A stretch of DNA of 64,000 nt from the NCBI GenBank assembly GCA_026683435.1, contig GCA_026683435.1_4866.1. One strand, 5' to 3'. Source of the stretch: a phage. Shown here in pieces: positions 1-64,000 of the stretch. The translations under genes and the position numbers were made by a program. The notes under the pieces were generated by a model. The model saw nothing but the letters and a program-made list of their open reading frames with translations. It was not told where the DNA came from and searched no databases. How positions within the stretch are numbered: the stretch's first letter is position 1; the number at the start of each line of letters is the position of its first letter.

Positions 1-393
1 ATCGGCATCGATATCATCGTATAGTTTACCCTGACGGTTTAATACGTTCAGAATACGTTGCAGGGACTTGATACAGTTACCGCGTCCTGCGTTGATGCCG
101 AAGTCAAACATCCGGTCAGCTAGCAGGACATTCATTTTCATAATCTGGTCTAAGCGCATCCGCTGCCACCAGAGCTTGTTGTAAATGTCTAACGCGATTT
201 CTAAGCTCAGGTCACGCATATCCCCTTTATAGCCATATTCTCGCGCAGTGAGTTCAGTGACACCGCGGTTCGTTGCTTTGCCCAAATCTTTCGGGTTATT
301 AACGTAACCGGCTTCGATGTTTACTTTGGCACGAATAATGCCCTCTTTACTCCAACGATCGACCACGATAACCTCCTGAGTTGATAGGGTCAT
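1..393 (-). CDS. endolysin, GH108-type lysozyme catalytic domain (partial; 3' end lies beyond window start)
   Basis: ATG at 393-391, open to window edge (131 codons). Translation ...SKEGIIRAKVNIEAGYVNNPKDLGKATNRGVTELTAREYGY... fits the GH108 signature E-G-G-Y-V-x-D-P-x-D-P-G-G-x-T-x-x-G-I-T. Confidence 0.7.
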   Translation of the reverse strand, partial: MTLSTQEVIVVDRWSKEGIIRAKVNIEAGYVNNPKDLGKATNRGVTELTAREYGYKGDMRDLSLEIALDIYNKLWWQRMRLDQIMKMNVLLADRMFDFGINAGRGNCIKSLQRILNVLNRQGKLYDDIDAD

Positions 394-428
394 AAAAAGA
401 AAGCCTCTTCCCCGTGGGGAAGAGGGCA
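394..428 (-). terminator. rho-independent terminator after gene 472..2649
   Basis: Stem cctcttcccc / ggggaagagg with GTG loop; T-run on minus strand (plus-strand aaaaagaaag precedes the stem). Confidence 0.65.
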
Positions 429-471
429 TGGATTATCTTTAGGCTTTAAACCCGTCAAGTTCCTCGTTAAA

Positions 472-2649
472 TTACGATAACGGTATCGTTGGCCGCACCC
501 ACGGTTTAGGGGCAGATTTGGTATACGGATTACATTCCATCATTTTACCGAGATACGCATCGTAATACACGAAGCGATCGACGTAGAACTTCTCCACCGG
601 TGCACTACTGGTAGCCGATTTCACCCGGTTGCGTTCCACAGCGAGGCTAATCGCCCCGGTAGGTGCGGGTTTTAGCGTGAACATCACCGCGCGGTTGTAA
701 CGCCAAGTGTCGTGCACAATATCAAACTCCGATACACAGTGTGCCATGATACCAAACAATGTGGTGGCTGGTAAGTTGGCTACAGCATCGCCGTATGGTG
801 TTCCCACCAAACCGCCGGGTATGTTTTGCTTTTGGAACAGCGTACCTGAAATAATCGTACCTAAGAACTCCACAACTACAGGCTTGGTTGGGTCGGTGAC
901 TTTATCTATCCCATCCGCACTGGCCAATCGGTTGGCATCTAAATCTGCGAGGTAGTCGAGGAACTCTTGGTACTCGTTGGTGACATTCGGTTTCACCGTT
1001 CCGACGGATACCCAGTTGACGATACTTTTATTCCCACCGACGGCTTCGCCTGCCATCCCAGGGCGAGTCCATGACATCCCGTCTTCACGACCGTAGACAT
1101 AGATCGGCGAGCCGGTAGCCGGGGTGTTCCATTGCTCGAACGCTGTATATCGTCCCGGCTGGCCCCAATCCCCACCCGGACCGCCATAGTAGCGACTCTG
1201 GTAGCCGGTAAATTGTGCGACGACTAACTGAGTAGCACCGCCTTTGTCACGGGACCCAGCTAAGCCGTTACGGTTATTGGTGCCGCTGGGCACCACCGCG
1301 CCTGTCCCGAGTGGCGCACCACCAGCTCCACCGATCTTGGTGGTGCTAAACGCATAGTAGTCGCCCCCACCCCCACCTCCGGCGATGGTGCCGTAGTTTT
1401 CGATGGTGACTTTGCCACGGAAGGCATCGGTAATGTGGATTGCGTCAGCTCCGTCTGCTGATGTGTTCGCAGGCAGAGAATAGACCATACCCGAACCACC
1501 ACGACCAAGAATGGTTCCCCGGTTAACGAAGTTCCAAACCACCTCGCCAATTTGCGGCAATTCGTCGATAACGAACGTCGGTTTCAGGTTGCTGTCGCGA
1601 TAAACGAAAGCCCCCGCATCTACGGTCACGTTAACAAACAAACGCCCGCACGCCGCATGGTTGGTCAACGTCGTGGCCCAGTAGCTGTCCGAAACTTGCG
1701 ACGTAGTTGTGTAGTTCAGGTTAAGGGTTTGCTCGTTATCTTGATAGCGTGCCACATTCAACGTGGCACTGCCCATGACTTTGTACGAACCCTCCACGGG
1801 TGCCAATTGCACTTGTCTTGGCCACTCGCCTGTCAAGTTCTCTACAGGAGCAATTTCGTTTACATCAAAAACACTCCGAATGCCGAGTGTCTCGATGGCC
1901 AGAGCATCGTGCAGGCTACCGGTGAAATCATCCGGGACGTATGTGGTTTTGCCTGCATATGTCTCGAGTTTGTTACGTGAAAAGAACACATACTTCGTTC
2001 CAAACATCCCGCTCCCCGGTCTAGCGGTCAAAGCTACGACGCTGTTATACGCAGAGGTTTGGCCTATATCCTCCGGGGACATAGGGGAGCTGACATCGAC
2101 TTTATCAAGATCCACGATCCGTTTGGTTGCATTAGAGTAGAAGTTAATCCACTGCTGTTTATTCGCAGCCTTTAGCGTGAGAATGATGTTGGTAACAGTG
2201 TAGACGGTGTTGATATCCACGTCACCGTTTATCACATCTAGCGTTTGGCTGCCGTACCAGATAAGACTTGTCTGTTTCGTCTGGAACGTGATGCGCGCAG
2301 CATTGTTTGTCCAAGTGATAGGCAGGTCTTCAAAGTCGTCAGTTAAAAAGGTAATCCCTAGTAGAGTGTCTAAATGCGGCAACAGTTCGTGGATGGACGC
2401 ACAAGTGGGAATGGCATCCAACTTAACCTTGGCGAAATAATCAGCAATATTTTGCTTCGTGACTTGGGCCGTAATTTGACCGTAATTTGAATACCCCGGA
2501 CCCCCTGTCAGTGTGACGTCTAGGGTTTTTTCGTCACGATGCGCCACGGACACCAGGCGTACGTTAGCGGGGTCTACTGCTTTGGCGACCGCGTTTTTAC
2601 GGTTGAGCGACCGAATCACGGTCGCCACTAAATCAGGAGTGTAGGACAT
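472..2649 (-). CDS. N-module paralog family, 725 aa, glycine-rich; putative tail-fibre/virion protein
   Basis: ORF track 725 aa. N-terminal blocks (TLTGGPGYSNYGQIT...NIADYF; LLGITFLTDDF) shared with array paralogs; Gly tracts; C-terminal ...SAPKPWVRP resembles the end of the 2664..3983 product. Confidence 0.6.
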   Translation of the reverse strand: MSYTPDLVATVIRSLNRKNAVAKAVDPANVRLVSVAHRDEKTLDVTLTGGPGYSNYGQITAQVTKQNIADYFAKVKLDAIPTCASIHELLPHLDTLLGITFLTDDFEDLPITWTNNAARITFQTKQTSLIWYGSQTLDVINGDVDINTVYTVTNIILTLKAANKQQWINFYSNATKRIVDLDKVDVSSPMSPEDIGQTSAYNSVVALTARPGSGMFGTKYVFFSRNKLETYAGKTTYVPDDFTGSLHDALAIETLGIRSVFDVNEIAPVENLTGEWPRQVQLAPVEGSYKVMGSATLNVARYQDNEQTLNLNYTTTSQVSDSYWATTLTNHAACGRLFVNVTVDAGAFVYRDSNLKPTFVIDELPQIGEVVWNFVNRGTILGRGGSGMVYSLPANTSADGADAIHITDAFRGKVTIENYGTIAGGGGGGDYYAFSTTKIGGAGGAPLGTGAVVPSGTNNRNGLAGSRDKGGATQLVVAQFTGYQSRYYGGPGGDWGQPGRYTAFEQWNTPATGSPIYVYGREDGMSWTRPGMAGEAVGGNKSIVNWVSVGTVKPNVTNEYQEFLDYLADLDANRLASADGIDKVTDPTKPVVVEFLGTIISGTLFQKQNIPGGLVGTPYGDAVANLPATTLFGIMAHCVSEFDIVHDTWRYNRAVMFTLKPAPTGAISLAVERNRVKSATSSAPVEKFYVDRFVYYDAYLGKMMECNPYTKSAPKPWVRPTIPLS

Positions 2650-2663
2650 GGTGACACCTTAGT

Positions 2664-3983
2664 CTATAGCGGTGGATACCAAGGGACCGGGGCGGTTTTG
2701 CTATATGGACTGTAGACCATATAGCCGCCTTTGCTTGGGTCGTAATAGATGAAATAGTTACAGTAATTCGAGTAGAGGCTCGTCATTTGTTTGGATTGGT
2801 ATCCGTTACGGTATAGTCCCTGGTAAGTAGTAGCTGATGTCGTGGTGGTGTAAGCAGTGTGGTACAGTACCCGACGCCGGTTAGCAATACTTTCTTGGAA
2901 CATCTCTTCGGTCGGAAACGCGTGTTGCATCAGCCGTCGAATACTCCCGGTACAGTATCGAGTGCCATACGGGGAACCCGTTAAATCATCCGCCGTTTCA
3001 GGCGATTCTGCCCGAGTCAACACGTACTCGTTTTGATACAACGTGACGCTCATCGAATTTGGGCTGGTTTCCCGGAAACTCATGTAACGCGCATAACGTT
3101 CGACGTCCTCTTCCTGCGCCAAATAGGCCACGTTATTTTTCGGACCAAAGTGCAAGAAGAACGGACGACGGAGATTACCCATATCCTCAGGTGGCGTCAA
3201 CTTCACGCAGTAATTGTACTCCCCACGCATATCAGGGTCTAAGCCTGGGTTGTTATTGCGTGTAGCGACATACCCATAGAGGTCATACGGGTTATCAGTA
3301 GCAGCATTACCGATAGTGAACGGGATGCCCGACCATGCCGACAGCGCCGCGATGAACTGGGTCATGTACGAGTTACTGTTTAGTCGCAGCGGGGTACCCA
3401 TTGGAATATTGATTATCTGTTGGGTGTACATGCTCCAGTCGAGTCGATAGACCGTGCTGTAAACATCCATGGGTTCCCAAGCCCCGGTTTCGGTGGTGTG
3501 GTACAAGTCGGCAAAGCTGGGCTCTTCACGAATAAAGCTAATAGGAATGTGACCCGTGAATGCGGGGTTATCCGATTTAATCGCCACCGTCCGATCGCCC
3601 GTTGCCACAGTGATCATTGCAAACTGGCTGTCGGGATACGTTAAATCGTCAGCAGTAAGCACCAACCCACAAGCTGCGGAAATCCGGTCGATGATGTCGC
3701 GGTAGGACGTCGCCCGATAAGGTACTTTAACCGGTACGCTGACGCCTTTAAAATACTGCGAAAGGTTTAAGCGGTCGTAGTAGATGTCCATCTTACCGCT
3801 GTAACCACCACCCTGTAATCCGTTTACCACTATACGGCTGTTGCGGCCATCGCGCAAGGCATTGGTTAAAGGACCTTGTAATAACGCCACGTTTGTTGCG
3901 TTGAGTGGTTTCTTGAGCTGCGGGTTATCACGATTAATCTGATCCCAAACCAGCTGCATGACAGGTTTGTTATAGTTGATCAT
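2664..3983 (-). CDS. N-module paralog family (A-type), 439 aa; putative tail-fibre/receptor-binding-like protein
   Basis: N-terminus MINYNKPVMQLVWDQINRDNP...GRNSRIVVNGLQGGGYSGKMDIYYDRLNLSQYF...CGLVLTADDL matches the family module; ATG at 3983. Confidence 0.6.
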   Translation of the reverse strand: MINYNKPVMQLVWDQINRDNPQLKKPLNATNVALLQGPLTNALRDGRNSRIVVNGLQGGGYSGKMDIYYDRLNLSQYFKGVSVPVKVPYRATSYRDIIDRISAACGLVLTADDLTYPDSQFAMITVATGDRTVAIKSDNPAFTGHIPISFIREEPSFADLYHTTETGAWEPMDVYSTVYRLDWSMYTQQIINIPMGTPLRLNSNSYMTQFIAALSAWSGIPFTIGNAATDNPYDLYGYVATRNNNPGLDPDMRGEYNYCVKLTPPEDMGNLRRPFFLHFGPKNNVAYLAQEEDVERYARYMSFRETSPNSMSVTLYQNEYVLTRAESPETADDLTGSPYGTRYCTGSIRRLMQHAFPTEEMFQESIANRRRVLYHTAYTTTTSATTYQGLYRNGYQSKQMTSLYSNYCNYFIYYDPSKGGYMVYSPYSKTAPVPWYPPL

Positions 3984-3993
3984 TGCAACGTCC

Positions 3994-4030
3994 TAAAAAA
4001 AGAAAATAGGCCCTTCGGGGCCTATTTTTA
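3994..4030. terminator. hairpin terminator (TTCG loop) upstream of gene 2664..3983, A/T runs on both sides
   Basis: aataggccc-ttcg-gggcctatt flanked by aaaaaaagaaa and ttttt. Confidence 0.6.
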
Positions 4031-4034
4031 GCTG

Positions 4035-4637
4035 TTATGGTGAAGTACGCTATCCCTTTAACTCCAGCTGATTCGACCTGCGTGTTGGGGATTATCCCGC
4101 TGAATGAGCCGACACAACAGCTCAAGTGCAGTGGATGAGTAAAACCCCATATTAGCTCCTGTTAGCTAAGAACCAATTCGATAACGTGGACTACCGACGC
4201 GCTACTGTTCGAAGAGATGTACGATGGTGAGTCTGGATAAGTGGCGCGATAATACCACGTGTTGGCGTTGCCAGCGATTTGATAGGCGCGTCTACCGACT
4301 GTACACTGCTATCAGATAACCAAACACCGTATAAATCACGTAGAGCTGGGAGAAGATCCCGCACGGTCTTGGCCGTTTGTGGTACGTAGACGCGCGGAGC
4401 TATTTAAAATAGATCTGATAATGTTAAACGGTCGTAATAAACCGTGCACTCCCCAGAGAAACCTTTACCGGGTTTACCTACCAACGTAATTACCGTGTTA
4501 CGACCATTCTTAGTGGTCTCGGCAGGAATACCCCTCACCCCAATCGAATCAGCGCTGATTCTTCCTGCGAGTTCAGGGTTATCCCTTACAACCTGTTGGC
4601 AGAGCAGTTCCAGTTCGGGTGCGCTATACAATCCCAT
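4035..4637 (-). pseudogene. decayed array copy: intact 77-codon N-module fragment (4404..4637) followed by non-coding remnant
   Basis: Fragment MGLYSAPELELLCQQVVRDNP...VYYDRLTLSDLF is about 74% identical by eye (57/77) to the N-terminus of the 6550..7968 product; no ORF in 3984..4403; 4130..4400 keeps residual nucleotide similarity to the 3' end of gene 4649..5548. Confidence 0.55.
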
Positions 4638-4648
4638 GAAGTCTCCTG

Positions 4649-5548
4649 TTAAGGCAGAACGAGTTCAAGTACCGCAATAGAACGTATTGTATCGGTTTCG
4701 TATCTACCGTTCGACGGCGACTCTGGGTAAGGTGGACGGCTGTACCACTGATTGTAAATGTCAGACATAGTCGCAAAGAGTGCAGATTGCGGGGCAGTAG
4801 TCGAATCGGTTGGACCGACCGGAAGGTCGTCAAAGCGCGGCAACTGCCCACTGTAGTTGTACAGGCGCGCGAAAGTGTTAAACCACTCACCGTCGAGATA
4901 CAGCTCGGTCTTACCGCTTCTAACGTTAGTCGTCCAGAATCTGTAGTCGAACAAATACGGCAAACGCACCACGTATTCGTAACCGTTCTTCGCCACCGTG
5001 CGGCGTTGGTTACGTGCAGTGGCCCAGCTCGGTACAAATCCATTGCCATCCTGGCCGTACATCAGCCCCTGGTTATAAATGAACTGCGGGCTAGCGTATA
5101 TTATCGCGTTATCGGACATAAACAGAATACGGTTTTTGTAAATGAACTTATGCCAGGCACCAACGGCGGAACTGAACATATTCACCACGAGGCTGTTCAG
5201 TTCCGTGTTAGTGAATAACTCTGTTGGCGTTACTGTTCCAAAGTATCCAGCGTGCCAGTCGCCGTATAACAGCTTCTGGGGGCCAGGCCCGGTGTCTAAA
5301 AAGAACCCTTGGGCGGTAGGGGTGTTGAAGACACGCTCACCGTCTTTAACCGCAGCTATCCAATAACGGTAAGTGGTGTTGTTTTCCACAGCGTTGTCTT
5401 CGTACGATGTAGCGTCACCCGGAAGGGTTGCCAGAGGCGTTCCCGGTGCATTAACATCAATGGTGGCGTTGCCCGGCGTCTTGCGATAGATTTCGATGCT
5501 ATCGAGCGCCTGTGGCTTCCGTTGTGCAAAGTTTAATGTAATAGGCAT
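4649..5548 (-). CDS. array paralog B'-type (beta-sandwich-like N-terminus + shared core domain)
   Basis: Track ORF 4649..5584 starts at TTG; first ATG at 5548 (MPITLNF...) 2 nt after the upstream stop. Motifs IEIYRK...TYRYWIAAVKD, GPGPQKLL...GYFGTV, C-terminal ELVLP shared with 7982..8905. Confidence 0.6.
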   Translation of the reverse strand: MPITLNFAQRKPQALDSIEIYRKTPGNATIDVNAPGTPLATLPGDATSYEDNAVENNTTYRYWIAAVKDGERVFNTPTAQGFFLDTGPGPQKLLYGDWHAGYFGTVTPTELFTNTELNSLVVNMFSSAVGAWHKFIYKNRILFMSDNAIIYASPQFIYNQGLMYGQDGNGFVPSWATARNQRRTVAKNGYEYVVRLPYLFDYRFWTTNVRSGKTELYLDGEWFNTFARLYNYSGQLPRFDDLPVGPTDSTTAPQSALFATMSDIYNQWYSRPPYPESPSNGRYETDTIRSIAVLELVLP

Positions 5549-5550
5549 GA

Positions 5551-6537
5551 TTAATCCTCGATAAGCTCGATTACTGGAATCCAAACACCGCCCGCGGTCG
5601 CACCAGCGACATGTTGTATACGCTGGAGGTTATCCACGGTATCAGTGGAACCCGCCGCCGTTCCGCGCGTCAGCCCCAACTTACGGTCTGGGTCAAACTC
5701 CTGACAATGCGCCCCGCGGCCACTCACCGCCGATCCACTTCCGAATATGCTGGTGTTCGACCACTTTATCAGGGACATCACTTTTTTCTTTTCTGGGAAC
5801 CAGCTACTTATCCCATAGATGAGTCGGTTGTATTCGCTATCGGCAGTATACGGTGACGCGTCATGGAGTTTACCGTCCCACTGTGCATCGAGTGTCATGA
5901 CCGGGCTTTCACTGTCGAGTGTTAAACCGCGCAGCAGGCGCATCCGATAGCGGTCACCCAACCACGTAAACTCCCCAGCCTGGTCAACGTCAGGTAAATC
6001 ACCATGACCGCCTTCCGGACCAGGTCCCGCCACACCGTACAGCAAACCCGCGTTATAAATCGCATCACGGCTATACAGCGTGTTGCCGTTCACACGAAGA
6101 CCACTAAACAGATACAGAATTTTACCGTCTAGCTGGAACTTCATCAAGCCCGGCTTAACAGTTGGGTCGTATCCAGAAAGGGCCACAAACCCTGGCGGAT
6201 AATCAGCCGCGCTAGGCAATTCACCGTACGCCACATACCCGTAATACGCAAAGCGGTCATCACCGTACTGTGGAGCCACGATGCCGATACCGCGACGGTT
6301 CTGAATTAGAATTGATTTCTGCGGACTGAACAGTGTCCGACTTCCCACTGTCACGGTGGTCATGTAGTAATACGTTGTCCCCAGTATCGCTGTTCGGTCA
6401 GTATACTCAGTTTCCCCGTTAGTGAACGTTGCCAGGGGTTCAGGTAATGCCGTACGCACCAGAGGTTTGGTGTCGCGGTACAGCTTCACGGTCGAAGCCC
6501 CAGGGTTATTGTTCGTCCAACGAATTGTAAAAGCCAT
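5551..6537 (-). CDS. array paralog B-type
   Basis: 328 aa; MAFTIRWTNNNPG...VKLYRD...TYYYMTTVT; core motifs AIYNAGLLYGVAGPGPEGGHG, RMRLLRG; paralog of 8915..9913. Confidence 0.6.
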   Translation of the reverse strand: MAFTIRWTNNNPGASTVKLYRDTKPLVRTALPEPLATFTNGETEYTDRTAILGTTYYYMTTVTVGSRTLFSPQKSILIQNRRGIGIVAPQYGDDRFAYYGYVAYGELPSAADYPPGFVALSGYDPTVKPGLMKFQLDGKILYLFSGLRVNGNTLYSRDAIYNAGLLYGVAGPGPEGGHGDLPDVDQAGEFTWLGDRYRMRLLRGLTLDSESPVMTLDAQWDGKLHDASPYTADSEYNRLIYGISSWFPEKKKVMSLIKWSNTSIFGSGSAVSGRGAHCQEFDPDRKLGLTRGTAAGSTDTVDNLQRIQHVAGATAGGVWIPVIELIED

Positions 6538-6549
6538 TGTCGTTACCTC

Positions 6550-7968
6550 TTATTGGAATCCATCCAACTCACCGTTAGTATCGCCCAGAGTAATTTTTGA
6601 AGGTTGGGCGATTTGGTCAGTCGTGAGAATAATCGGTCTAATCTTAACGCTAGCCATGCCTGTTACCGCGACGGAATATGCACGTTCATCATTGTCCGTC
6701 GTGGCAAGCAGAGGACGTGGATTCGCTGCAGCGGAGGTTTCCGTAATAGGCACCACACGAAGCGATTCGTTTTGGTCGATGTCTGTCAGAGTAACCACGG
6801 ACGGTGCCCATGTCAGTTCTGCACCTTCGTCAATCAACGGCACAGGTTCATTGGCAACATCAAACATCTCCAGGATTGGCCAAAAGCCAGAAGAGGTGTG
6901 GATGTATGTGTATGAACGATAGCTCCCACTGATAGACTGGTAATACGCTTGGTCGGCACCGAACTGGTGTCGTAACCACACGTAATCCAGGAAGTTAGCA
7001 TCAGTCGTGCTAAGAGTTCCCCATTCCCCATATACGTTCACCGACCCCAATTTGCTGGTCAGTGACAGGATAGAGGTGATTGACGGCGGTTTACTCCAAT
7101 CAGGCGCGGCGGCGTTCTCGGTGTAATACGGGATAGACATTCTGAAATAATGCGTTCCTTCATCATCCCGTTTTACCATGTATTTCAACTGTTCAACATC
7201 GACAGGTGTGTAAGTCGACTTCGGGCGAGGTCCTGCGTCTCCGGAATCAAATATTGCACCCTTGTTGTACAGGTCTGCCCAGGTAACGTTGCAAATCGCA
7301 CGGGTCGGAACAAACACTACCGCCCCATTCAGAAAGAATTTGAGCCACTTGATAGCGTAGCGGTTAGGCCAGTTGGTGCCGTTATAGAGGGCATACACCA
7401 TTTCATCAGATGTGAATAACTCTTCCGCGCTTACCAACCCAAAGAATCCGTATAACTCATTACCGGCCATTAATCCTTTTGGCCCAGGACCCGATTTCGG
7501 ATACATCGCAATCGGTTCGTAAACATAGGTCATCTTGCATGACCCGGTATAACACAAGGAGTTAGCGTGCGCCGTCAGAGTTACAGTTTCCGGCGTAGCG
7601 TATTTCATTAATGCAACGTTTGGACTGGTGATGTCACTCGCGGTTAAGTTCAACCCGTTCAATTCATTGAACGCCGGTAACGCTTCCGCATGGGTTTGTG
7701 CGCTACGTGGAATACTCACCATATTCGGGCCAGACTTGAACAGACTGGCCAGATTCAACCGGTCGTAATATACCGTTATTTCCCCAGCAAATCCTTTACC
7801 GGGTTTTCCTACCAACGTAATCTGTGTGTTTCGTCCGTTAACGTTTTTCGCAACAGGAACACCCCTGACCCCAATGGAGTCAGCGGTGATTTTTCCTGCT
7901 AAACCGGGATTGTCACGCACAATTTGTTGGCAGAGCAGTTCCATTGAAGGTTCTGTATACAACCCCAT
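6550..7968 (-). CDS. array paralog A-type (N-module + core domain), 472 aa
   Basis: N-module MGLYTEPSMELLCQQIVRDNP...GRNTQITLVGKPGKGFAGEITVYYDRLNLASLF; core GPGPKGLMAGNELYGFFG; C-terminal NGELDGFQ shared with 9925..11337. Confidence 0.6.
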   Translation of the reverse strand: MGLYTEPSMELLCQQIVRDNPGLAGKITADSIGVRGVPVAKNVNGRNTQITLVGKPGKGFAGEITVYYDRLNLASLFKSGPNMVSIPRSAQTHAEALPAFNELNGLNLTASDITSPNVALMKYATPETVTLTAHANSLCYTGSCKMTYVYEPIAMYPKSGPGPKGLMAGNELYGFFGLVSAEELFTSDEMVYALYNGTNWPNRYAIKWLKFFLNGAVVFVPTRAICNVTWADLYNKGAIFDSGDAGPRPKSTYTPVDVEQLKYMVKRDDEGTHYFRMSIPYYTENAAAPDWSKPPSITSILSLTSKLGSVNVYGEWGTLSTTDANFLDYVWLRHQFGADQAYYQSISGSYRSYTYIHTSSGFWPILEMFDVANEPVPLIDEGAELTWAPSVVTLTDIDQNESLRVVPITETSAAANPRPLLATTDNDERAYSVAVTGMASVKIRPIILTTDQIAQPSKITLGDTNGELDGFQ

Positions 7969-7981
7969 GGTATTTACTCCA

Positions 7982-8905
7982 TTACGGTAAGACTAATTCA
8001 AAAGCAAAGAACATCGTGGCCGAGTTCCCGACACCTGAGGTGTTACTAATCCCCATAGGCGCATAACCGTACGCATAAGCGAAAATGTTGTTGCTCCATA
8101 AAGGAGCTAATGCAGCAGCACCTGTTTCGTTAGGCTGGTAAGTTGAACCTTGCGCCGGTATTGAATCGATGGCACCAAGACCAATAGGCGGGAACTGTGA
8201 ACCGACAGGATACAAACGGCCCATTGTGTTTCGCCATTCACCGTTGTTGTAATCCTGTCCTGAGAGTGCCGCGTCGTACGGGACTGCGTAAGGTAACCGG
8301 ATACGGTACGTACGACCATCCTTCGTGACCTTACAATCTTGTTTGGTCGCCGTGGCCCCCAGCGGAACAATACTTCCGTCATCATCGGTCCCGTACATCA
8401 TGCCGTACTGATACGCCATTTGTACCGAGTTGCTTTTCGAATGCATCGTCGCTGGGAAGAAGACAATTCGCCCACGGAAAATAAACTTGTGCCATTCCTG
8501 AGGGTCGTAAGTAAACATGTTTCCCTGCTGCGCGGTTAACATGAGTTTTAACTCGGCAGTATTAAAGAACTCGGTATTAGATACCGTACCGAAATAGCCT
8601 GACGCCCAATCGCCACGCAAAATAGTTTGTGGCCCCGGTCCAGTGTCCGGATAGAACCCTTGCGTAATCGGATTGCCGATAAGTCGTTCATTATCTTTCA
8701 CAGCAGCTACCCAGTAACGATAAGTTGTATTCTTCGTCAGGGTATCGATATTATCTACGAACTCTACCGCGCTACCGGATAAGGTGGCGTGGGGTGTACC
8801 TGGGTTGTAAACGTCGATTGTTGCGTTCCATCCTTCCTTGCGGTAGATTTCAATCGCGGTAAGACCTTTGCTGGCTTGGGACGGCCAGCTTAACCGTATA
8901 GTCAT
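7982..8905 (-). CDS. array paralog B'-type
   Basis: 307 aa; IEIYRKEGWNATIDVYNPGTP...TYRYWVAAVKD...GPGPQTILRGDWASGYFGTV; C-terminal FELVLP. Confidence 0.6.
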   Translation of the reverse strand: MTIRLSWPSQASKGLTAIEIYRKEGWNATIDVYNPGTPHATLSGSAVEFVDNIDTLTKNTTYRYWVAAVKDNERLIGNPITQGFYPDTGPGPQTILRGDWASGYFGTVSNTEFFNTAELKLMLTAQQGNMFTYDPQEWHKFIFRGRIVFFPATMHSKSNSVQMAYQYGMMYGTDDDGSIVPLGATATKQDCKVTKDGRTYRIRLPYAVPYDAALSGQDYNNGEWRNTMGRLYPVGSQFPPIGLGAIDSIPAQGSTYQPNETGAAALAPLWSNNIFAYAYGYAPMGISNTSGVGNSATMFFAFELVLP

Positions 8906-8914
8906 GACTGCCCC

Positions 8915-9913
8915 TTACTCGACCAGTTCAAAGATAGGGTAGTAGCGCCCTTTCGTGGTGGGTGATAAATAGTTTATACGCTGAATCGTGGATACGGGTG
9001 TTCCACCGGCATTGTTAAAAATACCACGATGGAGCACACGGTCTTCCGCGGTATCGTGTTCCATACAGAGAACACCACCGCCGAAATACTGTGCCAAGGT
9101 TCCCAAAGTACCCTGTCCCAGATAAGTATAACCGATTGTTGCCCAGTTAGCCCAACGCTGTTTCTTCGGCACCTCGTTAACCATCGTGTAAAGTAAATCG
9201 TTATACTCACACGGGTTGGTTAGAGAAGCGATTTCATCATGGGTTTTCCCATTATAGTCAGCTACGAAAGGATACGCAGGAGGCTCGCTAGACGTCGTCA
9301 GGCCGCGAGGAAGACGCATAATGTACGTATCCCCTTTGTGGACTATCTTAGCGTCTTGTGGAGTGGCCGGTAGCGTTCCATGGCCGTTCTCTGGGCCAGC
9401 ATCGCCCGTACCATAGACTAAACCAGCTTGATAGAGGGAAGCCCAGTCCACAGGCGTATTCGGGAACTGCGACGTGTTAGATAGCATGTAATAGATCTTC
9501 CCGTTTCGGGTAAATTTATACAACGCCACACGATCGGTTAGTAGGTTAGGGAACATCGCCAAAAATGCAGGTGGCATTTGCGACGGAAGCCACTGTTCGT
9601 CGTAAGGAACCGCACCCATAAACCCTAAACGGTCGTCACCGTTTAGAATAGTCATTGGGCCTATCCCGCGTTTTACCTCAACAGTATATTTCTGGCTAGA
9701 CGATGCCACTGTTTTACCGTTGGCGGTTACCGTCAGAAGGTAATAATAGGTTGCGCCTGGTGTGGCGGTGGTATCACGCCATTCTGTCTCGCCATTTGAG
9801 AGCGTTGCAATCGGTTCAGGCAAAGCGCCTGGTGTGATATCTTTAACATCACGGTAGATTTTTACTACCGTAGGGATTACGTTTGGATTTTTCCAACGCA
9901 AAGTAAAAGACAT
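8915..9913 (-). CDS. array paralog B-type
   Basis: 332 aa; MSFTLRWKNPN...VKIYRD...TYYYLLTVT; LYQAGLVYGTGDAGPENGHG; C-terminal PIFELVE. Confidence 0.6.
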   Translation of the reverse strand: MSFTLRWKNPNVIPTVVKIYRDVKDITPGALPEPIATLSNGETEWRDTTATPGATYYYLLTVTANGKTVASSSQKYTVEVKRGIGPMTILNGDDRLGFMGAVPYDEQWLPSQMPPAFLAMFPNLLTDRVALYKFTRNGKIYYMLSNTSQFPNTPVDWASLYQAGLVYGTGDAGPENGHGTLPATPQDAKIVHKGDTYIMRLPRGLTTSSEPPAYPFVADYNGKTHDEIASLTNPCEYNDLLYTMVNEVPKKQRWANWATIGYTYLGQGTLGTLAQYFGGGVLCMEHDTAEDRVLHRGIFNNAGGTPVSTIQRINYLSPTTKGRYYPIFELVE

Positions 9914-9924
9914 GGATGATACCT

Positions 9925-11337
9925 CTACTTAAAGCCGTCCAGTTCACCGTTAAGAGACGTTAACGTTGTCTTGTCGGGGGGAGTATACATTTCAGCGGTA
10001 GCCGCAATAGGTTGGAAGTCGACTGTCTTCGGCAGCATTAATGCAGGCGGATGCAGTGCGAAACTGTTTTCTGAAGTAACAACTACCGGTTCGAAATCGG
10101 TAGTATCTGGATTACCGAGCACCAACGGCTTGAGACTAAACGTGTTTTCTGCGGACACGCTGCACGGTTGGAGGCTGTAATCTACCGCGCCGTGGATATC
10201 TTCTAAGCCCAAGGTAACCGTGGACTTATCCACCAACTCTAGCACCGGGAACCAGTAGTAGTTGCCTGCGCTCGATGATTTTTCTAAGTTTGTCCAACTG
10301 GCTCCAGACAACGTCGCCATGCGATGATAGGCGACGTTGGTCTTCAGTGTATCTTTCAATAAACAGAACAGCGTCCAGTAACTGTTAATCGGTTTGTCCC
10401 ACGTTCCATTATACAGAAAGTTGAACATCTCAAACTCACTACCTGCTAACTCAGCGGCAGTTGGGGTGCCGCTGACGTATGGGTCTTTCCCGGCACTAGG
10501 TAGACGAACACGGAAGTAAAACCTTTTGTTGTCTGCGCCTGTAAAGCTAATGATGCGTCCCTGGTTAACGGGCGTCGCCGCAGGGTATTTACCATTATCA
10601 TCTGTTCCGTAAACGAGTCCGTTTGTATATAATGTATTCCAGGAGATGGAGCTAGCGACAGGACTGATCGGGAGGTAAATAACCCTACCCTGGTAAAAGA
10701 ACTTGTACCAACCTTCGGCACCAGAATGTACCGGTGGTAACGCACCGGCCGATATAGTGGCATTAAGAAGTTGAGAGTGTGTAAACAACTCTGCAATTGT
10801 GGTTGTTCCGAAATAACCCGCAATAGTGTTACCTTGCAGCAACGTTTTAGGGCCAGGTCCAGAATCGGGGTAAATTGCACCGCTCGGGACGGTATAACGT
10901 ATCGTTAAGCTGCCTGTAAACGCAGGGCAATTACCTGAGATATTTAATTTCAGCGTCTGCGGCGAAGCGCTCGGTTTAGGTAGACTTGCGTCAGGTAACT
11001 GCAAATCAGAAGCAACTAATGTAAGCCCCAATGCGTCGTTTATTGCAGGTAGCGCGTCTCGTACCGTTAAGACTGTATCTTTGATAGCCACAGTCGGCAC
11101 AAAATTAAATAAAGTGGCCAGGTTAATCCGGTCGTAGTACACGGTAACATTACCTTGTACACCTGTCCCTGGATACCCGGTGAAAACAGCTTTGGTGTTA
11201 CGTTGGTTTAACGTAACTGAAGTTGGGCCGCTGGTTAAAGCAGCGATAGCCGGCGTCAGCTTAACAACTAAATCAGGGTTATCCCGATTGACTTGGTCGT
11301 ATACAAGCAGTGCCGACTCCTTCGAGTAAAATAGCAT
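9925..11337 (-). CDS. array paralog A-type, 470 aa
   Basis: ATG at 11337; N-module ...NQRNTKAVFTGYPGTGVQGNVTVYYDRINLATLF; core DSGPGPKTLLQGNTIAGYFG, LYTNGLVYGTDDNG; C-terminal NGELDGFK. Confidence 0.6.
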   Translation of the reverse strand: MLFYSKESALLVYDQVNRDNPDLVVKLTPAIAALTSGPTSVTLNQRNTKAVFTGYPGTGVQGNVTVYYDRINLATLFNFVPTVAIKDTVLTVRDALPAINDALGLTLVASDLQLPDASLPKPSASPQTLKLNISGNCPAFTGSLTIRYTVPSGAIYPDSGPGPKTLLQGNTIAGYFGTTTIAELFTHSQLLNATISAGALPPVHSGAEGWYKFFYQGRVIYLPISPVASSISWNTLYTNGLVYGTDDNGKYPAATPVNQGRIISFTGADNKRFYFRVRLPSAGKDPYVSGTPTAAELAGSEFEMFNFLYNGTWDKPINSYWTLFCLLKDTLKTNVAYHRMATLSGASWTNLEKSSSAGNYYWFPVLELVDKSTVTLGLEDIHGAVDYSLQPCSVSAENTFSLKPLVLGNPDTTDFEPVVVTSENSFALHPPALMLPKTVDFQPIAATAEMYTPPDKTTLTSLNGELDGFK

Positions 11338-11352
11338 AGGGACTCCGCATCG

Positions 11353-11382
11353 CCAAAAGAGGGGGGGCTCCGAAGAGCCCCT
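11353..11382 (-). terminator. hairpin terminator after gene 11387..12214
   Basis: ggggctc-cgaa-gagcccc, G7 run in 5' arm; T-rich on minus strand. Confidence 0.55.
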
Positions 11383-11386
11383 ACAC

Positions 11387-12214
11387 TTAGCTGTTATAGT
11401 GGTAGTACGCCACGCCTTTCACGCCTTCCTCATCGATACCCGTTTGGACAACCACGCGGTCGTACGATTTGTTAGCGAACTGAGCGGTGGATGTCGGCAC
11501 ATCCTGAACGGTGTTACTGTTCAGTGGCCCCGCGTAGTTCGGAATACCCAGGTCATCCAACACCTTACGCAAACCAGCCCACTGCGGTAGGCCAGAAGCA
11601 TCTACTGTCAGTAGGTTTTTATACGCGGTAAAGTCAATACCGTACGTCAACAAATCAATACACTTCTTACCGAGAGACGGTGAAATAGGCTCTTGAATCG
11701 CATTCAAGACATCCGATTTCACCGAAGTGTCTAGTACCGGTAAACCACGGTTATAACGCAACGTCGCAGAACCGATATAAGCCGGAGATGTCGATAGCGC
11801 TACGATGTTCTGTGTATTGGTGTAATTTGGGGTATTGGGACCCGCCAGTGGGAGGTTATAGATATCGATTGCAGAGAAGTTTACTCCGTAAGTATCCAAG
11901 AGCACCGAAAAGGCTGAGTGGAGGTTGGGAGCGTCAAACGTGACGAACTGCGCCTGGACAGAAGGACCCCACGGCAATAACCGCGCTAAGTTCACACGGT
12001 CGTAGTAAACGGTGATTGCGTCTCGAAATCCAGAACCCTGAATACCGCGCAAGCGTGCCGACGTATTGCGGTTGTTGGAAGCTGCATTAACGGGAACCTG
12101 TGTCACTTTCTCCACGTAGCAGTTTGCCGGCGACGCTTTAATAGGTAGGTTTGGGTTATCCCGGTTAATGAGGTCAAAGACCAACTCGTTTGACGGCTTA
12201 GCATAGTTGATCAT
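11387..12214 (-). CDS. N-module paralog, 275 aa, C-terminal YYHYNS (C-type end motif)
   Basis: Track start 12217 is TTG; ATG at 12214, 4 nt after upstream stop. MINYAKPSNELVFDLINRDNP...NNRNTSARLRGIQGSGFRDAITVYYDRVNLARLL. Confidence 0.6.
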   Translation of the reverse strand: MINYAKPSNELVFDLINRDNPNLPIKASPANCYVEKVTQVPVNAASNNRNTSARLRGIQGSGFRDAITVYYDRVNLARLLPWGPSVQAQFVTFDAPNLHSAFSVLLDTYGVNFSAIDIYNLPLAGPNTPNYTNTQNIVALSTSPAYIGSATLRYNRGLPVLDTSVKSDVLNAIQEPISPSLGKKCIDLLTYGIDFTAYKNLLTVDASGLPQWAGLRKVLDDLGIPNYAGPLNSNTVQDVPTSTAQFANKSYDRVVVQTGIDEEGVKGVAYYHYNS

Positions 12215-12217
12215 CAA

Positions 12218-13105
12218 TTATACCTCGCTTGGATCGTCCAGATCGTTGAACTGGAGATACAACGTTCCGACGATGGTGGTACAGGTAACAGGCAGTTTCA
12301 ACACCAGCGCATACTTGTACTTCGCGTTTGTCGGCATTGCAACAGGGTCATTCAGACCAACGCTGATAACCTCCGCGCCCGCCAAACCGTAGGAAGCGGA
12401 AGTGGTCGCTACCCATGCAGTACCCGTGATATCTTTCAGCAGGTTAACCATATCCGTCAACGGCTGTCCAGACAGAATACCCGGCTTGTATGCCAGCAGA
12501 GCATCTCGGTACTTAGTGAAGTTGTACGGGTAGGAATAGACCTCTGCAATGACCGCAGTAACATTTTCGGAACCCATCTGACCGTTCGGGTATTTCAGAC
12601 CGGTCAGGACGTTAGTAGTGACCGCAGAGACTAACGACTCATCGCCTTTCACGACTTTAAATGTCGCCTGTCCAACCCAACCGATAGACTCTGGATGTGC
12701 AACAACACGCACAGTACCTTCGGTCTTATCACCGTTCCATTCGATATCTGCGTCCTGCAGGTCAGCTTCTTCCAGAACAAAACCGTAACGTTGGTTCAGT
12801 CCAGGAATGGCCGCATACAAGGTTTCGTTGGATGGGCCGATCGCCAACGTGTCACCAATCAACACTAACAAGTCTTCGACTTTCATGCGGTTGTAGAAGA
12901 CATTTTTCTTACCCGACCAGGTAGAGCCCGTTACCCCATCTGCCGTAATTTTAATTTGCGTGTTACGGTTAGTCAGCGTTTCCTTTTCCGTACCACGGAT
13001 GTCCTTTGGCGTGGACCAGATGATGTCAGTCATCTTAACAGCAAGCGAGTTCTGTGCGTTCACTGCTGCCAACAGGACGTCTTTAGAAGGTTGATAAATA
13101 GCCAT
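12218..13105 (-). CDS. N-module paralog C-type, 295 aa
   Basis: MAIYQPSKD...TNRNTQIKITADGVTGSTWSGKKNVFYNRMKVEDLL...RYGFVLEEADL; C-terminal LYLQFNDLDDPSEV. Confidence 0.6.
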   Translation of the reverse strand: MAIYQPSKDVLLAAVNAQNSLAVKMTDIIWSTPKDIRGTEKETLTNRNTQIKITADGVTGSTWSGKKNVFYNRMKVEDLLVLIGDTLAIGPSNETLYAAIPGLNQRYGFVLEEADLQDADIEWNGDKTEGTVRVVAHPESIGWVGQATFKVVKGDESLVSAVTTNVLTGLKYPNGQMGSENVTAVIAEVYSYPYNFTKYRDALLAYKPGILSGQPLTDMVNLLKDITGTAWVATTSASYGLAGAEVISVGLNDPVAMPTNAKYKYALVLKLPVTCTTIVGTLYLQFNDLDDPSEV

Positions 13106-13115
13106 TCGCTAATTC

Positions 13116-13955
13116 CTAGTTGTTGTAGTGCAACATACACTCGCCGATTACTTTCGGGTCGTTCTGAATGCCGGTAATCAGCAATACGTTATCGTACGCT
13201 TTATTGGCGGTCGCCAACTCACTCGTTTTGTAGCGGGTAATTGTGCAGTTCGTCGGATCAAACGACGGTACCCCACGTGCGACCAATGTGGCCATCAGAT
13301 TGGACGTGTAACCCAAATCAAAGTTACTTCCTACGTCCATTCGCCCGTTCTTAAACGAGGCCATAACCTGCACTTCATCGGTAAAGTCTTCCCCGTACGT
13401 CAAGAAGCCCATGTATTTCTTACCAGTGCTTGCTGCTGCAGGGTGGTTCAAAGCCAACAAGATGTCGTTTACCACGAGGTCTTCGAGGCTATTCTTACCC
13501 CGGATAGACATAAAGGTGATGCTGCCAGTGTATTGGATACAGCTAGCGTTAATACGCATCGTGTTGTTTACGTTCAGATAAACGTATTGTTCTGGGATAT
13601 CATCTGCAACCAGGTTTAATCCATAACGACCGTTCAGGTTCTGCGCAAACGCAGTACGTTTCGACTCCACGTTCAACCAACCGTAGGCATTCGGTGCAGT
13701 TACCTGAGGTGTCATGTTCTTAAATAAGTCGTTCAGCGACAAGCGCTTATAACGGAACGTTTGAGGACCGATATAACCACGACCTTGACGACCACGAATG
13801 ATAATCTCGGTGTTGGCACCGCTTGCTGTCGGTGTGATTGCTTTCGGCGTACCGATGATAGCATTGTCTAAACCCATCGGTAGAACAGCATCCGGGTTTT
13901 CGGCATTAATCGCATCGTACAGATATTGTCGCTGAGACAGACTATATAAAGCCAT
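13116..13955 (-). CDS. N-module paralog C-type, 279 aa
   Basis: Track start 13973 is TTG; ATG at 13955 with GAGGAGG 4 nt upstream (MALYSLSQRQ...). Module ...GRQGRGYIGPQTFRYKRLSLNDLF...RYGLNLVADDI; C-terminal MLHYNN. Confidence 0.65.
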   Translation of the reverse strand: MALYSLSQRQYLYDAINAENPDAVLPMGLDNAIIGTPKAITPTASGANTEIIIRGRQGRGYIGPQTFRYKRLSLNDLFKNMTPQVTAPNAYGWLNVESKRTAFAQNLNGRYGLNLVADDIPEQYVYLNVNNTMRINASCIQYTGSITFMSIRGKNSLEDLVVNDILLALNHPAAASTGKKYMGFLTYGEDFTDEVQVMASFKNGRMDVGSNFDLGYTSNLMATLVARGVPSFDPTNCTITRYKTSELATANKAYDNVLLITGIQNDPKVIGECMLHYNN

Positions 13956-13970
13956 AATAGCCTCCTCGGC

Positions 13971-14012
13971 CAAAAAAGAAAGGAGTAGCCAGGAGGAGGA
14001 TTTCCTCCTCCC
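13971..14012 (-). terminator. hairpin terminator after gene 14025..14936
   Basis: ggaggagg-attt-cctcctcc; minus-strand T-run (plus caaaaaagaaagg). Confidence 0.6.
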
Positions 14013-14024
14013 AGCGAGGCCTAA

Positions 14025-14936
14025 TTAGGCATTAAAGTGCAGGTACATGATACCCTGGAAGTTGGTGCACAGAGTGTCATCCAGCTGCAGCAGCAGAACC
14101 TGGTTGTAAGCAGTGTTTGCACCTTCAACCGGTTTCTTAGGTTCGTCGCCTGAAGCAGTGCCATCGTCAGTAGTAGAACCAACGTACAACACGTTAGCGC
14201 CTTTCAGGTTATAATCCGCAGGCTTATCAGATGCAACCCACAGTTCCGGCACAACTTTATTCAGCTCAACCGGGAATGCAGAGTCGCCAGCGATAACACC
14301 TTTCGCCTGTACTTTCAGGAATGCTGCGATTGCTGTGCAGTCTACACCGTAAGAGTAGATGTAACCCTGACCCTTCGCAGCGCTTGGACCATCTGGGTAA
14401 ACCAGGCCGTCGAGCTTGGTTTGTGTTACCACCAGACTCAGACGTTCACCAACCTGAGGCTTAGCACCGATTTTAACCGGGATGCTGCCCAGATAAGCGT
14501 AGCAGTCTTCTTTGAAAGTAATGACGTGGTCAACCGGTGCTGGGTCCGGATCGTTCGGGTTAGTCAGCGGCGGGTTGGTATTTTCCGGAATAGCCGCCGG
14601 AACGATATCGTCTTCGGTCAGCTTCAATCCGTATTGGGTGTTCAGGGTCGTCAGCAGGTCGGTGGTGGTTTTCGGCAGTTTAACGTCGAGGTATGCGGTT
14701 ACATTACGGAACAGCGCACTGCCTTCCAGGCGATTATAAGTCACGTCCTGAGTACCGATGTACCCGGAGTTCTTTTTCGCAGTCAGGGTCATGCTGGTAT
14801 TGCGATCGGCACCTTCATCGCTAATAGGGGTCGGTGTGCCGAGCGTTATTTTAGAAAGTTCCAGTTCTGCGTCTGGGTTTTTCTCATTAATAAAATCCAG
14901 AACCAGCTTATCGGACGTTTTGTTTAAAGGTTTCAT
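14025..14936 (-). CDS. N-module paralog C-type, 303 aa
   Basis: MKPLNKTSDKLVLDFINEKNP...ADRNTSMTLTAKKNSGYIGTQDVTYNRLEGSALF...QYGLKLTEDDIV; C-terminal MYLHFNA. Confidence 0.6.
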   Translation of the reverse strand: MKPLNKTSDKLVLDFINEKNPDAELELSKITLGTPTPISDEGADRNTSMTLTAKKNSGYIGTQDVTYNRLEGSALFRNVTAYLDVKLPKTTTDLLTTLNTQYGLKLTEDDIVPAAIPENTNPPLTNPNDPDPAPVDHVITFKEDCYAYLGSIPVKIGAKPQVGERLSLVVTQTKLDGLVYPDGPSAAKGQGYIYSYGVDCTAIAAFLKVQAKGVIAGDSAFPVELNKVVPELWVASDKPADYNLKGANVLYVGSTTDDGTASGDEPKKPVEGANTAYNQVLLLQLDDTLCTNFQGIMYLHFNA

Positions 14937-14957
14937 TCTTACTTCCTTTACTCAGGA

Positions 14958-15803
14958 TTAATCAGGGTCGTTGTAATGCAAATACAAACGCCCGCCAAAA
15001 TTCAGACAGTACAACGACAGCTCCACAATCAGCACGTTGTCGACTGCTGGGTTGGTTGGTAATTCCGCTTTGTTACGCCCGTTATAGACGACGACGGCTT
15101 CACGAAGGTTAAAGTCGATAGGGTTGCGGTACGTTGTCCAGTTATCACCGGTGACCGTTTTGAGAATCTGTGCCAGACGTTCTGTGGTTATCGCAGCACC
15201 TAGTCGTTGAAATTCCTCCGCGAAATTATCAAAGCGCCAGGGATACGAATAAACTGCACCTTGACCGACCTTGATGTTAAAATACGGATACTCGTAAGGC
15301 ATCACTGTTAACGGTTCGAAGTTTGCAGGAAGCAACGCATCGCCTGGTAACAGCTGTACCTGTTGTTGCCCTATCCAACCTAAAGAAGTGGGCGTGGCAA
15401 TCAGATCCACACGCCATGTCTTCCTGTCGATTTCGGTATTCACCACATCTGCAGGTTTAAGGCTGAGACCGTAATACTGGTTAATTAACCCGACCACGTC
15501 ATGCATCTGGTAAACAGCATCGAGACGTGCAGGAACACGTAGAGGTTGAATCCCGTCCGGATCGGTAAACATGTCTGCGAAGTCAACACGATCGTAGTAC
15601 ACGGTAGTGGCACCGATAGCATTAGCCGTGGCCAATGCCTGAATGCGCACCATCGCGTTGTGACCGTTAGCTTTTGCCAGGTCTTCGTCAGACGTCGGAA
15701 TCGCAGGGACACCAAAAACAACATCTTCGACTTTTAAATCGAGATTGTTTTCGACGTTAACTTCCGCGATAATAATCTTTTCAGCTGTGGCTAAAAGTGG
15801 CAT
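14958..15803 (-). CDS. N-module paralog C-type, 281 aa
   Basis: ...TTVYYDRVDFADMF...YYGLSLKPADVV; C-terminal LYLHYNDPD. Confidence 0.6.
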   Translation of the reverse strand: MPLLATAEKIIIAEVNVENNLDLKVEDVVFGVPAIPTSDEDLAKANGHNAMVRIQALATANAIGATTVYYDRVDFADMFTDPDGIQPLRVPARLDAVYQMHDVVGLINQYYGLSLKPADVVNTEIDRKTWRVDLIATPTSLGWIGQQQVQLLPGDALLPANFEPLTVMPYEYPYFNIKVGQGAVYSYPWRFDNFAEEFQRLGAAITTERLAQILKTVTGDNWTTYRNPIDFNLREAVVVYNGRNKAELPTNPAVDNVLIVELSLYCLNFGGRLYLHYNDPD

Positions 15804-15813
15804 GTCAAAATCC

Positions 15814-16656
15814 TTATATCGGGAGATAATGAAGGATGAGATTACCGGCGTAGTTGCTGTCCGCAGCTAGCTTGATAATCGCCACACGCTGATAATCGGG
15901 GTTGTAACTATCGTTCGGTGTGACTGAAGTTATCCCCATAAATCGTGCACCTTGGAGTGCAATTTGTTCAGGTTGCGCATTCGCCCCCGTCACATATGCA
16001 AACTTTAATGGCACCACTTCATTCAACAACTCAACATCCGCTGCAGTGATTGCACGGTTGTAAACCCAATCGGTGGTGAACTGTTTTTGCAGTTCAGTCC
16101 AATCGTAACCATACGCCACATACTCAGCCTGCGGTTTACTAGCAACCACGAACGGCGCGATAATTGCGCTGAGGTCAACATCCGTCACCACATCCGCCAA
16201 GTTCGGGAAGAACTTCGCAAAGCGTAAACGGAAACCACCTTGCCAGGCCAAGCAACCGGGCTTAATAGTCACATCGATTAACCAGCTTTCTCCCAAATCT
16301 TTTACTGACTGGTCAACGATATCGTCGGCAACTAAAGACAAGCCGTATTTCGCATTCAGAAACGGCAACAACTCAGAGAGTTTATTTACCGGGTCGGCAA
16401 CGACTACCGGTATTACGTTCCTGAACAGAATTTCCATTTCGATACGGTCGTATTCGAGCGTAACGTTGCCTTTGTAGCCCTTGCCGTTCAACCCGTATAA
16501 GAGCACACGCGTATTCCGGTCAGCGCCAGGCGTTTGGACAGACTCAGGGAAGCCAGTTGCAACCTGCTCCCATGTGAGTGGATTGGCCGTTAATCCGTTC
16601 TGTCGGTTAATAGCATCTAACAACATCTCTTTCGAGGGCTTATCGTAAATAGACAC
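15814..16656 (-). CDS. N-module paralog C-type, 280 aa
   Basis: MSIYDKPSKEMLLDAINRQNG...ADRNTRVLLYGLNGKGYKGNVTLEYDRIEMEILF...KYGLSLVADDIV; C-terminal LILHYLPI. Confidence 0.6.
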   Translation of the reverse strand: MSIYDKPSKEMLLDAINRQNGLTANPLTWEQVATGFPESVQTPGADRNTRVLLYGLNGKGYKGNVTLEYDRIEMEILFRNVIPVVVADPVNKLSELLPFLNAKYGLSLVADDIVDQSVKDLGESWLIDVTIKPGCLAWQGGFRLRFAKFFPNLADVVTDVDLSAIIAPFVVASKPQAEYVAYGYDWTELQKQFTTDWVYNRAITAADVELLNEVVPLKFAYVTGANAQPEQIALQGARFMGITSVTPNDSYNPDYQRVAIIKLAADSNYAGNLILHYLPI

Positions 16657-16666
16657 CTATACCCTC

Positions 16667-17464
16667 CTAGTTGTTAAAGTGTAGGTTGAGGCTGCCCTGG
16701 AAGTTCGTACATTTATCGGTCAGTTGCACTGACACGACTTTCGCGAACGCCGTATTTGCTCCCGGCAAGTCTGCAGGTACGCCGTCGAATACGACAGTGG
16801 CACCACGCAGGTTATACGGGGATGGGGTATCTTCAGCTACCCAAATCTCAGGAACACATTTGTTGAGTTCGATTGCCAACGCCGTGTCATCTACCTCGAT
16901 ACCGACCGCTAAGAGGCTCAGGAAACGAGAGATGTGGCTACAATCGATGTCACGCGAATAGATATACGCCTGACCCAACTGGATGTCCTGGTGATCCGGG
17001 TACAGAAGACCGCTCAACTCTGTATTGGTTACTACTTCTGCCAGAGGTGTAGCAGGTTTCAGCTCGATGACCGCTTGACTTCGCCACTCGTGGGAAGTTT
17101 CAACAGCAACGACTGTGTGCGTCTGTCCATCAATGGGGTTATCTTCGATATCCTCAGGTAAGATAGACAGATTAAAACGCTCGTTAATCGCCGCGAGTAA
17201 GTCGTGCGTGGTTTGCACGTCCTCGTCTCCAAAGGCAACATCGCCTGTAAGGTAGTCCTCTAATGGGCGACGATGGTAGTCCACAATCACTTGCGTACCT
17301 TCATCACCGCGCATCTTCGAGGTAAGGACTACCTCCGAATCACGACCGTCTACTGACACAACCTCCGGCAGTCCGATATCAACATCGTCAAAGGTAAGCG
17401 GTGGGCTTATCTTATTCTCTTCGTTGATGAGTTTTAGCAGATTCTGTTTTGAAGTAAAAGACAT
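16667..17464 (-). CDS. N-module paralog C-type (first gene of array), 265 aa
   Basis: MSFTSKQNLLKLINEENK...; C-terminal SLNLHFNN; divergent N-module. Confidence 0.55.
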   Translation of the reverse strand: MSFTSKQNLLKLINEENKISPPLTFDDVDIGLPEVVSVDGRDSEVVLTSKMRGDEGTQVIVDYHRRPLEDYLTGDVAFGDEDVQTTHDLLAAINERFNLSILPEDIEDNPIDGQTHTVVAVETSHEWRSQAVIELKPATPLAEVVTNTELSGLLYPDHQDIQLGQAYIYSRDIDCSHISRFLSLLAVGIEVDDTALAIELNKCVPEIWVAEDTPSPYNLRGATVVFDGVPADLPGANTAFAKVVSVQLTDKCTNFQGSLNLHFNN

Positions 17465-17565
17465 CGCGTTAACTCGAGTTAAGGGATTATTGAGGTCGTA
17501 AGATTTTTAGACCCCCTGCCAGCATATTAAAAGCGTAGTGCGTACCAGAATCCGAACAAGAGCAA

Positions 17566-17618
17566 ACAAAAAAAGAAAAGGAAACAAAAAAGAAGGGGAG
17601 CCGAAGCTCCCTTTTCTT
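17566..17618. terminator. hairpin terminator after gene 17643..17861; T-run also on plus side
   Basis: gggagc-cgaa-gctccc preceded by long A-rich tract and followed by ttttcttc. Confidence 0.6.
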
Positions 17619-17642
17619 CACGACTATATCCTCAATCGTCGA

Positions 17643-17861
17643 TTAACAGACCCACACAAGGCCGTTATTCTTTGGGCGGTCTTTAACACCGTAGGTTACT
17701 TCAACATTGTCAATCTTTTTTTCGTCGTCTTTCATTGTATTCATGAAAGCTTTGGCTTCTGCTGCAGACATTTTCAGCAGCAGGTCAATCATGTCGGGCT
17801 TACGTTTGGCTGCGGTTTCAACAACAGGTTTGATTTCAGATTTGGAGAACAGGTTGCGCAT
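17643..17861 (-). CDS. small hypothetical protein (72 aa)
   Basis: ORF with AAGGAA-type SD before ATG at 17861; lysine-rich. Confidence 0.45.
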   Translation of the reverse strand: MRNLFSKSEIKPVVETAAKRKPDMIDLLLKMSAAEAKAFMNTMKDDEKKIDNVEVTYGVKDRPKNNGLVWVC

Positions 17862-17922
17862 GGGATATTCCTTTTTTGTAGATTGCGGGTGAATTGGCGG
17901 GACTTTGCCCGCCGGGTTATTA

Positions 17923-18369
17923 TTAGTGTACTTCTTTTTCTAAACGCAGGCGATGCGTCGCTAAGGCAACCGCGCGGTTTTCGAATTCAAGACTGAATGG
18001 ACTGATTTGTGCCATGTATTTCTTTACAACATCGTCAGAGACAACTTGACGACGATAATCACGAATCATTTCAGCGAAGCTGCTAGTAGGAAGTTCGTCG
18101 TATTCGATTTCCATACCACGTCTATTGATGTAATACGAAGCAACCATGTCGTTAAACATTACGTCACCGGCTTCACCTAAAGGGAACTCGTCACGTGTGG
18201 GTTCCGTAGTCTGGAACGTGGCTTCTTTGGCGTTGGCGATAATCTCTTCGAAGTCCTCAGTAGTGAATTCGCTAGGGTCTTGTTTGTTGGCCGCCATCAC
18301 GATTAGGAAAGAAATCATAATCGGGTTTTTGCTAGCGTACTTAGTAAGTTCGTTATTCAGAATGTACAT
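17923..18369 (-). CDS. hypothetical protein (148 aa)
   Basis: ATG at 18369 preceded by AAGGAG; downstream of promoter-like element copy 1. Confidence 0.7.
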   Translation of the reverse strand: MYILNNELTKYASKNPIMISFLIVMAANKQDPSEFTTEDFEEIIANAKEATFQTTEPTRDEFPLGEAGDVMFNDMVASYYINRRGMEIEYDELPTSSFAEMIRDYRRQVVSDDVVKKYMAQISPFSLEFENRAVALATHRLRLEKEVH

Positions 18370-18370
18370 G

Positions 18371-18450
18371 TTAAAACTCCTTAAGATAATGGTCGATTAG
18401 ATAAGAGTTAATGGTTAACTCTCACCTAAGTAATATATATCTGAAAATAA
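18371..18450 (-). repeat. duplicated promoter-leader unit (copy 1 of 2; partner 37126..37205)
   Basis: About 80% identity by eye with small indels; both contain the core motif, a stem-loop (agagttaa...ttaactct) and an AAGGAG SD. Confidence 0.6.
18424..18448 (-). promoter_or_regulatory. conserved quasi-palindromic promoter/operator-like element, copy 1
   Basis: Plus-strand cacctaagtaatatatatctgaaaa; coding-strand core AGATATATATTACTTAGG contains a -10-like TATATT. Confidence 0.5.
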
Positions 18451-18465
18451 TTGTAATCGGACTAG

Positions 18466-18504
18466 ACAAAAAAAGAAGAAACCCTACTCCCGAAGGAGTA
18501 GGGT
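18466..18504 (-). terminator. hairpin terminator after gene 18541..18969
   Basis: ccctactcc-cgaa-ggagtaggg preceded (plus) by aaaaaaagaagaa. Confidence 0.7.
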
Positions 18505-18540
18505 ACTGCTTTATTCGCTACCCTTGGGATAAGCGTCATC

Positions 18541-18969
18541 CTAGTTGATGTGGAGTAGAGTGTCCTTCAACGCCTTCTGCTTTTCGTACGACTGACGACA
18601 CAAGGAAGTCAGCGTCGAATACGCCGTGCCGGTACGCACCGGTAATTCGCCACCCGCTTCGGTGGGTTCTGTACGAACAAAAGACCCTTCTTCAAACGGC
18701 GGCGCTGCGTGTGGGAAGTTCTTTTTCATGTATCGCTTATACCAGCCGGCTACAACACGGATAACTTTTGGCATCTGAGATCGTCGGTCACGTACTTTCT
18801 TCCCGTGCATCTGATTCATCTCGGAAGACATGCATAGCGAGGTGTACTGACTGAATCCGTCACTGACCCACTTACCGTCCTGGACCAGTAATTTCTTACC
18901 AACTGCTACAGCGATTCTCGGAGAGAAAATGACCGCACCATCTTTACGTTTCTTAGGCTTAAGCATCAT
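18541..18969 (-). CDS. hypothetical protein (142 aa), basic N-terminus
   Basis: MMLKPKKRKDG...; N-terminus resembles that of the next gene (MLKPRKQKR). Confidence 0.6.
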   Translation of the reverse strand: MMLKPKKRKDGAVIFSPRIAVAVGKKLLVQDGKWVSDGFSQYTSLCMSSEMNQMHGKKVRDRRSQMPKVIRVVAGWYKRYMKKNFPHAAPPFEEGSFVRTEPTEAGGELPVRTGTAYSTLTSLCRQSYEKQKALKDTLLHIN

Positions 18970-19762
18970 TATCGTCCTTGTATAGGGAGTCGTAAGGGCT
19001 GTTAGTGTTCATGTTAAATTCTTGTTCTACTTCAGGATGTTGTGAAAGGGAATCCAGAAAGATCGGTTGATATCCACCCTCTGTACGTTTCTTTATCATT
19101 TCAAGGAACGACTTTCCATCAGGAACATCAGGTGTTGATACTAACACCGTGTCAGAGACTGTCGGTAAACGCGTGCAGCCTTCAGTGTTCAGCTGTAGTA
19201 CCGCGTCTGGTGCGATGTGTCTGATGTTAGGAAACTTCAACGCGATCTCTTCCATCTTCGCTTTCAATGCATCACCGTTTAGCAGCGGTACAGTCGGCGT
19301 CATATAAGCGAACTCAACATCTCGATCGGCCACATAATCGCGTAAGTGTTTTCGGGCTGCTACTGTAGCAGAAACTTGCTCTTTATTAGCGTTTATGCCG
19401 ATGTCATTAAAGCGTTTTAGTTTGTCTAAGAAAACGCTAATGTTTTCCTTCGGCATAGGGCGTGGGAACTTACGCAGAAAATAAAGTTGTTCGCGGCCAG
19501 GCACCCAGCTGAGTACCCAGCACGCTTTTAGTGTACGGAAGATATCACGATAGGGTTTCTTCTCTTGAAAGAAATCCCCTTTTAACTGGCAACGGTCTTC
19601 AACCATTGCCTGGAGTTGGGTGGCTACGTTGGCCATTGCCGACCAGGTGATAAGACGACTACGGTGTTTACCCACGTAGAGACGTCCACCTGTAACACGA
19701 CGGGACTGTGGATGTACTATTTTGACAAACTGTAATCTTTTCTGTTTGCGTGGTTTTAACAT
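18959..19762 (-). CDS. hypothetical protein (267 aa)
   Basis: Track ORF extends to 19831; first ATG at 19762 (MLKPRKQKRLQ...) with AAGGAG SD. Confidence 0.6.
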   Translation of the reverse strand: MLKPRKQKRLQFVKIVHPQSRRVTGGRLYVGKHRSRLITWSAMANVATQLQAMVEDRCQLKGDFFQEKKPYRDIFRTLKACWVLSWVPGREQLYFLRKFPRPMPKENISVFLDKLKRFNDIGINANKEQVSATVAARKHLRDYVADRDVEFAYMTPTVPLLNGDALKAKMEEIALKFPNIRHIAPDAVLQLNTEGCTRLPTVSDTVLVSTPDVPDGKSFLEMIKKRTEGGYQPIFLDSLSQHPEVEQEFNMNTNSPYDSLYKDDNDA

Positions 19763-19839
19763 TTTAATACTCCTTATGGTCGTAACTAATTTGAAACTGT
19801 TGCTTTTAAGGATTAACGAACAGCCTGCCAACCTCTAAT

Positions 19840-20241
19840 TTACTCATCTTTTACCTCGAAACCGTGACTACGGAAATACTCGATGGCCGCAGAACGTTTA
19901 CCTACACAGGAGAGTTTTTCATAGAGCAACTCAAGGAGTGTTTTTGGTTCCCAACGTTGCTCTATGAAATAGATTAGGGCACCCAGGTTCCGTCCTAACA
20001 TCTTGTCACGCAGATCCGCATCTCGTCGGGCATCCCGTAGCTCATCTTCGAGTTTCCGGTTCTTAGACTGTTCCTCAGAAAGTAGTCGTGTAAGCTTACG
20101 GCGTTCTTCGAAAGATTCATCAAGATTTCTTTTCCACGCTTCTTTCGAAATTTCCAACTCAGTCTTTGATAGGCTGAGTTCCAATTCCAGTATTTCTAAT
20201 TGGCGACGCAACTGTTTTTTCTCCTGAAACAGGCCGAACAT
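19840..20241 (-). CDS. coiled-coil protein (133 aa)
   Basis: Track start 20256 is TTG; ATG at 20241 with AAGGAG SD; charged heptad-like sequence (LEILELELSLSKTELEISKEAWKRNLDESFEERRK). Confidence 0.6.
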   Translation of the reverse strand: MFGLFQEKKQLRRQLEILELELSLSKTELEISKEAWKRNLDESFEERRKLTRLLSEEQSKNRKLEDELRDARRDADLRDKMLGRNLGALIYFIEQRWEPKTLLELLYEKLSCVGKRSAAIEYFRSHGFEVKDE

Positions 20242-20306
20242 GTTTTCTCCTTGCAATAGCTCTATCGATTCTGTTACGAATTTCTGCTAACGTTAACGGT
20301 TCCCAC

Positions 20307-20627
20307 TTAAAATCCATTGCGACCTCCATGTGCGATGTATAACGCACATTTCGCATTGAGTGCTTCGATATTAGCGATAAGTATCATCACCCCGCCGAGT
20401 GTTCGTGGTACGCGAACTGCTTCGTACTCGCGACTTTGTGTACGGACACAATATTCATCGCCCAGGAACGCGATTTCGTAATACTCAGCACGTAACGGTA
20501 CAAATGACTGTAGCAACATATCTGCGGTTTGATAGTCGTCAGTCAGTTTCCCGCCCTCGAGTAAATATTTCTGAATCTCGTGAATAGTCAGTCCCCGTAA
20601 TGAAATAGACACCGGCTTCTCCTTCAT
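20307..20627 (-). CDS. hypothetical protein (106 aa)
   Basis: ORF track; start uncertain (overlaps upstream ORF). Confidence 0.5.
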   Translation of the reverse strand: MKEKPVSISLRGLTIHEIQKYLLEGGKLTDDYQTADMLLQSFVPLRAEYYEIAFLGDEYCVRTQSREYEAVRVPRTLGGVMILIANIEALNAKCALYIAHGGRNGF

Positions 20628-20970
20628 GGTCGATTAATAACAGTTCAGGTGGTACGTCGTAGTCGATGGGTGCGGACTCCTCCATCACGCTATACAATCG
20701 CTGATAGAACTCTCTGGAGGTTTCCAGGTGCCCTCTTGACACGTGTCTGACATGCGGTGTATTAGGATGATAAAACTCGCCGTAGGTTATCGCTAACTCG
20801 ACAAACCATAGACATAGTTCTCTTGGCCCGTATCGGTTATAAAACTTTATCACCCCAACATCAAACATCTTGTTGTAATGCGGTAAATCACGATAACGAA
20901 GTTTTAGTGTACCTACACCGATGCGTTGAAGCTCGATAGAGATAGCTACGTCTATGGTTAACATTATCAA
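20539..20970 (-). CDS. hypothetical protein (143 aa)
   Basis: ORF track; colinear with neighbours. Confidence 0.55.
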   Translation of the reverse strand: MIMLTIDVAISIELQRIGVGTLKLRYRDLPHYNKMFDVGVIKFYNRYGPRELCLWFVELAITYGEFYHPNTPHVRHVSRGHLETSREFYQRLYSVMEESAPIDYDVPPELLLIDHEGEAGVYFITGTDYSRDSEIFTRGRETD

Positions 20971-20987
20971 TTACCCTTATCTACCGA

Positions 20988-21371
20988 TCAGTTAAATCCG
21001 GTATATTCGTTGATGCTACCGTCCTTGATATACACGCCTGGCGTCAGTGCAACTTTACGTGGATCGTTATCAGCACGCTCGCCGTTACACTGAACGTTCC
21101 ACTCGTTGACTAAGCGCTCCATTTCGCGCGATGCATATAGGCGCACGTCTGTAACCAGCTCGCTGGCCTCACCCAGATGCGTTGCGTGAAGCACGCTATT
21201 CTCCAGGCCGTAGAGTTTAGCGAGCAGGATTTTGTTAAGTTCTAACGCTGCTTTTGCAACGAGCGCGTACCCTTGACGTTGTCCATCTATGTCTGCGTTC
21301 AGTAACGTCAGCTGATGATTTTTCATGTGCTCGATAGCCAGTGCTAAATCGGTGTTCGGTGGTGTTTCCAT
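20988..21371 (-). CDS. hypothetical protein (127 aa)
   Basis: ORF track; colinear with neighbours. Confidence 0.6.
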   Translation of the reverse strand: METPPNTDLALAIEHMKNHQLTLLNADIDGQRQGYALVAKAALELNKILLAKLYGLENSVLHATHLGEASELVTDVRLYASREMERLVNEWNVQCNGERADNDPRKVALTPGVYIKDGSINEYTGFN

Positions 21372-21691
21372 TAGTTTTTATCCTCACGTTTACTAAATTC
21401 TTCTAACATCTCGTCGTACGCACTCCTGGTATCTTTTAATCCCTGAACGGCCGCGTCATAGGCACGCCGCGCAGGGGACGTAAGATGGTAGTGCCCAATA
21501 CGTTCGATAATGTCGTGACAGCGACTTATGTGCGTGCAGAGCCTACTCGCATTAACGCCCAGTTCCGCGAGGTCGTGTCTTAACTGCAAGTTATCGGCCT
21601 GTACACGACGGTTAGCGGCAGCTAATTCTCGGTTTTCTTCGTACAGTTGTTTTTGTCGCTTGTTAATCAGCGCCAGTAACCAGTTCAACAT
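21371..21691 (-). CDS. hypothetical protein (106 aa), helical/coiled-coil
   Basis: ORF track; start/stop overlap with neighbours. Confidence 0.6.
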   Translation of the reverse strand: MLNWLLALINKRQKQLYEENRELAAANRRVQADNLQLRHDLAELGVNASRLCTHISRCHDIIERIGHYHLTSPARRAYDAAVQGLKDTRSAYDEMLEEFSKREDKN

Positions 21692-21701
21692 CCTGTCCCC
21701 C

Positions 21702-22220
21702 TTAACGCTTCAGATAGATAACGTTATGGTTTTCGTACTTCGCGTCTACCCAGGAAAATTCCCAGTAATGTCTCGGACGATCGGCGATTTTCATGTCCAG
21801 TTCCAGTATACCGTCTAAAGGTACCTGTCTGAGCACCTCTACGATGCTCTGCAGCTCGTTACGAGGCCGGTCGTGGATTAGCTCCAGATAACGCTCCAAA
21901 CGCGCAGGCGTCGCTACAGTGCGAATATGAGTACGTTTATCATCGTCGTGCAGGTAAAGGAAGTTTGGTGTGCGTGGAACGTACCAGTGCCAGGTACCGA
22001 TATACGGACCGGGCTGATAATCAGACAGTTGTTTGATTGCATTTAATACCGACGAACAACGGAAATACCAGATGTCCCATTCATCACGAGGGAACAGTTC
22101 CGCGACTTTCACTTTCAATGGGTCGATACTAATATCCCCCGCAGCCAATACTTCCGGGGCAACGCCCGATTCTAAAACGTTACGTTCCCGTTTGGTATAC
22201 AGGTTCATGATAATATTCAC
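21702..22220 (-). CDS. hypothetical protein (172 aa)
   Basis: ORF track. Confidence 0.6.
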   Translation of the reverse strand: MNIIMNLYTKRERNVLESGVAPEVLAAGDISIDPLKVKVAELFPRDEWDIWYFRCSSVLNAIKQLSDYQPGPYIGTWHWYVPRTPNFLYLHDDDKRTHIRTVATPARLERYLELIHDRPRNELQSIVEVLRQVPLDGILELDMKIADRPRHYWEFSWVDAKYENHNVIYLKR

Positions 22221-22247
22221 TTAATGCTCCTTAGGATTTAAAATAGC

Positions 22248-22583
22248 TTACTGTTTAGCCCAGTATTCGGCTAACGTTTGGTCACCTTTACCGATGCGAG
22301 CATGAATGCCCATTTTACGCAGCCGGTACAGTTCAAGGGACATGGTGTTTAGTTTGATAAGATTTACGTCCGTTGGGCTCTTAAGGCAATCGTCTAATAC
22401 ATTAACGAATTTATCCAGCGCCTCTTGCGGAACTTTGCCTTCTGGGTAGTCGTACAGTGTTATCACTTTAAAGGTGTAACCGTCGATATTCGACAACTGT
22501 TTTACAGCTTCACCGATATCACGATTTATCATTGGTGTCCTATTGAGACGCATTGGTCTGGCAACACGGATTACTCTACCCAT
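22248..22583 (-). CDS. hypothetical protein (111 aa)
   Basis: ORF track. Confidence 0.6.
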   Translation of the reverse strand: MGRVIRVARPMRLNRTPMINRDIGEAVKQLSNIDGYTFKVITLYDYPEGKVPQEALDKFVNVLDDCLKSPTDVNLIKLNTMSLELYRLRKMGIHARIGKGDQTLAEYWAKQ

Positions 22584-22908
22584 TGACCACCCCCAAATCG
22601 CTTACAGTGGATGCTGCGGGGACATCCAGGTTATTCATCCATAACGACAGCTTGTTCATCTTCGCCGCGGTTTCAGGACTAGGGTTATTGCGCAAGTCAC
22701 TTAAAGCCATCGCAAACTGGGTTGCCAGGATTTGACTGCCGTAGAAAGCACTGCGGCTTACTGGTAACGCTTCGAAGCGTGCATCGAAATTGTTTGCTTG
22801 GTTAAGTTCTTTAACAGTGCTCAGAATGGCTTCCTGCATTCGAAGTTCACCGTCGCCTTCAAGGTCAGTTGCCTGACGCAATACCGCAATGTGATAGACT
22901 TTAGACAT
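22576..22908 (-). CDS. hypothetical protein (110 aa)
   Basis: ATG at 22908 with AAGGAG SD; downstream of promoter-like element copy 2. Confidence 0.65.
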   Translation of the reverse strand: MSKVYHIAVLRQATDLEGDGELRMQEAILSTVKELNQANNFDARFEALPVSRSAFYGSQILATQFAMALSDLRNNPSPETAAKMNKLSLWMNNLDVPAASTVSDLGVVNG

Positions 22909-22967
22909 TTTAAGTGCTCCTTAATACATGACATAAGCTCTGATTGAAACGTAAATTTCAGAGGTTC

Positions 22968-22992
22968 ACTGAGATAATATCTATCTGAAATA
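22968..22992 (-). promoter_or_regulatory. promoter/operator-like element, copy 2
   Basis: Plus cactgagataatatctatctgaaat; leader stem ctctga...tcagag follows. Confidence 0.5.
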
Positions 22993-23031
22993 AAATAAAG
23001 GTTAGGTGGTACCTCGTAGAGGTACCACCTA
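22991..23031 (-). terminator. hairpin terminator after gene 23037..25196
   Basis: aggtggtacctc-gta-gaggtaccacct (12-bp stem) followed on minus strand by a T-rich run. Confidence 0.7.
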
Positions 23032-23036
23032 GACAC

Positions 23037-25196
23037 TTACTGATATATTTTGATTTGTGGGTAACTATAGCTATAGCTATCGCTATCAACATCCTGACCG
23101 ACAAACAAAATGCCTGTGTTAGAAAACGCCGCGCTGCAATACAATGTTAGCCCGGCGGGGTTAGAAATCGTATTACCGTAGTAGGCGCTGTAGCGCATGT
23201 ACTTACCGTCATTCTTCACAAACAGGCTGCCTAACGATCCAACCATTCCGAAGATCAAACAAGCACCATCGGGAGAAACACAGACATTGCCGTTCGGATA
23301 TCGAGTGGATGTTACACTATAATCAATTTCCGTGTAATCCAACTCACGTGTCGCCACCCAACCATCGGCGCGTTTTTCGAAGATGTTGTATTTGTGGGTT
23401 TCAAGGACGGATACCAGTATGACTGAAAAGTTCGAAGATGCTGCCACCTTCAACGTCGAGGCTTCTGCTAACCCTGGGATGTCTAGCTTAGCGGTTTCAA
23501 CATAGAGTCCTTCTGAACCTTTAGTTACGATATGAACAGATTTTCCATTGTGCTCTGAAAAAGCAACGCTGGTGCCATCGGCGGTCATCGCAATACTGTC
23601 GTACGAACCACACAGAGCACCAGAATCGTCGAAGTCAAACGTGAGCGTTTCGTAATTTGAAAACCCATCACTTTTTTGGTAAACAGCTATTTCGCGCGTA
23701 CCATTCCCAACGAACAGTGTCTCTCCGTCCGGGGTGAGTTTGACCAACTTACCGTTTACACCGGTGGCCGGGAGATTGGTAATTGCTGTTGGCGTCACTT
23801 TGCCCCACGGCATGTCGGCACTGTTGTCGTAAACCAGCACTGCGCCCTTCGTTGTTTCCCCAGTTATCGCGGAAGGAATCCCGACGACGAACAAATCGCC
23901 TGACTTGTTTATCGATACCGGACAACGCCCATCGGTTTCCGCATTTTCACCAGTATCAAAAGTTAGATCCATCAGAATGCTGGCATCGTGTCTATAGCCT
24001 GGGAAATCTTTTCTATATATAGAAATTGTAGTTGAACGCTTTGCAAGTGGAGTGGTAATCAGTACATTTGCATCGCTACTACAATCCAATTCTGCACCCA
24101 ACGAATAATTATTTTCCGAAGACACGTTCAACGACTGGAATTCATTCGATGGGTATACGTTTCGGCTTATCTTTATCCGATAAGGATCGGACCACTGTCC
24201 GACGGTGTCCTCACCACGATATCTGACGCGTAGCCAATAACTACTACCGTATTGAAGCACGTTATCCGGCAGAGTTATCGTTGTAAGGTTTCGCATATCG
24301 AACAATGAAGAGAATGGTAGGTTGCTACTAGGACTAAAATCTAACGTATCGCCATAGTTATAATAGAGTTTCCAATCTGTAGCAATATGCGTTTCCGTGC
24401 CTGAAGTTTCAAACGTCGATGTTTCTATCGTTAAACCTGACGGTCCGTTCACATCGGTTGGGGTTGGCGACACTATCGTCGGTTTTTGGATTGTGGTCTC
24501 TATTACCGAAAACATGGTTACTGACCAGTCACTATTAACCGTATCTGAGTGAAATTTAGCACGGGCGTAATACGTCTTGTTTCCTACCAGTGTGCCGGGT
24601 GGTAAAGTTAGAAATTTTTTAGCATCCTGAGATTCGAGCAATTGGTAAACCGTAGTGGAAAAATCTTCATTTTCAGACACTTCCCAACTCGTCGCTCTAT
24701 GAGGTGTTGTTTGAAACGGCCTTGCAGTGAAGCCATTGAGGATAAAATCCAGATCACTAGCTGAACTAGAACCGTAGTACGGGGAAATCCATGTAGGCGC
24801 GTCCACTACATTAGAGACCACCTCAATTTCATAGGTTTTGGTGATGCCGTTAGCAGAAACGGTCAGCGTAATAATTTGTCCTAACTGCCGAGGATCTTCG
24901 ATAAACAACGTATAGTTTAAACCTCCATAATGCCTGATTATTGCTTCAGGGCACGTTACCTGATAAACCGACGGTTCTTCATTACCGGCAATGTAAAAAA
25001 ACGTTTCCCTGCCTAGAATGCATTTTTTTTCATCTCCGTCGGAAAAGATTACAGTGAATGATGACTCTGCAGAAGCATCTGACAACGGTATCTTGTATTC
25101 GATTCCATCCTTACTAAATAAAACAACCCCACCCGTTTTATCCCCAGTAAATTCAGGCAGTTCGTGTAAACGTTTCTTTTTGACTACAGTTGCCAT
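23037..25196 (-). CDS. large structural-type protein (719 aa) with beta-sandwich-like and beta-propeller-like repeats; putative fibre/adhesin
   Basis: Repeated segments ending ...W(S/E)...Y (HRATSWEVSENEDFSTTVY, SSYWLRVRYRG...WSDPYRI); C-terminal repeats TADGTSVAF / SPDGACLIF; start overlaps the upstream N-module gene. Confidence 0.55.
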   Translation of the reverse strand: MATVVKKKRLHELPEFTGDKTGGVVLFSKDGIEYKIPLSDASAESSFTVIFSDGDEKKCILGRETFFYIAGNEEPSVYQVTCPEAIIRHYGGLNYTLFIEDPRQLGQIITLTVSANGITKTYEIEVVSNVVDAPTWISPYYGSSSASDLDFILNGFTARPFQTTPHRATSWEVSENEDFSTTVYQLLESQDAKKFLTLPPGTLVGNKTYYARAKFHSDTVNSDWSVTMFSVIETTIQKPTIVSPTPTDVNGPSGLTIETSTFETSGTETHIATDWKLYYNYGDTLDFSPSSNLPFSSLFDMRNLTTITLPDNVLQYGSSYWLRVRYRGEDTVGQWSDPYRIKISRNVYPSNEFQSLNVSSENNYSLGAELDCSSDANVLITTPLAKRSTTISIYRKDFPGYRHDASILMDLTFDTGENAETDGRCPVSINKSGDLFVVGIPSAITGETTKGAVLVYDNSADMPWGKVTPTAITNLPATGVNGKLVKLTPDGETLFVGNGTREIAVYQKSDGFSNYETLTFDFDDSGALCGSYDSIAMTADGTSVAFSEHNGKSVHIVTKGSEGLYVETAKLDIPGLAEASTLKVAASSNFSVILVSVLETHKYNIFEKRADGWVATRELDYTEIDYSVTSTRYPNGNVCVSPDGACLIFGMVGSLGSLFVKNDGKYMRYSAYYGNTISNPAGLTLYCSAAFSNTGILFVGQDVDSDSYSYSYPQIKIYQ

Positions 25197-25747
25197 TATA
25201 CATCGTCTCCGTAGGTTAACACTGCATCATCACCGATGCATAAAACAGTTTCTTCATCCAGACTTGCCACAGCTTCTTTTTCATTAAACGCCGTGAATGT
25301 AAAGGTAGCCGTCCAAGCCGGTGAATCGTCACTCATCGCTGCAATCAATGGCTCGTTTGTTGGTGTAATAACCCCTGTCGAGATGTCTTCACGTGACAAG
25401 TTTAAACCGCATAACTGGTTTACAACTGTCGCTAAATCAGCATAGGTGTCGCCGGGAGCTACAGTAACCAGTATCGGTCCTTGCGGGTCGATAATCTTAT
25501 TAGCGACTAGACGGTCGTAATAGACGGTAACCTTCTTGCCGTTAGGTTTACGTGCTTTCGCAATGTACGCTTGCGAGGTACGGGCACTTTCAACACCTAA
25601 GTCGATTGGCCCTACTCCGCTTATCACAATCTCGTCAGGCGATAATGACAAGCCGTTATCGTGATTAATCAACGCCACGACAAGCGCTTTCGACGAGAGT
25701 GTTAGGTCTGGCTGATAGCGGTCTGCCATTAACGCCTCCAGAAACAA
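25196..25747 (-). CDS. stand-alone N-module protein (183 aa)
   Basis: ...KVTVYYDRLVANKII...QLCGLNLSREDIS matches both N-module blocks; followed directly (overlapping start/stop) by the 719-aa gene. Confidence 0.6.
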   Translation of the reverse strand: MFLEALMADRYQPDLTLSSKALVVALINHDNGLSLSPDEIVISGVGPIDLGVESARTSQAYIAKARKPNGKKVTVYYDRLVANKIIDPQGPILVTVAPGDTYADLATVVNQLCGLNLSREDISTGVITPTNEPLIAAMSDDSPAWTATFTFTAFNEKEAVASLDEETVLCIGDDAVLTYGDDV

Positions 25748-25784
25748 AAAAATAAGCTACCACACATATGATCGTGTGGTAGCC
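25744..25784 (-). terminator. hairpin terminator after gene 25798..26193
   Basis: gctaccacac...gtgtggtagc with T-run on minus strand. Confidence 0.6.
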
Positions 25785-25797
25785 TACTCGTACGCTG

Positions 25798-26193
25798 TTA
25801 GTGCAGTGTAGCACTGTGCACAACAGTTAACCCGCGACGTTTGATCTCATCCGCGATGGATTGCAATAGCTTATCGTAACCCACCTTTACAAATTCAGGT
25901 AAGCCACGGTCAACCATCTCCATCTCGGTGATTTCTTCACGGAAAACTTGACAACAGCCTTCTAAATAACGTTTAGCTTCTGTCACGTCATCGACATACC
26001 GCGCATAACTCAGGGCGATCGCGTAACCTTCTGCAATAAACGCATACTTCATGAAGACTTCAGGGTCGAGTTCTTCAACTGCCACGTCTAGACGTGAAGC
26101 GGTCTGACGTACAGAGTTGCGTAATGATTCAGAAAACAGTGTAGTCGTAACCATATCCTGATTAGGAACGGTTTTAGGCATAATCAATTTCAC
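25798..26193 (-). CDS. hypothetical protein (131 aa)
   Basis: ORF track; last gene of the 27537..28022 operon. Confidence 0.6.
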   Translation of the reverse strand: MKLIMPKTVPNQDMVTTTLFSESLRNSVRQTASRLDVAVEELDPEVFMKYAFIAEGYAIALSYARYVDDVTEAKRYLEGCCQVFREEITEMEMVDRGLPEFVKVGYDKLLQSIADEIKRRGLTVVHSATLH

Positions 26194-26204
26194 GAGGACT
26201 CTCC

Positions 26205-26588
26205 TTACGATAACTCGCCCATGTAAATTACTTCATAACCGAACCACTCACCGATTTCAATAAGGTAAGAAACTAGCAAGTGGCGATGACAGAATTTCCC
26301 CGGTGGGCAATAGCACATTAGTACGACCTCGCCCTGGCGGAGAATCTCTATCAACTTATCAGTGTCTTCATCAAACAACCGACTAAGTTTCTGCAGGTAG
26401 CGTTTGGTATACGCAGCTTCTGCGTCGGGGCCTTTGTCAGACTTCTTGTAGTCCATCAGAAAGTCCCAGTCGGGTGCCAAATATTTCAGCCCCGACTTAA
26501 CCGTTATATCCAGCTTTGGCAAATTCCGTTTTTCAGCTATCCGCCACTTCGCCAGTTGGAGCGTCCACAGCTTTACTTGCTTTGGCAT
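26205..26588 (-). CDS. DUF488-family protein
   Basis: C-terminal LMCYCPPGKFCHRHLL and central KYLAPDWDFL...YTKRYLQKL fit the DUF488 pattern. Confidence 0.5.
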   Translation of the reverse strand: MPKQVKLWTLQLAKWRIAEKRNLPKLDITVKSGLKYLAPDWDFLMDYKKSDKGPDAEAAYTKRYLQKLSRLFDEDTDKLIEILRQGEVVLMCYCPPGKFCHRHLLVSYLIEIGEWFGYEVIYMGELS

Positions 26589-27540
26589 TTTTCGCTATCT
26601 CTTTTTCTTTCTCCTGAAGCGCTTTAAAATGTGGCGCATACGCGCACCACTCTTCCGCGGTAAACGATGTGATACATAACCGGTTAGTATCTTCACTTAC
26701 CGTAAAGGTCGTGTGGTTTCTTTCCGGGTCCTTAAAGTTAGCAAAAGCCGGTACGCCCAAACCCATAGCAGAAATAGCACTACCGAGAGCAGAACACCAT
26801 ACCCGTCTGTAAGCATCGTTGATTTTAATCTCCCATCCCACAGACGGTGTAATACCAAGACTACGATAATTCTGCGACTTTGCCGACGGATGGGCATAAA
26901 CGATGAGCACGTTATTCTCACGGTCTATCGCGAATTCGTAGTTGTTGTTGTTACTGACCTGTACCAACCTACGAATATCTTCCGGCAACTCCTGCCACAT
27001 TTCCAGTTTCTCTTTATCCCACGCAGGTGTTAGAAGCGGTGGAACGCGACCGGCATGATCTTGGAAATACATCAATTCGCTATAGAGGTTCTTTAAGCGA
27101 GCGTACTCGTCTAATGTCCAATCTCCCAGCTCTAGACTATTCTCCAACGCATCTAGCTTATTCCAACCAACAACTGCATAGGCGTGGTGCTGTTTGCGCG
27201 TAATACCACACATCAGTTTAGCGAGACCGTTAACAACATTGCCCTGCTGAACCAGAGGCGACCAGCCGTTAGCATATCCAGCGGTAACGACAGGCTGGAA
27301 GTTCTCTTCCCCGAGCACCGCCCATGTAACATGTTCGGTTTGTGCATGGTGTCTATCCATCAACCGTTCAACAATGGCCACGCTACAAAGAATTTCCATG
27401 AAGTTCGCGTTACCTCCATTCCACATGGAGAAATATGCAGGACGGACATGTCGCGCTTCATTGGCCGGTGCTTTGCACAACAGCTGATACATTATCCAGG
27501 TGGAATCCAACCCTGCTGAAAACGAAACAAGCTTTGTCAT
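26533..27540 (-). CDS. PP-loop superfamily ATP pyrophosphatase-like protein
   Basis: Track start 27609 is TTG; ATG at 27540 forms an ATGA overlap with the upstream stop. N-terminus MTKLVSFSAGLDSTW resembles the SGGxDS PP-loop. Confidence 0.4.
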   Translation of the reverse strand: MTKLVSFSAGLDSTWIMYQLLCKAPANEARHVRPAYFSMWNGGNANFMEILCSVAIVERLMDRHHAQTEHVTWAVLGEENFQPVVTAGYANGWSPLVQQGNVVNGLAKLMCGITRKQHHAYAVVGWNKLDALENSLELGDWTLDEYARLKNLYSELMYFQDHAGRVPPLLTPAWDKEKLEMWQELPEDIRRLVQVSNNNNYEFAIDRENNVLIVYAHPSAKSQNYRSLGITPSVGWEIKINDAYRRVWCSALGSAISAMGLGVPAFANFKDPERNHTTFTVSEDTNRLCITSFTAEEWCAYAPHFKALQEKEKEIAKNAKASKAVDAPTGEVADS

Positions 27541-28022
27541 TGTTTCACCGTATGTAGAAATTGATAACGTGGGGTTTCTTCTGCCACAACATCGAAAGAT
27601 GGGATGCAAACAATCTTCCCATATCCATCGAGTTCTATACGTGGAGAAATCGTGATGGTGCCTGCACGCATCACTTCAATCGCTAACGCTTTGAGTGGGC
27701 CGTGTGGTGTGAATTCACCGCGGAGTTGAAAGTAACCATCGACAACGCCATAGCAGACGTTCGATACATAACCGCAAACGCGTACGAGTTCAATACAACG
27801 TATCCGATCAATGGCGGCCTTTACTTCCCCGAACGATTGACACGGTTTAATCACAGGCGCGTCGAATTCACAGAAAACGTGTCCGCGACGTAATGCTAAC
27901 GATATCGTTTCGTCGGGACGGGCCGAGTCTTTAAATTCGTCGCACGGTATAGACAGTATCAGTCCACTCGCGGATGCCACGGTTTGTGCGGGTATTTCCT
28001 TAACCTCGGTTTGTAGTTTCAT
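27537..28022 (-). CDS. Cys-rich hypothetical protein (161 aa)
   Basis: ORF track; translationally coupled to the PP-loop gene. Confidence 0.55.
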   Translation of the reverse strand: MKLQTEVKEIPAQTVASASGLILSIPCDEFKDSARPDETISLALRRGHVFCEFDAPVIKPCQSFGEVKAAIDRIRCIELVRVCGYVSNVCYGVVDGYFQLRGEFTPHGPLKALAIEVMRAGTITISPRIELDGYGKIVCIPSFDVVAEETPRYQFLHTVKQ

Positions 28023-28112
28023 TTATTCACTCGATAATTAATGGGGTTAAAATCAAATCCATGTAACCTAGGGTTAATAGCGCCACTATCTCAATCGGCG
28101 TGAGGTTTTCCA

Positions 28113-28322
28113 TTATTTTTCCTCTTTCAATATCTCAGCAACCGCTTTGCGACACGCGTTCACAGCGTCAGGATAAGTGCTATTGTTCGGGTCTACTCGA
28201 TCAATACACATTCTGAACGTGCTGGTTGCGGTCTCTCGACGTTCTGCAGTGCGGGTACTGGTACTGACGGCGATATAAATACAGAACAACACAGCAGCTG
28301 CGATCGGCCAACGTAGATTCAT
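28113..28322 (-). CDS. small membrane protein (69 aa, one N-terminal TM helix)
   Basis: WPIAAAVLFCIYIAVS hydrophobic segment followed by a charged tail. Confidence 0.45.
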   Translation of the reverse strand: MNLRWPIAAAVLFCIYIAVSTSTRTAERRETATSTFRMCIDRVDPNNSTYPDAVNACRKAVAEILKEEK

Positions 28323-29020
28323 CAGTAATCCCCTGTTGCCCCTATCGCAGTCGCTACTTTACCGACGACCTCGTCAACCGGAAGTACCACCTCGTCTTTC
28401 TTGCTCACAATCTCTGGTACTTCTTTGACATGTTCAACGGTCACGTCAAACTTCCGAGTATAACCAACAAGTAACTTTGCCATATCTGCACGACTAACGA
28501 ACTGTTGTTCTTCCGACAGATGTAACGACGTATCAAGTAGTCCAGAATGCATGAAGTTTTCAATGAGTTGGTCTTCTTCCTCTTTGAAGTCGTACCGCTC
28601 GTTCGGGGCGGCCACAAATGCATAACCGAAATACTTCCCCTCTTCCTGTTCAGGGCGTAACGATTTAACTAACTCCTCAGCGTGTTCACAGAAGTCCGCC
28701 AAAGTATAATCGTCAAGTGTGGCAACTGCGGTTTCTGTTACAATTTCACCGGTGTCGAGTTCAGTGAGGTGCATCACCCAAAGATGCCATGGTCGCGGTT
28801 GGTCGAACAGCCCACCGACTAACATATCTGTGGCGATAGCACGAATGCGAGGACTTGCCGTAAAGTGAAAACCACGGCCCGCGTACGGCCCGAGGCGACG
28901 AATCGAACTGCCGATAAACGTGATACGATTCAGAGCGTTTTCAGCGACGGTGTGTGCCGTACGTTCTGTGGCAACTTTCGGGTTATACTTTTTGTTACGG
29001 GGTTTCTTTTGCTTAGCCAT
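28322..29020 (-). CDS. hypothetical protein with basic N-terminus (232 aa)
   Basis: Track ORF extends to 29149; ATG at 29020 (MAKQKKPRNKKYNPK...) avoids overlap with the upstream gene. Confidence 0.55.
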   Translation of the reverse strand: MAKQKKPRNKKYNPKVATERTAHTVAENALNRITFIGSSIRRLGPYAGRGFHFTASPRIRAIATDMLVGGLFDQPRPWHLWVMHLTELDTGEIVTETAVATLDDYTLADFCEHAEELVKSLRPEQEEGKYFGYAFVAAPNERYDFKEEEDQLIENFMHSGLLDTSLHLSEEQQFVSRADMAKLLVGYTRKFDVTVEHVKEVPEIVSKKDEVVLPVDEVVGKVATAIGATGDY

Positions 29021-29063
29021 GTTCTGATTCTCTTTGTGGGTTACATTAAATGTGGCGGTGATG

Positions 29064-29621
29064 TTAAAAATAGTCTTTCTTATTTTCGCTACGCGGGAAC
29101 TCAGCGAAGGGGACGGTTCCGTTTTCATCGAGCTTTGCAACCAGCTCACTGAATTTCATGAACGGTACAAAACGGTTATTGCCGGGGAACACCGAACAGA
29201 TTTTCTCAATGCGCTCAATCGTCCAGTTCCCGTTTTCAGGATCAAGGTCAGGGTTTAATGCGAGGTGCTCAATAAAGGTCGACAGCAGCGACGATTCTCT
29301 ATCTTCGGGAATCACCACTACGCGATGATGACTGTGGGTTGAAACCAAACGATAGTTCGGCCCCGCTAACTTGACGTCTAAGATTTCACCCCCTGCTCGA
29401 ATCAACGTACCGGCGTAAGTGATTTCTTCATGACGCAGGTTATCCTTACCCGTGTTCAGTACGTCCGTTAACATCCGTACGTTTTCCGTTGGGAACCACC
29501 AACCGTGTATGGTGAAGTGTTCTTCTGGGTTACTGGGCATGGGTAGGTTTAAGCCAACGTGGTTCGTGTTGACGTAAATCTGGTCGTCGATAATAACGCC
29601 TGAGATATAAACGTTATTCAT
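29064..29621 (-). CDS. hypothetical protein (185 aa)
   Basis: ORF track; ATGA-type overlap with upstream gene. Confidence 0.6.
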   Translation of the reverse strand: MNNVYISGVIIDDQIYVNTNHVGLNLPMPSNPEEHFTIHGWWFPTENVRMLTDVLNTGKDNLRHEEITYAGTLIRAGGEILDVKLAGPNYRLVSTHSHHRVVVIPEDRESSLLSTFIEHLALNPDLDPENGNWTIERIEKICSVFPGNNRFVPFMKFSELVAKLDENGTVPFAEFPRSENKKDYF

Positions 29622-30142
29622 TTACGCAAATCCTCTCTGTAAACCACGTCGCATTTACGACTGGTCATGGGGTCAATGTACGATACCAACTGAACGATGT
29701 TCTTCGGCTCCATCCCGCAAGCCCAACCACAGATTGCTAAATCCCCTCCGCTACCAAACCCAATAGGTGCACGCAAGTCCAGCTCATCAACCATCAGTAT
29801 TTTGTTGGGTTCTGGCATGTTGGTGTTCGGGTCTTCCAACGACATCATGGAGTTATGCAATTTAAAGGATTTGGTGCGGGTCATTATCAGCAACGTATCG
29901 AATGCAATGAACTGGTTGATAAATGCTTCCGCTGCTTCGCGTGCTTTACGCTTGCCAAATACGAAAGCGTAGACCGCCTTGTCGAGTTTTACACGTTGTT
30001 CGGTAGTTGGGTGGCTGGAACCAAAGAAATACGCTATACGGCCTTTTAAGACCTGTATTTTCGTATCATCAACAACCATTCCATTCAGCAACACTGCGCG
30101 GTCACCAACGAGGTAGTCTTGAGTGAATAATACCGTGGTCAC
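29618..30142 (-). CDS. HslV/proteasome-beta-like Ntn-hydrolase (tentative)
   Basis: GTG start with AAGGAGG SD; N-terminus M-TTVLFTQDYLVGDRAV (compare HslV TTIVSVRRNGHVVIAGDG) and PIGFGSGGDLAI (compare HslV IAIGSGG). Confidence 0.4.
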   Translation of the reverse strand: MTTVLFTQDYLVGDRAVLLNGMVVDDTKIQVLKGRIAYFFGSSHPTTEQRVKLDKAVYAFVFGKRKAREAAEAFINQFIAFDTLLIMTRTKSFKLHNSMMSLEDPNTNMPEPNKILMVDELDLRAPIGFGSGGDLAICGWACGMEPKNIVQLVSYIDPMTSRKCDVVYREDLRK

Positions 30143-30152
30143 GCGACCTCCT

Positions 30153-30194
30153 TAAAAAAGAAAAAAGACGTCCTACTCCCGAAGGAGTAGGACA
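30153..30194 (-). terminator. hairpin terminator after gene 30200..30544
   Basis: gtcctactcc-cgaa-ggagtaggac preceded (plus) by aaaaaagaaaaaag. Confidence 0.7.
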
Positions 30195-30199
30195 CCGAA

Positions 30200-30544
30200 T
30201 TAGAAGTGCTTACGGAAGATAGACTCGTTGCAGGTCTCCCCACGCGTCTTACCACGAGACACGGTGGTTTTGTTTGCAGCAGTTTTACCATCACCCACAG
30301 CGGTCTTCGCCAGCGGCAGACGTTCGCTTGCACCACGGAATGCGTAGTAGCGAATGTTTTCTGGGGCAGCGACATCGCCTTCGAACTGGAAGGTGATACC
30401 TTTACGCAGTGACTTGTAGGTGTAGCCTTTCAAGTCCAGCGTCTGCGGCAGTGCATTTTCATCGGCACCATGTTGGTAGTGGATAACCGTACCTACACGT
30501 TTGATGACGATATACATCTGCGCTGCTTTTGGTGCTTTGGCCAT
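30200..30544 (-). CDS. small, apparently highly expressed protein (114 aa), N-terminus MAKAPK
   Basis: ATG at 30544 with AAGGAG SD; strongly biased codon choice (ctg, cgt, ggt, aaa); own promoter-like element and terminator. Confidence 0.65.
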   Translation of the reverse strand: MAKAPKAAQMYIVIKRVGTVIHYQHGADENALPQTLDLKGYTYKSLRKGITFQFEGDVAAPENIRYYAFRGASERLPLAKTAVGDGKTAANKTTVSRGKTRGETCNESIFRKHF

Positions 30545-30592
30545 TCTCGATACTCCTTATAGATTAAAATGTGAGGGAGAAAACAATCTTCT

Positions 30593-30618
30593 CCCCTAGA
30601 TAACATCTATCTGAAAAG
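30593..30618 (-). promoter_or_regulatory. promoter/operator-like element, copy 3
   Basis: Plus cccctagataacatctatctgaaaag; leader stem gggagaa...ttctccc. Confidence 0.5.
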
Positions 30619-30625
30619 TAATGCG

Positions 30626-30952
30626 TTAGAGGCGGATTTGCAGCTGGATAGGATCGCTGTTTTCTCTGTGGGTATCAGGCCAGCAGAAAATACGATGATG
30701 TACGCGACTTATCTCAACCACTAACCCGATAGCGGGTACAAACAGGAACACGTTCAGCGGCATGGTGAAGTCAATCTTACTTTCAAGATTGGTGAAGTGG
30801 ACTTCTTTGTTATCCACCCCAATCACCTGTGCGTACACCTGCCGTGCTTCCGGCGGACACCCTAACGACTTCTGAAACGCAGACTGCATCCGAATGAGTA
30901 GCTCACTCGGCGACAGTTCATCGCGGACATCAATGAGGGATGGGCTCGACAT
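30626..30952 (-). CDS. hypothetical protein (108 aa)
   Basis: ORF track. Confidence 0.55.
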   Translation of the reverse strand: MSSPSLIDVRDELSPSELLIRMQSAFQKSLGCPPEARQVYAQVIGVDNKEVHFTNLESKIDFTMPLNVFLFVPAIGLVVEISRVHHRIFCWPDTHRENSDPIQLQIRL

Positions 30953-31244
30953 GGTGGTTGGTATCCAGTACGAAGGAGTTCTCGCCGGTCTTTTTCGCCA
31001 GCGCCCACATCCACTTGTCGGTGGACTTGTCGTGCCACGATGCTAACCACACGCCATCGACAATGCCTGCGGTGTCAACTTCCGGGTGGAACAGCATGTA
31101 TTCGTTTTCTTCCGCATCGAGGACAACGAACTGCCCTTCCTCCATACGGTCGAAGTTAGCGACACCAACGGTAATCGGTTCCGCATCGACAGAAAGGGTC
31201 ACTTCACGTTTTGGCAGGTCACGATGAATAGCACTTAACCACAT
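30930..31244 (-). CDS. hypothetical protein (104 aa)
   Basis: ORF track. Confidence 0.55.
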   Translation of the reverse strand: MWLSAIHRDLPKREVTLSVDAEPITVGVANFDRMEEGQFVVLDAEENEYMLFHPEVDTAGIVDGVWLASWHDKSTDKWMWALAKKTGENSFVLDTNHHVEPIPH

Positions 31245-31340
31245 TCTCTTAATTCCTCTTTACGTGGGTTGTTTCACATAAGTTAGTGGACTGATGTAAA
31301 TAAAAAGGGACCCCCTCACCCGTGGGCAAGGAGGCAAACC

Positions 31341-31835
31341 TTACAGTTGGTTTTCTTCGCGGTCGTCTGTCAGGACGGCTGCGCAGATAAAGCGCGCGAG
31401 TTTCAATTTCGCAGCCGCTGTCTCCTCTGCAGACGGATTCGGGTCAACCGGCGCAGCCAAATCAACATCTGCCAGCTCTTCCGCGTATTTCTCAGCAGCT
31501 TCATCGAAGCCTGCACGGATACCTGCCAGAAGGTCTTGTACTTCATCGCTTGGCACAGGACCATCGATAAGAATCTTCTGAGCATCTGATGGCTCTACAT
31601 CGGCAAAGTTCATTTCGTTCAACATGCCAATGCGTTCTGCGTTAGAGGTGATGAGTTGTGCCAACAGTTTTTCAAAACGGTTGATATACTCATCGTCCAA
31701 CGGTTGACCGGTCAGTAGCTCGTAGTAGCGGGCCATTAGTGTGTTCGCGTCGGCCCCTTCCTCATGACGCACGCCTAAATCAAAATCGTGCTGAGGGAGC
31801 TGACCTAATTCGATCATATCCATAGTTAACCTCAA
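31341..31835 (-). CDS. acidic hypothetical protein (164 aa)
   Basis: ORF track; D/E-rich. Confidence 0.6.
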   Translation of the reverse strand: MRLTMDMIELGQLPQHDFDLGVRHEEGADANTLMARYYELLTGQPLDDEYINRFEKLLAQLITSNAERIGMLNEMNFADVEPSDAQKILIDGPVPSDEVQDLLAGIRAGFDEAAEKYAEELADVDLAAPVDPNPSAEETAAAKLKLARFICAAVLTDDREENQL

Positions 31836-31863
31836 CGGTGTTTAAGGGTCATACAATGGCGAA

Positions 31864-32154
31864 TTACGCCGTTACCGGAACAGGGGTGATTAACAGCTCC
31901 CCTTCCACCTCACGTAACTGATAACCGTACATAACGTTGTAGGATTTAATGCCGTCGCGCTGTTTGGCTTTCGCGACGAGCTTTTCCAACACGCGACTAT
32001 GTGCACGAGTCATCTCTTCTTTCGAATAAACAACTTGGAGTACGTGCTGTTCGTCAATAACGGCACGGAACTGCATTACGTCGCCATCCTCAACGTTGTA
32101 AACGACTTCTTTAGACTTCGACACTGTACGATTAATTTGCATTATTTTCTCCAT
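31864..32154 (-). CDS. hypothetical protein (96 aa)
   Basis: ORF track. Confidence 0.55.
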   Translation of the reverse strand: MEKIMQINRTVSKSKEVVYNVEDGDVMQFRAVIDEQHVLQVVYSKEEMTRAHSRVLEKLVAKAKQRDGIKSYNVMYGYQLREVEGELLITPVPVTA

Positions 32155-32944
32155 TAGTAGTTTTCAGGGCACGTCCGTACACATAACTTTCGGGTAGCCA
32201 ACCGTTTTCTAATAACCACATTGCGGCTGGTCCCCCAGTATATTGGTGGTAAGTGTAAACTAATTCATCCCCCACCGGTAATTCAGACTGGATACAATGC
32301 ATCAACAGTCCGAACTCCTCTCGAGTTAGAGTAACCACCCCTTCTGCGGTAAACCATCCACCAATAACCCAGCGTTGTCCACGATGTGAGAGCACTGTCA
32401 ACTTGTAGCTATCAGCGTTTCGCCACGACATCAGCCTCCCACCCATGACAAGCGTTGAGTAGATTGAGCTTGTACCGTAAAGCATCCTAACCCAATCCAA
32501 GAACGCTTTCTTACTATCGAACAACGAACTGACATCCCCACAGAAATCCTCATCGTGGCTAGGCACCGATGAATTAATTTTGCGGTAGTTTATCGTTTCG
32601 CAACAAAAGCCCATGCGAGCATATTCGTCCCCTTCAGAACGAGTAAAATGCATCGCGTAGTTACGCCCAGCTGCACGAAGTAAGGAATCCGCAAGCGAGG
32701 TTAACTGGGCGTCTAAAGCACGAACCATATTGATAACTTCTAACATGTATCCGTGGTCCAGACAGAGCACGATCGCATCAGGCGCAACTGTGTCCCGACT
32801 GAAAACTTCAAAGATTCGGTAGTAAAGACGACGTTCATCTTGTAACGTGGAAGGATCGATATCATTTAACAACGATAACGCTTTACGGTCTTCCAACCAC
32901 GTTCGGTCCAGAATCCTCTCCGTGCGTTCGATAACTCTCAGCAT
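32132..32944 (-). CDS. hypothetical protein (270 aa)
   Basis: ORF track. Confidence 0.6.
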   Translation of the reverse strand: MLRVIERTERILDRTWLEDRKALSLLNDIDPSTLQDERRLYYRIFEVFSRDTVAPDAIVLCLDHGYMLEVINMVRALDAQLTSLADSLLRAAGRNYAMHFTRSEGDEYARMGFCCETINYRKINSSVPSHDEDFCGDVSSLFDSKKAFLDWVRMLYGTSSIYSTLVMGGRLMSWRNADSYKLTVLSHRGQRWVIGGWFTAEGVVTLTREEFGLLMHCIQSELPVGDELVYTYHQYTGGPAAMWLLENGWLPESYVYGRALKTTNGENNAN

Positions 32945-32953
32945 ATTCTCTCC

Positions 32954-33757
32954 TTACGCAAGGGTGTAGTGATGCGTGATTACACGATACTCTAACCCAT
33001 CGATAGAAGGAAACTCGTGCTCTATCGCAACACCCATGTTGACCTTCTTACCTTTCTGTCCCGCCAAATGCAAAATGGCGTGGTAGTGTTTTAGAAACTC
33101 TACCGAGTAGGCAATCGGGTCAAAAGTTTGGCAGCAGAATTGCTCAGTAATGATGCTCTTCGGGAACTCCTTATAAAGCATTAATGAAAACGGTTTCTGA
33201 CCGTGCAACCCCACGAACGCAGAGACAAAACCATTTGCTAATTCACCCAACATCTCACGCGTTCCTGCGTCTTTTAGCGTAGGTCGCATTAGATAGCAAA
33301 CATCTTGGGTTTGTTCTAATGACAATGTCTCCAACGGGACAACCGATGGGTCTGACGTAAAACCGTATTTCGGACTGACAGTAATCTCCACACGCTTCGT
33401 TACAGCTTCGAACCCCAGACGTTGGTACAATGCCGCATGTTCGGTGTCATGCGGAAAACAGGTAATATCAAGCATCTGCACTTCCAGGAGTCGCGTTAAA
33501 CGCTTCCACTCGTGGAACAGGGGCTCGGAAAGCACGTGCAACTCGTAGATGTAGTAAACAATACCTGAACGACATCCACGAAAATACATTTGCGCACGAC
33601 CGCTATTGCTCAACACTAACCAATGATCGTCTTCTTGGTCTGCGACGGGTCGCAAATCTTGAATCCGTTCACGGAGTTGCCCCAAGGTGGTCAATCGACC
33701 ACTAAACTCTACGGTCAGGTCATTTTTGTCCATACCGTATAGATTAAATAGTTGCAT
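32954..33757 (-). CDS. hypothetical protein (267 aa), possible GNAT-like N-terminal half
   Basis: ...TEHAALYQRLGFEAV resembles a GNAT C-terminal motif; weak. Confidence 0.5.
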   Translation of the reverse strand: MQLFNLYGMDKNDLTVEFSGRLTTLGQLRERIQDLRPVADQEDDHWLVLSNSGRAQMYFRGCRSGIVYYIYELHVLSEPLFHEWKRLTRLLEVQMLDITCFPHDTEHAALYQRLGFEAVTKRVEITVSPKYGFTSDPSVVPLETLSLEQTQDVCYLMRPTLKDAGTREMLGELANGFVSAFVGLHGQKPFSLMLYKEFPKSIITEQFCCQTFDPIAYSVEFLKHYHAILHLAGQKGKKVNMGVAIEHEFPSIDGLEYRVITHHYTLA

Positions 33758-33766
33758 GTTGGTACC

Positions 33767-34585
33767 TTATAAGGTGCCGATTAGCTCTGTCACCGCTTTA
33801 CGTTTATTCGCATCCGCAGACATATATCGACCTACTTGAACTTCGCGCCAAGTAAAGCCGTAATAAATATCGCGTGTGAGTAACGTATCTGCGTTTGACA
33901 GAACGATCTTATTGCCATCGGCAGCTTGTTGTTTTAAAAGTTTCGCTAACTCGCGGTGGTCAGCTTGTGAAAATTCCTTGCTGTGATACTGCGCATGTTT
34001 AGCCGTATCCGAAAGTGGGATGTATGGCGGGTCAGCGTATATCACTGCGTTAGATGGGCACTTATTTAAGATGTCGCGGAAGTCGGCGCAGAGCAGCTCG
34101 ACGTTGGTTTCCGAACAACGTTTCGCCCACGCCAGAATTTCCTCTTCAGGGAAATAGACACCGTTCGGATGTTGACCATAAGGCACGTTAAACCCACCCG
34201 ACTGATTGTATCTGCACAAGCCGTTGTAACCATGACGTGTAAGATACAGGAACATCGCAGCGCGCTGGAGATTAGGTTTCCCCGTGGTTGTCTCGCTGTT
34301 AAATTCCTCGCGTCGTTTCATGTACAGACCGCGGTCCGTCCCATTTGCAAAGAGCGCCTTTGCTTCCAGTATCAACGCCTCCGGACGATCGCGCGCCATG
34401 GTCAATAACTCGATTAAGTCCGGGTTCGTGTCGCCGAGAATATAGTTCGGGTATTTAGTGTTTAAAAACACTGACCCTGCACCCACAAACGGTTCAACGA
34501 AATACTCAGCATCTGGAAGCACCTGTAGCAGCTCGGGAAGTACGCGACTCTTACCACCCATCCATTTTAAAATTGGTCTTATCAC
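33767..34585 (-). CDS. dam: DNA adenine methyltransferase (Dam-type, GATC-specific family)
   Basis: KWMGGKSRVLPEL...VEPFVGAGSVFLNT...YILGDTNPDLIEL and IYADPPYIPLS (DPPY motif) closely match E. coli Dam blocks. Confidence 0.9.
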   Translation of the reverse strand: MIRPILKWMGGKSRVLPELLQVLPDAEYFVEPFVGAGSVFLNTKYPNYILGDTNPDLIELLTMARDRPEALILEAKALFANGTDRGLYMKRREEFNSETTTGKPNLQRAAMFLYLTRHGYNGLCRYNQSGGFNVPYGQHPNGVYFPEEEILAWAKRCSETNVELLCADFRDILNKCPSNAVIYADPPYIPLSDTAKHAQYHSKEFSQADHRELAKLLKQQAADGNKIVLSNADTLLTRDIYYGFTWREVQVGRYMSADANKRKAVTELIGTL

Positions 34586-34591
34586 CCGTTA

Positions 34592-35620
34592 TCATCCTCT
34601 CATGCCAGATTGAAACATATCACTGATAGTCAGCCTGGTTGTAGTCTCCACCGGAATGCTAGGTTCTTCTTTCAGCACTCGATCGGCGCGGTTCCCATTC
34701 ACCCGTTTCCAGCTAATAAGTTCAGGATCGCGTTTCAACGTTAGTGTACGCAGTACCTGCTTGCAACGTAAGATGTTACCGTACAGGTGATTTGCTGGAT
34801 TATTATCAGCAGCTGTTTCAATATAGACTTGGTCGGAATGACGTTGTGCGAAATCGAACAGCGCGCCCATTAGCCGGCGACCAATGCCACGTTTACGATG
34901 CGTAGGTGCAACCGTCAAGCCAGAGAGTTCAACGACGCCTGGCGCGACCAAACGCATTTGGGCAATGCCGACGATATCACGACCGTCTCGCCAAATCGCG
35001 GTTTCCACATTAGCGTGCTGAATTCTTGCTATCACGGTTTCTGCCAAAGGACCAATGTGTGTATAATAGCCACGAATGTCATACCCCAGTTCCTCGCAAA
35101 TTGCACCACTGACCAGATTCAGGATAACGTCTTTGTCGTCCTTGGAAAGTTCTGCGTATGCGTCACCAGAAATAATCTTGATTTCCGATGCAGTTATTAC
35201 TTTATCAAACAGTTTAGAATGACATGCCCAGACGATATCTGAAAGAACAAACCCTTTTTCGACCAGTTTTTGTTCAACATCGCCAGTAGGTGCCGGGCAC
35301 GACATATATTCGAAGCCTGTGTGGTCGAGCACAAGGGCTAAACCAACTTTATCGAATGCCCCAGGTACAAACTCCTCAAAATAGTGACAGGTTAGTGTAG
35401 GGTCACCGTGTCGATAGGTGGCCACTAAATAACCCTCCCAGGTTTCTCTATTCCGTACCACGTAAACAGAATAAGTCTCGTCCTTTAGAAACTCTTTTAG
35501 GCGGCGTGCTCGTACAGTATCGCTACCGACGTTATTTTGGAACTCGGCAGAGCGAATGCTGCTGCGGAACAATTTAGCCACAGTTTTCATTGTAATGCCC
35601 TCAAAAGGTAATGCTGTCAC
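34592..35620 (-). CDS. two-domain protein with C-terminal GNAT acetyltransferase domain
   Basis: GNAT motif A LTVAPTHRKRGIGRRLMGALFDFAQ; start may be GTG at 35620 or ATG at 35590. Confidence 0.65.
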   Translation of the reverse strand: MTALPFEGITMKTVAKLFRSSIRSAEFQNNVGSDTVRARRLKEFLKDETYSVYVVRNRETWEGYLVATYRHGDPTLTCHYFEEFVPGAFDKVGLALVLDHTGFEYMSCPAPTGDVEQKLVEKGFVLSDIVWACHSKLFDKVITASEIKIISGDAYAELSKDDKDVILNLVSGAICEELGYDIRGYYTHIGPLAETVIARIQHANVETAIWRDGRDIVGIAQMRLVAPGVVELSGLTVAPTHRKRGIGRRLMGALFDFAQRHSDQVYIETAADNNPANHLYGNILRCKQVLRTLTLKRDPELISWKRVNGNRADRVLKEEPSIPVETTTRLTISDMFQSGMRG

Positions 35621-35640
35621 AACATGAGGATAATGCGTAA

Positions 35641-35677
35641 AAAGACAAAAAATTAAGGGGTCCGAAGACCCCTTAAT
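35641..35677 (-). terminator. hairpin terminator after gene 35680..36336
   Basis: ttaaggggtc-cgaa-gaccccttaa preceded (plus) by aaaaagacaaaaaa. Confidence 0.7.
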
Positions 35678-35679
35678 GA

Positions 35680-36336
35680 TTACAGTTCAGGTTTGGAGAC
35701 AAGCGCCGTCCAAGTTTCAGAATGTTTGATACTGACGTGCGCCAAGCGATTCACCATGAACGCAAATTTGTCCATATGCTTCTGCACTTCGTTATCAGTC
35801 AGATTACCAGCGATAACTTTACCGTCTTTGGTCAGCACGATATAACCGTGGTTGTTGTCTACAGTAGTAAACGCCACGTCAATCGTAACTGGGTACAGTT
35901 TCACCAGCGTCGGCAGAATATGACCAACACGATCCGCCATACCCGCAAGCTGACCACAAAGGTCGGCTTTATCCTGCATGAACAAACGCAACATCGCTAC
36001 TGCAAACACCGGATAGATGTTTTCGATTTGCGTGTCGTAACGAGACAGACCGATAACTTCATCACCACGGGTTAGCACCATGTTGTTCAGATGCGCGCCT
36101 TTATAGATGGTAAAGCGTACGTCGCTACCAAGGTTAACCGCAACGATTTCCTGACCAAGGTCAATCGGATATTCGCGCTCGATGTGAATTGTTTTCAGAC
36201 GTTCACTGATTGGTACAATTACATCCGGTTTAGGAATGGTAGGTGGGCGTGGAGATTCGGTAGTACGCGTTTTTGTGGCTTTAATCGCGTTGCTTGCCGT
36301 TGAATCTTTTGCTACAGTTTTAGGGGCCTTCGCCAT
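35680..36336 (-). CDS. hypothetical protein (218 aa), N-terminus MAKAPK
   Basis: Track ORF extends to 36414; ATG at 36336 with AAGGAG SD. Confidence 0.6.
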   Translation of the reverse strand: MAKAPKTVAKDSTASNAIKATKTRTTESPRPPTIPKPDVIVPISERLKTIHIEREYPIDLGQEIVAVNLGSDVRFTIYKGAHLNNMVLTRGDEVIGLSRYDTQIENIYPVFAVAMLRLFMQDKADLCGQLAGMADRVGHILPTLVKLYPVTIDVAFTTVDNNHGYIVLTKDGKVIAGNLTDNEVQKHMDKFAFMVNRLAHVSIKHSETWTALVSKPEL

Positions 36337-36358
36337 GATATACTCCTTAAGGGTTATA

Positions 36359-36748
36359 TTAGTTATCCCAGAAAGCTGCTTCTGGAAAGTCGTGTTCAAA
36401 TGCCCGACGGTCATTCTCTACACGGTTTAAATGTGTCGGTAAAGACACACAGTTATTACAGATACAAAGTTCTTTATCCCCTTGACTGGGGTCAAAGTCG
36501 TGCCATTTCCACTCAACAGTATCCCGTTTCGGGAAGGTACCTTTGCAATCGTCGCAGACCACTTCTTCAGCTGCAATTTCAGCCTGCAGTTTTTCCCAGC
36601 AGTCTTCGCACATGTAATACGTTTCGCGGCCCCATGGGTCGCACTCTGCCGTATAGCGCGGGGCTATAGAGCCCACTTTAAGATGTTTACATCGATCATC
36701 CTCTTCCGTCATCACGCGACGGGTGATACCATTTACAAACCAATTCAT
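36359..36748 (-). CDS. Cys-rich zinc-ribbon protein (129 aa)
   Basis: Multiple CxxC pairs (CEDCW, CDDCKG, CICNNC). Confidence 0.55.
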   Translation of the reverse strand: MNWFVNGITRRVMTEEDDRCKHLKVGSIAPRYTAECDPWGRETYYMCEDCWEKLQAEIAAEEVVCDDCKGTFPKRDTVEWKWHDFDPSQGDKELCICNNCVSLPTHLNRVENDRRAFEHDFPEAAFWDN

Positions 36749-36759
36749 ATGTTTGCTCC

Positions 36760-37125
36760 CTACATTACTGCAGAAGGTTTACGTGCCATGACTTTGAGTC
36801 CTGTTTCTCGTACCCGGATAGGACAGTTATTCATGTAGTCGGTGCAGGATTCAATTTTGAAGCTATGGCGGCATTTGCCGTTGATGGAACGGTAAACGAT
36901 TTCGTAATTCAGGCGCAGTGTATCGGCAACACGCATCAGAGTTTCGATAGTCACGGCTTTCTCGCGTTCATTTTTAATCGCAGAGATTTGTGACGGTGAG
37001 CAGCCTACCAACAATGCAATGTCTTTCTGCGTAACATCCTTCGCAGTGACACGAGTAATAATGTAAGAGAGACGAACCAGAAATGCTTTCTTTGCCAACA
37101 CAACGGTTTGATGTTTAAAACGCAT
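36760..37125 (-). CDS. XRE-type helix-turn-helix DNA-binding protein
   Basis: TQKDIALLVGCSPSQISAIKNEREKAVTIETLMRVADTL fits the Cro/C1 HTH pattern; ATG at 37125 with AAGGAG SD, directly downstream of element copy 4. Confidence 0.7.
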   Translation of the reverse strand: MRFKHQTVVLAKKAFLVRLSYIITRVTAKDVTQKDIALLVGCSPSQISAIKNEREKAVTIETLMRVADTLRLNYEIVYRSINGKCRHSFKIESCTDYMNNCPIRVRETGLKVMARKPSAVM

Positions 37126-37205
37126 TAGAATACTCCTTTAGATTAATAGTCGATTAGAGAGTTTAGTAGTAACTCTCACCTAAGTAATATATATCTGAAA
37201 TTTAG
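37126..37205 (-). repeat. duplicated promoter-leader unit (copy 2 of 2; partner 18371..18450)
   Basis: Shares core motif, stem-loop (gagagtt...aactctc) and SD with the 18.4-kb copy. Confidence 0.6.
37177..37201 (-). promoter_or_regulatory. promoter/operator-like element, copy 4
   Basis: Plus cacctaagtaatatatatctgaaa (identical core to copy 1). Confidence 0.5.
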
Positions 37206-37243
37206 TGGAGTGGAAGCAAAAAGCATAAGACTGTTCTGATCTG

Positions 37244-37283
37244 TAAAAAAAGACAATACCCTCTTACCCGAAGGTAAGAGGGG
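37244..37283 (-). terminator. hairpin terminator after gene 37289..37912
   Basis: ccctcttacc-cgaa-ggtaagaggg preceded (plus) by aaaaaaagacaa. Confidence 0.7.
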
Positions 37284-37288
37284 TACAA

Positions 37289-37912
37289 CTAACCTGCCAG
37301 AATACGTTCAACGATACGCGCGGCTTGTAACGCTATATCGTCGTCAGCCGTAACACGCATCAGCGGGAACTTATCGCCGCCATCTGTGGTGATGTGGAAA
37401 GCAAAACGGTAATGGTCGCGTAAGGCGTCCCAATCGGTCTGTGAGCGCAGATACTTCGCTGTCAGTACCTCATCATCCCAGTTCTTACCTTGTGCCTCTA
37501 CGCGCTTCTTAAAGCGTTCTGTGGCGGTTTCGTAAGATACATCGGTTGCCACGTAAAGCTTTGGTGCGTTAATGTGGTCTAATACCCGCGAACGGAAAAC
37601 TTCCCCTTTACCATCGACGCCCTGGTAGACAATAGTCGATTGACAAAAACGGTCAAAAATAACGACATCGTGCTCTGGTACAACGAGGTCCATCGTGTAT
37701 TGGAAATCCAGACACATCGCTTTAGCAATGCGTTCGTTAGAAGCGTGCTGGATAACCAGAGAACGTGCACTAATACCGGCTTCAGTGGTATTCGTCGGGT
37801 GATTGACGATGATGACATTAACGCCAGCGGAGCGCAACATCGCTTGAATCATTTTCGCGAGTGTTGATTTGCCAGAAAAATCTGGACCATCCAGCGCCAC
37901 TGAGTTTAACAT
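37289..37912 (-). CDS. tmk: thymidylate (dTMP) kinase-like P-loop kinase
   Basis: Walker A DGPDFSGKST; DRFCQSTIVYQG matches the Tmk DR...ST.AYQG block; track start 37954 is GTG, first ATG at 37912. Confidence 0.65.
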   Translation of the reverse strand: MLNSVALDGPDFSGKSTLAKMIQAMLRSAGVNVIIVNHPTNTTEAGISARSLVIQHASNERIAKAMCLDFQYTMDLVVPEHDVVIFDRFCQSTIVYQGVDGKGEVFRSRVLDHINAPKLYVATDVSYETATERFKKRVEAQGKNWDDEVLTAKYLRSQTDWDALRDHYRFAFHITTDGGDKFPLMRVTADDDIALQAARIVERILAG

Positions 37913-37973
37913 TTTATTCTTCCCCAAAAGTTTAATTAATTGTAGTGGTGTCACAATATAGCGAGCATACGTA

Positions 37974-38009
37974 AAGAAAAAAAATAATAGGCACTCCGAA
38001 GAGTGCCTA
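37974..38009 (-). terminator. hairpin terminator after gene 38016..38780
   Basis: aggcactc-cgaa-gagtgcct preceded (plus) by an A-run. Confidence 0.7.
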
Positions 38010-38015
38010 GCTTAC

Positions 38016-38780
38016 TTAGAAGTCAACTCGCGTTTTCGATTTTTCCTCAATGCCTTCTGGCCATGAATCAATCCACGCTTGCAGCACCGCAGCTACACGG
38101 GGCTCAGCTAAGAACCTCTTCAATAACGGCCATGACTGGAGAGGATATAAAAACTTCAACGAAACTTGACCTGGGTCAAACTCATTCCGAACAGTAAACG
38201 GTAAACGGAAATCATAAGTTACCTGAACAACTGGCTCACTGAAAGGCTGGCCAAAGAAACTCAGGTTCCGAGTTACCGAAAGGACATGCCCTGCAAACTC
38301 ACCCCGAATCAGTTCGCTGCTCTTAACGGAGACAAACGAATAACCGTCGGTGTTCGGCTTACGCAGTCGTTCGGTTTTCATCACGTTAGCGAAGAAGTTA
38401 TCAATCACTTCTTCGACCAATACGTAATTCAGACACTCCCCACGCAACGCCTCGAGATTGTGTTGAGACCATGCATCCCATAGCGCCGGTTTTCTGGCAA
38501 TCAGCTTAAAGAACAGACGTGCAGAAACCGCCCGGAGTTCGCCGAGCATTTTCTTGGTCAGTTCAGTTTGATCCCAACTGGGGGCACAAAAGATTGTCCT
38601 TCCGCCGGAACCTACTAAGGTGGCACCGGTCACGCTGTTAATCAGTTTGTGACTTAACATGTGCGGAATACCTTTTGCCGTCAGGTCATTTTCGTCATAC
38701 GTGAATACGTAGCGATACTGACCATCTGCGGTAGGTACGGAAAGCCATTCTTTGGTTGCTGCTTTATTGAGTTTTGACAT
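38016..38780 (-). CDS. hypothetical protein (254 aa)
   Basis: ORF track; own promoter-like element (copy 5) and terminator. Confidence 0.6.
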   Translation of the reverse strand: MSKLNKAATKEWLSVPTADGQYRYVFTYDENDLTAKGIPHMLSHKLINSVTGATLVGSGGRTIFCAPSWDQTELTKKMLGELRAVSARLFFKLIARKPALWDAWSQHNLEALRGECLNYVLVEEVIDNFFANVMKTERLRKPNTDGYSFVSVKSSELIRGEFAGHVLSVTRNLSFFGQPFSEPVVQVTYDFRLPFTVRNEFDPGQVSLKFLYPLQSWPLLKRFLAEPRVAAVLQAWIDSWPEGIEEKSKTRVDF

Positions 38781-38876
38781 TTTGTTTACTCGCTTTTAAG
38801 TTTAAGTTGGTGAGTTTTAACCGACTCACAACGGCTTCTAGCATATGCTAAGGATGAAACGTAATTTTTGCACGTC

Positions 38877-38904
38877 TCCCTAAGATAACATCTATCCAAA
38901 AAAG
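38877..38904 (-). promoter_or_regulatory. promoter/operator-like element, copy 5
   Basis: Plus tccctaagataacatctatccaaaaaag. Confidence 0.45.
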
Positions 38905-38936
38905 AATAGAGTCGACCCACTCCCGAAGGAGTGGGT
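38898..38936 (-). terminator. hairpin terminator after gene 38942..39541
   Basis: cccactcc-cgaa-ggagtggg preceded (plus) by aaaaaagaatag. Confidence 0.7.
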
Positions 38937-38941
38937 ATAAC

Positions 38942-39541
38942 TCACTGATGATCAACTGTCGGTTCAGACCACTCTGGGACTGGCGGAAGCTTAATATCAG
39001 CTGCATACTCTGAAGGTACTGCAAGTGTGGTAAAGCCTCGACATGCTAAATAGTGCTGCATTCGTGCTGCCTGGTTTGGTGTATCAGTAATCACCAAATG
39101 GGTCTTACGCATAAGTGCGAGTACCGCCTGTCCTTCTTGCGGTGTAGGTGTACGTGGATGCTTACTGATAATGCTCATTAACCAGTCACGTGCAATACCG
39201 CCTACATTACAACTGGCCTCACGCAAATCAACCACACCTTCTCCCTCACCGACCACCTGTTTCGTGGAGTTAGGATAAAAGCGATACGGTGCACGACGAC
39301 GCTTACGACGTACTTCTGAAATAGCACGCCCGAGTATCATCTGTGCATGTTTAACGCTACAGCCTTCCACCGGTCTACGCATGTTCGTTACTAAACAGGC
39401 AATCTCTAGTACCTTACCGATTTGATAACGACGCTTAAAGCCATGACGACTTATGTCTACGTATTCTGGAAGATTGCCGTTTTTATTGATGTTTGCAACC
39501 GTAATCAAAAACAGCGAATCGAGAATCATCTCAGACATCAC
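38942..39541 (-). CDS. hypothetical protein (199 aa)
   Basis: ORF track. Confidence 0.6.
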   Translation of the reverse strand: MMSEMILDSLFLITVANINKNGNLPEYVDISRHGFKRRYQIGKVLEIACLVTNMRRPVEGCSVKHAQMILGRAISEVRRKRRRAPYRFYPNSTKQVVGEGEGVVDLREASCNVGGIARDWLMSIISKHPRTPTPQEGQAVLALMRKTHLVITDTPNQAARMQHYLACRGFTTLAVPSEYAADIKLPPVPEWSEPTVDHQ

Positions 39542-39550
39542 AGTCTCCCC

Positions 39551-39922
39551 TTAAAACCCCGCAACGACTGCAGCCATAAAGTCATGGACGACTTTACGTT
39601 GTTCTGCAAGCGGGTAGCCAAATTTAGTAATGTCGTGCATCCACCGAACTCGGTGGGTCCGACCATCGTGACTGAATGTGGAGCGCAGTACCAGGAAATA
39701 ATCCGCACTGACTCGAAAATGTAACGAGCAGCTGCCATGTTTGGCTCGCACGGTCAACTGAATACGCTTTACACCGCCGCCTAAATACTTAGCGTCGATG
39801 TCGACCTGGTCAACCTCCGGCACAGCCCGTAAGGCTTGCGCGACGTCTTCCAGGTCCCCGTTCTTGCTCACATTAGCGCCATGGAGCGCTGCGGTACAGA
39901 GTTGAAGCTCTCGATAGAACAT
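39551..39922 (-). CDS. hypothetical protein (123 aa)
   Basis: ORF track; overlaps next ORF by about 55 nt, start uncertain. Confidence 0.5.
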   Translation of the reverse strand: MFYRELQLCTAALHGANVSKNGDLEDVAQALRAVPEVDQVDIDAKYLGGGVKRIQLTVRAKHGSCSLHFRVSADYFLVLRSTFSHDGRTHRVRWMHDITKFGYPLAEQRKVVHDFMAAVVAGF

Positions 39923-40476
39923 CCTTCTAGTCTCCTGTCCCTCCCATAGTTCAAGGGATTTTTATAATACCAATCTTCATGCACAGGAGTCACGCGGATA
40001 TACCGGCTGTAAAACAACAAGTATTTGTAAAAGGTATCAATACTGACGTCTTTGTCCACTGATAAAAAGTAGTTTAAAGACGGGTCGTCTGGGAACGACA
40101 CAAAGATACCGGTGAAGTGCGCATCGGAATAGGGGCCATTAAACGGCGTCACTTCACACTTCAGGCAAGGTAAGCCAACCTGAAACGCGTTCTGTCCTGT
40201 CCAGTAGATTCCACGTGTGGTTGCATCGCGTGTTTTCCCATCGGGACGACAAACGATCCCTGCCATAAAACTGGAGCGTTGACTTGGGTCAGCCGCATTT
40301 AAGAACCGGATTATTCTGTCTACTGAAAAATATTTTAACGTGCCGGGCGGTAATTGCCAGAACTGTCCCATCGCACGTACCACCTTCCAACCAGGGCGAT
40401 TTCTTGCCCCGAAACGCTTTACACAAAAAGTATATCGCGAGCCAGTCTGATGTGGCACGCTGCGGACAGCCACCAT
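39868..40476 (-). CDS. hypothetical protein (202 aa)
   Basis: ORF track. Confidence 0.55.
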   Translation of the reverse strand: MVAVRSVPHQTGSRYTFCVKRFGARNRPGWKVVRAMGQFWQLPPGTLKYFSVDRIIRFLNAADPSQRSSFMAGIVCRPDGKTRDATTRGIYWTGQNAFQVGLPCLKCEVTPFNGPYSDAHFTGIFVSFPDDPSLNYFLSVDKDVSIDTFYKYLLFYSRYIRVTPVHEDWYYKNPLNYGRDRRLEGCSIESFNSVPQRSMALM

Positions 40477-40477
40477 G

Positions 40478-40954
40478 TTAAAGCTCCTTTACCATATCCT
40501 GGTATTCAGTTCGAAAACCGAAACGTTCATAAAACGCAATAGCACGGTCATTATTACCGAGCACGTTAAGCTGCATCCATGCGCAGCCTTTTGATTTGCC
40601 GTAATTTTCTACGGCTTCAATTAACTCATGACCGACGCCTTGAGAGCGAACTGATTCATCTACAAAAAAGTTATATACCCAGAGGAAACGTTGTCCCTTT
40701 TTGGTGTAGCCGAAGGTGATGAAACCAACAGCCACACCACGGTCATCAACGGCGCAAGCGCACAGCGTACCTTCACCCCAAACCTCCTCCAGTTTTGAGA
40801 TTTGATTAAACCCTTCACGACCGTTTAAGTCGGCGAGTTTTATTTTCTGATCGTCGTATAACTTGTTGTGTAGTCCTAACAAGTCGGCGTAGTATTTCTT
40901 TCCATACGGGGAGTTGGGCTTGGTGACAAAAACGATTTTCATCACACCCTCCAA
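40478..40954 (-). CDS. GNAT-family N-acetyltransferase (tandem paralog 1)
   Basis: Motif A RSQGVGHELIEAVENYGKSKGCAWMQLNVLGNNDRAIAFYERFGF; N-terminus MKIVFVTKPNSPYGKKY parallels the neighbouring paralog. Confidence 0.75.
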   Translation of the reverse strand: MEGVMKIVFVTKPNSPYGKKYYADLLGLHNKLYDDQKIKLADLNGREGFNQISKLEEVWGEGTLCACAVDDRGVAVGFITFGYTKKGQRFLWVYNFFVDESVRSQGVGHELIEAVENYGKSKGCAWMQLNVLGNNDRAIAFYERFGFRTEYQDMVKEL

Positions 40955-41436
40955 TACATCTGGTAAGCACCTACCTTAAAGCCAGCTTTGTCGTAGAGCG
41001 ACTTCGCGGCAGCGTTACCGGCGTTCACGGACAGGTGAACAACTGTACACCCTTTTTCCGTTGCGGATTTCTTTACCGCATCCATCAACGCGGTGCCGTA
41101 ACCTTTACCACGTGCGCTGCTGCTAACGACCAGTGAGGATACCGACATCATCGTCACACCCTCTTCAGTCATCGTGCGGTATTGCGCAAAGCCATACAAG
41201 ACACCGTCGTCCACGACCGCCAGTAAACGACCCCGGAAGCGCTCGGCTAACGATTTAGCCGGCGTAAAACGGACATTAATACCCGTCTCTTTTCGATAGC
41301 TTTCTATTTCGCTTTTGTCCAGCTCGTTATAAAGCGCGAGGATATCTGTGGAATATTTCCTGCCGTTAGCCGTGTCTGGCCCCACTATGGTAATAATCTT
41401 CATCAGTTCACCTCGGCCAGCGATTGCTTCGTCCAC
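40942..41436 (-). CDS. GNAT-family N-acetyltransferase (tandem paralog 2)
   Basis: SARGKGYGTALMDAVKKSATEKGCTVVHLSVNAGNAAAKSLYDKAGF; N-terminus MKIITIVGPDTANGRKY. Confidence 0.75.
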   Translation of the reverse strand: MDEAIAGRGELMKIITIVGPDTANGRKYSTDILALYNELDKSEIESYRKETGINVRFTPAKSLAERFRGRLLAVVDDGVLYGFAQYRTMTEEGVTMMSVSSLVVSSSARGKGYGTALMDAVKKSATEKGCTVVHLSVNAGNAAAKSLYDKAGFKVGAYQMYWRV

Positions 41437-42536
41437 TCCATTAGACCCTCCGCCACGCGTACCAGTGCCGTGGTGAATGCGTCTTCCATTGCCATTGCAT
41501 TGCGATAGCGCAGAGTAGCTTCCTTCAGCTCAGCCCCTTCCAGGTTCTTAAGCTCGGACTTCATCGCTTCCACTTCTTCGTAAATGCCGGTGTAACCCAC
41601 AACACGGTTCTTTGTTCCACGTGCAGCAATAGATTTGATAAGTGCTTCCACAGCCTCTATTGCTTTCCCACACTGATGCATATCCAGCGACTTAATGGTT
41701 TCACCATACTCACCGTCACGCGCAATTGCCCAACTGACCTTACCACTATGGTGCTCAACCACAACGATATTTCCAGGGACAGGAAAAGCTTCCACCTTTT
41801 TAAAGGGATCGATGATGCCAAGCAACCCAGCAGCACGCTTAACTGCCCAGTTCGTGGACTTGCTGATTTGTTTTAAGCCCGGCCCTTCGAATGCTTTGCT
41901 TTTCTTCAGAGCAGTGCGTGTGTAAACCGTGTACTTTTGCACGACGCCTTCGTACGCATTTGTTTGTTTAGAAAACTTAACACACGCTTCAAAATCGGGT
42001 CGATCTTCAAAGCAAATTTTAGACGTCCAGCTACTCGTGTGAACGTCGACCGCAGCGAGTGTTTTGTGGTCATCTAACAGCGACATTCGCGTTTTAAGCT
42101 TATTGAGCTTACGTTCCATGAAAGCAGCTTTCGAAGTTATTTCTTTCAAACGGTCGGCTTGTTCTTTCGCTAGCGCTTCCGCGAAATCGTAAAAGCGTAA
42201 TGCGAGCTTTTTCGAGAGTTTACCCGCGCCCTTTGCGGTTGCACCTAGTCCGGCACCCACTAACTTTCCAGTACCTTTAACAGCTTTCGCAGTAATGCGC
42301 CCTGCTGCGCGATGGATGCCAGCCCGCGGGTCAGTATCAGTCATAAACTGAGCACGCTCCATCGCTTCGCGCGATTCACGAGCAACCAACATATCTTCAC
42401 CGTCGTCGGTTAAGCACCAACGCTGACGAATCGCGCAAACCGCAGGGAAGTCGGGCTTAACTCCCAGACCTTCGAGTGCGACCAGGCGATCGTAGTCGTC
42501 AGTCAGGACTTCTAAATCTAAATCGAGCGTCGACAT
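41403..42536 (-). CDS. hypothetical protein (377 aa)
   Basis: ORF track. Confidence 0.6.
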   Translation of the reverse strand: MSTLDLDLEVLTDDYDRLVALEGLGVKPDFPAVCAIRQRWCLTDDGEDMLVARESREAMERAQFMTDTDPRAGIHRAAGRITAKAVKGTGKLVGAGLGATAKGAGKLSKKLALRFYDFAEALAKEQADRLKEITSKAAFMERKLNKLKTRMSLLDDHKTLAAVDVHTSSWTSKICFEDRPDFEACVKFSKQTNAYEGVVQKYTVYTRTALKKSKAFEGPGLKQISKSTNWAVKRAAGLLGIIDPFKKVEAFPVPGNIVVVEHHSGKVSWAIARDGEYGETIKSLDMHQCGKAIEAVEALIKSIAARGTKNRVVGYTGIYEEVEAMKSELKNLEGAELKEATLRYRNAMAMEDAFTTALVRVAEGLMEWTKQSLAEVN

Positions 42537-42546
42537 CCCCTGCTCC

Positions 42547-42819
42547 TTACATCTGCGTCAAAGTATAGTAGTAGTTGCGATGTGGCCATCGAACACACAA
42601 GGCAAATATCTCTCCCGTATCCGGCGTGGTGTAAACTGTCTGAATTGGGTCATTTTCTTGTGGTGCGACTTTCGAATCAAAACCGTGGCGTTCCAGGTAA
42701 TCGAAGAACTCATCCTCGGAGCCTGGGAACAAGCGAAGGCTAGTCACCTTCTTAATCGGTTTTGACGGCGTAGGGAAGAATGCTTCCCACAAACGACGAG
42801 CTAAACTGGTAGTTTGCAT
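42547..42819 (-). CDS. hypothetical protein (90 aa)
   Basis: ORF track. Confidence 0.5.
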   Translation of the reverse strand: MQTTSLARRLWEAFFPTPSKPIKKVTSLRLFPGSEDEFFDYLERHGFDSKVAPQENDPIQTVYTTPDTGEIFALCVRWPHRNYYYTLTQM

Positions 42820-42849
42820 AATAGCGACCTCTGATTAAAGGCAACGTGG

Positions 42850-43449
42850 TCATAATAAGCACAAGCTCTCAAGCCACAGATGTCCTTCAAGCGCATGGTG
42901 GTAACAAGGAATACCACACTGCTTAGCGTATTTCACGCCCATGGCAGTACCGCCGGTCGGATTACCTTGTTTATCTAAAGGCGCAGAGTAATAAACTGCG
43001 TCTACAGGCGTTGCTAAATCATCGCCCATAATTATATTCAGATTACGGCCATGAAGCGCCCAGGCGAACTCCTGGAGCTTTTCTGGCGCGGGATGAAGCT
43101 TACCTACTATCTCACGATAGCGGTCATCCTGAGGGATTACACGGAACTCTACGTTGGGATTCTGTTTCTTGAGCCAGAGCTTTTTCTCATCGGGTAGGTA
43201 ACAAATGAACTCATCATCCCACGCCACTTTCTTGCCGGTATCTTGGTCTATTGTATTCGCCCACTGTCGGGCAAATCGGAATTGCAATTGGTCTGGACCA
43301 CACCAGCAGCCGCCAGAAGAAAAATGAATCGTGTAATCTTTGGCGTGCAGCGCATTAAACCCACGTAACAATCGCATGTACATTTCAGACATGGTATCTT
43401 CATCAGTCTTCCGAGAACCGATTACCGCAATTTTATAAATCTTTTTCAT
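42850..43449 (-). CDS. DprA/SLOG-like Rossmann-fold protein (tentative)
   Basis: IAVIGSRKT...FSSGGCWCGPDQ resembles the DprA/SLOG GSR...SGG.G.D pattern. Confidence 0.35.
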   Translation of the reverse strand: MKKIYKIAVIGSRKTDEDTMSEMYMRLLRGFNALHAKDYTIHFSSGGCWCGPDQLQFRFARQWANTIDQDTGKKVAWDDEFICYLPDEKKLWLKKQNPNVEFRVIPQDDRYREIVGKLHPAPEKLQEFAWALHGRNLNIIMGDDLATPVDAVYYSAPLDKQGNPTGGTAMGVKYAKQCGIPCYHHALEGHLWLESLCLL

Positions 43450-43484
43450 GGACTTACCTCCTATACGGAGTGGACGATTCGTAA

Positions 43485-43527
43485 GAAAAAAATAAATACC
43501 TACCCTCGCTAAACGGGCGAGGGTAGT
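43485..43527 (-). terminator. hairpin terminator after gene 43531..44148
   Basis: taccctcgc...gcgagggta preceded (plus) by aaaaaaataaat. Confidence 0.6.
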
Positions 43528-43530
43528 GTC

Positions 43531-44148
43531 TTAAACAAACTCACGATAACGAAAACCGTTAAGCTTCGTGATAGTCACTTCTTCTAACAGCTTACGCCCC
43601 CAGAAACCAGCCAAGTCGTATTCCAGACCAGGCAGCGTTGTCTTGGTTAAGTCTTGGCCGATATGGTACGGTAGCGTAATGCGTGTGCGCGATTCGTAAA
43701 CAAATGATTCACATTCATAGACGAGGACGTATCGATCAGTCGGGATGTCGTACTCTACGTGGCATTGCGCGGGGTTTTCCCACGCCTTACTTACAACGAT
43801 GCCGCGTTCTGCACACGCCGATTCAAAACTGACCATTGCAGGTTCAGACCATACGCGCAAATCGGCCGGTTTACCTTTCGACAAATCAAACCATGTGAGA
43901 TGTTCAGGCTTCAACGTGATTATATCATTTAAGCTCAATTTGCGGTAACGCACAACCACATAGTCATCTGGCTTACTCTTATTAGTCAGCAAAGCACTTA
44001 CACGACCGTCCGGTTCCGGTGGACCATAACTCTCCACTCGGATACGTTCTGTGGTCAGGGGCGTATAAACGGTTTCAGCATTAAAAGCATTGACTAAATC
44101 GAGCAAGGTTTGACTATGATGGTGGTTAAAGTCAATAACAAAAGACAT
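43531..44148 (-). CDS. stand-alone N-module-like protein (205 aa; weaker match)
   Basis: ...DYVVVRYRKLSLNDIITL resembles module block 1; own terminator. Confidence 0.5.
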   Translation of the reverse strand: MSFVIDFNHHHSQTLLDLVNAFNAETVYTPLTTERIRVESYGPPEPDGRVSALLTNKSKPDDYVVVRYRKLSLNDIITLKPEHLTWFDLSKGKPADLRVWSEPAMVSFESACAERGIVVSKAWENPAQCHVEYDIPTDRYVLVYECESFVYESRTRITLPYHIGQDLTKTTLPGLEYDLAGFWGRKLLEEVTITKLNGFRYREFV

Positions 44149-44195
44149 GCCTCGCTCCTGGTATTTGATTAAGGGGGGTCATAATACTTCACAGG

Positions 44196-44231
44196 AAAAT
44201 AATAAACAGTATAGGGGCCGAAGCCCCTATA
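44196..44231 (-). terminator. hairpin terminator after gene 44240..44629
   Basis: ataggggc-cgaa-gcccctat preceded (plus) by aataataaacag. Confidence 0.65.
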
Positions 44232-44239
44232 CGCTGTGT

Positions 44240-44629
44240 TTAATAATCGTACAAAGGATACCGTGCGGAAATTTCTTTACCTACCCAAAAAGTTAACTGG
44301 TGGGTATTAACGCTGCGGTGTGTTCGTACTGACGGGACAATTGTCGCTTTAACTTTCGGCGAACACGTACCGGCATCTATTGGCTGGTACGTCTTGCGCT
44401 TTGTGTTAACGAGATAAAAGCCACCGCCCGGACACAGTTCAGAACGCCCGTAGTTGACCACGGCAAACTCACCCTTCTCCACTGTCACGACTGGTTCATC
44501 TTTGTCGCTAAATTTTACAGGTGCGTCAGTTTCCCACATCGGTTTATACTGCGGGAAGTCCTGAATGGTAAAGGCGTTTACTGGCGCAGTAACGCAGACT
44601 ATAAACACAGCTAATACAGCACGCATCAT
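44240..44629 (-). CDS. secreted/periplasmic protein with cleavable signal peptide (129 aa)
   Basis: MMRAVLAVFIVCVTAPVNA|FT: basic n-region, hydrophobic core, A-x-A-like cleavage site. Confidence 0.6.
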   Translation of the reverse strand: MMRAVLAVFIVCVTAPVNAFTIQDFPQYKPMWETDAPVKFSDKDEPVVTVEKGEFAVVNYGRSELCPGGGFYLVNTKRKTYQPIDAGTCSPKVKATIVPSVRTHRSVNTHQLTFWVGKEISARYPLYDY

Positions 44630-44631
44630 AT

Positions 44632-45108
44632 CTAGTCCTCTTCCAGATAGGGTAGAAGCCAGTCCATTTTCTCCAAACGGTGAATCATGTTGCGAGTGTT
44701 TGGCGATACCTGTAGGGCATCATGGAACTGTTTTTTGAAGTGATGCCAGTGATAAGAGAAAGGTTTTGTTGGATAGCCCGCTTCCTTGAGAACTTCTTCC
44801 CACTCCAACCTCTGGATAAGGTGCTCGTCGACCAAAACCTCAACTAAAGCCTTCCAGGCACTCCGACGAAAATGCCGGGACAACCGACGTTTTAAATCGG
44901 CATAACTTTTTCTTTTACTGGACCGTATTGCTGGTGATGTCTTACTGTGATGAAAAGAACGTCTCGTAAGATTCAGAATCTTAACAGGAGTGCCCCTAAG
45001 CGAACTGTCTGCAATATTCAGTTCATGCTGAGGAACAAGCTCCACACGGCGGATGACGTTTATACGGGTTCCATCCGTATCTCGTGTTTCGTAAGCAACA
45101 CGTATCAT
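44632..45108 (-). CDS. basic hypothetical protein (158 aa)
   Basis: ORF track; R/K-rich. Confidence 0.55.
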   Translation of the reverse strand: MIRVAYETRDTDGTRINVIRRVELVPQHELNIADSSLRGTPVKILNLTRRSFHHSKTSPAIRSSKRKSYADLKRRLSRHFRRSAWKALVEVLVDEHLIQRLEWEEVLKEAGYPTKPFSYHWHHFKKQFHDALQVSPNTRNMIHRLEKMDWLLPYLEED

Positions 45109-45125
45109 TATACACTCTCGCTCGT

Positions 45126-45611
45126 TTAGACGAAATGACCTTCTGCCATCGAAAGAAAAATGGGAACGCTTTCAGCGTAATGAGTTAAAAACTTTTCCTC
45201 CGGTGGCGTGTGTGACGAAATAACATTGTAGTTCGTCATACGAAAATACCGTTGGCCGTCAGCAGCAATATACCATCGGTCAATCTGGAAGCCTTGTTGG
45301 TGAAAGAATCCTAGCGCGGGAATGTTGGTCGGGTGAACACGACAGCTGATGTGTTTACGATCGGAGTTCTGCTGAAGATACTTAAGCATAAATCTGCCGA
45401 CACCGCCCCGCCGCGATTCTTCGGGCACTACCATATAGACCAAATGGCCAGGTTCCCATGCCATGATTCCCCGCACGATATCATCCTCAACAAACATCGT
45501 GAGTTTAATAGGCTCCTCGCGGATACTGTTTAAGTCGCGCACCCATTCAACCAGTTCAGGATAAACATTCGCGGGAATCTTATCCTCGACCACATTAATA
45601 ACAAGCATCAC
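45126..45611 (-). CDS. GNAT-family N-acetyltransferase
   Basis: Motif A VVPEESRRGGVGRFMLKYLQQ and ...ALGFFHQQGF. Confidence 0.65.
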   Translation of the reverse strand: MMLVINVVEDKIPANVYPELVEWVRDLNSIREEPIKLTMFVEDDIVRGIMAWEPGHLVYMVVPEESRRGGVGRFMLKYLQQNSDRKHISCRVHPTNIPALGFFHQQGFQIDRWYIAADGQRYFRMTNYNVISSHTPPEEKFLTHYAESVPIFLSMAEGHFV

Positions 45612-46246
45612 TTCTCTCCACTAAGCAGGTATCTGGCTTCTGCCAATGACAGGGACGGTTTTAACAGCATGTGTAGCGGCAGGATTGTTGAACGGTGAAA
45701 CTGTGCCGGTGTTTTTGCCAGGTGTTCCAGATAGCGATTGACCGACATTTCTTGCCAATCGATAGTAGGACGAACCCAACTTATCTGTAACCATTTCCCC
45801 AATGAGACGTCACGCTTACCGCGTGGCATAATTATACTTAACTTGTACCCGTGGTCAAACTGACGCGGCGGATGGCCTGGCTCCCAAGGAACTTCGGGAC
45901 CTAACGCATCTGCAAGAAACCCTTCTTTAATTAACACATTTCTGACGGCAGCGAATATCCGTCCACGTTGCGCGGTGATCTCTTTGACGTGTGCCATGGC
46001 ATTTAGTTTACGTTTGGTAATTGCAGCGGAAAGCGCGCTGACAAACTGCCCTTCAACATACGGGGCGTTTAAGCAGCTACGAAACGGCACTACGTAAAAC
46101 GCCTCCCACAATACTTCTTCGACTGCCGCCAATAACAACGCTTCTTTCTCAGCTGCAGTAAAATCCACAGACAGCATTTTGGTAAACGAACCTAATATAG
46201 CGCTAAACGGTAGTAGTACAGACCGTTGACGAAATTGTAATTGCAT
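45608..46246 (-). CDS. hypothetical protein (212 aa)
   Basis: ORF track; ATGA-type overlap with downstream GNAT gene. Confidence 0.6.
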   Translation of the reverse strand: MQLQFRQRSVLLPFSAILGSFTKMLSVDFTAAEKEALLLAAVEEVLWEAFYVVPFRSCLNAPYVEGQFVSALSAAITKRKLNAMAHVKEITAQRGRIFAAVRNVLIKEGFLADALGPEVPWEPGHPPRQFDHGYKLSIIMPRGKRDVSLGKWLQISWVRPTIDWQEMSVNRYLEHLAKTPAQFHRSTILPLHMLLKPSLSLAEARYLLSGEK

Positions 46247-46295
46247 TTTTATATTCCTTTTGGGCCGTGCTTACACAGTAATTTACGTAGACGTA

Positions 46296-46339
46296 ATAAA
46301 AAAATAAGAAGCCTCTTCTCCAGGAGGAGAAGAGGGCTT
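46296..46339 (-). terminator. hairpin terminator after gene 46342..46914
   Basis: agcctcttctcc-agga-ggagaagagggct (12-bp stem) preceded (plus) by aaaaaaataagaa. Confidence 0.7.
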
Positions 46340-46341
46340 AA

Positions 46342-46914
46342 TTACACTTTAGGTGCGGTAGTCTGTTGCTTCGCGTTGCTCTTATTCAGCTTGTATTCAA
46401 CAACCTTGGCACCAATGGCCATCGAATTGTAAGCAAGTGTCTTAATCGGCCATGTAAAGAACACGGCCTGAGCAAACAAAGGTAAGAGCGCCACAATCAG
46501 CACATCCGTTAACTCCTGTGGATAATGTAGGTGCGTGTCCCAGGCCATCGCGCCAGTAATCACCACAGTGGTCAGCACCAACAAAACGATAAGGACTTTC
46601 TGCGGACCTTTCAAATTTGGCCACAGGGTCAATAACGTTTCTTTGGCGAGCTTTTCATCCATGCTTTCTACGGCGGCTTTTGCTTGCGATTCAAACGTTT
46701 TCGCCATGTTCCCTACCTGCTCAAGGATGAGGGGGCGTAAAGAAGTAAGAATCACGTTAGCAGGTTTAGTGACATCAATTTCAACATCACTTCCCAAAGC
46801 GGTCTGGGCGGCTGTTTTTAGTCGGTTACTCTCTTCCAGGCTTAATTTATTGGTGCCCGCCTGGATAAGAACATCCAACACATCCGTCGAGGCTTCTTGC
46901 AAAGACTGCGACAT
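46342..46914 (-). CDS. membrane protein with two C-terminal TM helices (190 aa)
   Basis: Hydrophobic segments VLIVLLVLTTVVITGAMAW and VLIVALLPLFAQAVFFTWPI. Confidence 0.55.
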   Translation of the reverse strand: MSQSLQEASTDVLDVLIQAGTNKLSLEESNRLKTAAQTALGSDVEIDVTKPANVILTSLRPLILEQVGNMAKTFESQAKAAVESMDEKLAKETLLTLWPNLKGPQKVLIVLLVLTTVVITGAMAWDTHLHYPQELTDVLIVALLPLFAQAVFFTWPIKTLAYNSMAIGAKVVEYKLNKSNAKQQTTAPKV

Positions 46915-46916
46915 CG

Positions 46917-47567
46917 CTATTTCCTCCGGCGTCTTCCTTTCCGCTTACCGGCCTTAGCTTTAGGAACTTTAACCTTGGGCGGAAGAAGACTATTTAGGTT
47001 TAATAAGTTGACCCTGACGAAGATATTGCCCACCGCCACGGCATCGATACTGTGTTCATCCAATACCGATAAGTCGCACCGGGTATGGTTCGCGTAGAGT
47101 TTGGTCACCGCTTGTTGCATATGCGATTTATCTGTACCCTTTGCTTCCACACCAACGTACGACTTCACAATAATAGGATTAAACCCATGGAGATATTTTT
47201 CGGGAAACACGTCCCAAAGCGTTCGCCGCAACATCAGTTGCAACTCCACCCCAGATTCGTACGCTGAGAGCTTAGCTCTTCGCATGAACGGTGTTTCGGT
47301 AGCGACAAAAGTCGGCCTTGCCAGTTTTAAAAACTCACGAAAGCGTTCTTCTAATTCTACCAAACGCGCATCGCGTTTCCCTACGCACTCACCAAAAGAG
47401 CCATTGTGCGTAGGGTCCGCAACATGAGCCGTGCCCGCCCAGACAACTTCACCTTGAGGTTGGCCAAATTCCCAGTCGATAACCGCCATCCCAAGATGGG
47501 CAGTACCGGGGTCAACAGCCGCAATCCTCACCATACTGTCGGGTAACCTCGGCTCAGGAATCAGCAT
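46917..47567 (-). CDS. RuvC-like Holliday-junction resolvase with polybasic C-terminal tail
   Basis: IAAVDPGTAHLGMAVID (compare RuvC IGIDPGSRVTGYGV); ...ATETPF...; C-terminal DEHSIDAVAVG; tail KAKAGKRKGRRRRK. Confidence 0.55.
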   Translation of the reverse strand: MLIPEPRLPDSMVRIAAVDPGTAHLGMAVIDWEFGQPQGEVVWAGTAHVADPTHNGSFGECVGKRDARLVELEERFREFLKLARPTFVATETPFMRRAKLSAYESGVELQLMLRRTLWDVFPEKYLHGFNPIIVKSYVGVEAKGTDKSHMQQAVTKLYANHTRCDLSVLDEHSIDAVAVGNIFVRVNLLNLNSLLPPKVKVPKAKAGKRKGRRRRK

Positions 47568-48454
47568 CAGTTAGCTGTCCCTAAGAACCACGGTGCCGGC
47601 TGGCCGATACGGATGGTCAGTGACAGACGATCGTTGGTCTGTGCCAGGTTAGTGAACAGGGAGATGTAGTACAACGCCTGCACACCGATAGCTTCGTCGT
47701 AGCTGAACTGTGAACCGGTAGCCGACTCACCCGTTTCAGGGGTATCAACGCCAGAGCACAGCGCAATTTCAGAGATAATCGAACTGCGTGGCGTACCACG
47801 TAGAATCGCCGTCACGTTCATGTATTCCTGAACATCAAACTCAGTCCATGGAATCACCAGGTCTGCGCCCGATTCAACATAACGACCGTCGGGGATCTCT
47901 ACAGTGCCGTCATCGTCGTAATCGTAGTCTGGGAGTTCTTTCGGTACCGGGTTCAGTTCCGCATCGGTATAGACGAAATCTTTGACGGTTTCAACACCGT
48001 TTTCGCGAGTGATATCCAGGTCAGTGGTCTTCACTGCGCGCATGTCGATACGTTTCAGATAATACGCCCAGTAATCCCGCGCGCCGATAGTTTCACGAGT
48101 ACGGAAAGCGTACTGTTTACGTTGCTCATCAGACAAGTCATTATCCAACGTACGCAGTACCAATGGAACGCGCGAGAACATCCCTGACGCAATCGGGGAT
48201 TTCGCGACGGGAACAACGTCTGCCACAACATCAGACTGATCAACGATGTGACCACGGTTACCCACGCACATGTATCCTAAATGCGGACGTGTAGCGCCAT
48301 CGGGAACTTTCGAGGTCATGAGTTTATAAAACTCGTTCATCGTGGATTTCTGTGGGTACTGCACGTCAGCACCTGTCAATAACGCGGTCGTAAGTCGCAT
48401 CGCGTTAAGAGTCACTGTTGACAGTTTACCATCGTAAACTTTGGTGTTAGCCAT
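47567..48454 (-). CDS. structural-type hypothetical protein (295 aa), biased codon usage
   Basis: ORF track; preceded by a stand-alone N-module gene. Confidence 0.6.
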   Translation of the reverse strand: MANTKVYDGKLSTVTLNAMRLTTALLTGADVQYPQKSTMNEFYKLMTSKVPDGATRPHLGYMCVGNRGHIVDQSDVVADVVPVAKSPIASGMFSRVPLVLRTLDNDLSDEQRKQYAFRTRETIGARDYWAYYLKRIDMRAVKTTDLDITRENGVETVKDFVYTDAELNPVPKELPDYDYDDDGTVEIPDGRYVESGADLVIPWTEFDVQEYMNVTAILRGTPRSSIISEIALCSGVDTPETGESATGSQFSYDEAIGVQALYYISLFTNLAQTNDRLSLTIRIGQPAPWFLGTAN

Positions 48455-48974
48455 TTAAAAATTCTCCTGGGCGAAACCCGTCGAGTGCCCGTTTAGTTAC
48501 CAGCTGCGCCAGCTTACGGGGAGTTGGGTCAACAAAAGTAATCGCAATCGTGCCTTTGAAAGATAGATGGTGCGGGATTAAGCGCGCCTCATACGATTCC
48601 ATTTCTGGGGTAATCGGTTCAACCATGATATCGTAGGTGTCAAGCTGGAGACCCAGCTCATCGACAATATACGGAACTAATTCATGGCTCCACTCCGTTG
48701 CACCCTTCGGGACTTCAACCGTTACGCCTCTAAGTAACTTGTTTAAATCCGCGCGAGTCAGGTAAAACTCTTGGGTGCCGTGTACCCCGTTTACAAAGCG
48801 CGCTGCAACTTTAGACTCCACGCCTTTAGCGCGTCGCTCTGCTCGTGTCAGTGGCCACACCCCACGTGGGTTAAACTCGTAGTTATTTTCACTATACGAT
48901 AACTTAAAAACGTAATTGATTCTCTCAACCAGAATCTGTTTCGGGGTTTTTGATAAATCTATACGGTATCCCAT
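48447..48974 (-). CDS. stand-alone N-module protein (175 aa)
   Basis: ...TQEFYLTRADLNKLL...VDELGLQLDTYDI matches both module blocks. Confidence 0.55.
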   Translation of the reverse strand: MGYRIDLSKTPKQILVERINYVFKLSYSENNYEFNPRGVWPLTRAERRAKGVESKVAARFVNGVHGTQEFYLTRADLNKLLRGVTVEVPKGATEWSHELVPYIVDELGLQLDTYDIMVEPITPEMESYEARLIPHHLSFKGTIAITFVDPTPRKLAQLVTKRALDGFRPGEFLNG

Positions 48975-48981
48975 AAGTCTC

Positions 48982-51165
48982 TCACTTTGGTAATTGGTCT
49001 AGCCGGAAGCCATCCATGTCACGGTCGGCCACGCGCTCGGCAAGCGTCCACTCCTCAAATGACGTCCGCACACGGATAATATCAATAGGCGGCTGTACCA
49101 TATCGACCACAACATCCTGCTCGACCTTCACGCGGATACCAGGGTAGACATTCATCCGCAACTTAATACGTTGCGGGATTGCCATTTCCTTTATCACGGG
49201 AGCGACAGGGATGGGCTTATCCGTCGTCATGAATGAACTACGGCTCACACGCTGCACGTCTGTCAGAGGGTAAATGATATTTGTTGTATCGGCAGCCTCT
49301 GCGAGAATATCATCCAGAATCGGGATGACTGGGTCGGTGACATCGTAGGTGTCAGAACCCATACGTGCGGCAAAATGGACAGTATACGACGAGAGTTTCG
49401 TCATTAACCGCACCATCGCGCGTTGTATTTCAGCTTGTGAGACAGACGCACGTGTTTCCAGATTAGTGGCCACGTTTAAAGCGTCGGTGGCGATGTCCTG
49501 CCAGGTTTCCGCAGAGACTAACTCGTAATCAAAACCAAACGTTTTGAAGAACTCGTCGTAATCGCGGTAAGGTAGGTCAAGATCGCACTTATAGTCACGG
49601 TAGTGGTAGGTAAACAACATTGTGCCGGCAGCACGGTCGGCTAGCTTGTGTCGATTATACGAGTAACGGTAACGACGACGCTTCTGCACCATGATTTCGC
49701 TGATTTCATCGTACAACTCATCTGCAGACGTCAAATTACCGATAACTTCATGATGTGTGTCCGTGTAGTAGTTAATCAACGCATTAAAACGGCCGGGCCA
49801 TGAGCTTGGCAGATGCTGCTCCATCTCATCAAAACCAACCCAGCGTTTGATTAGCACACCAAACACGTTCCACACCGGGATCTTATCCAGTGCTACACCC
49901 GAATAACCTTTGAAGCTCGCATACAAGAACAGTGCCAGCAGCTCTTTTGAAGTGAGCTTTAGCGTATCCCCGTTCGTTGGGTTAAGAATTTCGTGGTAAA
50001 TCTTGTACTGTCCACGTGCCACGATATGCATCCACTCGTTGAACAAGCCATGCATAAATTCCCAACGTTCGATGGCCTCTGGGTCAATCGCCGTTACCTC
50101 AACTAACTTCGTTGGCAGGTTCGGATACTGCGTCAAGCTCAAACGCCGATCGAGGTCTTCCTGATAGTCAGGTTCGTGCACTGGGTTATTGTACGCCAGA
50201 TTGATTTCTTTCTGGATGATGTCAGTTGTGCTAACAATGTCCAGGTCACGGCCCGAGTCACGTTCAGTATAGTTAAGCGATGACTGGTAGCCGATCGGGA
50301 GTGGTGTCAGGTCATCATCACTGCCCGTCGTCGGGTCGTGAATCTGCTGGGCGACCTTATATCCAACAGCAGGCATACCCCAACCCGTCAGCAGGGTGTC
50401 AATCATCCAGGTAAAGATTTCTTCCTTACCAGAGTTACGTTCCCAGTAACGGATATTGCGATACAGTGTGAATTTCTGCTTGAGGGTCAGGTACGGCATG
50501 AACTCGTGCAGTTCTTGGTGTGAAGCCAAGAACTCGGTCACGTAGTAGGAGTGCGTTTCGGTCGTAAACTGTAACCGTTTGCGGATGTACATGATAAGCC
50601 CCGGCCACACCGGGTACTGTTGCATGTAAAAGGCCAGTACGAAACAGTCGTTGTGAACTTTCCAGCCATCGGCCATGAAACGCACATGTGCTGCACGAAT
50701 AAAGTTCTCAATATGTGTAATTAACGACGTCTCCTGCGGTTCAACTAAAGCAGGATCGTAATACAAAATTGAGCAGTCATCGACACGTATCGCATATGCA
50801 ATATCAATCGGATTGAAAGTACCGCGAATATATACTGCGTAGTCCGGATACTCGGCGATTAAGTCGTCGATATACTCCGGGTTAGAACGATATACGTTTG
50901 AGGTCTTTTTATGACGGGAGAGGTTCTGCGTCGTTAACTCTATCTGCTCTTGCGTGTCGAGTGACGTAATGTATATCGGCTTGTCGATTGCATGTCGTTT
51001 ACCTGCTAAGTGTAGGTAATACCGCCACGTCTCACGGTTCTCGGAAACGAAACCGCCGTTTTTGGTTATTGCCAGGTTCATCTGTTGTGCGATGCTCTCT
51101 GATTTGACAATCAGGGATTTCGCTAACTGGATAGCCTGGTCACGAAAAATGTTAAATCTCTGCAT
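48982..51165 (-). CDS. large hypothetical protein (about 728 aa)
   Basis: Track start 51177 is TTG; ATG at 51165 (MQRFNIF...); no nucleotide-binding motif seen. Confidence 0.7.
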   Translation of the reverse strand: MQRFNIFRDQAIQLAKSLIVKSESIAQQMNLAITKNGGFVSENRETWRYYLHLAGKRHAIDKPIYITSLDTQEQIELTTQNLSRHKKTSNVYRSNPEYIDDLIAEYPDYAVYIRGTFNPIDIAYAIRVDDCSILYYDPALVEPQETSLITHIENFIRAAHVRFMADGWKVHNDCFVLAFYMQQYPVWPGLIMYIRKRLQFTTETHSYYVTEFLASHQELHEFMPYLTLKQKFTLYRNIRYWERNSGKEEIFTWMIDTLLTGWGMPAVGYKVAQQIHDPTTGSDDDLTPLPIGYQSSLNYTERDSGRDLDIVSTTDIIQKEINLAYNNPVHEPDYQEDLDRRLSLTQYPNLPTKLVEVTAIDPEAIERWEFMHGLFNEWMHIVARGQYKIYHEILNPTNGDTLKLTSKELLALFLYASFKGYSGVALDKIPVWNVFGVLIKRWVGFDEMEQHLPSSWPGRFNALINYYTDTHHEVIGNLTSADELYDEISEIMVQKRRRYRYSYNRHKLADRAAGTMLFTYHYRDYKCDLDLPYRDYDEFFKTFGFDYELVSAETWQDIATDALNVATNLETRASVSQAEIQRAMVRLMTKLSSYTVHFAARMGSDTYDVTDPVIPILDDILAEAADTTNIIYPLTDVQRVSRSSFMTTDKPIPVAPVIKEMAIPQRIKLRMNVYPGIRVKVEQDVVVDMVQPPIDIIRVRTSFEEWTLAERVADRDMDGFRLDQLPK

Positions 51166-51176
51166 CGGAGACCCCA

Positions 51177-53921
51177 ATGGAAGATATTAGTAAATTAACG
51201 GGCGACCCCGCGGTAGCTGCCATACTGCGTAAGTCCACGAGCCCGTCGGCTCAGCAGCAACGCGGTAAGCGTGAAGATGGCGGTGTTACACCAACCCGTA
51301 CAGAACTCACGGGCATTGCGAGTAGCCGCATTCGCACCGTTAAAAATGCCGAACGTATCTTTGATGCGCTCCCTGAGTTAGAGGTCATTGTTACCATCGC
51401 GACCTCCTCGCTCCTGTCCACAAAAGATTTGATTAACACCACGCTGATTTACGACAACGTGGCTGATATCCCGATCGACCTGCGTCAGCAGTTATTGGAA
51501 CCTGTGCGTGAATTCCATGACCACACGCGTCAGTTACCCAACAAACTGTATCAGTGGATTTACGATGCACTGAAATCCAAAGGCGCGAGCCCGGTGTTGC
51601 TGATTTCAGATACCGGATTCGATGAACTCTTCGGCTTAAAGCCGTCTGTTGCAACCGAATCGTTGCGCCGTAGCCAATCCGACTTCTTTGAACGTCAGTT
51701 GGGTATCCTGGGCAAGATTGGCGGTGAAAACAAACCGAAGGTTGGTGTAGAAAGTATTCTGGGTCGTGCACGTGGAGCTGACAAGCCCACCAAGCCACAA
51801 ACCATTAAACTTAACTTTGCAGCAGCCCCTAACAGTCCGTTTAAAGCAGACGGTATGTTAGCTTCCCTGGATATCGTTATCACCGACAACCCGCGTATTA
51901 CCCTGCTACCAGAGGCTTATCGCCGTGTGGCACAGGAGAATGCTCGCACCGGCCTGTTCGGTCAGTTAGAGCAGTACGCATATGAACAACCTTCTACGCC
52001 GACAGGTGCGTCAGCGTATAACGCTGACCAGTTCACAGACAGCGAACAAGAGAAGGCAAAACTCGGTTTAATCAACATCGGCGACCTCAACGAAGCGTAC
52101 CAGAAAACGCCTGAGCAAAAGCTTTACGGCGAAGTACCGAAGATGAGTTTCTCCGATGCCAACAAAATCGAATACACGGAACGATTACTGCCAGCAGAGT
52201 CCACACTCCCACTCGTTATCGGTGACGATGTTCGTAACCCCATAGGTTATCTGGCCATCGTTGACGAAATGGGTAACTTCATTAACTCGCGTTCCACACT
52301 TTACGGTGATGCGAACTTCATGAACTACCTGAACAACGACGGTATGGTGGATTCAACAATCAACCGTGCAAATCTGGGGATGGGCAACACAACCCGAATC
52401 ACACCAGACATTGCTAACCGCTTAACAGCGCGTTATGGTGAGATTGCTGAAGACCAGCTAACCAAAGCTCTGGGTGAGGCGTTGGGTGGTGCTGAGATTA
52501 GCATGACAGTAACCGAAACGTTCAGCCGTATCATGTTAGCACGCCATCTGGCAAAACGCCACACGCAGGTTATCTATATTCCTGCGGAAAACCTTTGCTA
52601 CTTCGCCACAGACTTTGATGAAGACGGCATCGGTGTGTCTATTACCGAACGTTCGTTCGTTATCTCTACTGTCCGTATGGCGCTGCTGTTCGCTACCATG
52701 AACTCTGCGGTGTTAAACTCTGCCCGTCACATGCAGTACGACATTGAGTTGGCACCAGACGACATGAACGGTCAGAAAACAATTGACCAGCTGAAAACAG
52801 ACATCATGAACTCCTATAACCGTCGTCAACCGATGTGGGGGGACATGAACGACACCTGGGCAATGACGACAAACGCAGGTATTGCGTTTAACGTTATTGG
52901 TAACGACTACTACGGTAGTACCAAAGTGTCTGTGTCGGATACTACGCCGGATTATAAATACCCGGATAAGGATTTCGACGAAGGTCTGTTACGTCGCACT
53001 TGTCACATCGCTGGCGTTGACCCCGACCTGGTAATGACCCCCGAGAACATCGAATTCGCTTCACAGATTTTCTCTAAATCGTTACTGGTCACCCAGCAGG
53101 TTGTTAAGAAGCAAGAGATTCTCTCTAAGCCGCTGACACGTTACGTAGTTAATGGGATGTTGGCCTCTCCGTCGTTGCAATCAGCGATGATTAAAATCAT
53201 TGCAGAGTACATCAACGCTAACGGTAATGGGATGACTACTGACCAGATTACGAAAAAGGTCTCTGAGTACCTGGCTGCGTTTATCAACGGTATGAAAGTA
53301 ACCTTACCACCGCCAGACACCTCTGCAGCAGCTTCGCAGATGGAGCTGTTCGATAAACGTACGGAGTTCTTTGAGAAGCTGGCTGATCTGGTTGTAACGG
53401 ATGACATTGCTGCGCAACTCCAGCAAGAAGGCATCACGATGGACCCGAACGATCTGAAGACGATGATCAAGTCCTTCTATACGCGCAACTGGCTGCGTAA
53501 ACAAGGCATTGAAACCGACTTCTTCGATCTGGTTTACGACGATGATTCTCGTCAGGACAACATCACCATGATGACTGATGAAGCGATGGCTGCTTCGAAA
53601 ACGCTGATTCAATTGGCGAAACGTTTTACAGGTCGTCTGGAAACGTTGGCGAAAAATGCTGACCTTGACCCTAACGAATCTGCTGGCGGATTCAGCGGTG
53701 GTTTTGATGCGGGCGGTGACACCGGTGGCGGCGAGGGAGATCTCGGTGGTGGAGGTGACGATGATTTAGACCTCGATTTCGATACGGATAACGGAACCGA
53801 CGGGGATAGTACAGGGGAAACGACTGAGTCGACCGAAACCACGGAAACAACTACCGAGGGAACGGAAGGCACAGAAGGTGGTGAAGGAACTACCGACGAC
53901 AACCCAGACAACGTCCTCTAA
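51177..53921 (+). CDS. 914-aa protein with acidic low-complexity C-terminal tail; candidate portal protein (speculative)
   Basis: ATG at 51177 with GGAG SD; C-terminus DLDLDFDTDNGTDGDSTGETTESTETTETTTEGTEGTEGGEGTTDDNPDNVL; one of only two plus-strand genes. Confidence 0.65.
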   Translation: MEDISKLTGDPAVAAILRKSTSPSAQQQRGKREDGGVTPTRTELTGIASSRIRTVKNAERIFDALPELEVIVTIATSSLLSTKDLINTTLIYDNVADIPIDLRQQLLEPVREFHDHTRQLPNKLYQWIYDALKSKGASPVLLISDTGFDELFGLKPSVATESLRRSQSDFFERQLGILGKIGGENKPKVGVESILGRARGADKPTKPQTIKLNFAAAPNSPFKADGMLASLDIVITDNPRITLLPEAYRRVAQENARTGLFGQLEQYAYEQPSTPTGASAYNADQFTDSEQEKAKLGLINIGDLNEAYQKTPEQKLYGEVPKMSFSDANKIEYTERLLPAESTLPLVIGDDVRNPIGYLAIVDEMGNFINSRSTLYGDANFMNYLNNDGMVDSTINRANLGMGNTTRITPDIANRLTARYGEIAEDQLTKALGEALGGAEISMTVTETFSRIMLARHLAKRHTQVIYIPAENLCYFATDFDEDGIGVSITERSFVISTVRMALLFATMNSAVLNSARHMQYDIELAPDDMNGQKTIDQLKTDIMNSYNRRQPMWGDMNDTWAMTTNAGIAFNVIGNDYYGSTKVSVSDTTPDYKYPDKDFDEGLLRRTCHIAGVDPDLVMTPENIEFASQIFSKSLLVTQQVVKKQEILSKPLTRYVVNGMLASPSLQSAMIKIIAEYINANGNGMTTDQITKKVSEYLAAFINGMKVTLPPPDTSAAASQMELFDKRTEFFEKLADLVVTDDIAAQLQQEGITMDPNDLKTMIKSFYTRNWLRKQGIETDFFDLVYDDDSRQDNITMMTDEAMAASKTLIQLAKRFTGRLETLAKNADLDPNESAGGFSGGFDAGGDTGGGEGDLGGGGDDDLDLDFDTDNGTDGDSTGETTESTETTETTTEGTEGTEGGEGTTDDNPDNVL

Positions 53922-53922
53922 A

Positions 53923-53986
53923 CAAAAAAAAGAAAAAGAAATAAGGTTTACCTCTCCCTTCGGGGAGAGGTACCTTTTCTTTTTTA
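53923..53986. terminator. bidirectional hairpin terminator between convergent genes
   Basis: acctctccc-ttcg-gggagaggt flanked by an A-run upstream and ttttcttttttaat downstream. Confidence 0.75.
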
Positions 53987-54286
53987 ATCTTCTGTAGCAG
54001 CTTTGGGTTTATTAACCAGTTCGTCGAGCATGATACCAATCGCCAGAGGGTCGTTCTGGAAAGGTTCTAGCTTTTCCAATACCTTTGTATCCTTTGCTGC
54101 TTTTAACGCCTTCAGGAGGCCTTTACGGGCGTTATAGAAGATTTGCCAGCGACGTCCATGACTGATCGCTGTTTTGGCTTTGTGGAAGTCGGCTAAGAAA
54201 GCTTCAGTCGCTTTGTTTTCAGGTAACTCAAAGCGAAAACGCACACTACGCTCAAAATCCATATTGACAACAATGAACTTTACCAT
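53984..54286 (-). CDS. hypothetical protein (100 aa)
   Basis: ORF track. Confidence 0.6.
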   Translation of the reverse strand: MVKFIVVNMDFERSVRFRFELPENKATEAFLADFHKAKTAISHGRRWQIFYNARKGLLKALKAAKDTKVLEKLEPFQNDPLAIGIMLDELVNKPKAATED

Positions 54287-54320
54287 GCTCGAACCTCATT
54301 ATAGAGCTACTCTATAATAA

Positions 54321-54605
54321 TTACGCCAGCGTAATGTGGTACTTATCAATGTCAGGGAATCGCTCTTTGATCATCCCGCAGAACATATCCAACACCGGAT
54401 CAGTTTTTGCGGCCTTCTCCATCTCAGGAAAAACACTACGCAGTGGCACGCCAGGGTTCTGCCCTGCCGTTTTCTTAAGCTCTTCTTTATACTTTGCCAA
54501 CAGAGATTTAACCCCTGTTGTCTTCGGGAAGCCACACCCTGCGACCCCATCGTTTTCAAAATAGATTACTGCTTCAACACTAGACATTTTAATACTCCTT
54601 TTCAT
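54321..54605 (-). CDS. hypothetical protein (94 aa)
   Basis: ORF track. Confidence 0.6.
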   Translation of the reverse strand: MKRSIKMSSVEAVIYFENDGVAGCGFPKTTGVKSLLAKYKEELKKTAGQNPGVPLRSVFPEMEKAAKTDPVLDMFCGMIKERFPDIDKYHITLA

Positions 54606-54610
54606 GATAG

Positions 54611-54646
54611 AATAAAAAATAATAATAGGAGACCCGAAGGTCTCCG
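54611..54646 (-). terminator. hairpin terminator after gene 54653..56323
   Basis: ggagacc-cgaa-ggtctcc preceded (plus) by aaaaaataataatag. Confidence 0.65.
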
Positions 54647-54652
54647 TATTAC

Positions 54653-56323
54653 TTAGTACAACACTGGTGCAGTTTTCTCACCATTGCTCAGAAGCAGGTA
54701 GGTGCGCTGCGGCAGCTGCATTAACACAATTGCATGTGGCACGTTTTCCTGTACTGCTTCGTAGATAGACACAACCGGGTCTGCGGTATTGCCCAGAGAC
54801 GCTACCGTAACTACGTCGTGTTTATCAACAGAATGGTACATGCCTGGAATCACGATGGTGAACTGGCTCTGAATCAGGTTAACCACCTTGCCAGAATCGC
54901 TCAGCTTGATAGTCAGTTTGCGCAGAGAGTTCGCTACCATCAGGAACAGGTCACGGAACCAGTCTTCATATTCACTTACGCCGTTGTCGCCAGCGGTTGC
55001 AGTGAACAGATCTTTTACGAAGAAATCAATATCGCTGATCTTCCGTTCGAAATCGATAGCTTTGAACTTCGGCACATCTTTACCGCGCTTAGTGCCCAGC
55101 GACAGCGCGTTGTGTACCAGGAAAGTGATATTCGCCAGGTACGCATTAGCAAAGCGAGAAATCTCACTGATAACCACTTCTGCTTCACTGCTGTTCGCAA
55201 TCGCATATTCGTGCAGTTCTTTCGTGTTCTTACGCAGTTCATCGATCGTACGCTTCACCTTAGCCATGATAGTTTCAACATCTTCTACCAACGCCAAGTT
55301 GTCGAGATCGGATTTCAGTGCGTCGTGCTTAGCAACAAATTGTTTCATACGCTCGCACATATCAGTGTTAACACCGACCAGATACGCGCGATAACTATCC
55401 CGTGCACGCACAATCAGGTCAGCCCCGTCGTAGAAAACAACCTCTTCATTACCGTTAAAGATATCTTGCAACGGTGTAGCCCAATCACGCGTTTCCGCGT
55501 AAACAGATTGCTTAATGCGACTGTTAGCTTCCTTCGCTGGAATCGACATTTTAAGCTCGGGGGTTTTCAGCTCGTGAAGTGCGTAGTCTTCCATCAAATC
55601 AATCTCCTGCAGAATGTTGTTAATTGGGCCATTGATAGTGTCCTTCTCGGTTTCTTCTGTTGCGCCGAGTGGGGAAAGCACTGGGTTATTAACTGTAGCA
55701 TTAGACACCGGCATTGGTTGTACAGGCACCGGTGCTGGTTCAGGCCGGGGCTGTTGTGCTGGGGCTACTTGCGCCGGTTGCGGGTTCAGAATAGGATCAT
55801 TGACCAGGTTAAGACCTTCACCGCCAGCAATCACGGTTAGTGCCGCATCTGTGTTACCAATCTTAACACCACCAGATGGCGCAGAAGACATGGTCAGGCC
55901 ATCAGTAACACGAACACCGCCAGAACTGTTACCGCCCAGTAACCCACCTGCGTTGCTACCACCACCTAAACCACCACTGCCACCCAAACCGCCAGACTGC
56001 TGAGAACGAATTTCGGCAAGAATCTTACCGACTTGTTCCCAAGCATTAACCAGTTTGGTGTGACGATCGTCGTTGTACGCGTCGCCTGCGTTATGCACCT
56101 GCTGATAGGCAGCTGCTTTATACGCATCGACCGCATATGCGATAACCTGTGCTTCACTACCCCCTTTGGATGCTGCCCATGCCGCAACATACGTCGCAAT
56201 CTTTAACGCCTGATCTGGCGGAATGCTACGGCTGCGCATCACATTATTCAGCTGCGACAGTACCGCGTCCTGATCGAGGTGTTTAACGATGACGTTTTTG
56301 ATTTGTTCAACAGTAATGCTCAT
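54653..56323 (-). CDS. structural-type protein (556 aa) with Gly-rich linker
   Basis: QQSGGLGGSGGLGGGSNAGGLLGGNSSGG linker, then Pro/Ala/Gln-rich stretch. Confidence 0.7.
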   Translation of the reverse strand: MSITVEQIKNVIVKHLDQDAVLSQLNNVMRSRSIPPDQALKIATYVAAWAASKGGSEAQVIAYAVDAYKAAAYQQVHNAGDAYNDDRHTKLVNAWEQVGKILAEIRSQQSGGLGGSGGLGGGSNAGGLLGGNSSGGVRVTDGLTMSSAPSGGVKIGNTDAALTVIAGGEGLNLVNDPILNPQPAQVAPAQQPRPEPAPVPVQPMPVSNATVNNPVLSPLGATEETEKDTINGPINNILQEIDLMEDYALHELKTPELKMSIPAKEANSRIKQSVYAETRDWATPLQDIFNGNEEVVFYDGADLIVRARDSYRAYLVGVNTDMCERMKQFVAKHDALKSDLDNLALVEDVETIMAKVKRTIDELRKNTKELHEYAIANSSEAEVVISEISRFANAYLANITFLVHNALSLGTKRGKDVPKFKAIDFERKISDIDFFVKDLFTATAGDNGVSEYEDWFRDLFLMVANSLRKLTIKLSDSGKVVNLIQSQFTIVIPGMYHSVDKHDVVTVASLGNTADPVVSIYEAVQENVPHAIVLMQLPQRTYLLLSNGEKTAPVLY

Positions 56324-56354
56324 TGTAAATAATACTCCTTAAGAGATGTAATAA

Positions 56355-58133
56355 TTAGCGGCCGATTTTAGCAATGTCTTCTTCGGTCGGTCTGATGTAC
56401 GGGTCCAGTTTAGGATTCCGCATCATTACCAAACTTGGGTTGGTCTTCATGTACGGGTTGAGGATGTTTGCCTTAAACGGTGCCGACTTAGGAATATAGT
56501 AGACGTTACCGCATTCCAGATGCGACGCAGATGCGTGCTTAGTACGGTCGTTCAAGTTAACGGTCTTGCCTCCTTTCTTCGAACGCTTAGCATCGGTTTC
56601 GGTTTGACCGATGGCGTGCGTAGACACTGCCAATACCATTGATTCTGTAGAGGCATTGAAGAAACTGATACCGCCGTTGCTCGTAATGGTGCGCATCACC
56701 AGATTGAGCACGATCTGTTTGTTCAGTGCGTCTCGAATAGACTTCGCCGCTGTCTCTGGAGTCCGATGTTCCAGCTGCCCCAGTTTCCAACGTATTTTCG
56801 AGATCGTTGTGGTAAAGCCGCGTTGACCCAACAGTAAATAATCGGTTACCGTGAGACGTTTTCCGTACATAGACGGAATATCATCTTGTTTGGTAAGACG
56901 AGTACGCACCATCAGCTGCGTGGTGTACCAGAGGAAATCAAACATATCCAAATCATCAGGGATGGACGGATCGTTTGCCATCAGCTCACCACGGAAGGTG
57001 CTGTTGACATAGCGTTCGCATTCCTGGAAGTGGCTGTCCATACTGCGACTCAGTTCGATATCCGAGGGCTTCAGTCCGCGAATACTACGACCCAACACTT
57101 CGCGCCAGGAGGCTGCAGAGTTGAGGTTCGCAATATCTTCGTCCATTGCCATTTCGTTAATCTGTGTAAACAGCCCCGGCAGTGTTGGTGCACGACCGTT
57201 CTTACTGTTCTGTTTACCTGCGTAGTAGTGCGCTGCTTTGAAGAACGCAGCAGTCGCTACCAGCAACAGATGTTCATTCTGATCCCAACGCCCTGCATCG
57301 GTGTTAGGCATATCTTCACGTTTAACCAACAGTACGTACTGGATGGTCTTCGCGAGTTGTGGCTCACCGGACTGAATCACCACATACTTCGTTAAGTCCA
57401 CATCACGTACTTTAATCGCTGGCCAAATCGCCACATCAACACCCGCATAACGCTTCACAGCTTGTTTAAAGCCGTAGCGCCCGAAGAGCCAATACATCAA
57501 CGGCTTCTCATCGGTGTCGTGTCCAATCTGTCCGGTTGAGACAAACAGATTCGATGTACCTGGCAAGAACAGCTGCTCAGGGCGACCATTCACCAGAATC
57601 TTCGTTGGTTTCTTACAGAACTTGATAGACACCTTGCGGGTGAAGTCAAAGTTAATAAAGATACCACCGTGCTCACGACAAATACCAGGTTGGTGGATTA
57701 CAGGTGCTACGTGGTACGTTGTACCGTAGTAGTTCATTAAGCCGCCACGACGAATAAACGGCAGGCTCATTGGTCGTTGCACCGGGCGAGGATCGCCTGG
57801 AACTCGGAACGAGGCCATTACCATATACGTGTCAGTGGATGAGATGTTAATAATTGACCGGCCACGATTGTTTCGTGAATTGTTATCCGACTTCGATAAC
57901 TTAAAGATAAAAGCTTCAAACGGGGACATCTGACGGCAGCCTAACACCGTTAACCCTTCTGGTAATTTCGGGTTATCGATTTCATCATACGTCAACTCAC
58001 GACGTAGAATGGTTGCCACACGATCATGTATCCCGTCTTTAGCTTGTGTGTACCCAACTCCTTCTGCAATTGCACGATTAAAAGGCACTATTTCGCCTGC
58101 CTCTTTAATCTTCCTAATCGCATCTTTAAACAC
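56355..58133 (-). CDS. large hypothetical protein (592 aa)
   Basis: ORF track; no recognisable motif. Confidence 0.7.
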   Translation of the reverse strand: MFKDAIRKIKEAGEIVPFNRAIAEGVGYTQAKDGIHDRVATILRRELTYDEIDNPKLPEGLTVLGCRQMSPFEAFIFKLSKSDNNSRNNRGRSIINISSTDTYMVMASFRVPGDPRPVQRPMSLPFIRRGGLMNYYGTTYHVAPVIHQPGICREHGGIFINFDFTRKVSIKFCKKPTKILVNGRPEQLFLPGTSNLFVSTGQIGHDTDEKPLMYWLFGRYGFKQAVKRYAGVDVAIWPAIKVRDVDLTKYVVIQSGEPQLAKTIQYVLLVKREDMPNTDAGRWDQNEHLLLVATAAFFKAAHYYAGKQNSKNGRAPTLPGLFTQINEMAMDEDIANLNSAASWREVLGRSIRGLKPSDIELSRSMDSHFQECERYVNSTFRGELMANDPSIPDDLDMFDFLWYTTQLMVRTRLTKQDDIPSMYGKRLTVTDYLLLGQRGFTTTISKIRWKLGQLEHRTPETAAKSIRDALNKQIVLNLVMRTITSNGGISFFNASTESMVLAVSTHAIGQTETDAKRSKKGGKTVNLNDRTKHASASHLECGNVYYIPKSAPFKANILNPYMKTNPSLVMMRNPKLDPYIRPTEEDIAKIGR

Positions 58134-58144
58134 ACCGGCCTCCC

Positions 58145-59149
58145 TCAGAGAATCATCCCAACGAGTGCTACCCCTGCAGCCAAATACGCGGGAATGGATT
58201 TCAAGAACTCCGAGCTATCTTTTCGCTGATAAGCTCGGGACTCGTATTGGTCTTTACGAACATCGGAACGCAACTTAAGCTCATTCGTCTGGATTGTGTT
58301 AAGGGTGTTAATCCTCTCCTTCTCTAGCGCCAGATTATTAAGTTGTGTACGATAATCGAGGTCTTGCCGATTCTTTTTCTCATCGAGATCTTGCAACTTG
58401 GCCTGATACGTGGCTTCCAGCTTCGCACGAACATCTCGCAACTCTGGAATGTTATCGAGCCACCGATAACGCCTCGCTTCATCTTCAGATGCAAACGCCC
58501 GGAACGGGGACATCGGGTCATCGAAAGAGTACATTATCATCTTACCCCCTTCGACGCACTCCGCACCACCGATTACCATGTAAATACCCTCGTCGTAATA
58601 CTTCGATCGAATCGGTTCGACTTCCAACATCGTTGTATAGAACCTCAGCCACTTTAAAGGTGCTGGGTCTTCGTACTTCTGTACAACTACCACGCCCAAG
58701 GCAAATTCTTTACGATCCCCTCCTGGCTTACCAATGACCTCAGAATCGAGTTTTACTGGTTGGGTAGAGAAAGCCATTCCTAGCTTCTTCAACACCACCA
58801 AGTCGCCTCGCATTAACGCACCGATATCATCAACTACATACATCAGCGTTGTTTCGCCGTTCGTAGTTAATTCCTTACATATCTGCGCATACTGCTTTGG
58901 CGAATGTGCGTCGCGCAAACCAGATAGGTTAGCACCGTTCGCAAACACCGTATAGGTCACGTAAATAACAATCCCAAATTCCGCCGCTGTGGTGGACGAC
59001 GGGGCTAAAACAAAATGCCCGCCACTGAGTTCAGTGACGTATATGGGAAACCCGGTATTATTTTCGTACGTGATAGTCTTCGACACGGCACCACGGTGCA
59101 TGGGCCGCTGGGTTAGCGTTGGCTGAACGTCTAAATCATAACGGTTCAT
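58145..59149 (-). CDS. coiled-coil protein with C-terminal transmembrane anchor (334 aa)
   Basis: Track start 59173 is TTG; ATG at 59149 (MNRYDL...); C-terminal IPAYLAAGVALVGMIL. Confidence 0.65.
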   Translation of the reverse strand: MNRYDLDVQPTLTQRPMHRGAVSKTITYENNTGFPIYVTELSGGHFVLAPSSTTAAEFGIVIYVTYTVFANGANLSGLRDAHSPKQYAQICKELTTNGETTLMYVVDDIGALMRGDLVVLKKLGMAFSTQPVKLDSEVIGKPGGDRKEFALGVVVVQKYEDPAPLKWLRFYTTMLEVEPIRSKYYDEGIYMVIGGAECVEGGKMIMYSFDDPMSPFRAFASEDEARRYRWLDNIPELRDVRAKLEATYQAKLQDLDEKKNRQDLDYRTQLNNLALEKERINTLNTIQTNELKLRSDVRKDQYESRAYQRKDSSEFLKSIPAYLAAGVALVGMIL

Positions 59150-59183
59150 TGAACATCCCAGTAATAATACCAAAAGAATTATT

Positions 59184-59209
59184 CACGTAGATAATATCTA
59201 TCTCAGATT
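59184..59209 (-). promoter_or_regulatory. promoter/operator-like element, copy 6
   Basis: Plus cacgtagataatatctatctcagatt, about 40 nt upstream of ATG 59149. Confidence 0.5.
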
Positions 59210-59262
59210 ACTTTGGGCACGGGTTCATACCCAGTGCCCTTAACGTAAAAAACTTTAGGGTA

Positions 59263-59346
59263 TCAAACGTGGTGACCGTTCGCCATAGAACCGCGCCCAT
59301 CAAACATCGGTGCAACTAGTCTTGATCTCTCTAAATTGACTTCCAT
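59263..59346 (-). CDS. possible 27-codon small ORF between two promoter-like elements
   Basis: ATG at 59346 with AAGGAG SD; MEVNLERSRLVAPMFDGRGSMANGHHV. Confidence 0.3.
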   Translation of the reverse strand: MEVNLERSRLVAPMFDGRGSMANGHHV

Positions 59347-59380
59347 TACTGTCTCCTTAAGTTAAAACCGAATGACTCTC

Positions 59381-59406
59381 TCCCTAAGATAATATCTATC
59401 TATAAA
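59381..59406 (-). promoter_or_regulatory. promoter/operator-like element, copy 7
   Basis: Plus tccctaagataatatctatctataaa, just downstream (minus sense) of the terminator. Confidence 0.5.
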
Positions 59407-59410
59407 TTTT

Positions 59411-59451
59411 TAGAAAAAAAGAAAAAGCTTACTCCCCGAAGGGAGTAAGCT
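59411..59451 (-). terminator. hairpin terminator after gene 59482..61782
   Basis: gcttactccc-cgaa-gggagtaagc preceded (plus) by aaaaaaagaaaaa. Confidence 0.75.
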
Positions 59452-59481
59452 AATCTTAGGCAACGTAATCCTTACGGATTA

Positions 59482-61782
59482 TTAGCCGCCAGCGCCTTCA
59501 CCGCCAGTACCTGGCTGGGTAGCGCCGCCGCCAACATCACCCGCATTACCGCCATTAGTACCGCCAGTACCGTTGGAAGTAGTAGTGACGTTGAACGCCA
59601 GTTTCTCTTCCACGAACTTGGTGATACCTTTAATCCAGATCAGACCAGTGATCGGGCAGTGGCAGATGTGTGCGTTACGAGGCTGTACTGCCAGCTCTTT
59701 GCTGGTAGCGCCGTTACGCTGGATGTTGATGTTGGTTACCATGATCGGAGACCAGAAGTGGTTACCCCAGTTCAGAACACAGTAAGAACCATCATCAGCG
59801 GTTGGAACTTTCAGAACCCACTGCAGGCGGCGAGTCCAGCTGCCGTCAGCTTCGTTCTTCACACGCCAGCGGTCATCGTTGGTGGTGATAACTTCGTACT
59901 CGTAGCGATCGCCCAGCAGACGCTGGTCACCCTGAACCAGCAGCAGCATTGCAGCAGTCGGTTCGTCAGTTGCGATAACAACTTTCGGCAGTGCGTTCGG
60001 ATCCGCGGTCAGCAGGCGCAGAGCCGGCATGAAACGAGAATCCTGGATAGCACGAGTTACCTGGTCGCCGATACGCTGTACCAGACCCTGACGGGCGTTG
60101 ATGAGCGCATCTTTGGTATCCAGAGACTGGATCACTTTGTCCACTTCGTAGTCGCTTTCGCTGTACCACGGAGCAACCCAGTGACGGCCCAGGCCGCGGA
60201 TAGCAGGTTTGTCCCACGGAGTGATCATGGACGCAGCTGCGTTCTTAACCGCTTCGGTGTAAGACAGAGTCTGAGTGATAGCCAGCATTTCGTTACGGAT
60301 GTTAACCGCAGAAACGAGGTCGTCCAGACGTTCGGTGTCGTCGTATTCAACGCCAACCGGAGATTTGGTCATGATCGGAGAACCGTACTGCAGTTTGTAG
60401 TTCTCTTGTTCCCAAATCGGGTCGAGCAGAAGACCCTGGGTTCTCCGGTTCTCGTTGGTACGAGTACCGTCGAAGCGCCAGCCCAGCAGCTCCAGTTTCA
60501 GGTTGTCGATGATCACTTTACCGGTGCCGCTTTCGATATCAACAGCAGTACCAGTTGCGTCGTACAGACCTTCGATTTCCAGAGACGGTGCAGTCACGTC
60601 AACACGACCAGAGAACTGACCGTTGGTGAACAGAGACATGCTGATGTTCATGGAATAACGAATGGTGTAATCGTTCTGTGCCAGAGCGGCCAGTGCCGGG
60701 ATTTCAGCACCTTTCCAGTCCAGAGACTTGGCGTTCAGGGAGAACACAGTGCGACGGAACTGCAGGACCAGCTCACGGCCATCACCTTCAGGAGGACGCT
60801 GGAAGGTAGCGAACTGCATGTCGCGTACGTTCAGTTTGATCAGCGCACCATCTTTCGCTTCTTCAGTCGGCTTACGCACAGACAGCAGCAGGCTACCCAG
60901 CGCTGCACCCGGTGCGATTTCGTCGGTTTCATCGTAACCTTCCTGCACGATACCTGGATGGGCAGACAGCTGGAACAGATTCAGACGACGTTCAGAGAAG
61001 CTCAGGTAGTTGGTCGGATACGCCGGCACACGACCCAGCTGAACGTTTTCGTTTTCGATGATGTCTTCGGATACGAAGAACTTCGCGTTCTCACCGGTTT
61101 CCATCACGTAAGGTACGATACGGATAGCATCGTCCTGCAGGACTTTGTGGTTAGACAGCGCGTTATGCAGCGGCTGACGGTTGTCTTCAACCACGTCTTT
61201 GGTCAGCAGGGCGTTCAGGATACCACGAGTTACAGTAGTAACTTTGGTACGAACGGTGATGCCGACGTCGTTGGTGTCCACAGTGATGGTCGGGAACAGG
61301 GTTTCTGCAAACTTGGATTGAGTTTCCAGAGCACGCACGTTCAGCGTCCAGGTCAGACCCAGGTTTTTGTCCAGGTCTTTGTTGGTGTAGTATTCGGTTG
61401 CGACCAGCGGAGTTTTACCGTAGTCAGCAGCCAGAGATGCTGCACCAGAAATAGCGATCGGCATGTAGCTGGCATATTCCGGCTTCGCGCTCTCAGCAGC
61501 AACACGGGTCATGAAGTCGTCTTCGTGACCGGCAGCAGCCAGAATCATCGCAGAAGCAACCTGAGCAGCGTGGCTCATGGTTTTGCCAGGGTTTACAGCT
61601 TCGTAGTGCTGCTGAGCAGTGTCACGCAGGTTGGTGAAGCCGGCAGCATTTTTACGTACAGATTCGCCAACGGCTACGGTTTGCCATACGTCATTAGCGG
61701 AAGAGCCTGCCTTGGCAGCAGCGACCAGAGCATTGCCCTGCTGAACCAGCTGGTCCAGACTAGCGATACGGGTATCTTTCAT
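59482..61782 (-). CDS. abundant structural protein, 766 aa; candidate major capsid protein of a large phage (speculative)
   Basis: Strongly optimised codon usage (ctg, cgt, ggt, acc, gaa); Gly-rich C-terminal tail; strong terminator; a capsid protein of this size would suggest a jumbo phage. Confidence 0.7.
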   Translation of the reverse strand: MKDTRIASLDQLVQQGNALVAAAKAGSSANDVWQTVAVGESVRKNAAGFTNLRDTAQQHYEAVNPGKTMSHAAQVASAMILAAAGHEDDFMTRVAAESAKPEYASYMPIAISGAASLAADYGKTPLVATEYYTNKDLDKNLGLTWTLNVRALETQSKFAETLFPTITVDTNDVGITVRTKVTTVTRGILNALLTKDVVEDNRQPLHNALSNHKVLQDDAIRIVPYVMETGENAKFFVSEDIIENENVQLGRVPAYPTNYLSFSERRLNLFQLSAHPGIVQEGYDETDEIAPGAALGSLLLSVRKPTEEAKDGALIKLNVRDMQFATFQRPPEGDGRELVLQFRRTVFSLNAKSLDWKGAEIPALAALAQNDYTIRYSMNISMSLFTNGQFSGRVDVTAPSLEIEGLYDATGTAVDIESGTGKVIIDNLKLELLGWRFDGTRTNENRRTQGLLLDPIWEQENYKLQYGSPIMTKSPVGVEYDDTERLDDLVSAVNIRNEMLAITQTLSYTEAVKNAAASMITPWDKPAIRGLGRHWVAPWYSESDYEVDKVIQSLDTKDALINARQGLVQRIGDQVTRAIQDSRFMPALRLLTADPNALPKVVIATDEPTAAMLLLVQGDQRLLGDRYEYEVITTNDDRWRVKNEADGSWTRRLQWVLKVPTADDGSYCVLNWGNHFWSPIMVTNINIQRNGATSKELAVQPRNAHICHCPITGLIWIKGITKFVEEKLAFNVTTTSNGTGGTNGGNAGDVGGGATQPGTGGEGAGG

Positions 61783-61794
61783 TTCAAGTTTACC

Positions 61795-62319
61795 TTATTT
61801 AGATAAATGACATGCGTACAACTGCGTCAGCACTTCGTGCGCAGCAAACTGCGTCGACGTACTGAACGTATCATCCACGACACGAGTCTTGGGACGCATA
61901 TATTTAAAAAGTTCTGCGCAGAACATCTTTTTCGCAGCGTGGTCTTCACTTAAAGAAAAACCCGGTCCGGATTTAGCTTCTGCAAAAGACGCCACAACAA
62001 CATCGCCACGTTGTGAGAACACCCAACGTAAACGACCGTCGAATGATTCCCCATATAAATCAGCAAGGGTTTCATTCGTACCTTTCTCAACCAGGTTTAA
62101 GACCTGGTCATAATAAAGAGTCGGAAGTGCAGGTGGTGCCATAATCGATTTATAAATCGAAATAGGGTCACTCACTGGCAGTATGATGGAACTAAAGCCC
62201 GACGAGCAGTCATATAACCAGTTAAAGAAGCTTGCTTGGAGTTCCTCCAACTTTTTAACGCCAGCCCCTTTATCTATGTTAGATTGAACTTCCCACGGTG
62301 GACTAAAACGAATTTGCAT
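61795..62319 (-). CDS. hypothetical protein (about 174 aa)
   Basis: Track ORF extends to 62373; first ATG at 62319 (MQIRFSPPWEV...). Confidence 0.55.
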   Translation of the reverse strand: MQIRFSPPWEVQSNIDKGAGVKKLEELQASFFNWLYDCSSGFSSIILPVSDPISIYKSIMAPPALPTLYYDQVLNLVEKGTNETLADLYGESFDGRLRWVFSQRGDVVVASFAEAKSGPGFSLSEDHAAKKMFCAELFKYMRPKTRVVDDTFSTSTQFAAHEVLTQLYACHLSK

Positions 62320-62333
62320 TTTAAGGATGCTCC

Positions 62334-63896
62334 ATGAATAGTAAAATGATGTTGATAACCGCCTTAGCCGCACTGTATACAGAATCTATGCTGACGGACC
62401 CTAGCAAGGATCATGATGTCATAAGAAAAGTTCTGATGCAGATCAAGCTTCCGGAATATGCGGAAGATGGCGAAGAGCGCTTTGCACTCATCGAGATCAA
62501 GGACATTATCACATCTATCATAGACGGCGGCATGGAATACGACCACGCGAGCGTTATGAAGCGCTTGAAGCTGGCCACCACTCAAGTACGTCCTCTATAC
62601 GATACGATTACCAAATTCCTCGAAGACGATTTGCCCGAGGAAGAAGACAAACGTACCGAGCATCTTAATCGACAACTGTCTCAATATTATTTCCAATTAC
62701 GTCAATGTTTACAGAGCGTCGAACTCAAAACAAAAATGGGTCGCGCGTTTGGAGCATTGAATGGAACTGAGACACGTGTTGATCTGAACACCGCAGTGCT
62801 CGAACTCAAAGAGGCGCTATCTACGTTCGGTGAACGCTCTCATAATAAGATTCCATCATTGGTCGGTGAGCTGGTTACAGATAATCGGGCTCCGTTTGTT
62901 AAAGTGTTCGACTCGATTAACAAGAAAGCTGCAGGTAATGGTTTGCAGACGGGCTGGAAAGCCATTAACCAAATGCTCGGTTGTAACAAAGGGATTACCG
63001 AAGAACTGTGGCTAATGCCAGCGTTACCTTTTAACTGTAAGTCTTTGTTCAGTCTCTTGCTGAGCCTATCGATTCCTATCTTCAACACGCCTGAGAAAGT
63101 AATGGCGGATGTGAAGGGCACACTGCAACCAATTATTCTTGACTTGAGTTTAGAAAACGAACTCGACGTTAACTTAGCTTACGGCTATCAAGCACTGTAC
63201 GGTCATTTTGAAGGACAAGTTCCACAGATGACCATTTCACAGGATGCAACCGCTGAAGAGAAGTTAGCACACACAACAGCAATGTCTGATTACCTCTGTG
63301 GTAAGATTCGCGCAAACGGTTGGGACTACGTTTTCCAAAAGCACACCAACTCCGATTTTAAAGTGCACTACATCAACGACCTTATTCTCGACTTACGTCG
63401 TCGTGGTTATCATGTTGTTGGCATTCGCGCAGACTACTTAGGCACAATCAGCAAAGCAGGACACGGCAACGGTATTGCCGGGAGTGATATCAAAGAAATT
63501 TATCGTATTGCTCGTAACATTCAAGTGGTACGCAACCGTGGGTTCTTAATTGCCCCACACCAGATTTCCCCAGAAGGTAAGCGCTTAAAAGCGTTAGACC
63601 CGGTAGGCTTCTGTAAGAACTTACCTGGTCGTGGTCTTTACGATAGTTGTTCGAGCCTTGATAACGAGGCCGATGGTGAAATGTATTTTAACAAGCGTGT
63701 GGTCAACGGCCATAGCTTCTTAGAAGTTCAACGCGGTAAACACCGCACCATTATCGATACTAAAGAATCTTATCACTACACAGTGATACCTTTCCAGGAT
63801 GTTGGCATCCTGCCATGGGATTGTGATAAAGAAGAAACCGTAACAGCGTCGTCTATCAACTTCTTCACCGGTGGAATGGGTGATGATTTGTTCTAA
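62334..63896 (+). CDS. hypothetical protein (520 aa), plus strand
   Basis: ATG at 62334 with AAGGA SD; head-to-head with 61795..62319. Confidence 0.7.
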   Translation: MNSKMMLITALAALYTESMLTDPSKDHDVIRKVLMQIKLPEYAEDGEERFALIEIKDIITSIIDGGMEYDHASVMKRLKLATTQVRPLYDTITKFLEDDLPEEEDKRTEHLNRQLSQYYFQLRQCLQSVELKTKMGRAFGALNGTETRVDLNTAVLELKEALSTFGERSHNKIPSLVGELVTDNRAPFVKVFDSINKKAAGNGLQTGWKAINQMLGCNKGITEELWLMPALPFNCKSLFSLLLSLSIPIFNTPEKVMADVKGTLQPIILDLSLENELDVNLAYGYQALYGHFEGQVPQMTISQDATAEEKLAHTTAMSDYLCGKIRANGWDYVFQKHTNSDFKVHYINDLILDLRRRGYHVVGIRADYLGTISKAGHGNGIAGSDIKEIYRIARNIQVVRNRGFLIAPHQISPEGKRLKALDPVGFCKNLPGRGLYDSCSSLDNEADGEMYFNKRVVNGHSFLEVQRGKHRTIIDTKESYHYTVIPFQDVGILPWDCDKEETVTASSINFFTGGMGDDLF

Positions 63897-63902
63897 CGAA
63901 CA

Positions 63903-63925
63903 CTGGGGAGCTTAGGCTCCCCTAC
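63903..63925 (+). terminator. possible stem-loop/terminator after plus-strand gene
   Basis: ggggagc-ttag-gctcccc; weak T-run, low confidence. Confidence 0.4.
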
Positions 63926-64000
63926 GGGCAGTTTATGCGTCCTGCCAAGATCAAAAAAAAATACGACGAACTATTTATATGCATGGAATTACCCGAGTGT

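What the first reader, a model, noticed from the sequence alone, without database searches (positions are those of the whole stretch)
44240..44629. Phage-encoded secreted protein
The N-terminus MMRAVLAVFIVCVTAPVNA-FT has all features of a Sec signal peptide, and the gene has its own terminator. Exported phage proteins are often superinfection-exclusion factors, lysozyme inhibitors or receptor-masking proteins.
Basis: partly seen in the sequence, partly recalled or inferred. Interest (0 to 1): 0.45.

Follow-up and report, generated by a model that had tools for sequence, protein, structure and literature searches.

The report
Exported jumbo-phage protein with hypervariable loop
A giant Salmonella phage encodes a small protein that is almost certainly exported to the space between the host's two membranes; it is a distant relative of the uncharacterised E. 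coli YfjS/YafY lipoproteins, and one of its surface loops evolves unusually fast, but its function is still unknown.

Summary
The ORF at 44240..44629 (minus strand, 129 aa) is real. It is the homolog of gp90 of the jumbo phage SPN3US, which is annotated as hypothetical in every record.

- **Export:** the N-terminus (MMR, 13-residue hydrophobic core, VNA|F) has the features of a Sec/signal peptidase I signal. These features are kept in kind, and the cleavage-site Ala in position, across 21 homologs down to 15% identity. Two cysteines are invariant.
- **Terminator:** the hairpin is real and conserved in position in distant phages. It ends a four-gene operon (gp87–gp90), so it is not a private transcription unit.
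- **Virion status:** gp90 is absent from the SPN3US virion mass-spectrometry tables.
- **Fold:** AlphaFold gives a confident seven-strand all-beta model with no solved analogue.
- **Closest family:** profile–profile comparison (91%, E 9e-7) and gene order link it to the YfjS/YafY lipoprotein domain (PF20494) of CP4-57/CP4-6-like islands. Here it lacks the lipid anchor.
- **Selection:** among close relatives gp90 is the fastest-evolving of ten neighbouring genes. The changes concentrate in loop 90–112 (pN/pS about 5, against 0.04 in the core).

Best reading: a soluble periplasmic binding protein engaged in an arms race, most plausibly superinfection exclusion. Function remains inferred. Lysozyme-inhibitor families were tested and not matched.

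The parts
44240..44629 (-). gp90-homolog ORF, 129 aa including the stop codon; precursor of the exported protein
   Evidence: phrog_5248 E 9e-44; 89.9% aa identity to SPN3US_0090
44573..44629 (-). Signal peptide, aa 1-19 (MMRAVLAVFIVCVTAPVNA); predicted signal peptidase I cleavage after Ala19, mature N-terminus Phe20
   Evidence: n-h-c layout and the AxA Ala column are conserved; Cys12 is not conserved and there is no lipobox
44243..44572 (-). Mature domain, aa 20-129 (12.5 kDa, pI 8.6): seven-strand all-beta fold with invariant Cys66 and Cys89 flanking the beta-hairpin 70-84
   Evidence: AF2 pLDDT 83.5, pTM 0.75; invariant columns; mass and pI
44294..44362 (-). Hypervariable loop, aa 90-112. 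It is a phage-specific insertion relative to bacterial homologs and the lowest-confidence part of the model; 10 of 23 positions vary among 7 near-identical phages
   Evidence: pN/pS 5.5 against 0.04 in the core; Fisher p 4e-5
44209..44232 (-). Intrinsic terminator hairpin (10-bp stem, UUCG loop) ending the gp87-gp90 transcription unit
   Evidence: position conserved with different stems in five distant phages
44632..45108 (-). gp89 homolog (158 aa, very basic centre, unknown function). Its stop lies 2 nt before the gp90 start, so the two are co-transcribed and probably translationally coupled
   Evidence: adjacency kept in Erwinia phages; the two genes overlap in Caitlin
45126..45611 (-). gp88 homolog, GNAT acetyltransferase, in the same operon
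45608..46246 (-). gp87 homolog (212 aa, unknown function), first gene of the operon
46292..46306 (-). TATTTTTTTATTACG motif between the upstream terminator (46335..46312) and gp87; a candidate phage-RNA-polymerase promoter for the operon (class unknown)
   Evidence: the only other copy in the window (43480..43494) is in the equivalent position before gp92

Best explanation
The gene encodes a non-virion accessory protein of an SPN3US-like jumbo phage.

Proposed pathway: it is made in the cytoplasm as the last cistron of the gp87-gp90 transcript. It is exported by the Sec translocon and cut by signal peptidase I after Ala19. It is then released as a soluble 110-residue protein into the periplasm, where Cys66 and Cys89 form a disulfide that staples the central beta-hairpin.

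The mature domain is a compact seven-strand beta fold that is distantly homologous to the YfjS/YafY domain of CP4-57/CP4-6-type islands, but here it carries no lipid anchor. No polar residues are conserved in a way that would suggest catalysis, so it most likely works by binding.

The binding surface would include loop 90-112, which is inserted in the phage branch and is under diversifying selection. The most likely job is to block a competitor at the envelope: superinfection exclusion by interfering with an incoming phage's periplasmic passage or with a receptor.

Shown: the ORF, operon and terminator; the signal-peptide features and their conservation; the Cys pair; the fold prediction; the remote homology; the selection pattern; and absence from virions.

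Inferred: actual export and cleavage, the disulfide, the binding mode, and the exclusion function.

Approximate probabilities: exported to the periplasm 0.9; YfjS/YafY superfamily 0.75; non-enzymatic binder 0.6; superinfection exclusion or receptor masking specifically 0.3. The overall confidence of 0.4 is for the statement as a whole, including the binding mode and the arms-race reading.
For: Export:
- Canonical signal peptidase I signal, conserved in kind in 21 homologs with the cleavage Ala aligned.
- Only Cys66, Gly69 and Cys89 are invariant across the family.
- The related E. coli branch carries a lipoprotein signal.

Non-virion status: SPN3US_0087 to _0090 are absent from the virion and head mass-spectrometry tables, while gp84, gp91, gp94 and gp95 are listed (PMC10052503 supplement).

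Fold: AF2 pLDDT 83.5, seven strands.

Homology to YfjS/YafY:
- hhalign against YfjS gives 88%, E 3e-6; against a YfjS-family alignment 91.4%, E 9e-7, with both cysteines aligned.
- BLASTP finds a local match CxGGxxYLVxxxxKTxQPxxxxxC, E 6e-5.
- The YfjS model has the same order of seven strands, though at pLDDT 66.
- Serratia and Yersinia homologs sit in the yfjS slot, after a yfjR homolog and upstream of yfjX-yfjY homologs and a CbtA/CbeA-type (ypjF/yfjZ-like) toxin-antitoxin module, with extra or rearranged genes in some islands.

Arms-race signature:
- gp90 is 89-95% identical among Seoulvirus genomes, where nine neighbouring genes are 94.7-100% identical (nearly all 96% or more).
- Pooled pN is 0.034 against 0.002-0.0095 for the neighbours.
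- Loop 90-112 has pN/pS 5.5 against 0.04 in the core, Fisher p 4e-5.
- All four combinations of signal-peptide and loop alleles exist among seven genomes.

Host range: close homologs occur only on contigs of 150 kb or more, that is on jumbo phages.
Against: - No experiment and no dedicated predictor (SignalP) could be run.
- The function of the nearest family (YfjS/YafY) is itself unknown, so homology gives a location but not a mechanism.
- The window protein does not reach Pfam's PF20494 threshold.
- The selection signal rests on few substitutions and essentially two or three loop alleles, so the pairs are not independent. Relaxed constraint in a floppy loop would also raise pN, although it would not push pN/pS above 1.
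- Superinfection exclusion is an analogy with other exported phage proteins. No similarity to any known exclusion protein was found, and nothing matched in PADLOC.
- The temporal class of the operon is unknown.
Confidence: 0.4

Rival explanations
1. Envelope-stress modulator. Like its distant relative YafY, the exported protein would engage the Cpx (or another) envelope stress pathway, so that the phage reprograms periplasmic proteases and chaperones or envelope composition during its long infection cycle.
For: Remote homology to YfjS/YafY. YafY is one of only two of 90 E. coli lipoproteins whose overproduction activates Cpx (PMC6538781).
Against: The YafY effect is an overproduction phenotype of an inner-membrane-anchored lipoprotein, and its deletion had no phenotype in that study. 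gp90 lacks the anchor. A conserved host sensor as target does not explain a positively selected loop.
Confidence: 0.13
2. Lysis-related periplasmic factor: an inhibitor or regulator of a peptidoglycan hydrolase or holin. It would act like a lysozyme inhibitor or a T4 RI-type antiholin, either setting lysis timing or protecting against lysis from without.
For: Small exported phage protein. A two-transmembrane-segment non-virion membrane protein (the gp86 homolog) is encoded just upstream.
Confidence: 0.12
3. Periplasmic protein with some other role: a nutrient or ligand binder, a decoy for a host periplasmic defence or protease, or a modifier of outer-membrane or LPS assembly that is not connected with competitors.
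For: Export evidence as for the best explanation. Relatives also occur in Planctomycetota and Methylococcaceae MAGs without island markers, so the fold is not tied to one mobile-element context.
Against: Nothing specific supports it: there are no ligand-binding or catalytic signatures, and a fast-evolving loop fits a protein partner better than a small ligand.
Confidence: 0.25
4. Not exported. The hydrophobic N-terminus would be an uncleaved membrane anchor, or a sorting signal for an intracellular phage compartment, and the protein would act on the cytoplasmic side.
For: No predictor or experiment was available. Nucleus-forming jumbo phages do sort proteins to internal compartments (PMC13282480, for background).
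Against: The 13-residue hydrophobic core is too short for a transmembrane helix and is followed by Pro and a V-N-A site. The AxA column is conserved across the family, the Cys pair is invariant, and the YfjS branch has a lipobox instead. Bacterial homologs exist in cells that have no phage compartments.
Confidence: 0.05

Closest known systems
YfjS/YafY family lipoproteins (Pfam PF20494) of E. coli cryptic prophage-like islands CP4-57 and CP4-6
   Same: Profile-profile match over about 94-109 columns (88-91% probability, E about 1e-6) with both cysteines aligned, and a shared CxGGxxYLV...KTxQP...C core. The predicted order of seven beta strands is the same. Both are exported. Both are carried by mobile elements, and the Serratia and Yersinia members of the gp90 family occupy the yfjS slot of such islands.
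   Different: gp90 scores below the Pfam threshold. It has a signal peptidase I site instead of a lipobox, so it is soluble rather than inner-membrane-anchored. It carries a phage-specific hypervariable insertion at aa 90-112 and is encoded by a virulent jumbo phage. The function of YfjS/YafY is unknown apart from Cpx activation when YafY is overproduced.
PHROG 5248 / SPN3US gp90 (AEP83923, YP_009153384) and its homologs in Erwinia jumbo phages (phiEaH2, Caitlin, Machina and others)
   Same: Direct orthologs: 45-99% identity, the same gp87-GNAT-gp89-gp90-terminator arrangement.
   Different: No difference in kind. All are annotated 'hypothetical protein'; the window copy carries the 'VPSVRTHRSVNTHQ' loop allele together with the 'VCVTAPVNA' signal-peptide allele.
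Exported superinfection-exclusion proteins of other phages (T5 Llp, Cor, TP-J34 Ltp, T4 Sp/Imm). Named from general knowledge, as a functional analogy only
   Same: Small phage-encoded proteins that are placed outside the cytoplasmic membrane, are not part of the virion, and act by binding receptors or incoming phage components. Such proteins typically evolve fast.
   Different: No sequence, profile or fold similarity was detected. Those proteins are lipoproteins or membrane proteins, whereas gp90 is predicted to be soluble. No functional test exists.
Periplasmic lysozyme inhibitors (Ivy, MliC/PliC, PliG)
   Same: Small, exported, disulfide-containing beta-rich proteins.

Membership tests
Sec / signal peptidase I secretory proteins | Positively charged n-region followed by a 7-15 residue hydrophobic h-region | tested here: met
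   R3, then AVLAVFIVCVTAP (13 residues; maximum KD over 9 residues 3.58). The same layout is present in 21 homologs.
Sec / signal peptidase I secretory proteins | c-region with small residues at -3 and -1 (the AxA rule) and no Pro at +1 | tested here: met
   V17-N18-A19 | F20. The Ala column is nearly invariant; variants seen are VYA, THA, ALA, TAA, AFA.
Sec / signal peptidase I secretory proteins | Score from a trained predictor (SignalP, DeepTMHMM) and experimental cleavage or export | not testable with these tools
   No such predictor is available here, and no proteomic N-terminus data could be obtained (PMC6384053 is not held).
Bacterial lipoproteins (signal peptidase II) | Lipobox [LVI][ASTVI][GAS]C at the end of the h-region | tested here: not met
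   Cys12 is preceded by F-I-V, which is not a lipobox, and is replaced by F, A, S or L in homologs.
YfjS/YafY domain (PF20494) | Pfam HMM score at or above the gathering threshold (27 bits) | tested here: not met
   No hit for the window protein. The best family member, P0019, scores 14.3 bits, E 0.044.
YfjS/YafY domain (PF20494) | Homology detectable by profile-profile comparison, with the conserved Cys pair and core motif aligned | tested here: met
   hhalign 88.1% (E 3e-6) and 91.4% (E 9.1e-7); BLASTP local match E 6e-5.
YfjS/YafY domain (PF20494) | N-terminal lipoprotein signal (inner-membrane lipoprotein) | tested here: not met
   YfjS has LSAC-DD; gp90 and its close relatives have signal peptidase I sites.
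YfjS/YafY domain (PF20494) | Location in CP4-57/CP4-6-type islands between yfjR(-ypjK) and the yfjX-yfjY-toxin/antitoxin block | tested here: met
   Met for the bacterial members of the gp90 family (Serratia sp. DD3, S. proteamaculans, two Yersinia). Not applicable to the phage copy, which lies in a jumbo-phage operon.
Lysozyme inhibitors Ivy / MliC-PliC / PliG | Match to the family HMMs or to their folds | tested here: not met
Known superinfection-exclusion or defence proteins | Similarity to a described exclusion or defence family | tested here: not met
   PADLOC gives nothing, and the PHROG families 5248 and 9424 are 'unknown function'. The function itself is not testable here.
Spanins / antiholins (lysis cassette) | Lipobox (o-spanin), N-terminal transmembrane segment (i-spanin) or SAR domain (RI), next to holin and endolysin genes | tested here: not met
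   No lipobox, no transmembrane segment beyond the cleavable signal, a strongly hydrophobic short h-region, and no endolysin or holin annotation among the neighbours.

The most novel reading that the evidence does not exclude
The YfjS/YafY superfamily would be a mobile-element 'envelope immunity' module. It would be shared between CP4-57-type islands, where it is lipid-anchored, and nucleus-forming jumbo phages of enterobacteria, where it is soluble. Its diversifying loop would recognise components of incoming competitors (phage tail-tip or ejection proteins, or conjugation machinery) in the periplasm. On this reading gp90 is the first superinfection-exclusion factor of a chimallivirus-type jumbo phage, and it would give a function to the long-uncharacterised E. 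coli y-genes yfjS and yafY.
Probability: 0.2. Interest if true: 0.6.

Novelty: new variant of a known kind. Interest (0 to 1): 0.4.

Why it matters
Jumbo phages related to phiKZ and SPN3US are studied mainly for what they build inside the cell. Almost nothing is known about what they send to the envelope.

This gene is a clean, conserved candidate for a periplasmic effector. It comes with a built-in pointer to its interaction surface, the positively selected loop. It also has a link to two E. coli K-12 y-genes, yfjS and yafY, whose only known phenotype is Cpx activation when YafY is overproduced.

If it turns out to be an exclusion factor, it would matter for the design of phage cocktails that include SPN3US-like phages, and for understanding competition among mobile elements. 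If not, it is still an ordinary small accessory protein of unknown role, so the value is moderate.

Tried and rejected
- **Curated families:** Pfam, NCBIfam and PADLOC scans of gp90 and its relatives gave no family above threshold.
- **Solved structures by sequence:** the PDB profile search gave nothing.
- **Viral structures:** BFVD returned only seven uncharacterised Erwinia jumbo-phage proteins.
- **Lipoprotein reading of Cys12:** rejected, because there is no lipobox and the residue is not conserved.
- **Paralogs:** none were found within the 64-kb window.
- **Literature:** SPN3US gp90 is not discussed in the papers held. The 'gp90' hits refer to phiKZ inner-body protein gp90, which is unrelated. 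The infection-proteomics paper PMC6384053 is not held.
- **Temporal class:** I tried to assign one from promoter motifs. A conserved TATTTTTTTNTTACG lies upstream of the operon and a TATG upstream of gp91, but no class could be assigned with confidence.
- **Locus searches:** searches with the full family alignment failed because it has no conserved stretch. Sub-alignments worked.

Full report
**Where we are.** The 2.2 kb around the finding is 96-99% identical in DNA to Seoulvirus genomes: Salmonella phages 1252, SPLA5c and SPN3US, Escherichia phage EC001 and Proteus phage 7, all of about 240 kb. These are SPN3US-like jumbo myoviruses of the phiKZ-related, phage-RNA-polymerase-encoding group. 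The ORF at 44240..44629 on the minus strand (129 aa) is the homolog of SPN3US_0090 (AEP83923 / YP_009153384), at 89.9% aa identity. It is 'hypothetical protein' in every record. It belongs to phrog_5248, of unknown function, and matches no Pfam, NCBIfam or PADLOC family.

**Checking the observation: the signal peptide.** The N-terminus reads MMR-AVLAVFIVCVTAP-VNA|FT. It has:
- a positive n-region;
- a 13-residue hydrophobic core (maximum Kyte-Doolittle over 9 residues 3.58), which is too short for a membrane-spanning helix;
- a helix-breaking Pro;
- a V-N-A (-3,-1) site.

The mature part has no further hydrophobic segment. In a crude scan of all 124 window ORFs of at least 80 aa, this is by far the strongest signal-like N-terminus.

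The more important point is evolutionary. Homologs at 95% down to 15% identity have different sequences but the same layout, and the cleavage-site Ala falls in one nearly invariant alignment column (variants VYA, THA, ALA, TAA, AFA). Across all 21 sequences the only invariant residues are Cys66, Gly69 and Cys89. Cys12, inside the signal peptide, has no lipobox and is not conserved, so the protein is not a lipoprotein.

A conserved cleavable signal together with a conserved cysteine pair is what a DsbA-oxidised periplasmic protein looks like. That last step is inference. SignalP could not be run.

**Checking the observation: the terminator.** The hairpin at 44232..44209 has a 10-bp stem and a UUCG loop, followed by a U-rich tail. 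Its energy is -21 kcal/mol, z = -6.4 against shuffles. A hairpin with a different stem sequence sits right after the homolog in SPAsTU, pEa_SNUABM_29, Caitlin, phiEaH2 and Phobos, so the signal is conserved in function.

It is an operon terminator, though. The gp90 start lies 2 nt after the stop of the gp89 homolog, and the genes overlap in Caitlin. The unit runs gp87 (46246..45608), gp88 GNAT acetyltransferase, gp89, gp90, bounded upstream by another terminator at 46335..46312. The gp87-GNAT-gp89-gp90 order is kept in Erwinia jumbo phages.

**Not a virion protein.** The SPN3US virion and head mass-spectrometry tables (PMC10052503, supplement) list gp84 and gp91 (tail) and gp94 and gp95 (head), and even trace non-virion proteins such as gp86. 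SPN3US_0087 to _0090 do not appear. This fits a protein that leaves the cytoplasm.

**Structure.** AlphaFold2 on a seven-sequence alignment gives a confident model: mean pLDDT 83.5, pTM 0.75. It has a short helix after the signal peptide and then seven beta strands. The two cysteines flank the hairpin formed by strands 70-75 and 80-84. The only weak stretch is residues 101-110, with pLDDT 68.
- Foldseek against the PDB finds nothing significant.
- A profile search of PDB sequences finds nothing.
- Against predicted viral structures, the seven significant hits are all uncharacterised proteins of Erwinia jumbo phages at 14-20% identity.

There is therefore no solved analogue. In particular Ivy, MliC/PliC and PliG do not appear, by fold or by HMM.

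**Relatives.** The family is small. A profile search of 1.84 billion representative proteins returns 22 hits. Some are homologs in other enterobacterial jumbo phages: Cronobacter CR5 gp205, Erwinia Derbicus and Phobos, and an unnamed lineage on contigs of about 225 kb. The rest are proteins of about 110-125 aa from Serratia and Yersinia chromosomes and from a few metagenomes. Where the N-terminus is complete, they all carry an N-terminal signal peptide and share the motif DAGTSCPAG...GTCDD...A.YP.Y. In IMG/VR the close relatives lie only on contigs of 151-246 kb.

**Link to YfjS/YafY.** The bacterial copies are informative. In Serratia sp. DD3, S. proteamaculans and two Yersinia genomes the gene sits in integrative islands. 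Where a yfjR homolog is present (Serratia sp. DD3 and the Yersinia genomes) it lies just downstream of it, and it lies upstream of yfjX (antirestriction) and yfjY (RadC-like) homologs and a CbtA/CbeA-type (ypjF/yfjZ-like) toxin-antitoxin module, with extra or rearranged genes in some islands. That is the slot held by yfjS in E. coli CP4-57 and by yafY in CP4-6.

Sequence comparison agrees:
- BLASTP of the window protein against YfjS finds CPGGGFY-LVNTKRKTYQPIDAGTC against CEGGSYYYLVDMEEKTVQPLMNALC, E 6e-5.
- hhalign of the family profile gives 88% (E 3e-6) against YfjS and 91.4% (E 9e-7) against a YfjS-family alignment, over 94-109 columns with both cysteines aligned.
- One member hits PF20494 weakly, E 0.044.
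- A lower-confidence model of YfjS (pLDDT 66) shows the same order of seven strands.

I conclude that gp90 is a distant member of the YfjS/YafY superfamily (probability about 0.75). It is below Pfam's threshold and has a signal peptidase I signal instead of the lipobox (LSAC) of YfjS. In other words, it is a soluble version of an inner-membrane lipoprotein domain.

This does not give a function. YafY is 'an IM lipoprotein of unknown function', notable only because its overproduction activates Cpx (PMC6538781). Searches found no further characterisation.

**Selection.** Among seven Seoulvirus genomes the nine neighbouring genes (gp85 to gp94) are 94.7-100% identical in protein (nearly all 96% or more), whereas gp90 is 89-95% identical. 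Pooled pN is 0.034 for gp90 against 0.002-0.0095 for the neighbours, and pN/pS is 0.20 against 0.03-0.10.

The changes are not spread evenly:
- 4 of 19 positions vary in the signal peptide, which tolerates change;
- 10 of 23 vary in loop 90-112;
- 5 of 70 vary in residues 20-89;
- none of 17 vary in the C-terminal strands.

Between the window and SPN3US the loop has 7.5 nonsynonymous and 0.5 synonymous differences (pN/pS 5.5). The core has 2 nonsynonymous and 15 synonymous (pN/pS 0.04). Fisher p is 4e-5.

The loop coincides with an 11-residue insertion specific to the phage branch and with the low-confidence part of the model. The signal-peptide and loop alleles occur in all four combinations, which points to recombination inside the gene.

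Caveats: the number of events is small, the pairs are not independent, and there are essentially two or three loop alleles. Even so, a tightly constrained core combined with a surface loop at pN/pS above 1 is the usual mark of an interaction surface in an arms race.

**Mechanism.**
- Shown: the ORF, operon and terminator; signal-peptide and Cys-pair conservation; the predicted fold; the remote homology; the non-virion status; and the selection pattern.
- Inferred: Sec export, cleavage after Ala19, the Cys66-Cys89 disulfide and a soluble periplasmic location (about 0.9). Also inferred is action by binding rather than catalysis, because no polar residues are conserved beyond structural ones (about 0.6).

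The partner is unknown. A variable partner met in the periplasm by a virulent phage with a long cycle is most simply a competitor phage's entry apparatus or a receptor. That would make this superinfection exclusion or masking (about 0.3), in analogy with exported exclusion proteins of other phages. I found no sequence or fold similarity to any of them.

The rivals are:
- a YafY-like effect on envelope stress signalling (0.13);
- a lysis-timing or hydrolase-inhibitor role (0.12);
- some other periplasmic role (0.25);
- no export at all (0.05).

**Novelty and verdict.** That a phage ORF has a signal peptide is routine.

What this analysis adds:
- the link to the YfjS/YafY superfamily and its island slot;
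- the switch from a lipid-anchored to a soluble form;
- restriction of the close family to jumbo phages;
- the hypervariable, positively selected loop.

The function remains unknown for the whole superfamily. I therefore rate this a new variant of a known kind, of moderate interest (0.4). It offers a testable and fairly cheap route to a first envelope-directed factor of SPN3US-like phages.

Noticed in passing
window 46342..46914 (-): The gp86 homolog (190 aa, phrog_8722, unknown function) has two predicted transmembrane segments (aa 101-119 and 134-152). It is 'non-virion' in the SPN3US mass-spectrometry tables and ends at its own terminator (46335..46312). It is a phage inner-membrane protein encoded directly upstream of the gp87-gp90 operon.
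   Followed up: partly
window 46292..46306 and 43480..43494 (-): TATTTTTTTNTTACG occurs exactly twice in the 64 kb. Each copy lies just after a terminator hairpin and upstream of an operon (gp87-90 and gp92 onwards), and the motif is conserved upstream of the gp87 homologs of SPAsTU and pEa_SNUABM_29. It is a candidate phage-RNA-polymerase promoter, but it overlaps the terminator T-tract, so it may be partly coincidental.
   Followed up: partly
window 44149..44208 (-), upstream of the gp91 homolog: A TATG motif (GTATTATGACC) is conserved at the same place in SPAsTU, pEa_SNUABM_29 and phiEaH2, upstream of a tail-protein gene. It resembles the phiKZ late-promoter T-A-T-G(+1) element described in PMC7598289.
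   Followed up: partly
window 44240..44629 (-), compared with L001, L002 and L017-L020: The signal-peptide alleles (VCVTAPVNA / ICVTTSVYA) and the loop alleles occur in all four combinations among seven near-identical phages, which indicates recombination within a 390-bp gene. One loop allele introduces a third cysteine (R105C).
   Followed up: partly
protein cluster P0015: A homolog at 47% identity lies on contigs of about 223-227 kb in well over a hundred assemblies labelled Shigella, Salmonella or E. coli. No phage carrying it appeared among the GenBank phage hits. This may be a second jumbo-phage lineage that is common in isolate assemblies.
   Followed up: no
L013 18149..18616 (E. coli K-12 yfjT) and L014 3621..4088 (ykfB): yfjT, the gene next to yfjS, encodes a protein with a classical signal peptide (MKIRSLSRFVLASTMFASFTASA|VP). 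ykfB occupies the equivalent position next to yafY in CP4-6 and is the same length (467 nt), but it was not translated here. If ykfB is like yfjT, these islands carry two adjacent exported proteins of unknown function.
   Followed up: no
window 44632..45108 (-): The gp89 homolog has an extremely basic central stretch (RRSFHHSKTSPAIRSSKRKSYADLKRRLSRHFRRS), and its stop lies 2 nt before the gp90 start (overlapping it in Caitlin), which suggests translational coupling. There is no family annotation (phrog_9187).
   Followed up: no
GenBank records LR535901-LR535921 (SPFM phages): Several SPFM records match this region only in 4-34 broken pieces, and their gp90 annotations are truncated or chimeric (P0008, P0011-P0014). 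This suggests frameshift-rich assemblies rather than real variants.
   Followed up: no
L024 and L025: Members of the family with signal peptides also occur in a Planctomycetota MAG and a Methylococcaceae MAG, without CP4-57-type island markers nearby. The fold is not restricted to Enterobacterales.
   Followed up: partly

Follow-up and report, generated by a model that had tools for sequence, protein, structure and literature searches.

The question raised by this locus is what a RuvC-like junction resolvase with a strongly basic C-terminus does at the edge of a block of structural genes in a nucleus-forming phage. The window analysed here (a 64,000-nucleotide stretch of phage DNA) carries the coding sequence at 46917..47567 on the minus strand, with an ATG start and a product of 216 aa that ends in KAKAGKRKGRRRRK (also given as ...PPKVKVPKAKAGKRKGRRRRK). 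The first-pass annotation had proposed that this protein is a RuvC-like resolvase co-transcribed with large structural-type genes and positioned with packaging/structural genes, that it may debranch DNA before or during packaging, and that the basic tail confers extra nucleic-acid affinity. On the evidence set out below we favour, at a probability of roughly 0.65, a reading in which the protein is an active, late, RuvC-type debranching resolvase whose tail serves as a tether to duplex DNA.

Results

At 97-98.5% nucleotide identity, the window belongs to a Seoulvirus, one of the SPN3US-like jumbo phages of Salmonella that form a nucleus, and ORF 46917..47567 is a real, intact gene equivalent to SPN3US gp85 (SPN3US_0085, YP_009153379.1); antisense ORFs at 46897..47427 are without support. 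SPN3US gp85 is the Chimalliviridae core gene cg40, with homologues in phiKZ gp140, 201phi2-1 gp225, Goslar gp010 and RAY gp012, and the cg40 table in the supplement of Prichard 2023, in which it is a core gene of nucleus-forming phages, includes phiKZ gp140, Goslar gp010 and RAY gp012. A blastp search with the window protein recovered phiKZ gp140 at E=1e-14, 201phi2-1 gp225 at E=5e-18 and Goslar gp010 at E=6e-19, and homologues were found in 135 phage records with this query and in 228 with a D6 query; at E<=1e-3 the whole family comprises 2761 representatives. A cg40-type RuvC is carried by nearly all nucleus-forming jumbo phages and is a fairly ordinary gene; nor is the resolvase new, as several records already carry a RuvC-like resolvase annotation and a published survey (PMC7824862) covers the gene. 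Literature searches on gp85 or any chimallivirus homologue found no biochemical, genetic, localisation or expression data, those on SPN3US gp84/gp85, phiKZ gp140 and characterised jumbo-phage RuvC enzymes found nothing specific, and the text of the PCH45 Tn-seq study does not name a gp85 homologue.

The RuvC label is weak by Pfam alone, and becomes strong once family profiles, solved structures and the predicted fold are taken together. The Pfam RuvC model (PF02075) matches at E=0.035 with 14.4 bits, below its gathering score of 22.2, and the NCBIfam RuvC model NF000711 at E=3e-5 with 23.9 bits, below its cut-off of 163; across the family, 7 of 17 members match Pfam RuvC at E<=0.1 (best E=1.8e-7). 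The protein does match PHROG 159, 'RuvC-like Holliday junction resolvase', at E=1.9e-38, and a profile of 27 homologues searched against the PDB returned RuvC chains as its sole matches (E=5e-5). With scores below the Pfam and NCBIfam thresholds, gp85 is a member of a divergent phage branch and not a bacterial RuvC equivalog.

In the AlphaFold2 monomer model (pLDDT 87.6, pTM 0.84), gp85 adopts an RNase H-like fold with the RuvC topology. The predicted catalytic core spans residues 12-186 (47010..47534, minus strand) and runs in the order strand, strand, strand, helix, strand, helix, strand, followed by helices; a long helix at residues 100-120 lies at the place of the RuvC dimer-interface helix. 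When this model was compared with the PDB by Foldseek, the best 12 matches were all bacterial RuvC (E=7e-10 to 8e-8, TMt 0.66-0.79), with E. coli RuvC (1hjr) at a TMt of 0.79. The E. coli, T. thermophilus, D. radiodurans and P. aeruginosa enzymes came first, followed by MOC1, bIL67 RuvC, Ydc2 and the poxvirus resolvases, and the best matches in BFVD were phage Holliday junction resolvases.

Alignment likewise places the four metal-binding catalytic positions of RuvC (D, E, D/H, D) in gp85. Three alignments were used, A1 with 27 sequences, A2 with 17 and A3 with 25, the last descending to 19% identity, such that the comparison reaches phiKZ- and EL-like homologues at 19-25% identity. The putative first carboxylate, D19 of a VDPG motif (codon 47511..47513, minus strand), aligns to the DPG aspartate of T. 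thermophilus and D. radiodurans RuvC and is invariant in A1 and A3 and present in 16 of the 17 sequences of A2, the EL gp108 row being the lone exception. The second, E91 of a T-E-T-P-F motif (47295..47297, minus strand), is invariant in all three alignments and falls on the E of 'AVEEQF' in T. thermophilus and 'AIEDQI' in D. radiodurans; together with F94 it forms the ExxF pattern of bacterial RuvC. The third and fourth positions (HxxD) correspond to H172-S-I-D175 within L-D-E-H-S-I-D-A (47043..47054, minus strand), where D170, H172 and D175 do not vary in any of the three alignments and align to 'nnHaaDAlA' of D. radiodurans RuvC (7w8d). The loss of the catalytic carboxylates had been named beforehand as the observation that would count against a RuvC-type nuclease; D19, E91, H172 and D175 are all kept, the solved RuvC structures can be aligned, and bacterial RuvC enzymes are the first fold matches, and so the earlier assignment is borne out.

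The surroundings of the gene bear on when it is likely to be expressed. It is the fourth of five tightly packed genes on the minus strand. The block opens with gp82 (48982..51165; 727 aa from an ATG at 51165), a homologue of the phiKZ gp128 baseplate wedge (29% identity, E=3e-89) from which the divergent portal gene is separated by 11 nt. The end of gp82 lies 7 nt before position 48974, where gp83 begins (48447..48974; 175 aa, DUF7941). The gp83 product is a virion module peculiar to chimalliviruses and is placed in the peripheral baseplate and fibres. The gp83 gene overlaps by 8 nt with gp84 (47567..48454; 295 aa, DUF7208), a homologue of the phiKZ gp139 peripheral baseplate band that lies directly upstream of gp85. 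Base 47567 is common to the gp84 stop codon and the gp85 ATG (5'-TGATG-3' on the minus strand), and 2 nt after the gp85 stop begins gp86 (46342..46914), which encodes a 190-aa protein with two predicted C-terminal transmembrane helices and is the last gene of the block. Directly after gp86, a consensus scan identified a terminator-like hairpin on the minus strand at 46312..46335 (10-bp stem with 6 G-C pairs, loop of 4, T-rich tail), which is likely the end of the transcription unit. As this is the sole strong minus-strand terminator-like hairpin in the gp82-gp86 stretch and it immediately follows gp86, a single transcription unit from gp82 to gp86 is plausible; because the phage uses its own RNA polymerases, a scan for sigma-70 promoters and terminators says little about real transcription. 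Rfam gave zero matches on either strand of the window, and repeats within the gp85 stretch were limited to short ones at chance level, with no tandem DNA repeat.

Of the suggestion that the resolvase is co-transcribed with structural genes and positioned with packaging genes, the first half stands, given the TGATG overlap, the common terminator and the virion genes upstream, which probably make one unit; the second half does not. The products of gp82-gp84 are baseplate proteins and not packaging or head proteins, the portal is transcribed divergently, and the large terminase lies ~150 kb from gp85 in SPN3US. A link to packaging by gene position was therefore rejected, and the position argues for late timing. 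The arrangement itself is conserved, in that the gp139-type (DUF7208) baseplate gene is immediately followed by the resolvase gene in the window, SPN3US, pVa-21, HHBS36_1, Noxifer, phiKZ and 201phi2-1, as is typical of cg40, and with one gene inserted between the two in EL and one metagenomic contig. In most lineages the gene sits inside the late structural and lysis block. In Goslar the order is broken and the resolvase gene follows an SbcC-like gene, and so the association with structural genes is not universal.

Beyond the last helix of the core, a conserved Leu/Pro-rich linker (N-L-L-N-L-N-S-L-L-P-P, residues 187-197; 46977..47009, minus strand) leads into the polybasic C-terminal tail KVKVPKAKAGKRKGRRRRK (residues 198-216; 46920..46976, minus strand), which is predicted to be disordered. 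In the AlphaFold2 model the pLDDT falls from ~76 to 61 across the linker and is 53-61 in the tail, and the net charge of about +12 in the tail is set beside a core of -5. In the linker, L194 does not vary across the SPN3US clade. All homologues from the SPN3US/Erwinia/pVa-21 clade bear a tail, 27-36 aa long with a net charge of +11 to +15; all full-length homologues of 43 to 98% identity have 11-16 K/R in their last 25 residues while the residue order shifts, and the composition is kept down to 35% identity with K and R interchanging freely. This pattern indicates, as judged from the homologues, that the tail is under selection for its composition. Only two annotated CDSs in the whole 240-kb SPN3US genome end in such a basic run, gp85 and the SF2 helicase, whose poly-Arg C-terminus is conserved in the SPN3US/Erwinia clade; given this rarity and the K/R count kept among homologues, the tail is no chance feature.

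Most family members are without a tail. In phiKZ, 201phi2-1, Noxifer and EL the protein stops 1-9 residues past the last helix, and Goslar has a short, weakly basic C-terminal extension only. On a tree of the core domain, tail-bearing proteins fall in about seven separate lineages, which include Pseudomonas phages D6 and Psa21 and the P0157 group. Since most homologues do without the tail, and have cores that are not more basic, the basic function does not require it. Charge compensation, by which tail-less homologues would have more basic cores, was not seen, the cores being acidic in all clades. Docking of the tail on the strongly acidic portal C-terminus was also rejected; the last 80 aa of the window portal have a net charge of -24, and the phiKZ portal gp129 ends in the same kind of acidic tail (net -27), yet phiKZ gp140 is tail-less. 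Likewise rejected was a system-wide polybasic signal on nuclear proteins, with only the two SPN3US CDSs so endowed and the Psa21 and Phabio helicases without a tail although the Psa21 RuvC has one. Apart from the recurrence of the tail, gp85 offers nothing new.

Discussion

The direct basis for a functional proposal consists of the fold, the catalytic residues, the gene order and the conservation and recurrence of the tail. From these, gp85 would be an active, metal-dependent RuvC-type junction endonuclease, most likely a homodimer that works independently of RuvAB; jumbo-phage RuvC has been noted not to be coupled to a RuvB-like ATPase (PMC7824862), and no ruvA or ruvB is annotated in the SPN3US genome tables. 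Its substrates would be Holliday junctions and other branches arising from recombination-dependent replication, cut in concatemeric phage DNA presumably inside the phage nucleus, and the removal of these branches would allow the 240-kb genome to thread into capsids. It would probably be transcribed late, as one unit with baseplate genes gp82-gp84 and the membrane protein gene gp86, and this placement may hold back debranching until packaging time. If so, gp85 clears branches from the replicated genome of a nucleus-forming jumbo phage before packaging, an essential-type late function that could be a target of host defences or of phage engineering. Debranching is what one expects a phage resolvase to do, and the gene was already annotated; what is modestly new is evolutionary, namely the addition of a disordered, ~30-residue tail of net +12 to an acidic RuvC core in about seven lineages.

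The step from a junction nuclease to debranching before packaging is drawn by analogy with T4 endonuclease VII, T7 endonuclease I and bIL67 RuvC. T4 endonuclease VII (gp49), a late phage resolvase needed for DNA debranching before and during packaging, has a fold unrelated to that of gp85. Endonuclease VII-like and RuvC-like resolvases are nearly complementary in their distribution among jumbo phages (PMC7824862). The RuvC of Lactococcus phage bIL67 is a debranching enzyme that acts before packaging and independently of RuvAB (PMC3864405); it shares the phage-encoded RuvC fold with gp85 but is a more distant match (4KTW; E=4e-5, TMt 0.67), and a polybasic tail comparable to that of gp85 is not described for it in PMC3864405. 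The poxvirus A22-type resolvases (fowlpox 6P7B, canarypox 5E6F), MOC1 and Ydc2 are also RuvC-fold, RuvAB-independent enzymes, with concatemers as the substrates in poxviruses, although they are weaker structural matches (E=1e-5 to 1e-4) with other insertions and other hosts. Bacterial RuvC proteins (E. coli 1HJR, T. thermophilus 4LD0/6S16, D. radiodurans 7W8D; PF02075) remain the best structural matches, with TM-scores of 0.70-0.79 normalised to the target, and their catalytic D, E, H and D and ExxF motif align with gp85. The phage protein differs from them in its identity (16-22%), in ~12 extra N-terminal residues and in an insertion after strand 3, as well as in its acidic core and polybasic tail, and a RuvA or RuvB partner is not reported for jumbo-phage RuvC (PMC7824862). 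Closest to the window protein are the cg40/PHROG 159 homologues, which have the same D/E/H/D positions in a core of ~186 aa and are mostly encoded directly after the gp139-type baseplate gene; those of phiKZ, 201phi2-1, Noxifer and EL differ in being tail-less, whereas every member of the clade of the window protein is tailed.

That the enzyme mainly serves another purpose than debranching for packaging is unlikely. It might process recombination intermediates during replication and repair with SbcCD-like and UvsX/DprA-like proteins, or attack host or competitor DNA. The Goslar gene order fits the former role, as does the fact that SPN3US encodes SbcD-like, SMC/SbcC-like and DprA-like proteins, and phage RuvC enzymes are able to cleave forks and other branched DNA (PMC3864405). 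Such roles overlap with debranching without ruling it out, however, and the gene lies mostly in the late structural and lysis block, away from replication genes. An attack on host DNA would have to contend with the location of that DNA outside the phage nucleus.

Within the preferred reading of a packaging-time debranching enzyme, the 19-residue tail on its Leu/Pro linker may act as a disordered DNA tether beside the net-acidic core; with one tail per subunit, the dimer could be kept on duplex DNA and conduct a one-dimensional search for rare junctions. The notion that the tail lends extra nucleic-acid affinity is consistent with what we observe, a conserved, predicted-disordered and strongly cationic appendage. 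T7 endonuclease I (gene 3) offers a functional model, as a phage junction resolver with a short, disordered, basic terminal peptide. The enzyme needs this N-terminal peptide of 16 aa to stay long on dsDNA and to diffuse along it in one dimension in the search for junctions (PMC9547003), whereas the gp85 tail is C-terminal, and the analogy is mechanistic only. The fold of T7 endonuclease I, a restriction-endonuclease-like, domain-swapped dimer, is unrelated to RuvC. By this analogy, we consider it about an even chance that the tail is a 'DNA sled', evolved more than once, with which a RuvAB-less resolvase scans very long concatemers. In any case, the recurrent tails, with the similar helicase tail of one clade, provide a natural experiment on how basic terminal peptides tune the target search of DNA enzymes.

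It is quite improbable, in our estimation, that the tail is mainly a localisation device, by which the resolvase (and, within this clade, the SF2 helicase too) would be imported into or retained in the phage nucleus in the manner of an NLS, for instance by binding import factors or the chimallin shell, which is acidic. This is a chimallivirus, whose resolvase must reach nucleus-enclosed DNA, two DNA enzymes of the SPN3US/Erwinia clade have conserved poly-Arg C-termini, and the tail, gained several times over, looks like a classical basic NLS; furthermore, import has been studied in phiKZ, PhiPA3 and Goslar only, where the RuvC homologues are without a comparable tail (none in phiKZ, short and weakly basic in Goslar). 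Against this, cargo is reported to be chosen through folded surface patches and not terminal signals (reviews PMC13282480, PMC12908238), and the restriction of tails to two annotated SPN3US CDSs leaves the polymerases, nvRNAP subunits and other nuclear proteins tail-less. The Psa21 RuvC is tailed and its helicase is not, and in most chimalliviruses a tail-less homologue is imported anyway. A narrower form, in which the tail, acquired by convergence, is a targeting signal specific to its cargo (the resolvase, and the SF2 helicase in the SPN3US/Erwinia clade), we judge very improbable; were it true, it would be without precedent as a terminal, transferable signal for import or retention, only folded surface patches having been reported so far.

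There is very little to recommend an origin of the tail in nucleotide-level constraint or drift, whether as purine-rich Arg/Lys/Gly codons that supply the gp86 ribosome-binding site or as a low-complexity run expanded by slippage. The last tail codons, AGA CGC CGG AGG AAA, do hold a Shine-Dalgarno-like GGAGGA 8 nt before the gp86 ATG, across a gp85-gp86 gap of 2 nt, and the tails of homologues differ in length and residue order. A ribosome-binding site takes about 6 nt, however, and not 57; homologues across 35-98% identity keep the charge (+11 to +15) and the length (27-36 aa) as K and R swap freely, similar tails occur in lineages with other downstream genes (D6/Psa21 and the P0157 group), and slippage finds no tandem DNA repeat in the gp85 stretch. 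Last, although the gene lies among virion genes, polybasic tails can bind packaged DNA and SPN3US heads contain many ejected proteins (PMC10052503), it is barely credible that gp85 is a virion component packaged with the DNA through its tail and delivered to the next host, as 201phi2-1 gp225 went undetected by mass spectrometry of virions in which the flanking gp224 and gp226-228 were detected, gp85 is unmentioned in the SPN3US virion proteomics text and supplementary file, and its homologue is absent from the text of the phiKZ structural atlas; the 201phi2-1 mass spectrometry and the SPN3US proteomics text thus give no support to a virion identity. One other polybasic ORF in the window, at 17538..17996 on the plus strand, lies antisense and between minus-strand genes and was treated as spurious.

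Identity of the RuvC-like protein

The RuvC-like open reading frame (46917..47567, minus strand) begins with ATG and encodes 216 residues ending in ...LLPPKVKVPKAKAGKRKGRRRRK, exactly as the first-pass annotation had described it. The surrounding 10 kb is 97-98.5% identical to the Seoulvirus Salmonella jumbo phages (SPN3US, the SPFM and SPLA phages, SEGD1). SPN3US-like phages are nucleus-forming chimalliviruses. The SPN3US counterpart, SPN3US_0085 (gp85), is recorded as a 'hypothetical protein', and the same gene is labelled 'RuvC-like Holliday junction resolvase' or 'ruvC' in SPLA1a, SPLA3, SPFM2 and others; the supplement of the core-genome paper (Prichard 2023) lists Goslar gp010, phiKZ gp140 and RAY gp012 as Chimalliviridae core gene cg40, again as 'hypothetical'. 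The gene has thus been annotated and covered by surveys before and offers little that is new in itself, and the literature searched apparently holds no biochemical characterisation of any chimallivirus RuvC homologue. Several SPFM phage and E. coli records (P0047, P0050-P0054, P0023) carry scrambled or truncated versions in which 'IAAVDPGTAHLGMAV' fragments recur and the C-termini are wrong; these appear to stem from frameshifts or misassembly of the deposited sequences and not from biological variation.

By Pfam alone the RuvC assignment is weak (PF02075, E=0.035, with 14.4 bits where the gathering score is 22.2), although the family model does match 7 of 17 diverse family members (best E=1.8e-7); the NCBIfam RuvC model gives E=3e-5, far under its equivalog cut-off. 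The assignment nevertheless stands, as PHROG 159 (E=1.9e-38), a profile of 27 homologues that retrieves only RuvC chains from the PDB sequences (E=5e-5) and the predicted fold all agree. AlphaFold2 models the protein with confidence (pLDDT 87.6, pTM 0.84). When Foldseek compares this model with the PDB, bacterial RuvC structures take the first 12 places (E=7e-10 to 8e-8; TMt 0.79 for E. coli 1HJR), followed by MOC1, phage bIL67 RuvC, Ydc2, RuvX and poxvirus resolvases; in BFVD the best matches are phage Holliday junction resolvases.

The first-pass annotation had held its assignment open to refutation should the catalytic carboxylates prove not to be conserved on alignment with RuvC, and they are conserved. 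D19 (VDPG) and E91 (TETPF), together with H172 and D175 (both in LDEHSIDA), are invariant among 27 close homologues of 43-98% identity and in a 25-sequence alignment reaching down to 19% identity. HMMER alignments with the solved T. thermophilus and D. radiodurans RuvCs match them to the aspartate of DPG, the glutamate of 'AVEEQF' and the 'H..DA' motif. A further alignment of 17 sequences, which includes phiKZ gp140, 201phi2-1 gp225, Noxifer, Goslar and EL gp108, keeps E91, H172 and D175 throughout and lacks D19 only in the EL row, where the protein as annotated has no residues opposite this N-terminal region. Annotated EL gp108 (AJ697969.1 114985..115509; locus L010, 6548..7072) is without the N-terminal strand and DPG aspartate while retaining E, H and D; either the wrong start codon was annotated or this gene is degenerate in EL. 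PhiKZ gp140 (AF399011.1 143908..144471; locus L008, 5843..6406) clearly belongs among the RuvC-like homologues and keeps the catalytic E, H and D. A survey has reported RuvC to be displaced by RusA in phiKZ-like phages (PMC7824862); these phages may have both enzymes, or the survey may have overlooked gp140.

Taken together, the profile, fold and catalytic-residue evidence places the protein, as judged from sequence and model, in a divergent branch of the RuvC fold found in phages, its predicted active site intact, and does not make it an equivalog of bacterial RuvC. T4 endonuclease VII and T7 endonuclease I are established to clear branches ahead of packaging. The RuvC of phage bIL67 likewise removes branches before packaging (PMC3864405). 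Given these precedents, the fold, the active site and the core-gene status, it is reasonable to postulate that the enzyme would work as a dimeric junction endonuclease without RuvAB, and that its substrate would be the branched, concatemeric DNA inside the phage nucleus.

A recurrent polybasic tail

The polybasic C-terminus remarked upon in the first-pass annotation is real, and its composition is kept across the clade: the last 25 residues hold 11-16 K/R in all full-length homologues of 43-98% identity, in varying order and preceded by a conserved LLNLNSLLPP linker. The pVa-21 homologue (35% identity) ends in KKKKKRGGRRRRKKGKKG, the extension in Goslar is short and only weakly basic (...RNGKVGTKRR, net +2), and the phiKZ, 201phi2-1, HHBS36_1, Noxifer and EL homologues have no tail. 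Profile searching recovered a second tailed group, comprising Pseudomonas phages D6, Psa21 and RVTF4 and metagenomic relatives (...PRVMPAEPVKKIKVKKERKKRRRGKRR), which nests among tail-less phiKZ/PhiPA3-like sequences; the PhiPA3 homologue, at 65% identity, is tail-less. An exhaustive search of 50%-identity representatives yielded 2761 proteins at E<=1e-3, and about 17 of 146 new top representatives are basic-tailed, their linkers being unrelated. When 179 core domains were placed on a neighbour-joining tree, the tailed sequences (net >= +6) fell into seven separate groups, with seven state changes by Fitch parsimony; the tree is rough, being distance-based and midpoint-rooted, and two or three singletons are weak, yet on these sequences a single origin can be excluded. 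This apparent repeated gain on a core gene is a small new detail.

The tails are 27-36 residues long, net +11 to +15, with K and R about equal and about 11% Pro, and are predicted to be disordered (pLDDT 53-61). In every clade the catalytic core carries a net negative charge (mean -5 to -8), and tail-less homologues do not have cores that are any more basic. We postulate that the tail would anchor an otherwise acidic enzyme on duplex DNA and aid a one-dimensional search. T7 endonuclease I offers a direct precedent for such a tether, as loss of its basic, disordered 16-residue N-terminal peptide shortens residence on dsDNA by a factor of 10 or more and does away with facilitated diffusion, leaving random collision as the only way to a junction (PMC9547003). 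A generic DNA-affinity role also fits the conserved poly-Arg C-terminus of a second DNA enzyme, the SF2 helicase of the SPN3US/Erwinia clade (...KGVSRRRRRR in SPN3US and Kwan, ...GRRGRRR in Derbicus). The helicase gene lies outside the window (NC_027402.1 33403..35109; locus L011); a Ser/Pro-rich linker is conserved before the poly-Arg, and this C-terminal stretch runs about 110 nt past the annotated start of the following gene. The Psa21 and Phabio helicases lack this linker and poly-Arg end.

The tail could instead be an NLS-like signal for nuclear import or retention. However, reviews report import via folded surface patches and not via terminal signals (PMC13282480, PMC12908238), comparable tails occur on only two SPN3US coding sequences, and Psa21 pairs a tailed RuvC with a tail-less helicase, so we consider this reading improbable. 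Still less probable is that the tail is a by-product of nucleotide-level constraint: a GGAGGA Shine-Dalgarno sequence for the next gene, gp86, does sit in the last tail codons, but it accounts for 6 nt and not for a tail of 19-30 residues selected for composition.

Genomic context and timing

The gene is tightly packed with its neighbours, all on the minus strand. The TGA of gp84 (47567..48454) and the ATG of the RuvC-like frame share base 47567 (5'-TGATG-3' in the raw sequence), gp83 (48447..48974) overlaps gp84 by 8 nt, gp82 (48982..51165) stops 7 nt short of gp83, and the 190-residue gp86 (46342..46914) begins 2 nt past the RuvC stop. A consensus scan places the sole strong terminator-like hairpin on this strand of the stretch at 46335..46312, right after gp86. 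The tight spacing and single hairpin make a five-gene transcription unit plausible, as judged only from spacing and a consensus scan in a phage that uses its own RNA polymerases. The portal gene gp81 (51177..53921, plus strand; phiKZ gp129 homologue) diverges from gp82 across 11 nt (51166..51176), so each promoter must sit within the coding region of the other gene or else well upstream. ORF calling takes gp82 back to a TTG at 51177, the annotated ATG being at 51165.

The structural neighbours supposed by the first-pass annotation are borne out, specifically as baseplate genes, while the packaging context is not: the portal is divergent, and the SPN3US large terminase lies ~150 kb away. The gp84 protein (DUF7208) is a homologue of phiKZ gp139 (E=1e-36), whose dimers, in the phiKZ cryo-EM atlas, form a band in the outer peripheral baseplate, touching the wedge protein gp128 (PMC13250141); gp82 is a homologue of gp128 itself (29% identity over 640 residues, E=3e-89), and gp83 belongs to DUF7941, a chimallivirus-only module assigned to peripheral baseplate and fibres. 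The order gp139-type, RuvC-like, small membrane protein is kept in SPN3US, Vibrio phage pVa-21, HHBS36_1, Noxifer, phiKZ and 201phi2-1, and, with one extra gene inserted, in EL and one metagenomic contig; in Goslar, the exception, the RuvC gene follows an SbcC-like gene.

Virion mass spectrometry of 201phi2-1 detected gp224 and gp226-228 and did not detect gp225, the RuvC homologue. Since the flanking products are present, this is a non-virion gene within a late structural and lysis block, and packaging of the protein into virions via its tail, which nothing supports, is the least credible reading of all. What the gene's position favours is late timing, not physical coupling to the packaging motor; expression late in infection, together with the baseplate genes, would limit debranching to the packaging phase.

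Docking of the RuvC tail on an acidic portal tail was rejected, as phiKZ has the latter and no basic RuvC tail. The last 80 residues of gp81 (53680..53921, plus strand) are Gly/Asp/Glu/Thr-rich and acidic (net -24), and phiKZ gp129 has an equivalent tail (net -27); from these sequences it appears to be a general chimallivirus feature.

Like pVa-21 gp021, gp86 (PHROG 8722) has two predicted C-terminal transmembrane helices. The same slot in phiKZ, Noxifer, HHBS36_1 and 201phi2-1 is taken by a protein that is not homologous to gp86 and has its transmembrane helix at the N-terminus; it is annotated 'Rz-like spanin', yet it was detected among the virion proteins of 201phi2-1. Possibly gp86 stands in for this protein here, as a lysis or membrane protein. 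A GNAT acetyltransferase gene (45126..45611, minus strand) lies 1.3 kb downstream of the block, beyond 45608..46246, and the SPN3US annotation holds four more acetyltransferase genes (SPN3US coordinates): 90495..90959 and 95846..96844, both inside the span of the window; 56363..57118, just past its end; and 172536..173024, far outside.

Follow-up and report, generated by a model that had tools for sequence, protein, structure and literature searches.

The two lone rightward genes in the 64,000-nucleotide stretch of phage DNA analysed here (the window) are, by sequence comparison, the already characterised portal and DnaB-like helicase genes, and both the genes and their arrangement are known. 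Each stands start-to-start with a leftward neighbour, and the 11- and 14-nt spacers between the start codons both hold two opposed ribosome-binding sites. The explanation that we consider probable is that the two genes are conserved inverted single-gene units, that their spacers serve ribosome binding only and that the promoters are embedded in the coding sequence of the partner gene. The locus is real but ordinary, save for this implication of promoters inside neighbouring coding sequence. The apparently odd strand switch is not an insertion but a conserved trait that marks phiKZ-like core genomes, and the portal, baseplate-wedge and helicase genes and the capsid unit can all be named with confidence. 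The features discussed are collected in Table 1.

Table 1. Features of the two divergent junctions and their surroundings (window coordinates; a point marks features given without a strand)
Feature	Position	Strand	Remarks
Baseplate-wedge protein gene	48982..51165	-	727 aa; divergent partner of portal gene
Weak candidate for core of portal promoter, TATG in cttttTATGAC	50910..50913	+	inside baseplate-wedge gene
11-nt divergent spacer cGGAGaCCCCa (junction 1)	51166..51176	.	two opposed Shine-Dalgarno motifs
Portal protein gene	51177..53921	+	914 aa; SPN3US gp81 / phiKZ gp129 family; PHROG 3004
Acidic Gly/Thr-rich low-complexity C-terminal tail of portal	53674..53918	+	about 80 residues; from composition and charge
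Predicted two-way intrinsic terminator after portal gene	53923..53986	.	A-run, hairpin, T-run; found on both strands
Major capsid protein gene	59482..61782	-	766 aa; downstream of 174-aa gene; PHROG 3231
174-aa gene, first of capsid-gene unit	61795..62319	-	PHROG 8266
Candidate helicase promoter, block TTATCTATGT	62270..62279	+	inside 174-aa gene; invariant in 7 genomes
14-nt divergent spacer tttAAGGAtgCTCC (junction 2)	62320..62333	.	two opposed Shine-Dalgarno motifs
Divergent DnaB-like replicative helicase gene	62334..63896	+	520 aa; Pfam PF20307; PHROG 3213
Candidate promoter of 174-aa/capsid unit, block TTCTTATGAC	62418..62427	-	inside helicase gene; invariant in 7 genomes
Hairpin after helicase stop codon	63905..63922	.	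second convergent junction; less canonical than portal terminator

Phage and gene identities

The window DNA is 97-98% identical to known SPN3US-group phage genomes, and Escherichia phage EC001 and Proteus phage 7 match best of all (98% DNA identity each). This comparison places the window in an SPN3US-type, phiKZ-like (Chimalliviridae) jumbo phage, SPN3US itself being a Salmonella phage. The SPN3US annotation of the corresponding 64 kb agrees with the gene content of the window, and there all genes except those for the portal and the helicase lie on the opposite strand. A preliminary description of the window had singled these two out as the only long plus-strand genes in DNA otherwise transcribed leftwards, which the annotation bears out; the remaining long plus-strand open reading frames are antisense within minus-strand genes, for example 59659..61806 opposite the capsid gene. 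Rfam matched no RNA family across the whole window, and a scan of IMG/VR for the locus gained only four further loci. A 14-nt palindrome at 61911-61924 has no second copy in the window.

The same description had proposed comparing the 914-residue protein with portal families, and the comparison identifies it as a portal. It matches PDB entries 9xpe_M (PHIKZ129, E=1.4e-49) and 11ed_J ('Portal Protein gp36' of Goslar, E=1.5e-26, residues 34-902). Amino-acid identity is 99.5% to SPN3US gp81 over residues 1-836 and about 24% to phiKZ gp129, and the protein scores 1094 bits against its PHROG, a family which also contains phiKZ gp129. Pfam-A gave no family at E<=0.01 for this protein because it has diverged far from the Pfam models; the direct PDB matches are not contradicted. 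The divergent partner of the portal gene encodes the SPN3US 'virion structural protein 9', a homologue of phiKZ gp128. Its product matches PDB 9xqs_C (PHIKZ128, E=1.6e-84, residues 4-640) as well as Goslar-type chains (E~1e-64), and it shares PHROG 3222 with phiKZ gp128, which is a baseplate-wedge subunit and part of the wedge heterotrimer (PMC13250141).

At the second junction the helicase matches its Pfam family with E=1e-124 (416 bits, where the cut-off is 26; residues 150-517) and is 27% identical to the phiKZ helicase (E=9e-46). The capsid protein matches Pfam PF25620 PhiKZ_MCP with E=8e-226 and is annotated in SPN3US as the major head protein. The 174-aa gene occupies the place of gp119 in phiKZ, and a position between helicase and capsid genes is common to phiKZ and Goslar. 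No homology of the 174-aa protein with gp119 itself was detected (BLASTP E=1.2; PHROG 8266 against 14501); size and position alone agree. Between the two junctions, 56355..58133 encodes one of the subunits of a multisubunit phage RNA polymerase; its position is equivalent to that of phiKZ gp123, a subunit of the non-virion RNA polymerase.

Divergent starts and their spacers

The portal gene had been described as starting 11 nt from its divergent neighbour and the second plus-strand gene as starting 14 nt from its own, and both distances hold. At junction 1 the minus-strand ATG at 51165 (MQRFNIF...) and the portal ATG at 51177 are separated by cggagacccca. Within it GGAG (51167-51170) serves the portal gene, and on the minus strand GGGG (51172-51175) lies 6 nt ahead of the minus-strand ATG. 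At junction 2 the minus-strand ATG at 62319 (MQIRFSPPWE...) and the helicase ATG at 62334 enclose tttaaggatgctcc, in which AAGGA (62323-62327) serves the helicase and GGAG on the minus strand (62330-62333) serves the 174-aa gene. The plus-strand starts are fixed by in-frame stops just 7 (portal) and 3 (helicase) codons upstream. The minus-strand starts are conserved in every relative examined (12 genomes for junction 1 and 7 for junction 2). Conserved N-termini are found in all relatives (MQR[F/Y]NIF, M[E/D]D..KL, M[Q/R/L]IRFSP and MN.K.MLITALA), each directly 3' of a ribosome-binding site.

The spacers are as constant as the starts. Junction 1 spacers measure 11-15 nt in 12 genomes and junction 2 spacers 11-14 nt in 8 genomes, all of the SPN3US clade, of which four genera are represented. 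At junction 1 CGGAGACCCC is identical in 11 of 13 genome rows (8 of 9 in the alignment used); the CR5/EarlPhillipIV pair has a palindromic GGAGACAACTCC and Goslar has CCTCCAAGGAG. At junction 2 all 7 genomes compared keep TGCTCCATGAA and AAGG unchanged. Since every relative examined has both tight junctions, they are not due to chance.

Comparison with better-known phages extends the picture. SPN3US (NC_027402 77974-82910) shares 97% DNA identity with the window across the locus, together with the 11-nt spacer and the gene order. In phiKZ, gp128 and gp129 are homologous proteins of the same PHROG families, their genes stand start-to-start as here, and the portal gene again stands alone and runs into a convergent junction marked by a hairpin. 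The intervening spacer measures 35 nt in phiKZ, compared with 11 nt in the window, and unlike in the window the genes flanking the pair run in mixed directions. The phiKZ helicase gene also faces a gene of about 175 aa that leads the major capsid gene (gp119-gp120), with a TATG upstream on the strand of the small gene. In phiKZ, however, this junction has a 211-nt non-coding spacer with TATG 47 nt before gp119, whereas in the window the spacer measures 14 nt and the candidate TATG lies in the helicase coding sequence. Judged from its position, the phiKZ TATG appears to be the promoter P119L (PMC4666361). Goslar has the identical block, with lone rightward gp36 (portal) and gp43 (in the helicase position) in a leftward run and the capsid gene gp41 between them. 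Its pairs gp35/gp36 and gp42/gp43 are start-to-start, with a dual ribosome-binding-site spacer, but the spacers are 27 and 39 nt rather than 11 and 14 nt. The start-to-start layout is an ancient core block that phiKZ-like phages have kept.

Where transcription may start and stop

Spacers of 11 and 14 nt are too short for a promoter, so the promoters would lie inside the flanking genes. The preliminary description had placed overlapping or internal promoters in the spacers. The location in the spacers does not stand, for these hold opposed Shine-Dalgarno motifs and not promoters; the idea of internal promoters survives as an inference, with nucleotide-level constraint in its favour at the helicase junction only. 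PhiKZ-like phages transcribe with their own RNA polymerases at very small promoters, and the phiKZ late promoter is TATG, needed in vitro, with the start at G (PMC4666361, PMC7598289). Given a conserved core layout and dedicated polymerases with tiny promoters, the arrangement is unsurprising. Our literature search found no transcript mapping for SPN3US-type phages.

In the mechanism we favour, portal and helicase are each a single-gene unit inverted within a long leftward gene run, and the divergent spacers would have shrunk to 11-15 nt in the SPN3US clade until only the two opposed ribosome-binding sites were left. Each gene would then be transcribed from a promoter within the first few hundred bases of the coding sequence of its partner. 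A phiKZ-type late promoter amounts to scarcely more than a TATG where transcription starts, and would fit into coding sequence easily. The paired mRNAs would be complementary at their 5' ends; at the helicase junction the overlap would be about 143 nt, from 62278 to 62420, if the candidate starts described below are right.

Junction 2 offers a candidate on each strand, in both cases within the range of about 20-110 nt upstream of the gene in which a phiKZ-type late TATG was looked for. In the block at 62270-62279 the G of TATG (62278) precedes the helicase ATG by 56 nt, and about 19-26 nt upstream there is a conserved CTTTTTwAC. The block dictates the use of ATA, a rare Ile codon (12% of Ile codons), in the gene on the other strand, and synonymous constraint in the 174-aa gene has a peak at codons 8-17 (p=0.011). 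In the block at 62418-62427, the G of TATG at 62420 is 101 nt before the ATG at 62319. This block fixes an ATA and the sole AGA among the 25 Arg codons of the helicase gene (AGA makes up 5% of Arg codons window-wide), and this candidate promoter corresponds in position to phiKZ P119L. Five of the 13 TATG/CATA sites at junction 2 are fully conserved against a background of 10.4% (P=0.008). The capsid gene also holds long invariant runs lacking any TATG, so conservation alone can stem from codon bias. The non-coding DNA which in phiKZ apparently holds the model late promoter P119L has shrunk to 14 nt in the SPN3US clade, and the two blocks are concrete, testable promoter candidates for enterobacterial jumbo phages. 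Their confirmation would help to define recognition by the non-virion RNA polymerase beyond TATG (PMC4666361, PMC7598289).

The signal at junction 1 is fainter. The TATG at 50910..50913, with its G 264 nt before the portal ATG, is the only TATG/CATA in the wedge gene conserved in all 9 genomes. Its conservation depends on one synonymous site, and testing for synonymous constraint gave no significant result there. A scan of the portal and wedge genes for such constraint peaked in the conserved portal core, with p=0.66-0.99 for windows near the junction. As to the wedge gene, the minus-strand TATG closest to it (G at 51221) is unconserved among relatives; the sole conserved one (51979) lies 814 nt off, where it overlaps a protease-site motif. 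Goslar lacks a TATG within 300 nt of junction 1, and outside phiKZ this sequence may therefore not be the rule. Nor is TATG enriched in the intergenic regions of the window (1 per 268 nt, compared with 1 per 328 nt for the minus strand as a whole), and the extended motifs TTYTTATGA, TTATGAC and TATGAC occur in the window at or below chance.

Two other kinds of promoter were considered and rejected. Host sigma-70 promoters numbered 13 sites in a scan against 19.5 expected, and phiKZ-like phages are independent of the host polymerase; the one sigma-70 match at junction 2 (62345-62318, minus strand) would place the transcript start beyond the ATG that it is meant to serve. An AT-rich promoter-like motif, GATAGATRTTATCT, has 7 intergenic sites, none near either junction, and does not drive these genes.

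A different arrangement would have internal promoters for the plus-strand genes only, with the wedge gene and those after it, and likewise the 174-aa and capsid genes, reached by leftward read-through running antisense across portal and helicase. We regard this as unlikely but deserving of attention. The 5' part of the portal gene shows no conserved promoter-like block for the wedge gene, phiKZ terminators have been described as leaky, with read-through transcripts, and the helicase-gene hairpin has no good T-run, all of which fit read-through. Against it, a predicted two-way terminator of canonical form occupies precisely the gap from the portal stop codon to the next leftward gene. Its GC-rich hairpin (53949-53972) has the form TACCTCTCCC-TTCG-GGGAGAGGTA, and the design of A-run, hairpin and T-run is kept in 10 relatives despite complete turnover of the sequence, the stems being unrelated and the folding energies ranging from -23 to -37 kcal/mol. 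The conserved minus-strand TATG ahead of the 174-aa gene and the presence in phiKZ of a dedicated promoter (P119L) at the equivalent place also argue against read-through. If units with embedded promoters are the correct reading, the two-way terminator would close the portal unit and block leftward transcripts from entering the portal gene antisense. At the place equivalent to the hairpin after the helicase gene, pSal-SNUABM-04 and CR5 have strong hairpins.

Transcription might instead begin within the spacers or at the start codons themselves, yielding leaderless or near-leaderless mRNAs and paired transcripts that do not overlap. The very short spacers would suit this, as would a phiKZ-type promoter core that overlaps the start site. 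We nevertheless consider it very improbable: the Shine-Dalgarno motifs are conserved on both strands at normal spacing and matter only if transcribed, neither spacer contains TATG, and the polymerase would still occupy the coding sequence of the neighbour. That the tight spacing is a start-codon artefact, with real starts further downstream and ordinary intergenic promoters, is scarcely credible: longer mechanical open reading frames do exist (TTG at 51177, GTG at 62373) and one public annotation overlaps the junction 2 genes, but adopting either start would make the genes overlap and the spacers shorter rather than longer, the plus-strand frames are open for merely those few codons upstream of the chosen ATG, and the N-termini behind the ribosome-binding sites are conserved throughout.

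With promoters embedded as we favour, a more elaborate scheme can be imagined, which we offer as a long shot. The helicase and capsid-operon promoters, each inside the coding sequence of the other unit, would fire through one another, and the complementary 5' ends of about 143 nt would extend over the start codon and ribosome-binding site of each gene. Late capsid transcription could then shut off the helicase by interference or RNA pairing, and the portal/wedge pair could be coupled likewise. If true, this would be a compact temporal switch written in coding sequence and visible only as invariant synonymous sites.

The ends of the portal protein

Mass spectrometry has identified SPN3US gp81 as the portal, present in 12 copies and having a propeptide of 254 residues, and cleavage by the prohead protease at AXE motifs has been demonstrated for SPN3US gp81 only (PMC5694885, PMC10052503). 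The 914-aa protein contains both AXE protease motifs, ATE-161 and AQE-254, and SPN3US has the same AXE-161 and AQE-254 sites; the motifs at residues 161 and 254 are predicted to mark the N-terminal propeptide of the portal. A twelve-fold portal ring at one capsid vertex is known from cryo-EM of phiKZ and Goslar, and we assume such a ring for the SPN3US portal.

The opposite end of the protein had been noted for its low-complexity D/E/T/G sequence, and composition confirms this: 53 of the last 60 residues are D/E/T/G/S/N, with a net charge of -21. The tail of the SPN3US portal differs from that in the window by a few substitutions and by one residue in length. Across 10 relatives the tail sequence is unconserved, yet the net charge over the last 60 residues stays between -17 and -26, and phiKZ gp129 carries a similar C-terminal tail. 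In Goslar the crown domain of the portal stops at residue 923 of 969. The tail comes after the crown domain and should therefore face the capsid interior.

Identity and layout of the divergent genes

At the locus the DNA is 97-98.5% identical to that of Salmonella phage SPN3US and its close relatives (Escherichia phage EC001, Proteus phage 7 and the SPFM phages), 240-kb jumbo phages of the genus Seoulvirus. The 914-aa product of the first plus-strand gene is the portal protein, a possibility raised in the preliminary description. It is 99.5% identical to its SPN3US counterpart over residues 1-836, matches the solved phiKZ portal PHIKZ129 (PDB 9xpe, 12 chains; E=1.4e-49) and the Goslar portal gp36 (E=1.5e-26), and shares PHROG 3004 with phiKZ gp129. 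The SPN3US portal, gp81, was identified by mass spectrometry, and the prohead protease cuts off its 254-residue N-terminal propeptide at AXE motifs (PMC5694885, PMC10052503); ATE-161 and AQE-254 are both found in the window's portal. A Pfam search of the protein gave no match; we attribute this to divergence, and it does not contradict the assignment. The 727-aa divergent partner (the wedge gene; junction 1) is homologous to phiKZ gp128 (PDB 9xqs_C, E=1.6e-84; PHROG 3222 common to both), a member of the baseplate-wedge heterotrimer according to the phiKZ structural atlas (PMC13250141). The second plus-strand gene encodes a 'divergent DnaB-like ATPase' (PF20307, 416 bits) homologous to the phiKZ helicase (E=9e-46). 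Its partner at junction 2 encodes a 174-aa protein and is followed directly by the major capsid gene (PF25620). The 174-aa protein is like phiKZ gp119 in size and position, but similarity between the two is not detectable and their PHROGs differ. We regard the gene identities as near certain.

The portal C-terminus is of low complexity, as had been noted: 53 of the last 60 residues are D, E, T, G, S or N, with a net charge of -21. All ten relatives examined have such a tail, which retains its acidic, glycine-rich composition (net charge -17 to -26) under fast sequence turnover; phiKZ gp129 also has a low-complexity tail. The crown domain of the Goslar portal comprises residues 778-923 of 969, and the tail should therefore run from the crown into the capsid interior.

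In the SPN3US annotation of the region matching the window, all genes besides these two lie on the opposite strand, in agreement with their description as the only long plus-strand genes. Across Seoulvirus, Machinavirus, Wellingtonvirus and Derbicusvirus, junction 1 measures 11-15 nt (12 genomes, among which portal identity falls to 53%) and junction 2 measures 11-14 nt (8 genomes). The corresponding distances are 27 and 39 nt in Goslar, and 35 and 211 nt in phiKZ. Goslar likewise has two lone rightward genes within a leftward run, portal gp36 and, at the helicase position, gp43, with the capsid gene between them; PhiPA3 and Xoo-sp14 retain the wedge/portal divergence as well. This recurrence makes the change of strand a hallmark of the family core genome, neither an insertion nor a chance event. 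Work on SPN3US, phiKZ and Goslar has already established which genes these are, what they do and how they are ordered; the SPN3US clade stands apart in having both its spacers squeezed almost to nothing.

Spacers, terminator and start codons

The best explanation overall, which we consider probable, is that each junction would be a pair of divergent transcription units transcribed by the phage's own polymerase. Small promoters would be embedded in the partner's coding sequence, both ribosome-binding sites packed into one spacer, and the far ends of the units closed by terminators. The location of the promoters within coding sequence is the part we hold with slightly greater confidence.

The terminator scan recovers, on both strands, a hairpin element that separates the stop codon of the portal gene from that of the leftward gene beside it. 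Its design and place are common to 10 of 10 relatives with unrelated stem sequences, which argues for function. Lying 3′ of the portal gene, it would set the portal apart as a unit of one gene. It speaks, too, for leftward transcripts halting before they reach that gene, in which case the wedge gene needs its own promoter inside 51166-53948. Supply of the leftward genes by read-through is the strongest alternative; it is opposed by this conserved two-way terminator and by the invariant block at junction 2, and we think it unlikely.

The ORF listing and direct reading bear out the reported 11-nt and 14-nt spacers (cggagacccca by direct reading, and tttaaggatgctcc). At junction 1, 11 of the 13 genome rows compared share CGGAGACCCC unchanged, with GGAG 6 nt 5′ of the portal ATG and, on the opposite strand, GGGG 6 nt 5′ of the wedge-gene ATG. 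The pair CR5/EarlPhillipIV differs here, its GGAGACAACTCC giving GGAG whichever strand is read, and Goslar has CCTCCAAGGAG. At junction 2, AAGG (helicase) and CTCC, the minus-strand GGAG of the 174-aa gene, are invariant in 7 genomes. Each spacer therefore consists of just two ribosome-binding sites set back to back. If both sites are used, each mRNA must start past the partner's start codon; by deduction the promoters would then lie within the partner's coding sequence and the mRNA 5′ ends would be complementary. The proposal that the spacers must hold overlapping or internal promoters thus survives as putative promoters internal to the partner genes, and fails for the spacers themselves, which hold only ribosome-binding sites. 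Leaderless transcripts, or starts within the spacer, are opposed by the conserved ribosome-binding sites and are improbable.

Wrongly chosen start codons are the least credible alternative, since stop codons leave the plus-strand frames open just 7 (portal) and 3 (helicase) codons 5′ of their ATGs, and the minus-strand starts chosen are those with N-termini kept across all relatives examined. Longer mechanical ORFs (TTG at 51177, GTG at 62373) would merely yield gene overlap; the junction-2 overlap in one public annotation stems from its choice of start codon.

Coordinates of genes, predicted terminator and candidate promoter elements in the window
Feature	Position	Strand	Remarks
Wedge gene	48982..51165	-	ATG complement at 51163-51165 (ORF listing and direct reading)
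Portal gene, 914 aa	51177..53921	+	Start 51177 (ORF listing and direct reading)
Terminator	hairpin 53949-53972	both	A-run, 10-bp GC-rich hairpin, T-run (terminator scan)
174-aa gene	61795..62319	-	
Helicase gene	62334..63896	+	
TTATCTATGT, candidate helicase promoter	62270-62279	+	Invariant; TATG G 56 nt before helicase ATG
TTCTTATGAC, candidate 174-aa gene promoter	62418-62427	-	Invariant; G at 62420, 101 nt before 174-aa gene
AT-rich motif TTTCAGATAGATRTTATCTTAGGGAGA	22972-22985, 30598-30611, 38883-38896, 59189-59202, 59387-59400	-	Repeated motif
AT-rich variant GATATATATTACTTAGGTGAGAG	18428-18441, 37182-37195	-	Variant of TTTCAGATAGATRTTATCTTAGGGAGA

Candidate promoters

Host-type promoters are not enriched in the window (13 found, 19.5 expected); phiKZ-type phages are independent of the host polymerase (PMC7598289). 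The phiKZ late-promoter core is TATG, with transcription from its G (PMC4666361, PMC7598289), and this was the single motif tested on prior grounds. In phiKZ a TATG sits 47 nt 5′ of the gp119 ATG, within the 211-nt non-coding spacer; its position leads us to identify it with P119L, the late promoter on which in-vitro and structural studies have relied as a reference (PMC4666361, PMC7618050).

A nucleotide alignment of 7 genomes (±560 nt around junction 2) contains 11 invariant runs of at least 8 nt, two of which occupy positions where promoters are needed. Of these, TTATCTATGT imposes the rare Ile codon ATA on the opposite gene, and TTCTTATGAC fixes ATA and the sole AGA codon of the helicase; ATA accounts for 12% of Ile codons and AGA for 5% of Arg codons in the window. 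Full conservation is seen at five of the 13 TATG/CATA sites in the region, the figure for 4-mers in general being 10.4% (binomial P=0.008), and four of the sites lie inside invariant runs where 1.1 are expected (P=0.026). A conserved CTTTTTwAC ~19-26 nt 5′ of the helicase candidate bears a loose, weak resemblance to the phiKZ middle-promoter element, centred near -24 (PMC4666361). In a permutation test on codon alignments from 5-9 diverged genomes, synonymous constraint was prominent at codons 8-17 (p=0.011) and 133-142 (p=0.005) of the 174-aa gene and 164-173 of the helicase (p=0.002). The capsid gene contains many longer invariant runs without TATG, so conservation by itself is no proof of a promoter; we hold the specific junction-2 positions tentatively, their chances being even at best. 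If both are real, the transcripts overlap from 62278 to 62420. That such overlap serves as a temporal switch between helicase and capsid genes is a speculation to which we give little credence.

At junction 1 the sole conserved plus-strand TATG (50910-50913, in cttttTATGAC) lies 264 nt upstream, and its conservation hinges on one synonymous site. Windows near the junction show no significant synonymous constraint (p=0.88 for portal codons 2-10, p>0.66 for those of the wedge gene). The minus-strand sites examined gave no conserved candidate for the wedge gene: the nearest TATG (G at 51221) occurs in the SPN3US subgroup only, and a conserved one at 51979 is 814 nt from the start and overlaps an AYE protease-type motif. 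Goslar has no TATG near junction 1, and TATG is not enriched in intergenic regions of the window. Any promoter position at this junction is doubtful.

The sole fresh element is a prediction for the SPN3US clade: two invariant 10-nt blocks within coding sequence would be the sites of the P119L counterpart and of the helicase promoter. It is modest and testable. Among the papers searched, none maps the transcripts of an SPN3US-type phage.

Other elements of the window

The 23-nt block GTTCTGCGCAGAACTTTTTAAAT (minus strand, 61902-61924; codons 133-140 of the 174-aa gene) does not vary among 7 genomes with just 59-85% identity in the 174-aa protein, and has the strongest synonymous constraint within that gene (p=0.005). 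It includes a perfect 14-nt palindrome (GTTCTGC/GCAGAAC) with T5 after it, lies 120-140 nt upstream of the capsid-gene ATG and has no second copy in the window. Possible roles are those of an attenuator or terminator, of a protein-binding site or, because TATG comes next in most of the genomes, of part of a capsid-gene promoter. The 15-nt block TCATAATAAGATTCC (62840-62854, helicase codons 169-174), invariant in 7 genomes, is the top synonymous constraint of the helicase gene (p=0.002). Its minus-strand reading, GGAATCTTATTATGA, is a further T-rich TATG, located 522 nt 5′ of the 174-aa gene; the block could be a second leftward promoter or other embedded element.

The AT-rich motif TTTCAGATAGATRTTATCTTAGGGAGA occurs at seven minus-strand intergenic sites, variants included, and is absent from both junctions. 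Matches with at most 3 mismatches number 14 against 3.6 expected. The motif and its variant are confined to intergenic gaps on the transcribed strand, often directly 3′ of a hairpin and T-run; a small ORF lying between the capsid gene and the one after it has a copy on each side. By analogy with phiKZ, it is probably the early (virion RNA polymerase) promoter of the SPN3US clade. TATG itself is strongly asymmetric across the window, with 68 plus-strand and 195 minus-strand copies against a random 4-mer expectation of ~250 per strand; this could stem from codon usage, ATA being rare, or from selection that removes promoter cores from the antisense strand.

A 715-aa ORF (59659..61806, +) runs antisense across the entire major capsid gene, and a 368-aa ORF (54734..55840) lies opposite the gene 54653..56323. 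The relatives' annotations hold no counterpart of either, and we therefore read both as most likely shadow ORFs from codon composition. Two runs of tandem, similar-sized minus-strand genes, ten of about 265-470 aa (7982..17464) and four of about 270-340 aa (32132..35620), look, from their gene sizes, like paralogue arrays; Goslar has an expanded DUF7941 virion-protein family. SPN3US annotates virion structural proteins for the first run and, in the region of the second, a DNA methyltransferase, an acetyltransferase and hypothetical proteins. Comparison of ORF lists suggests that gene sizes differ in the tail-protein region (about 22000-25800; NC_027402 105800-110650), where a 719-aa ORF stands against the 1005-aa 'tail protein' and 'tail fiber protein' of SPN3US. 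Since Escherichia and Proteus are the reported hosts of the closest relatives, this difference between ORF lists might reflect exchange of a host-range module.
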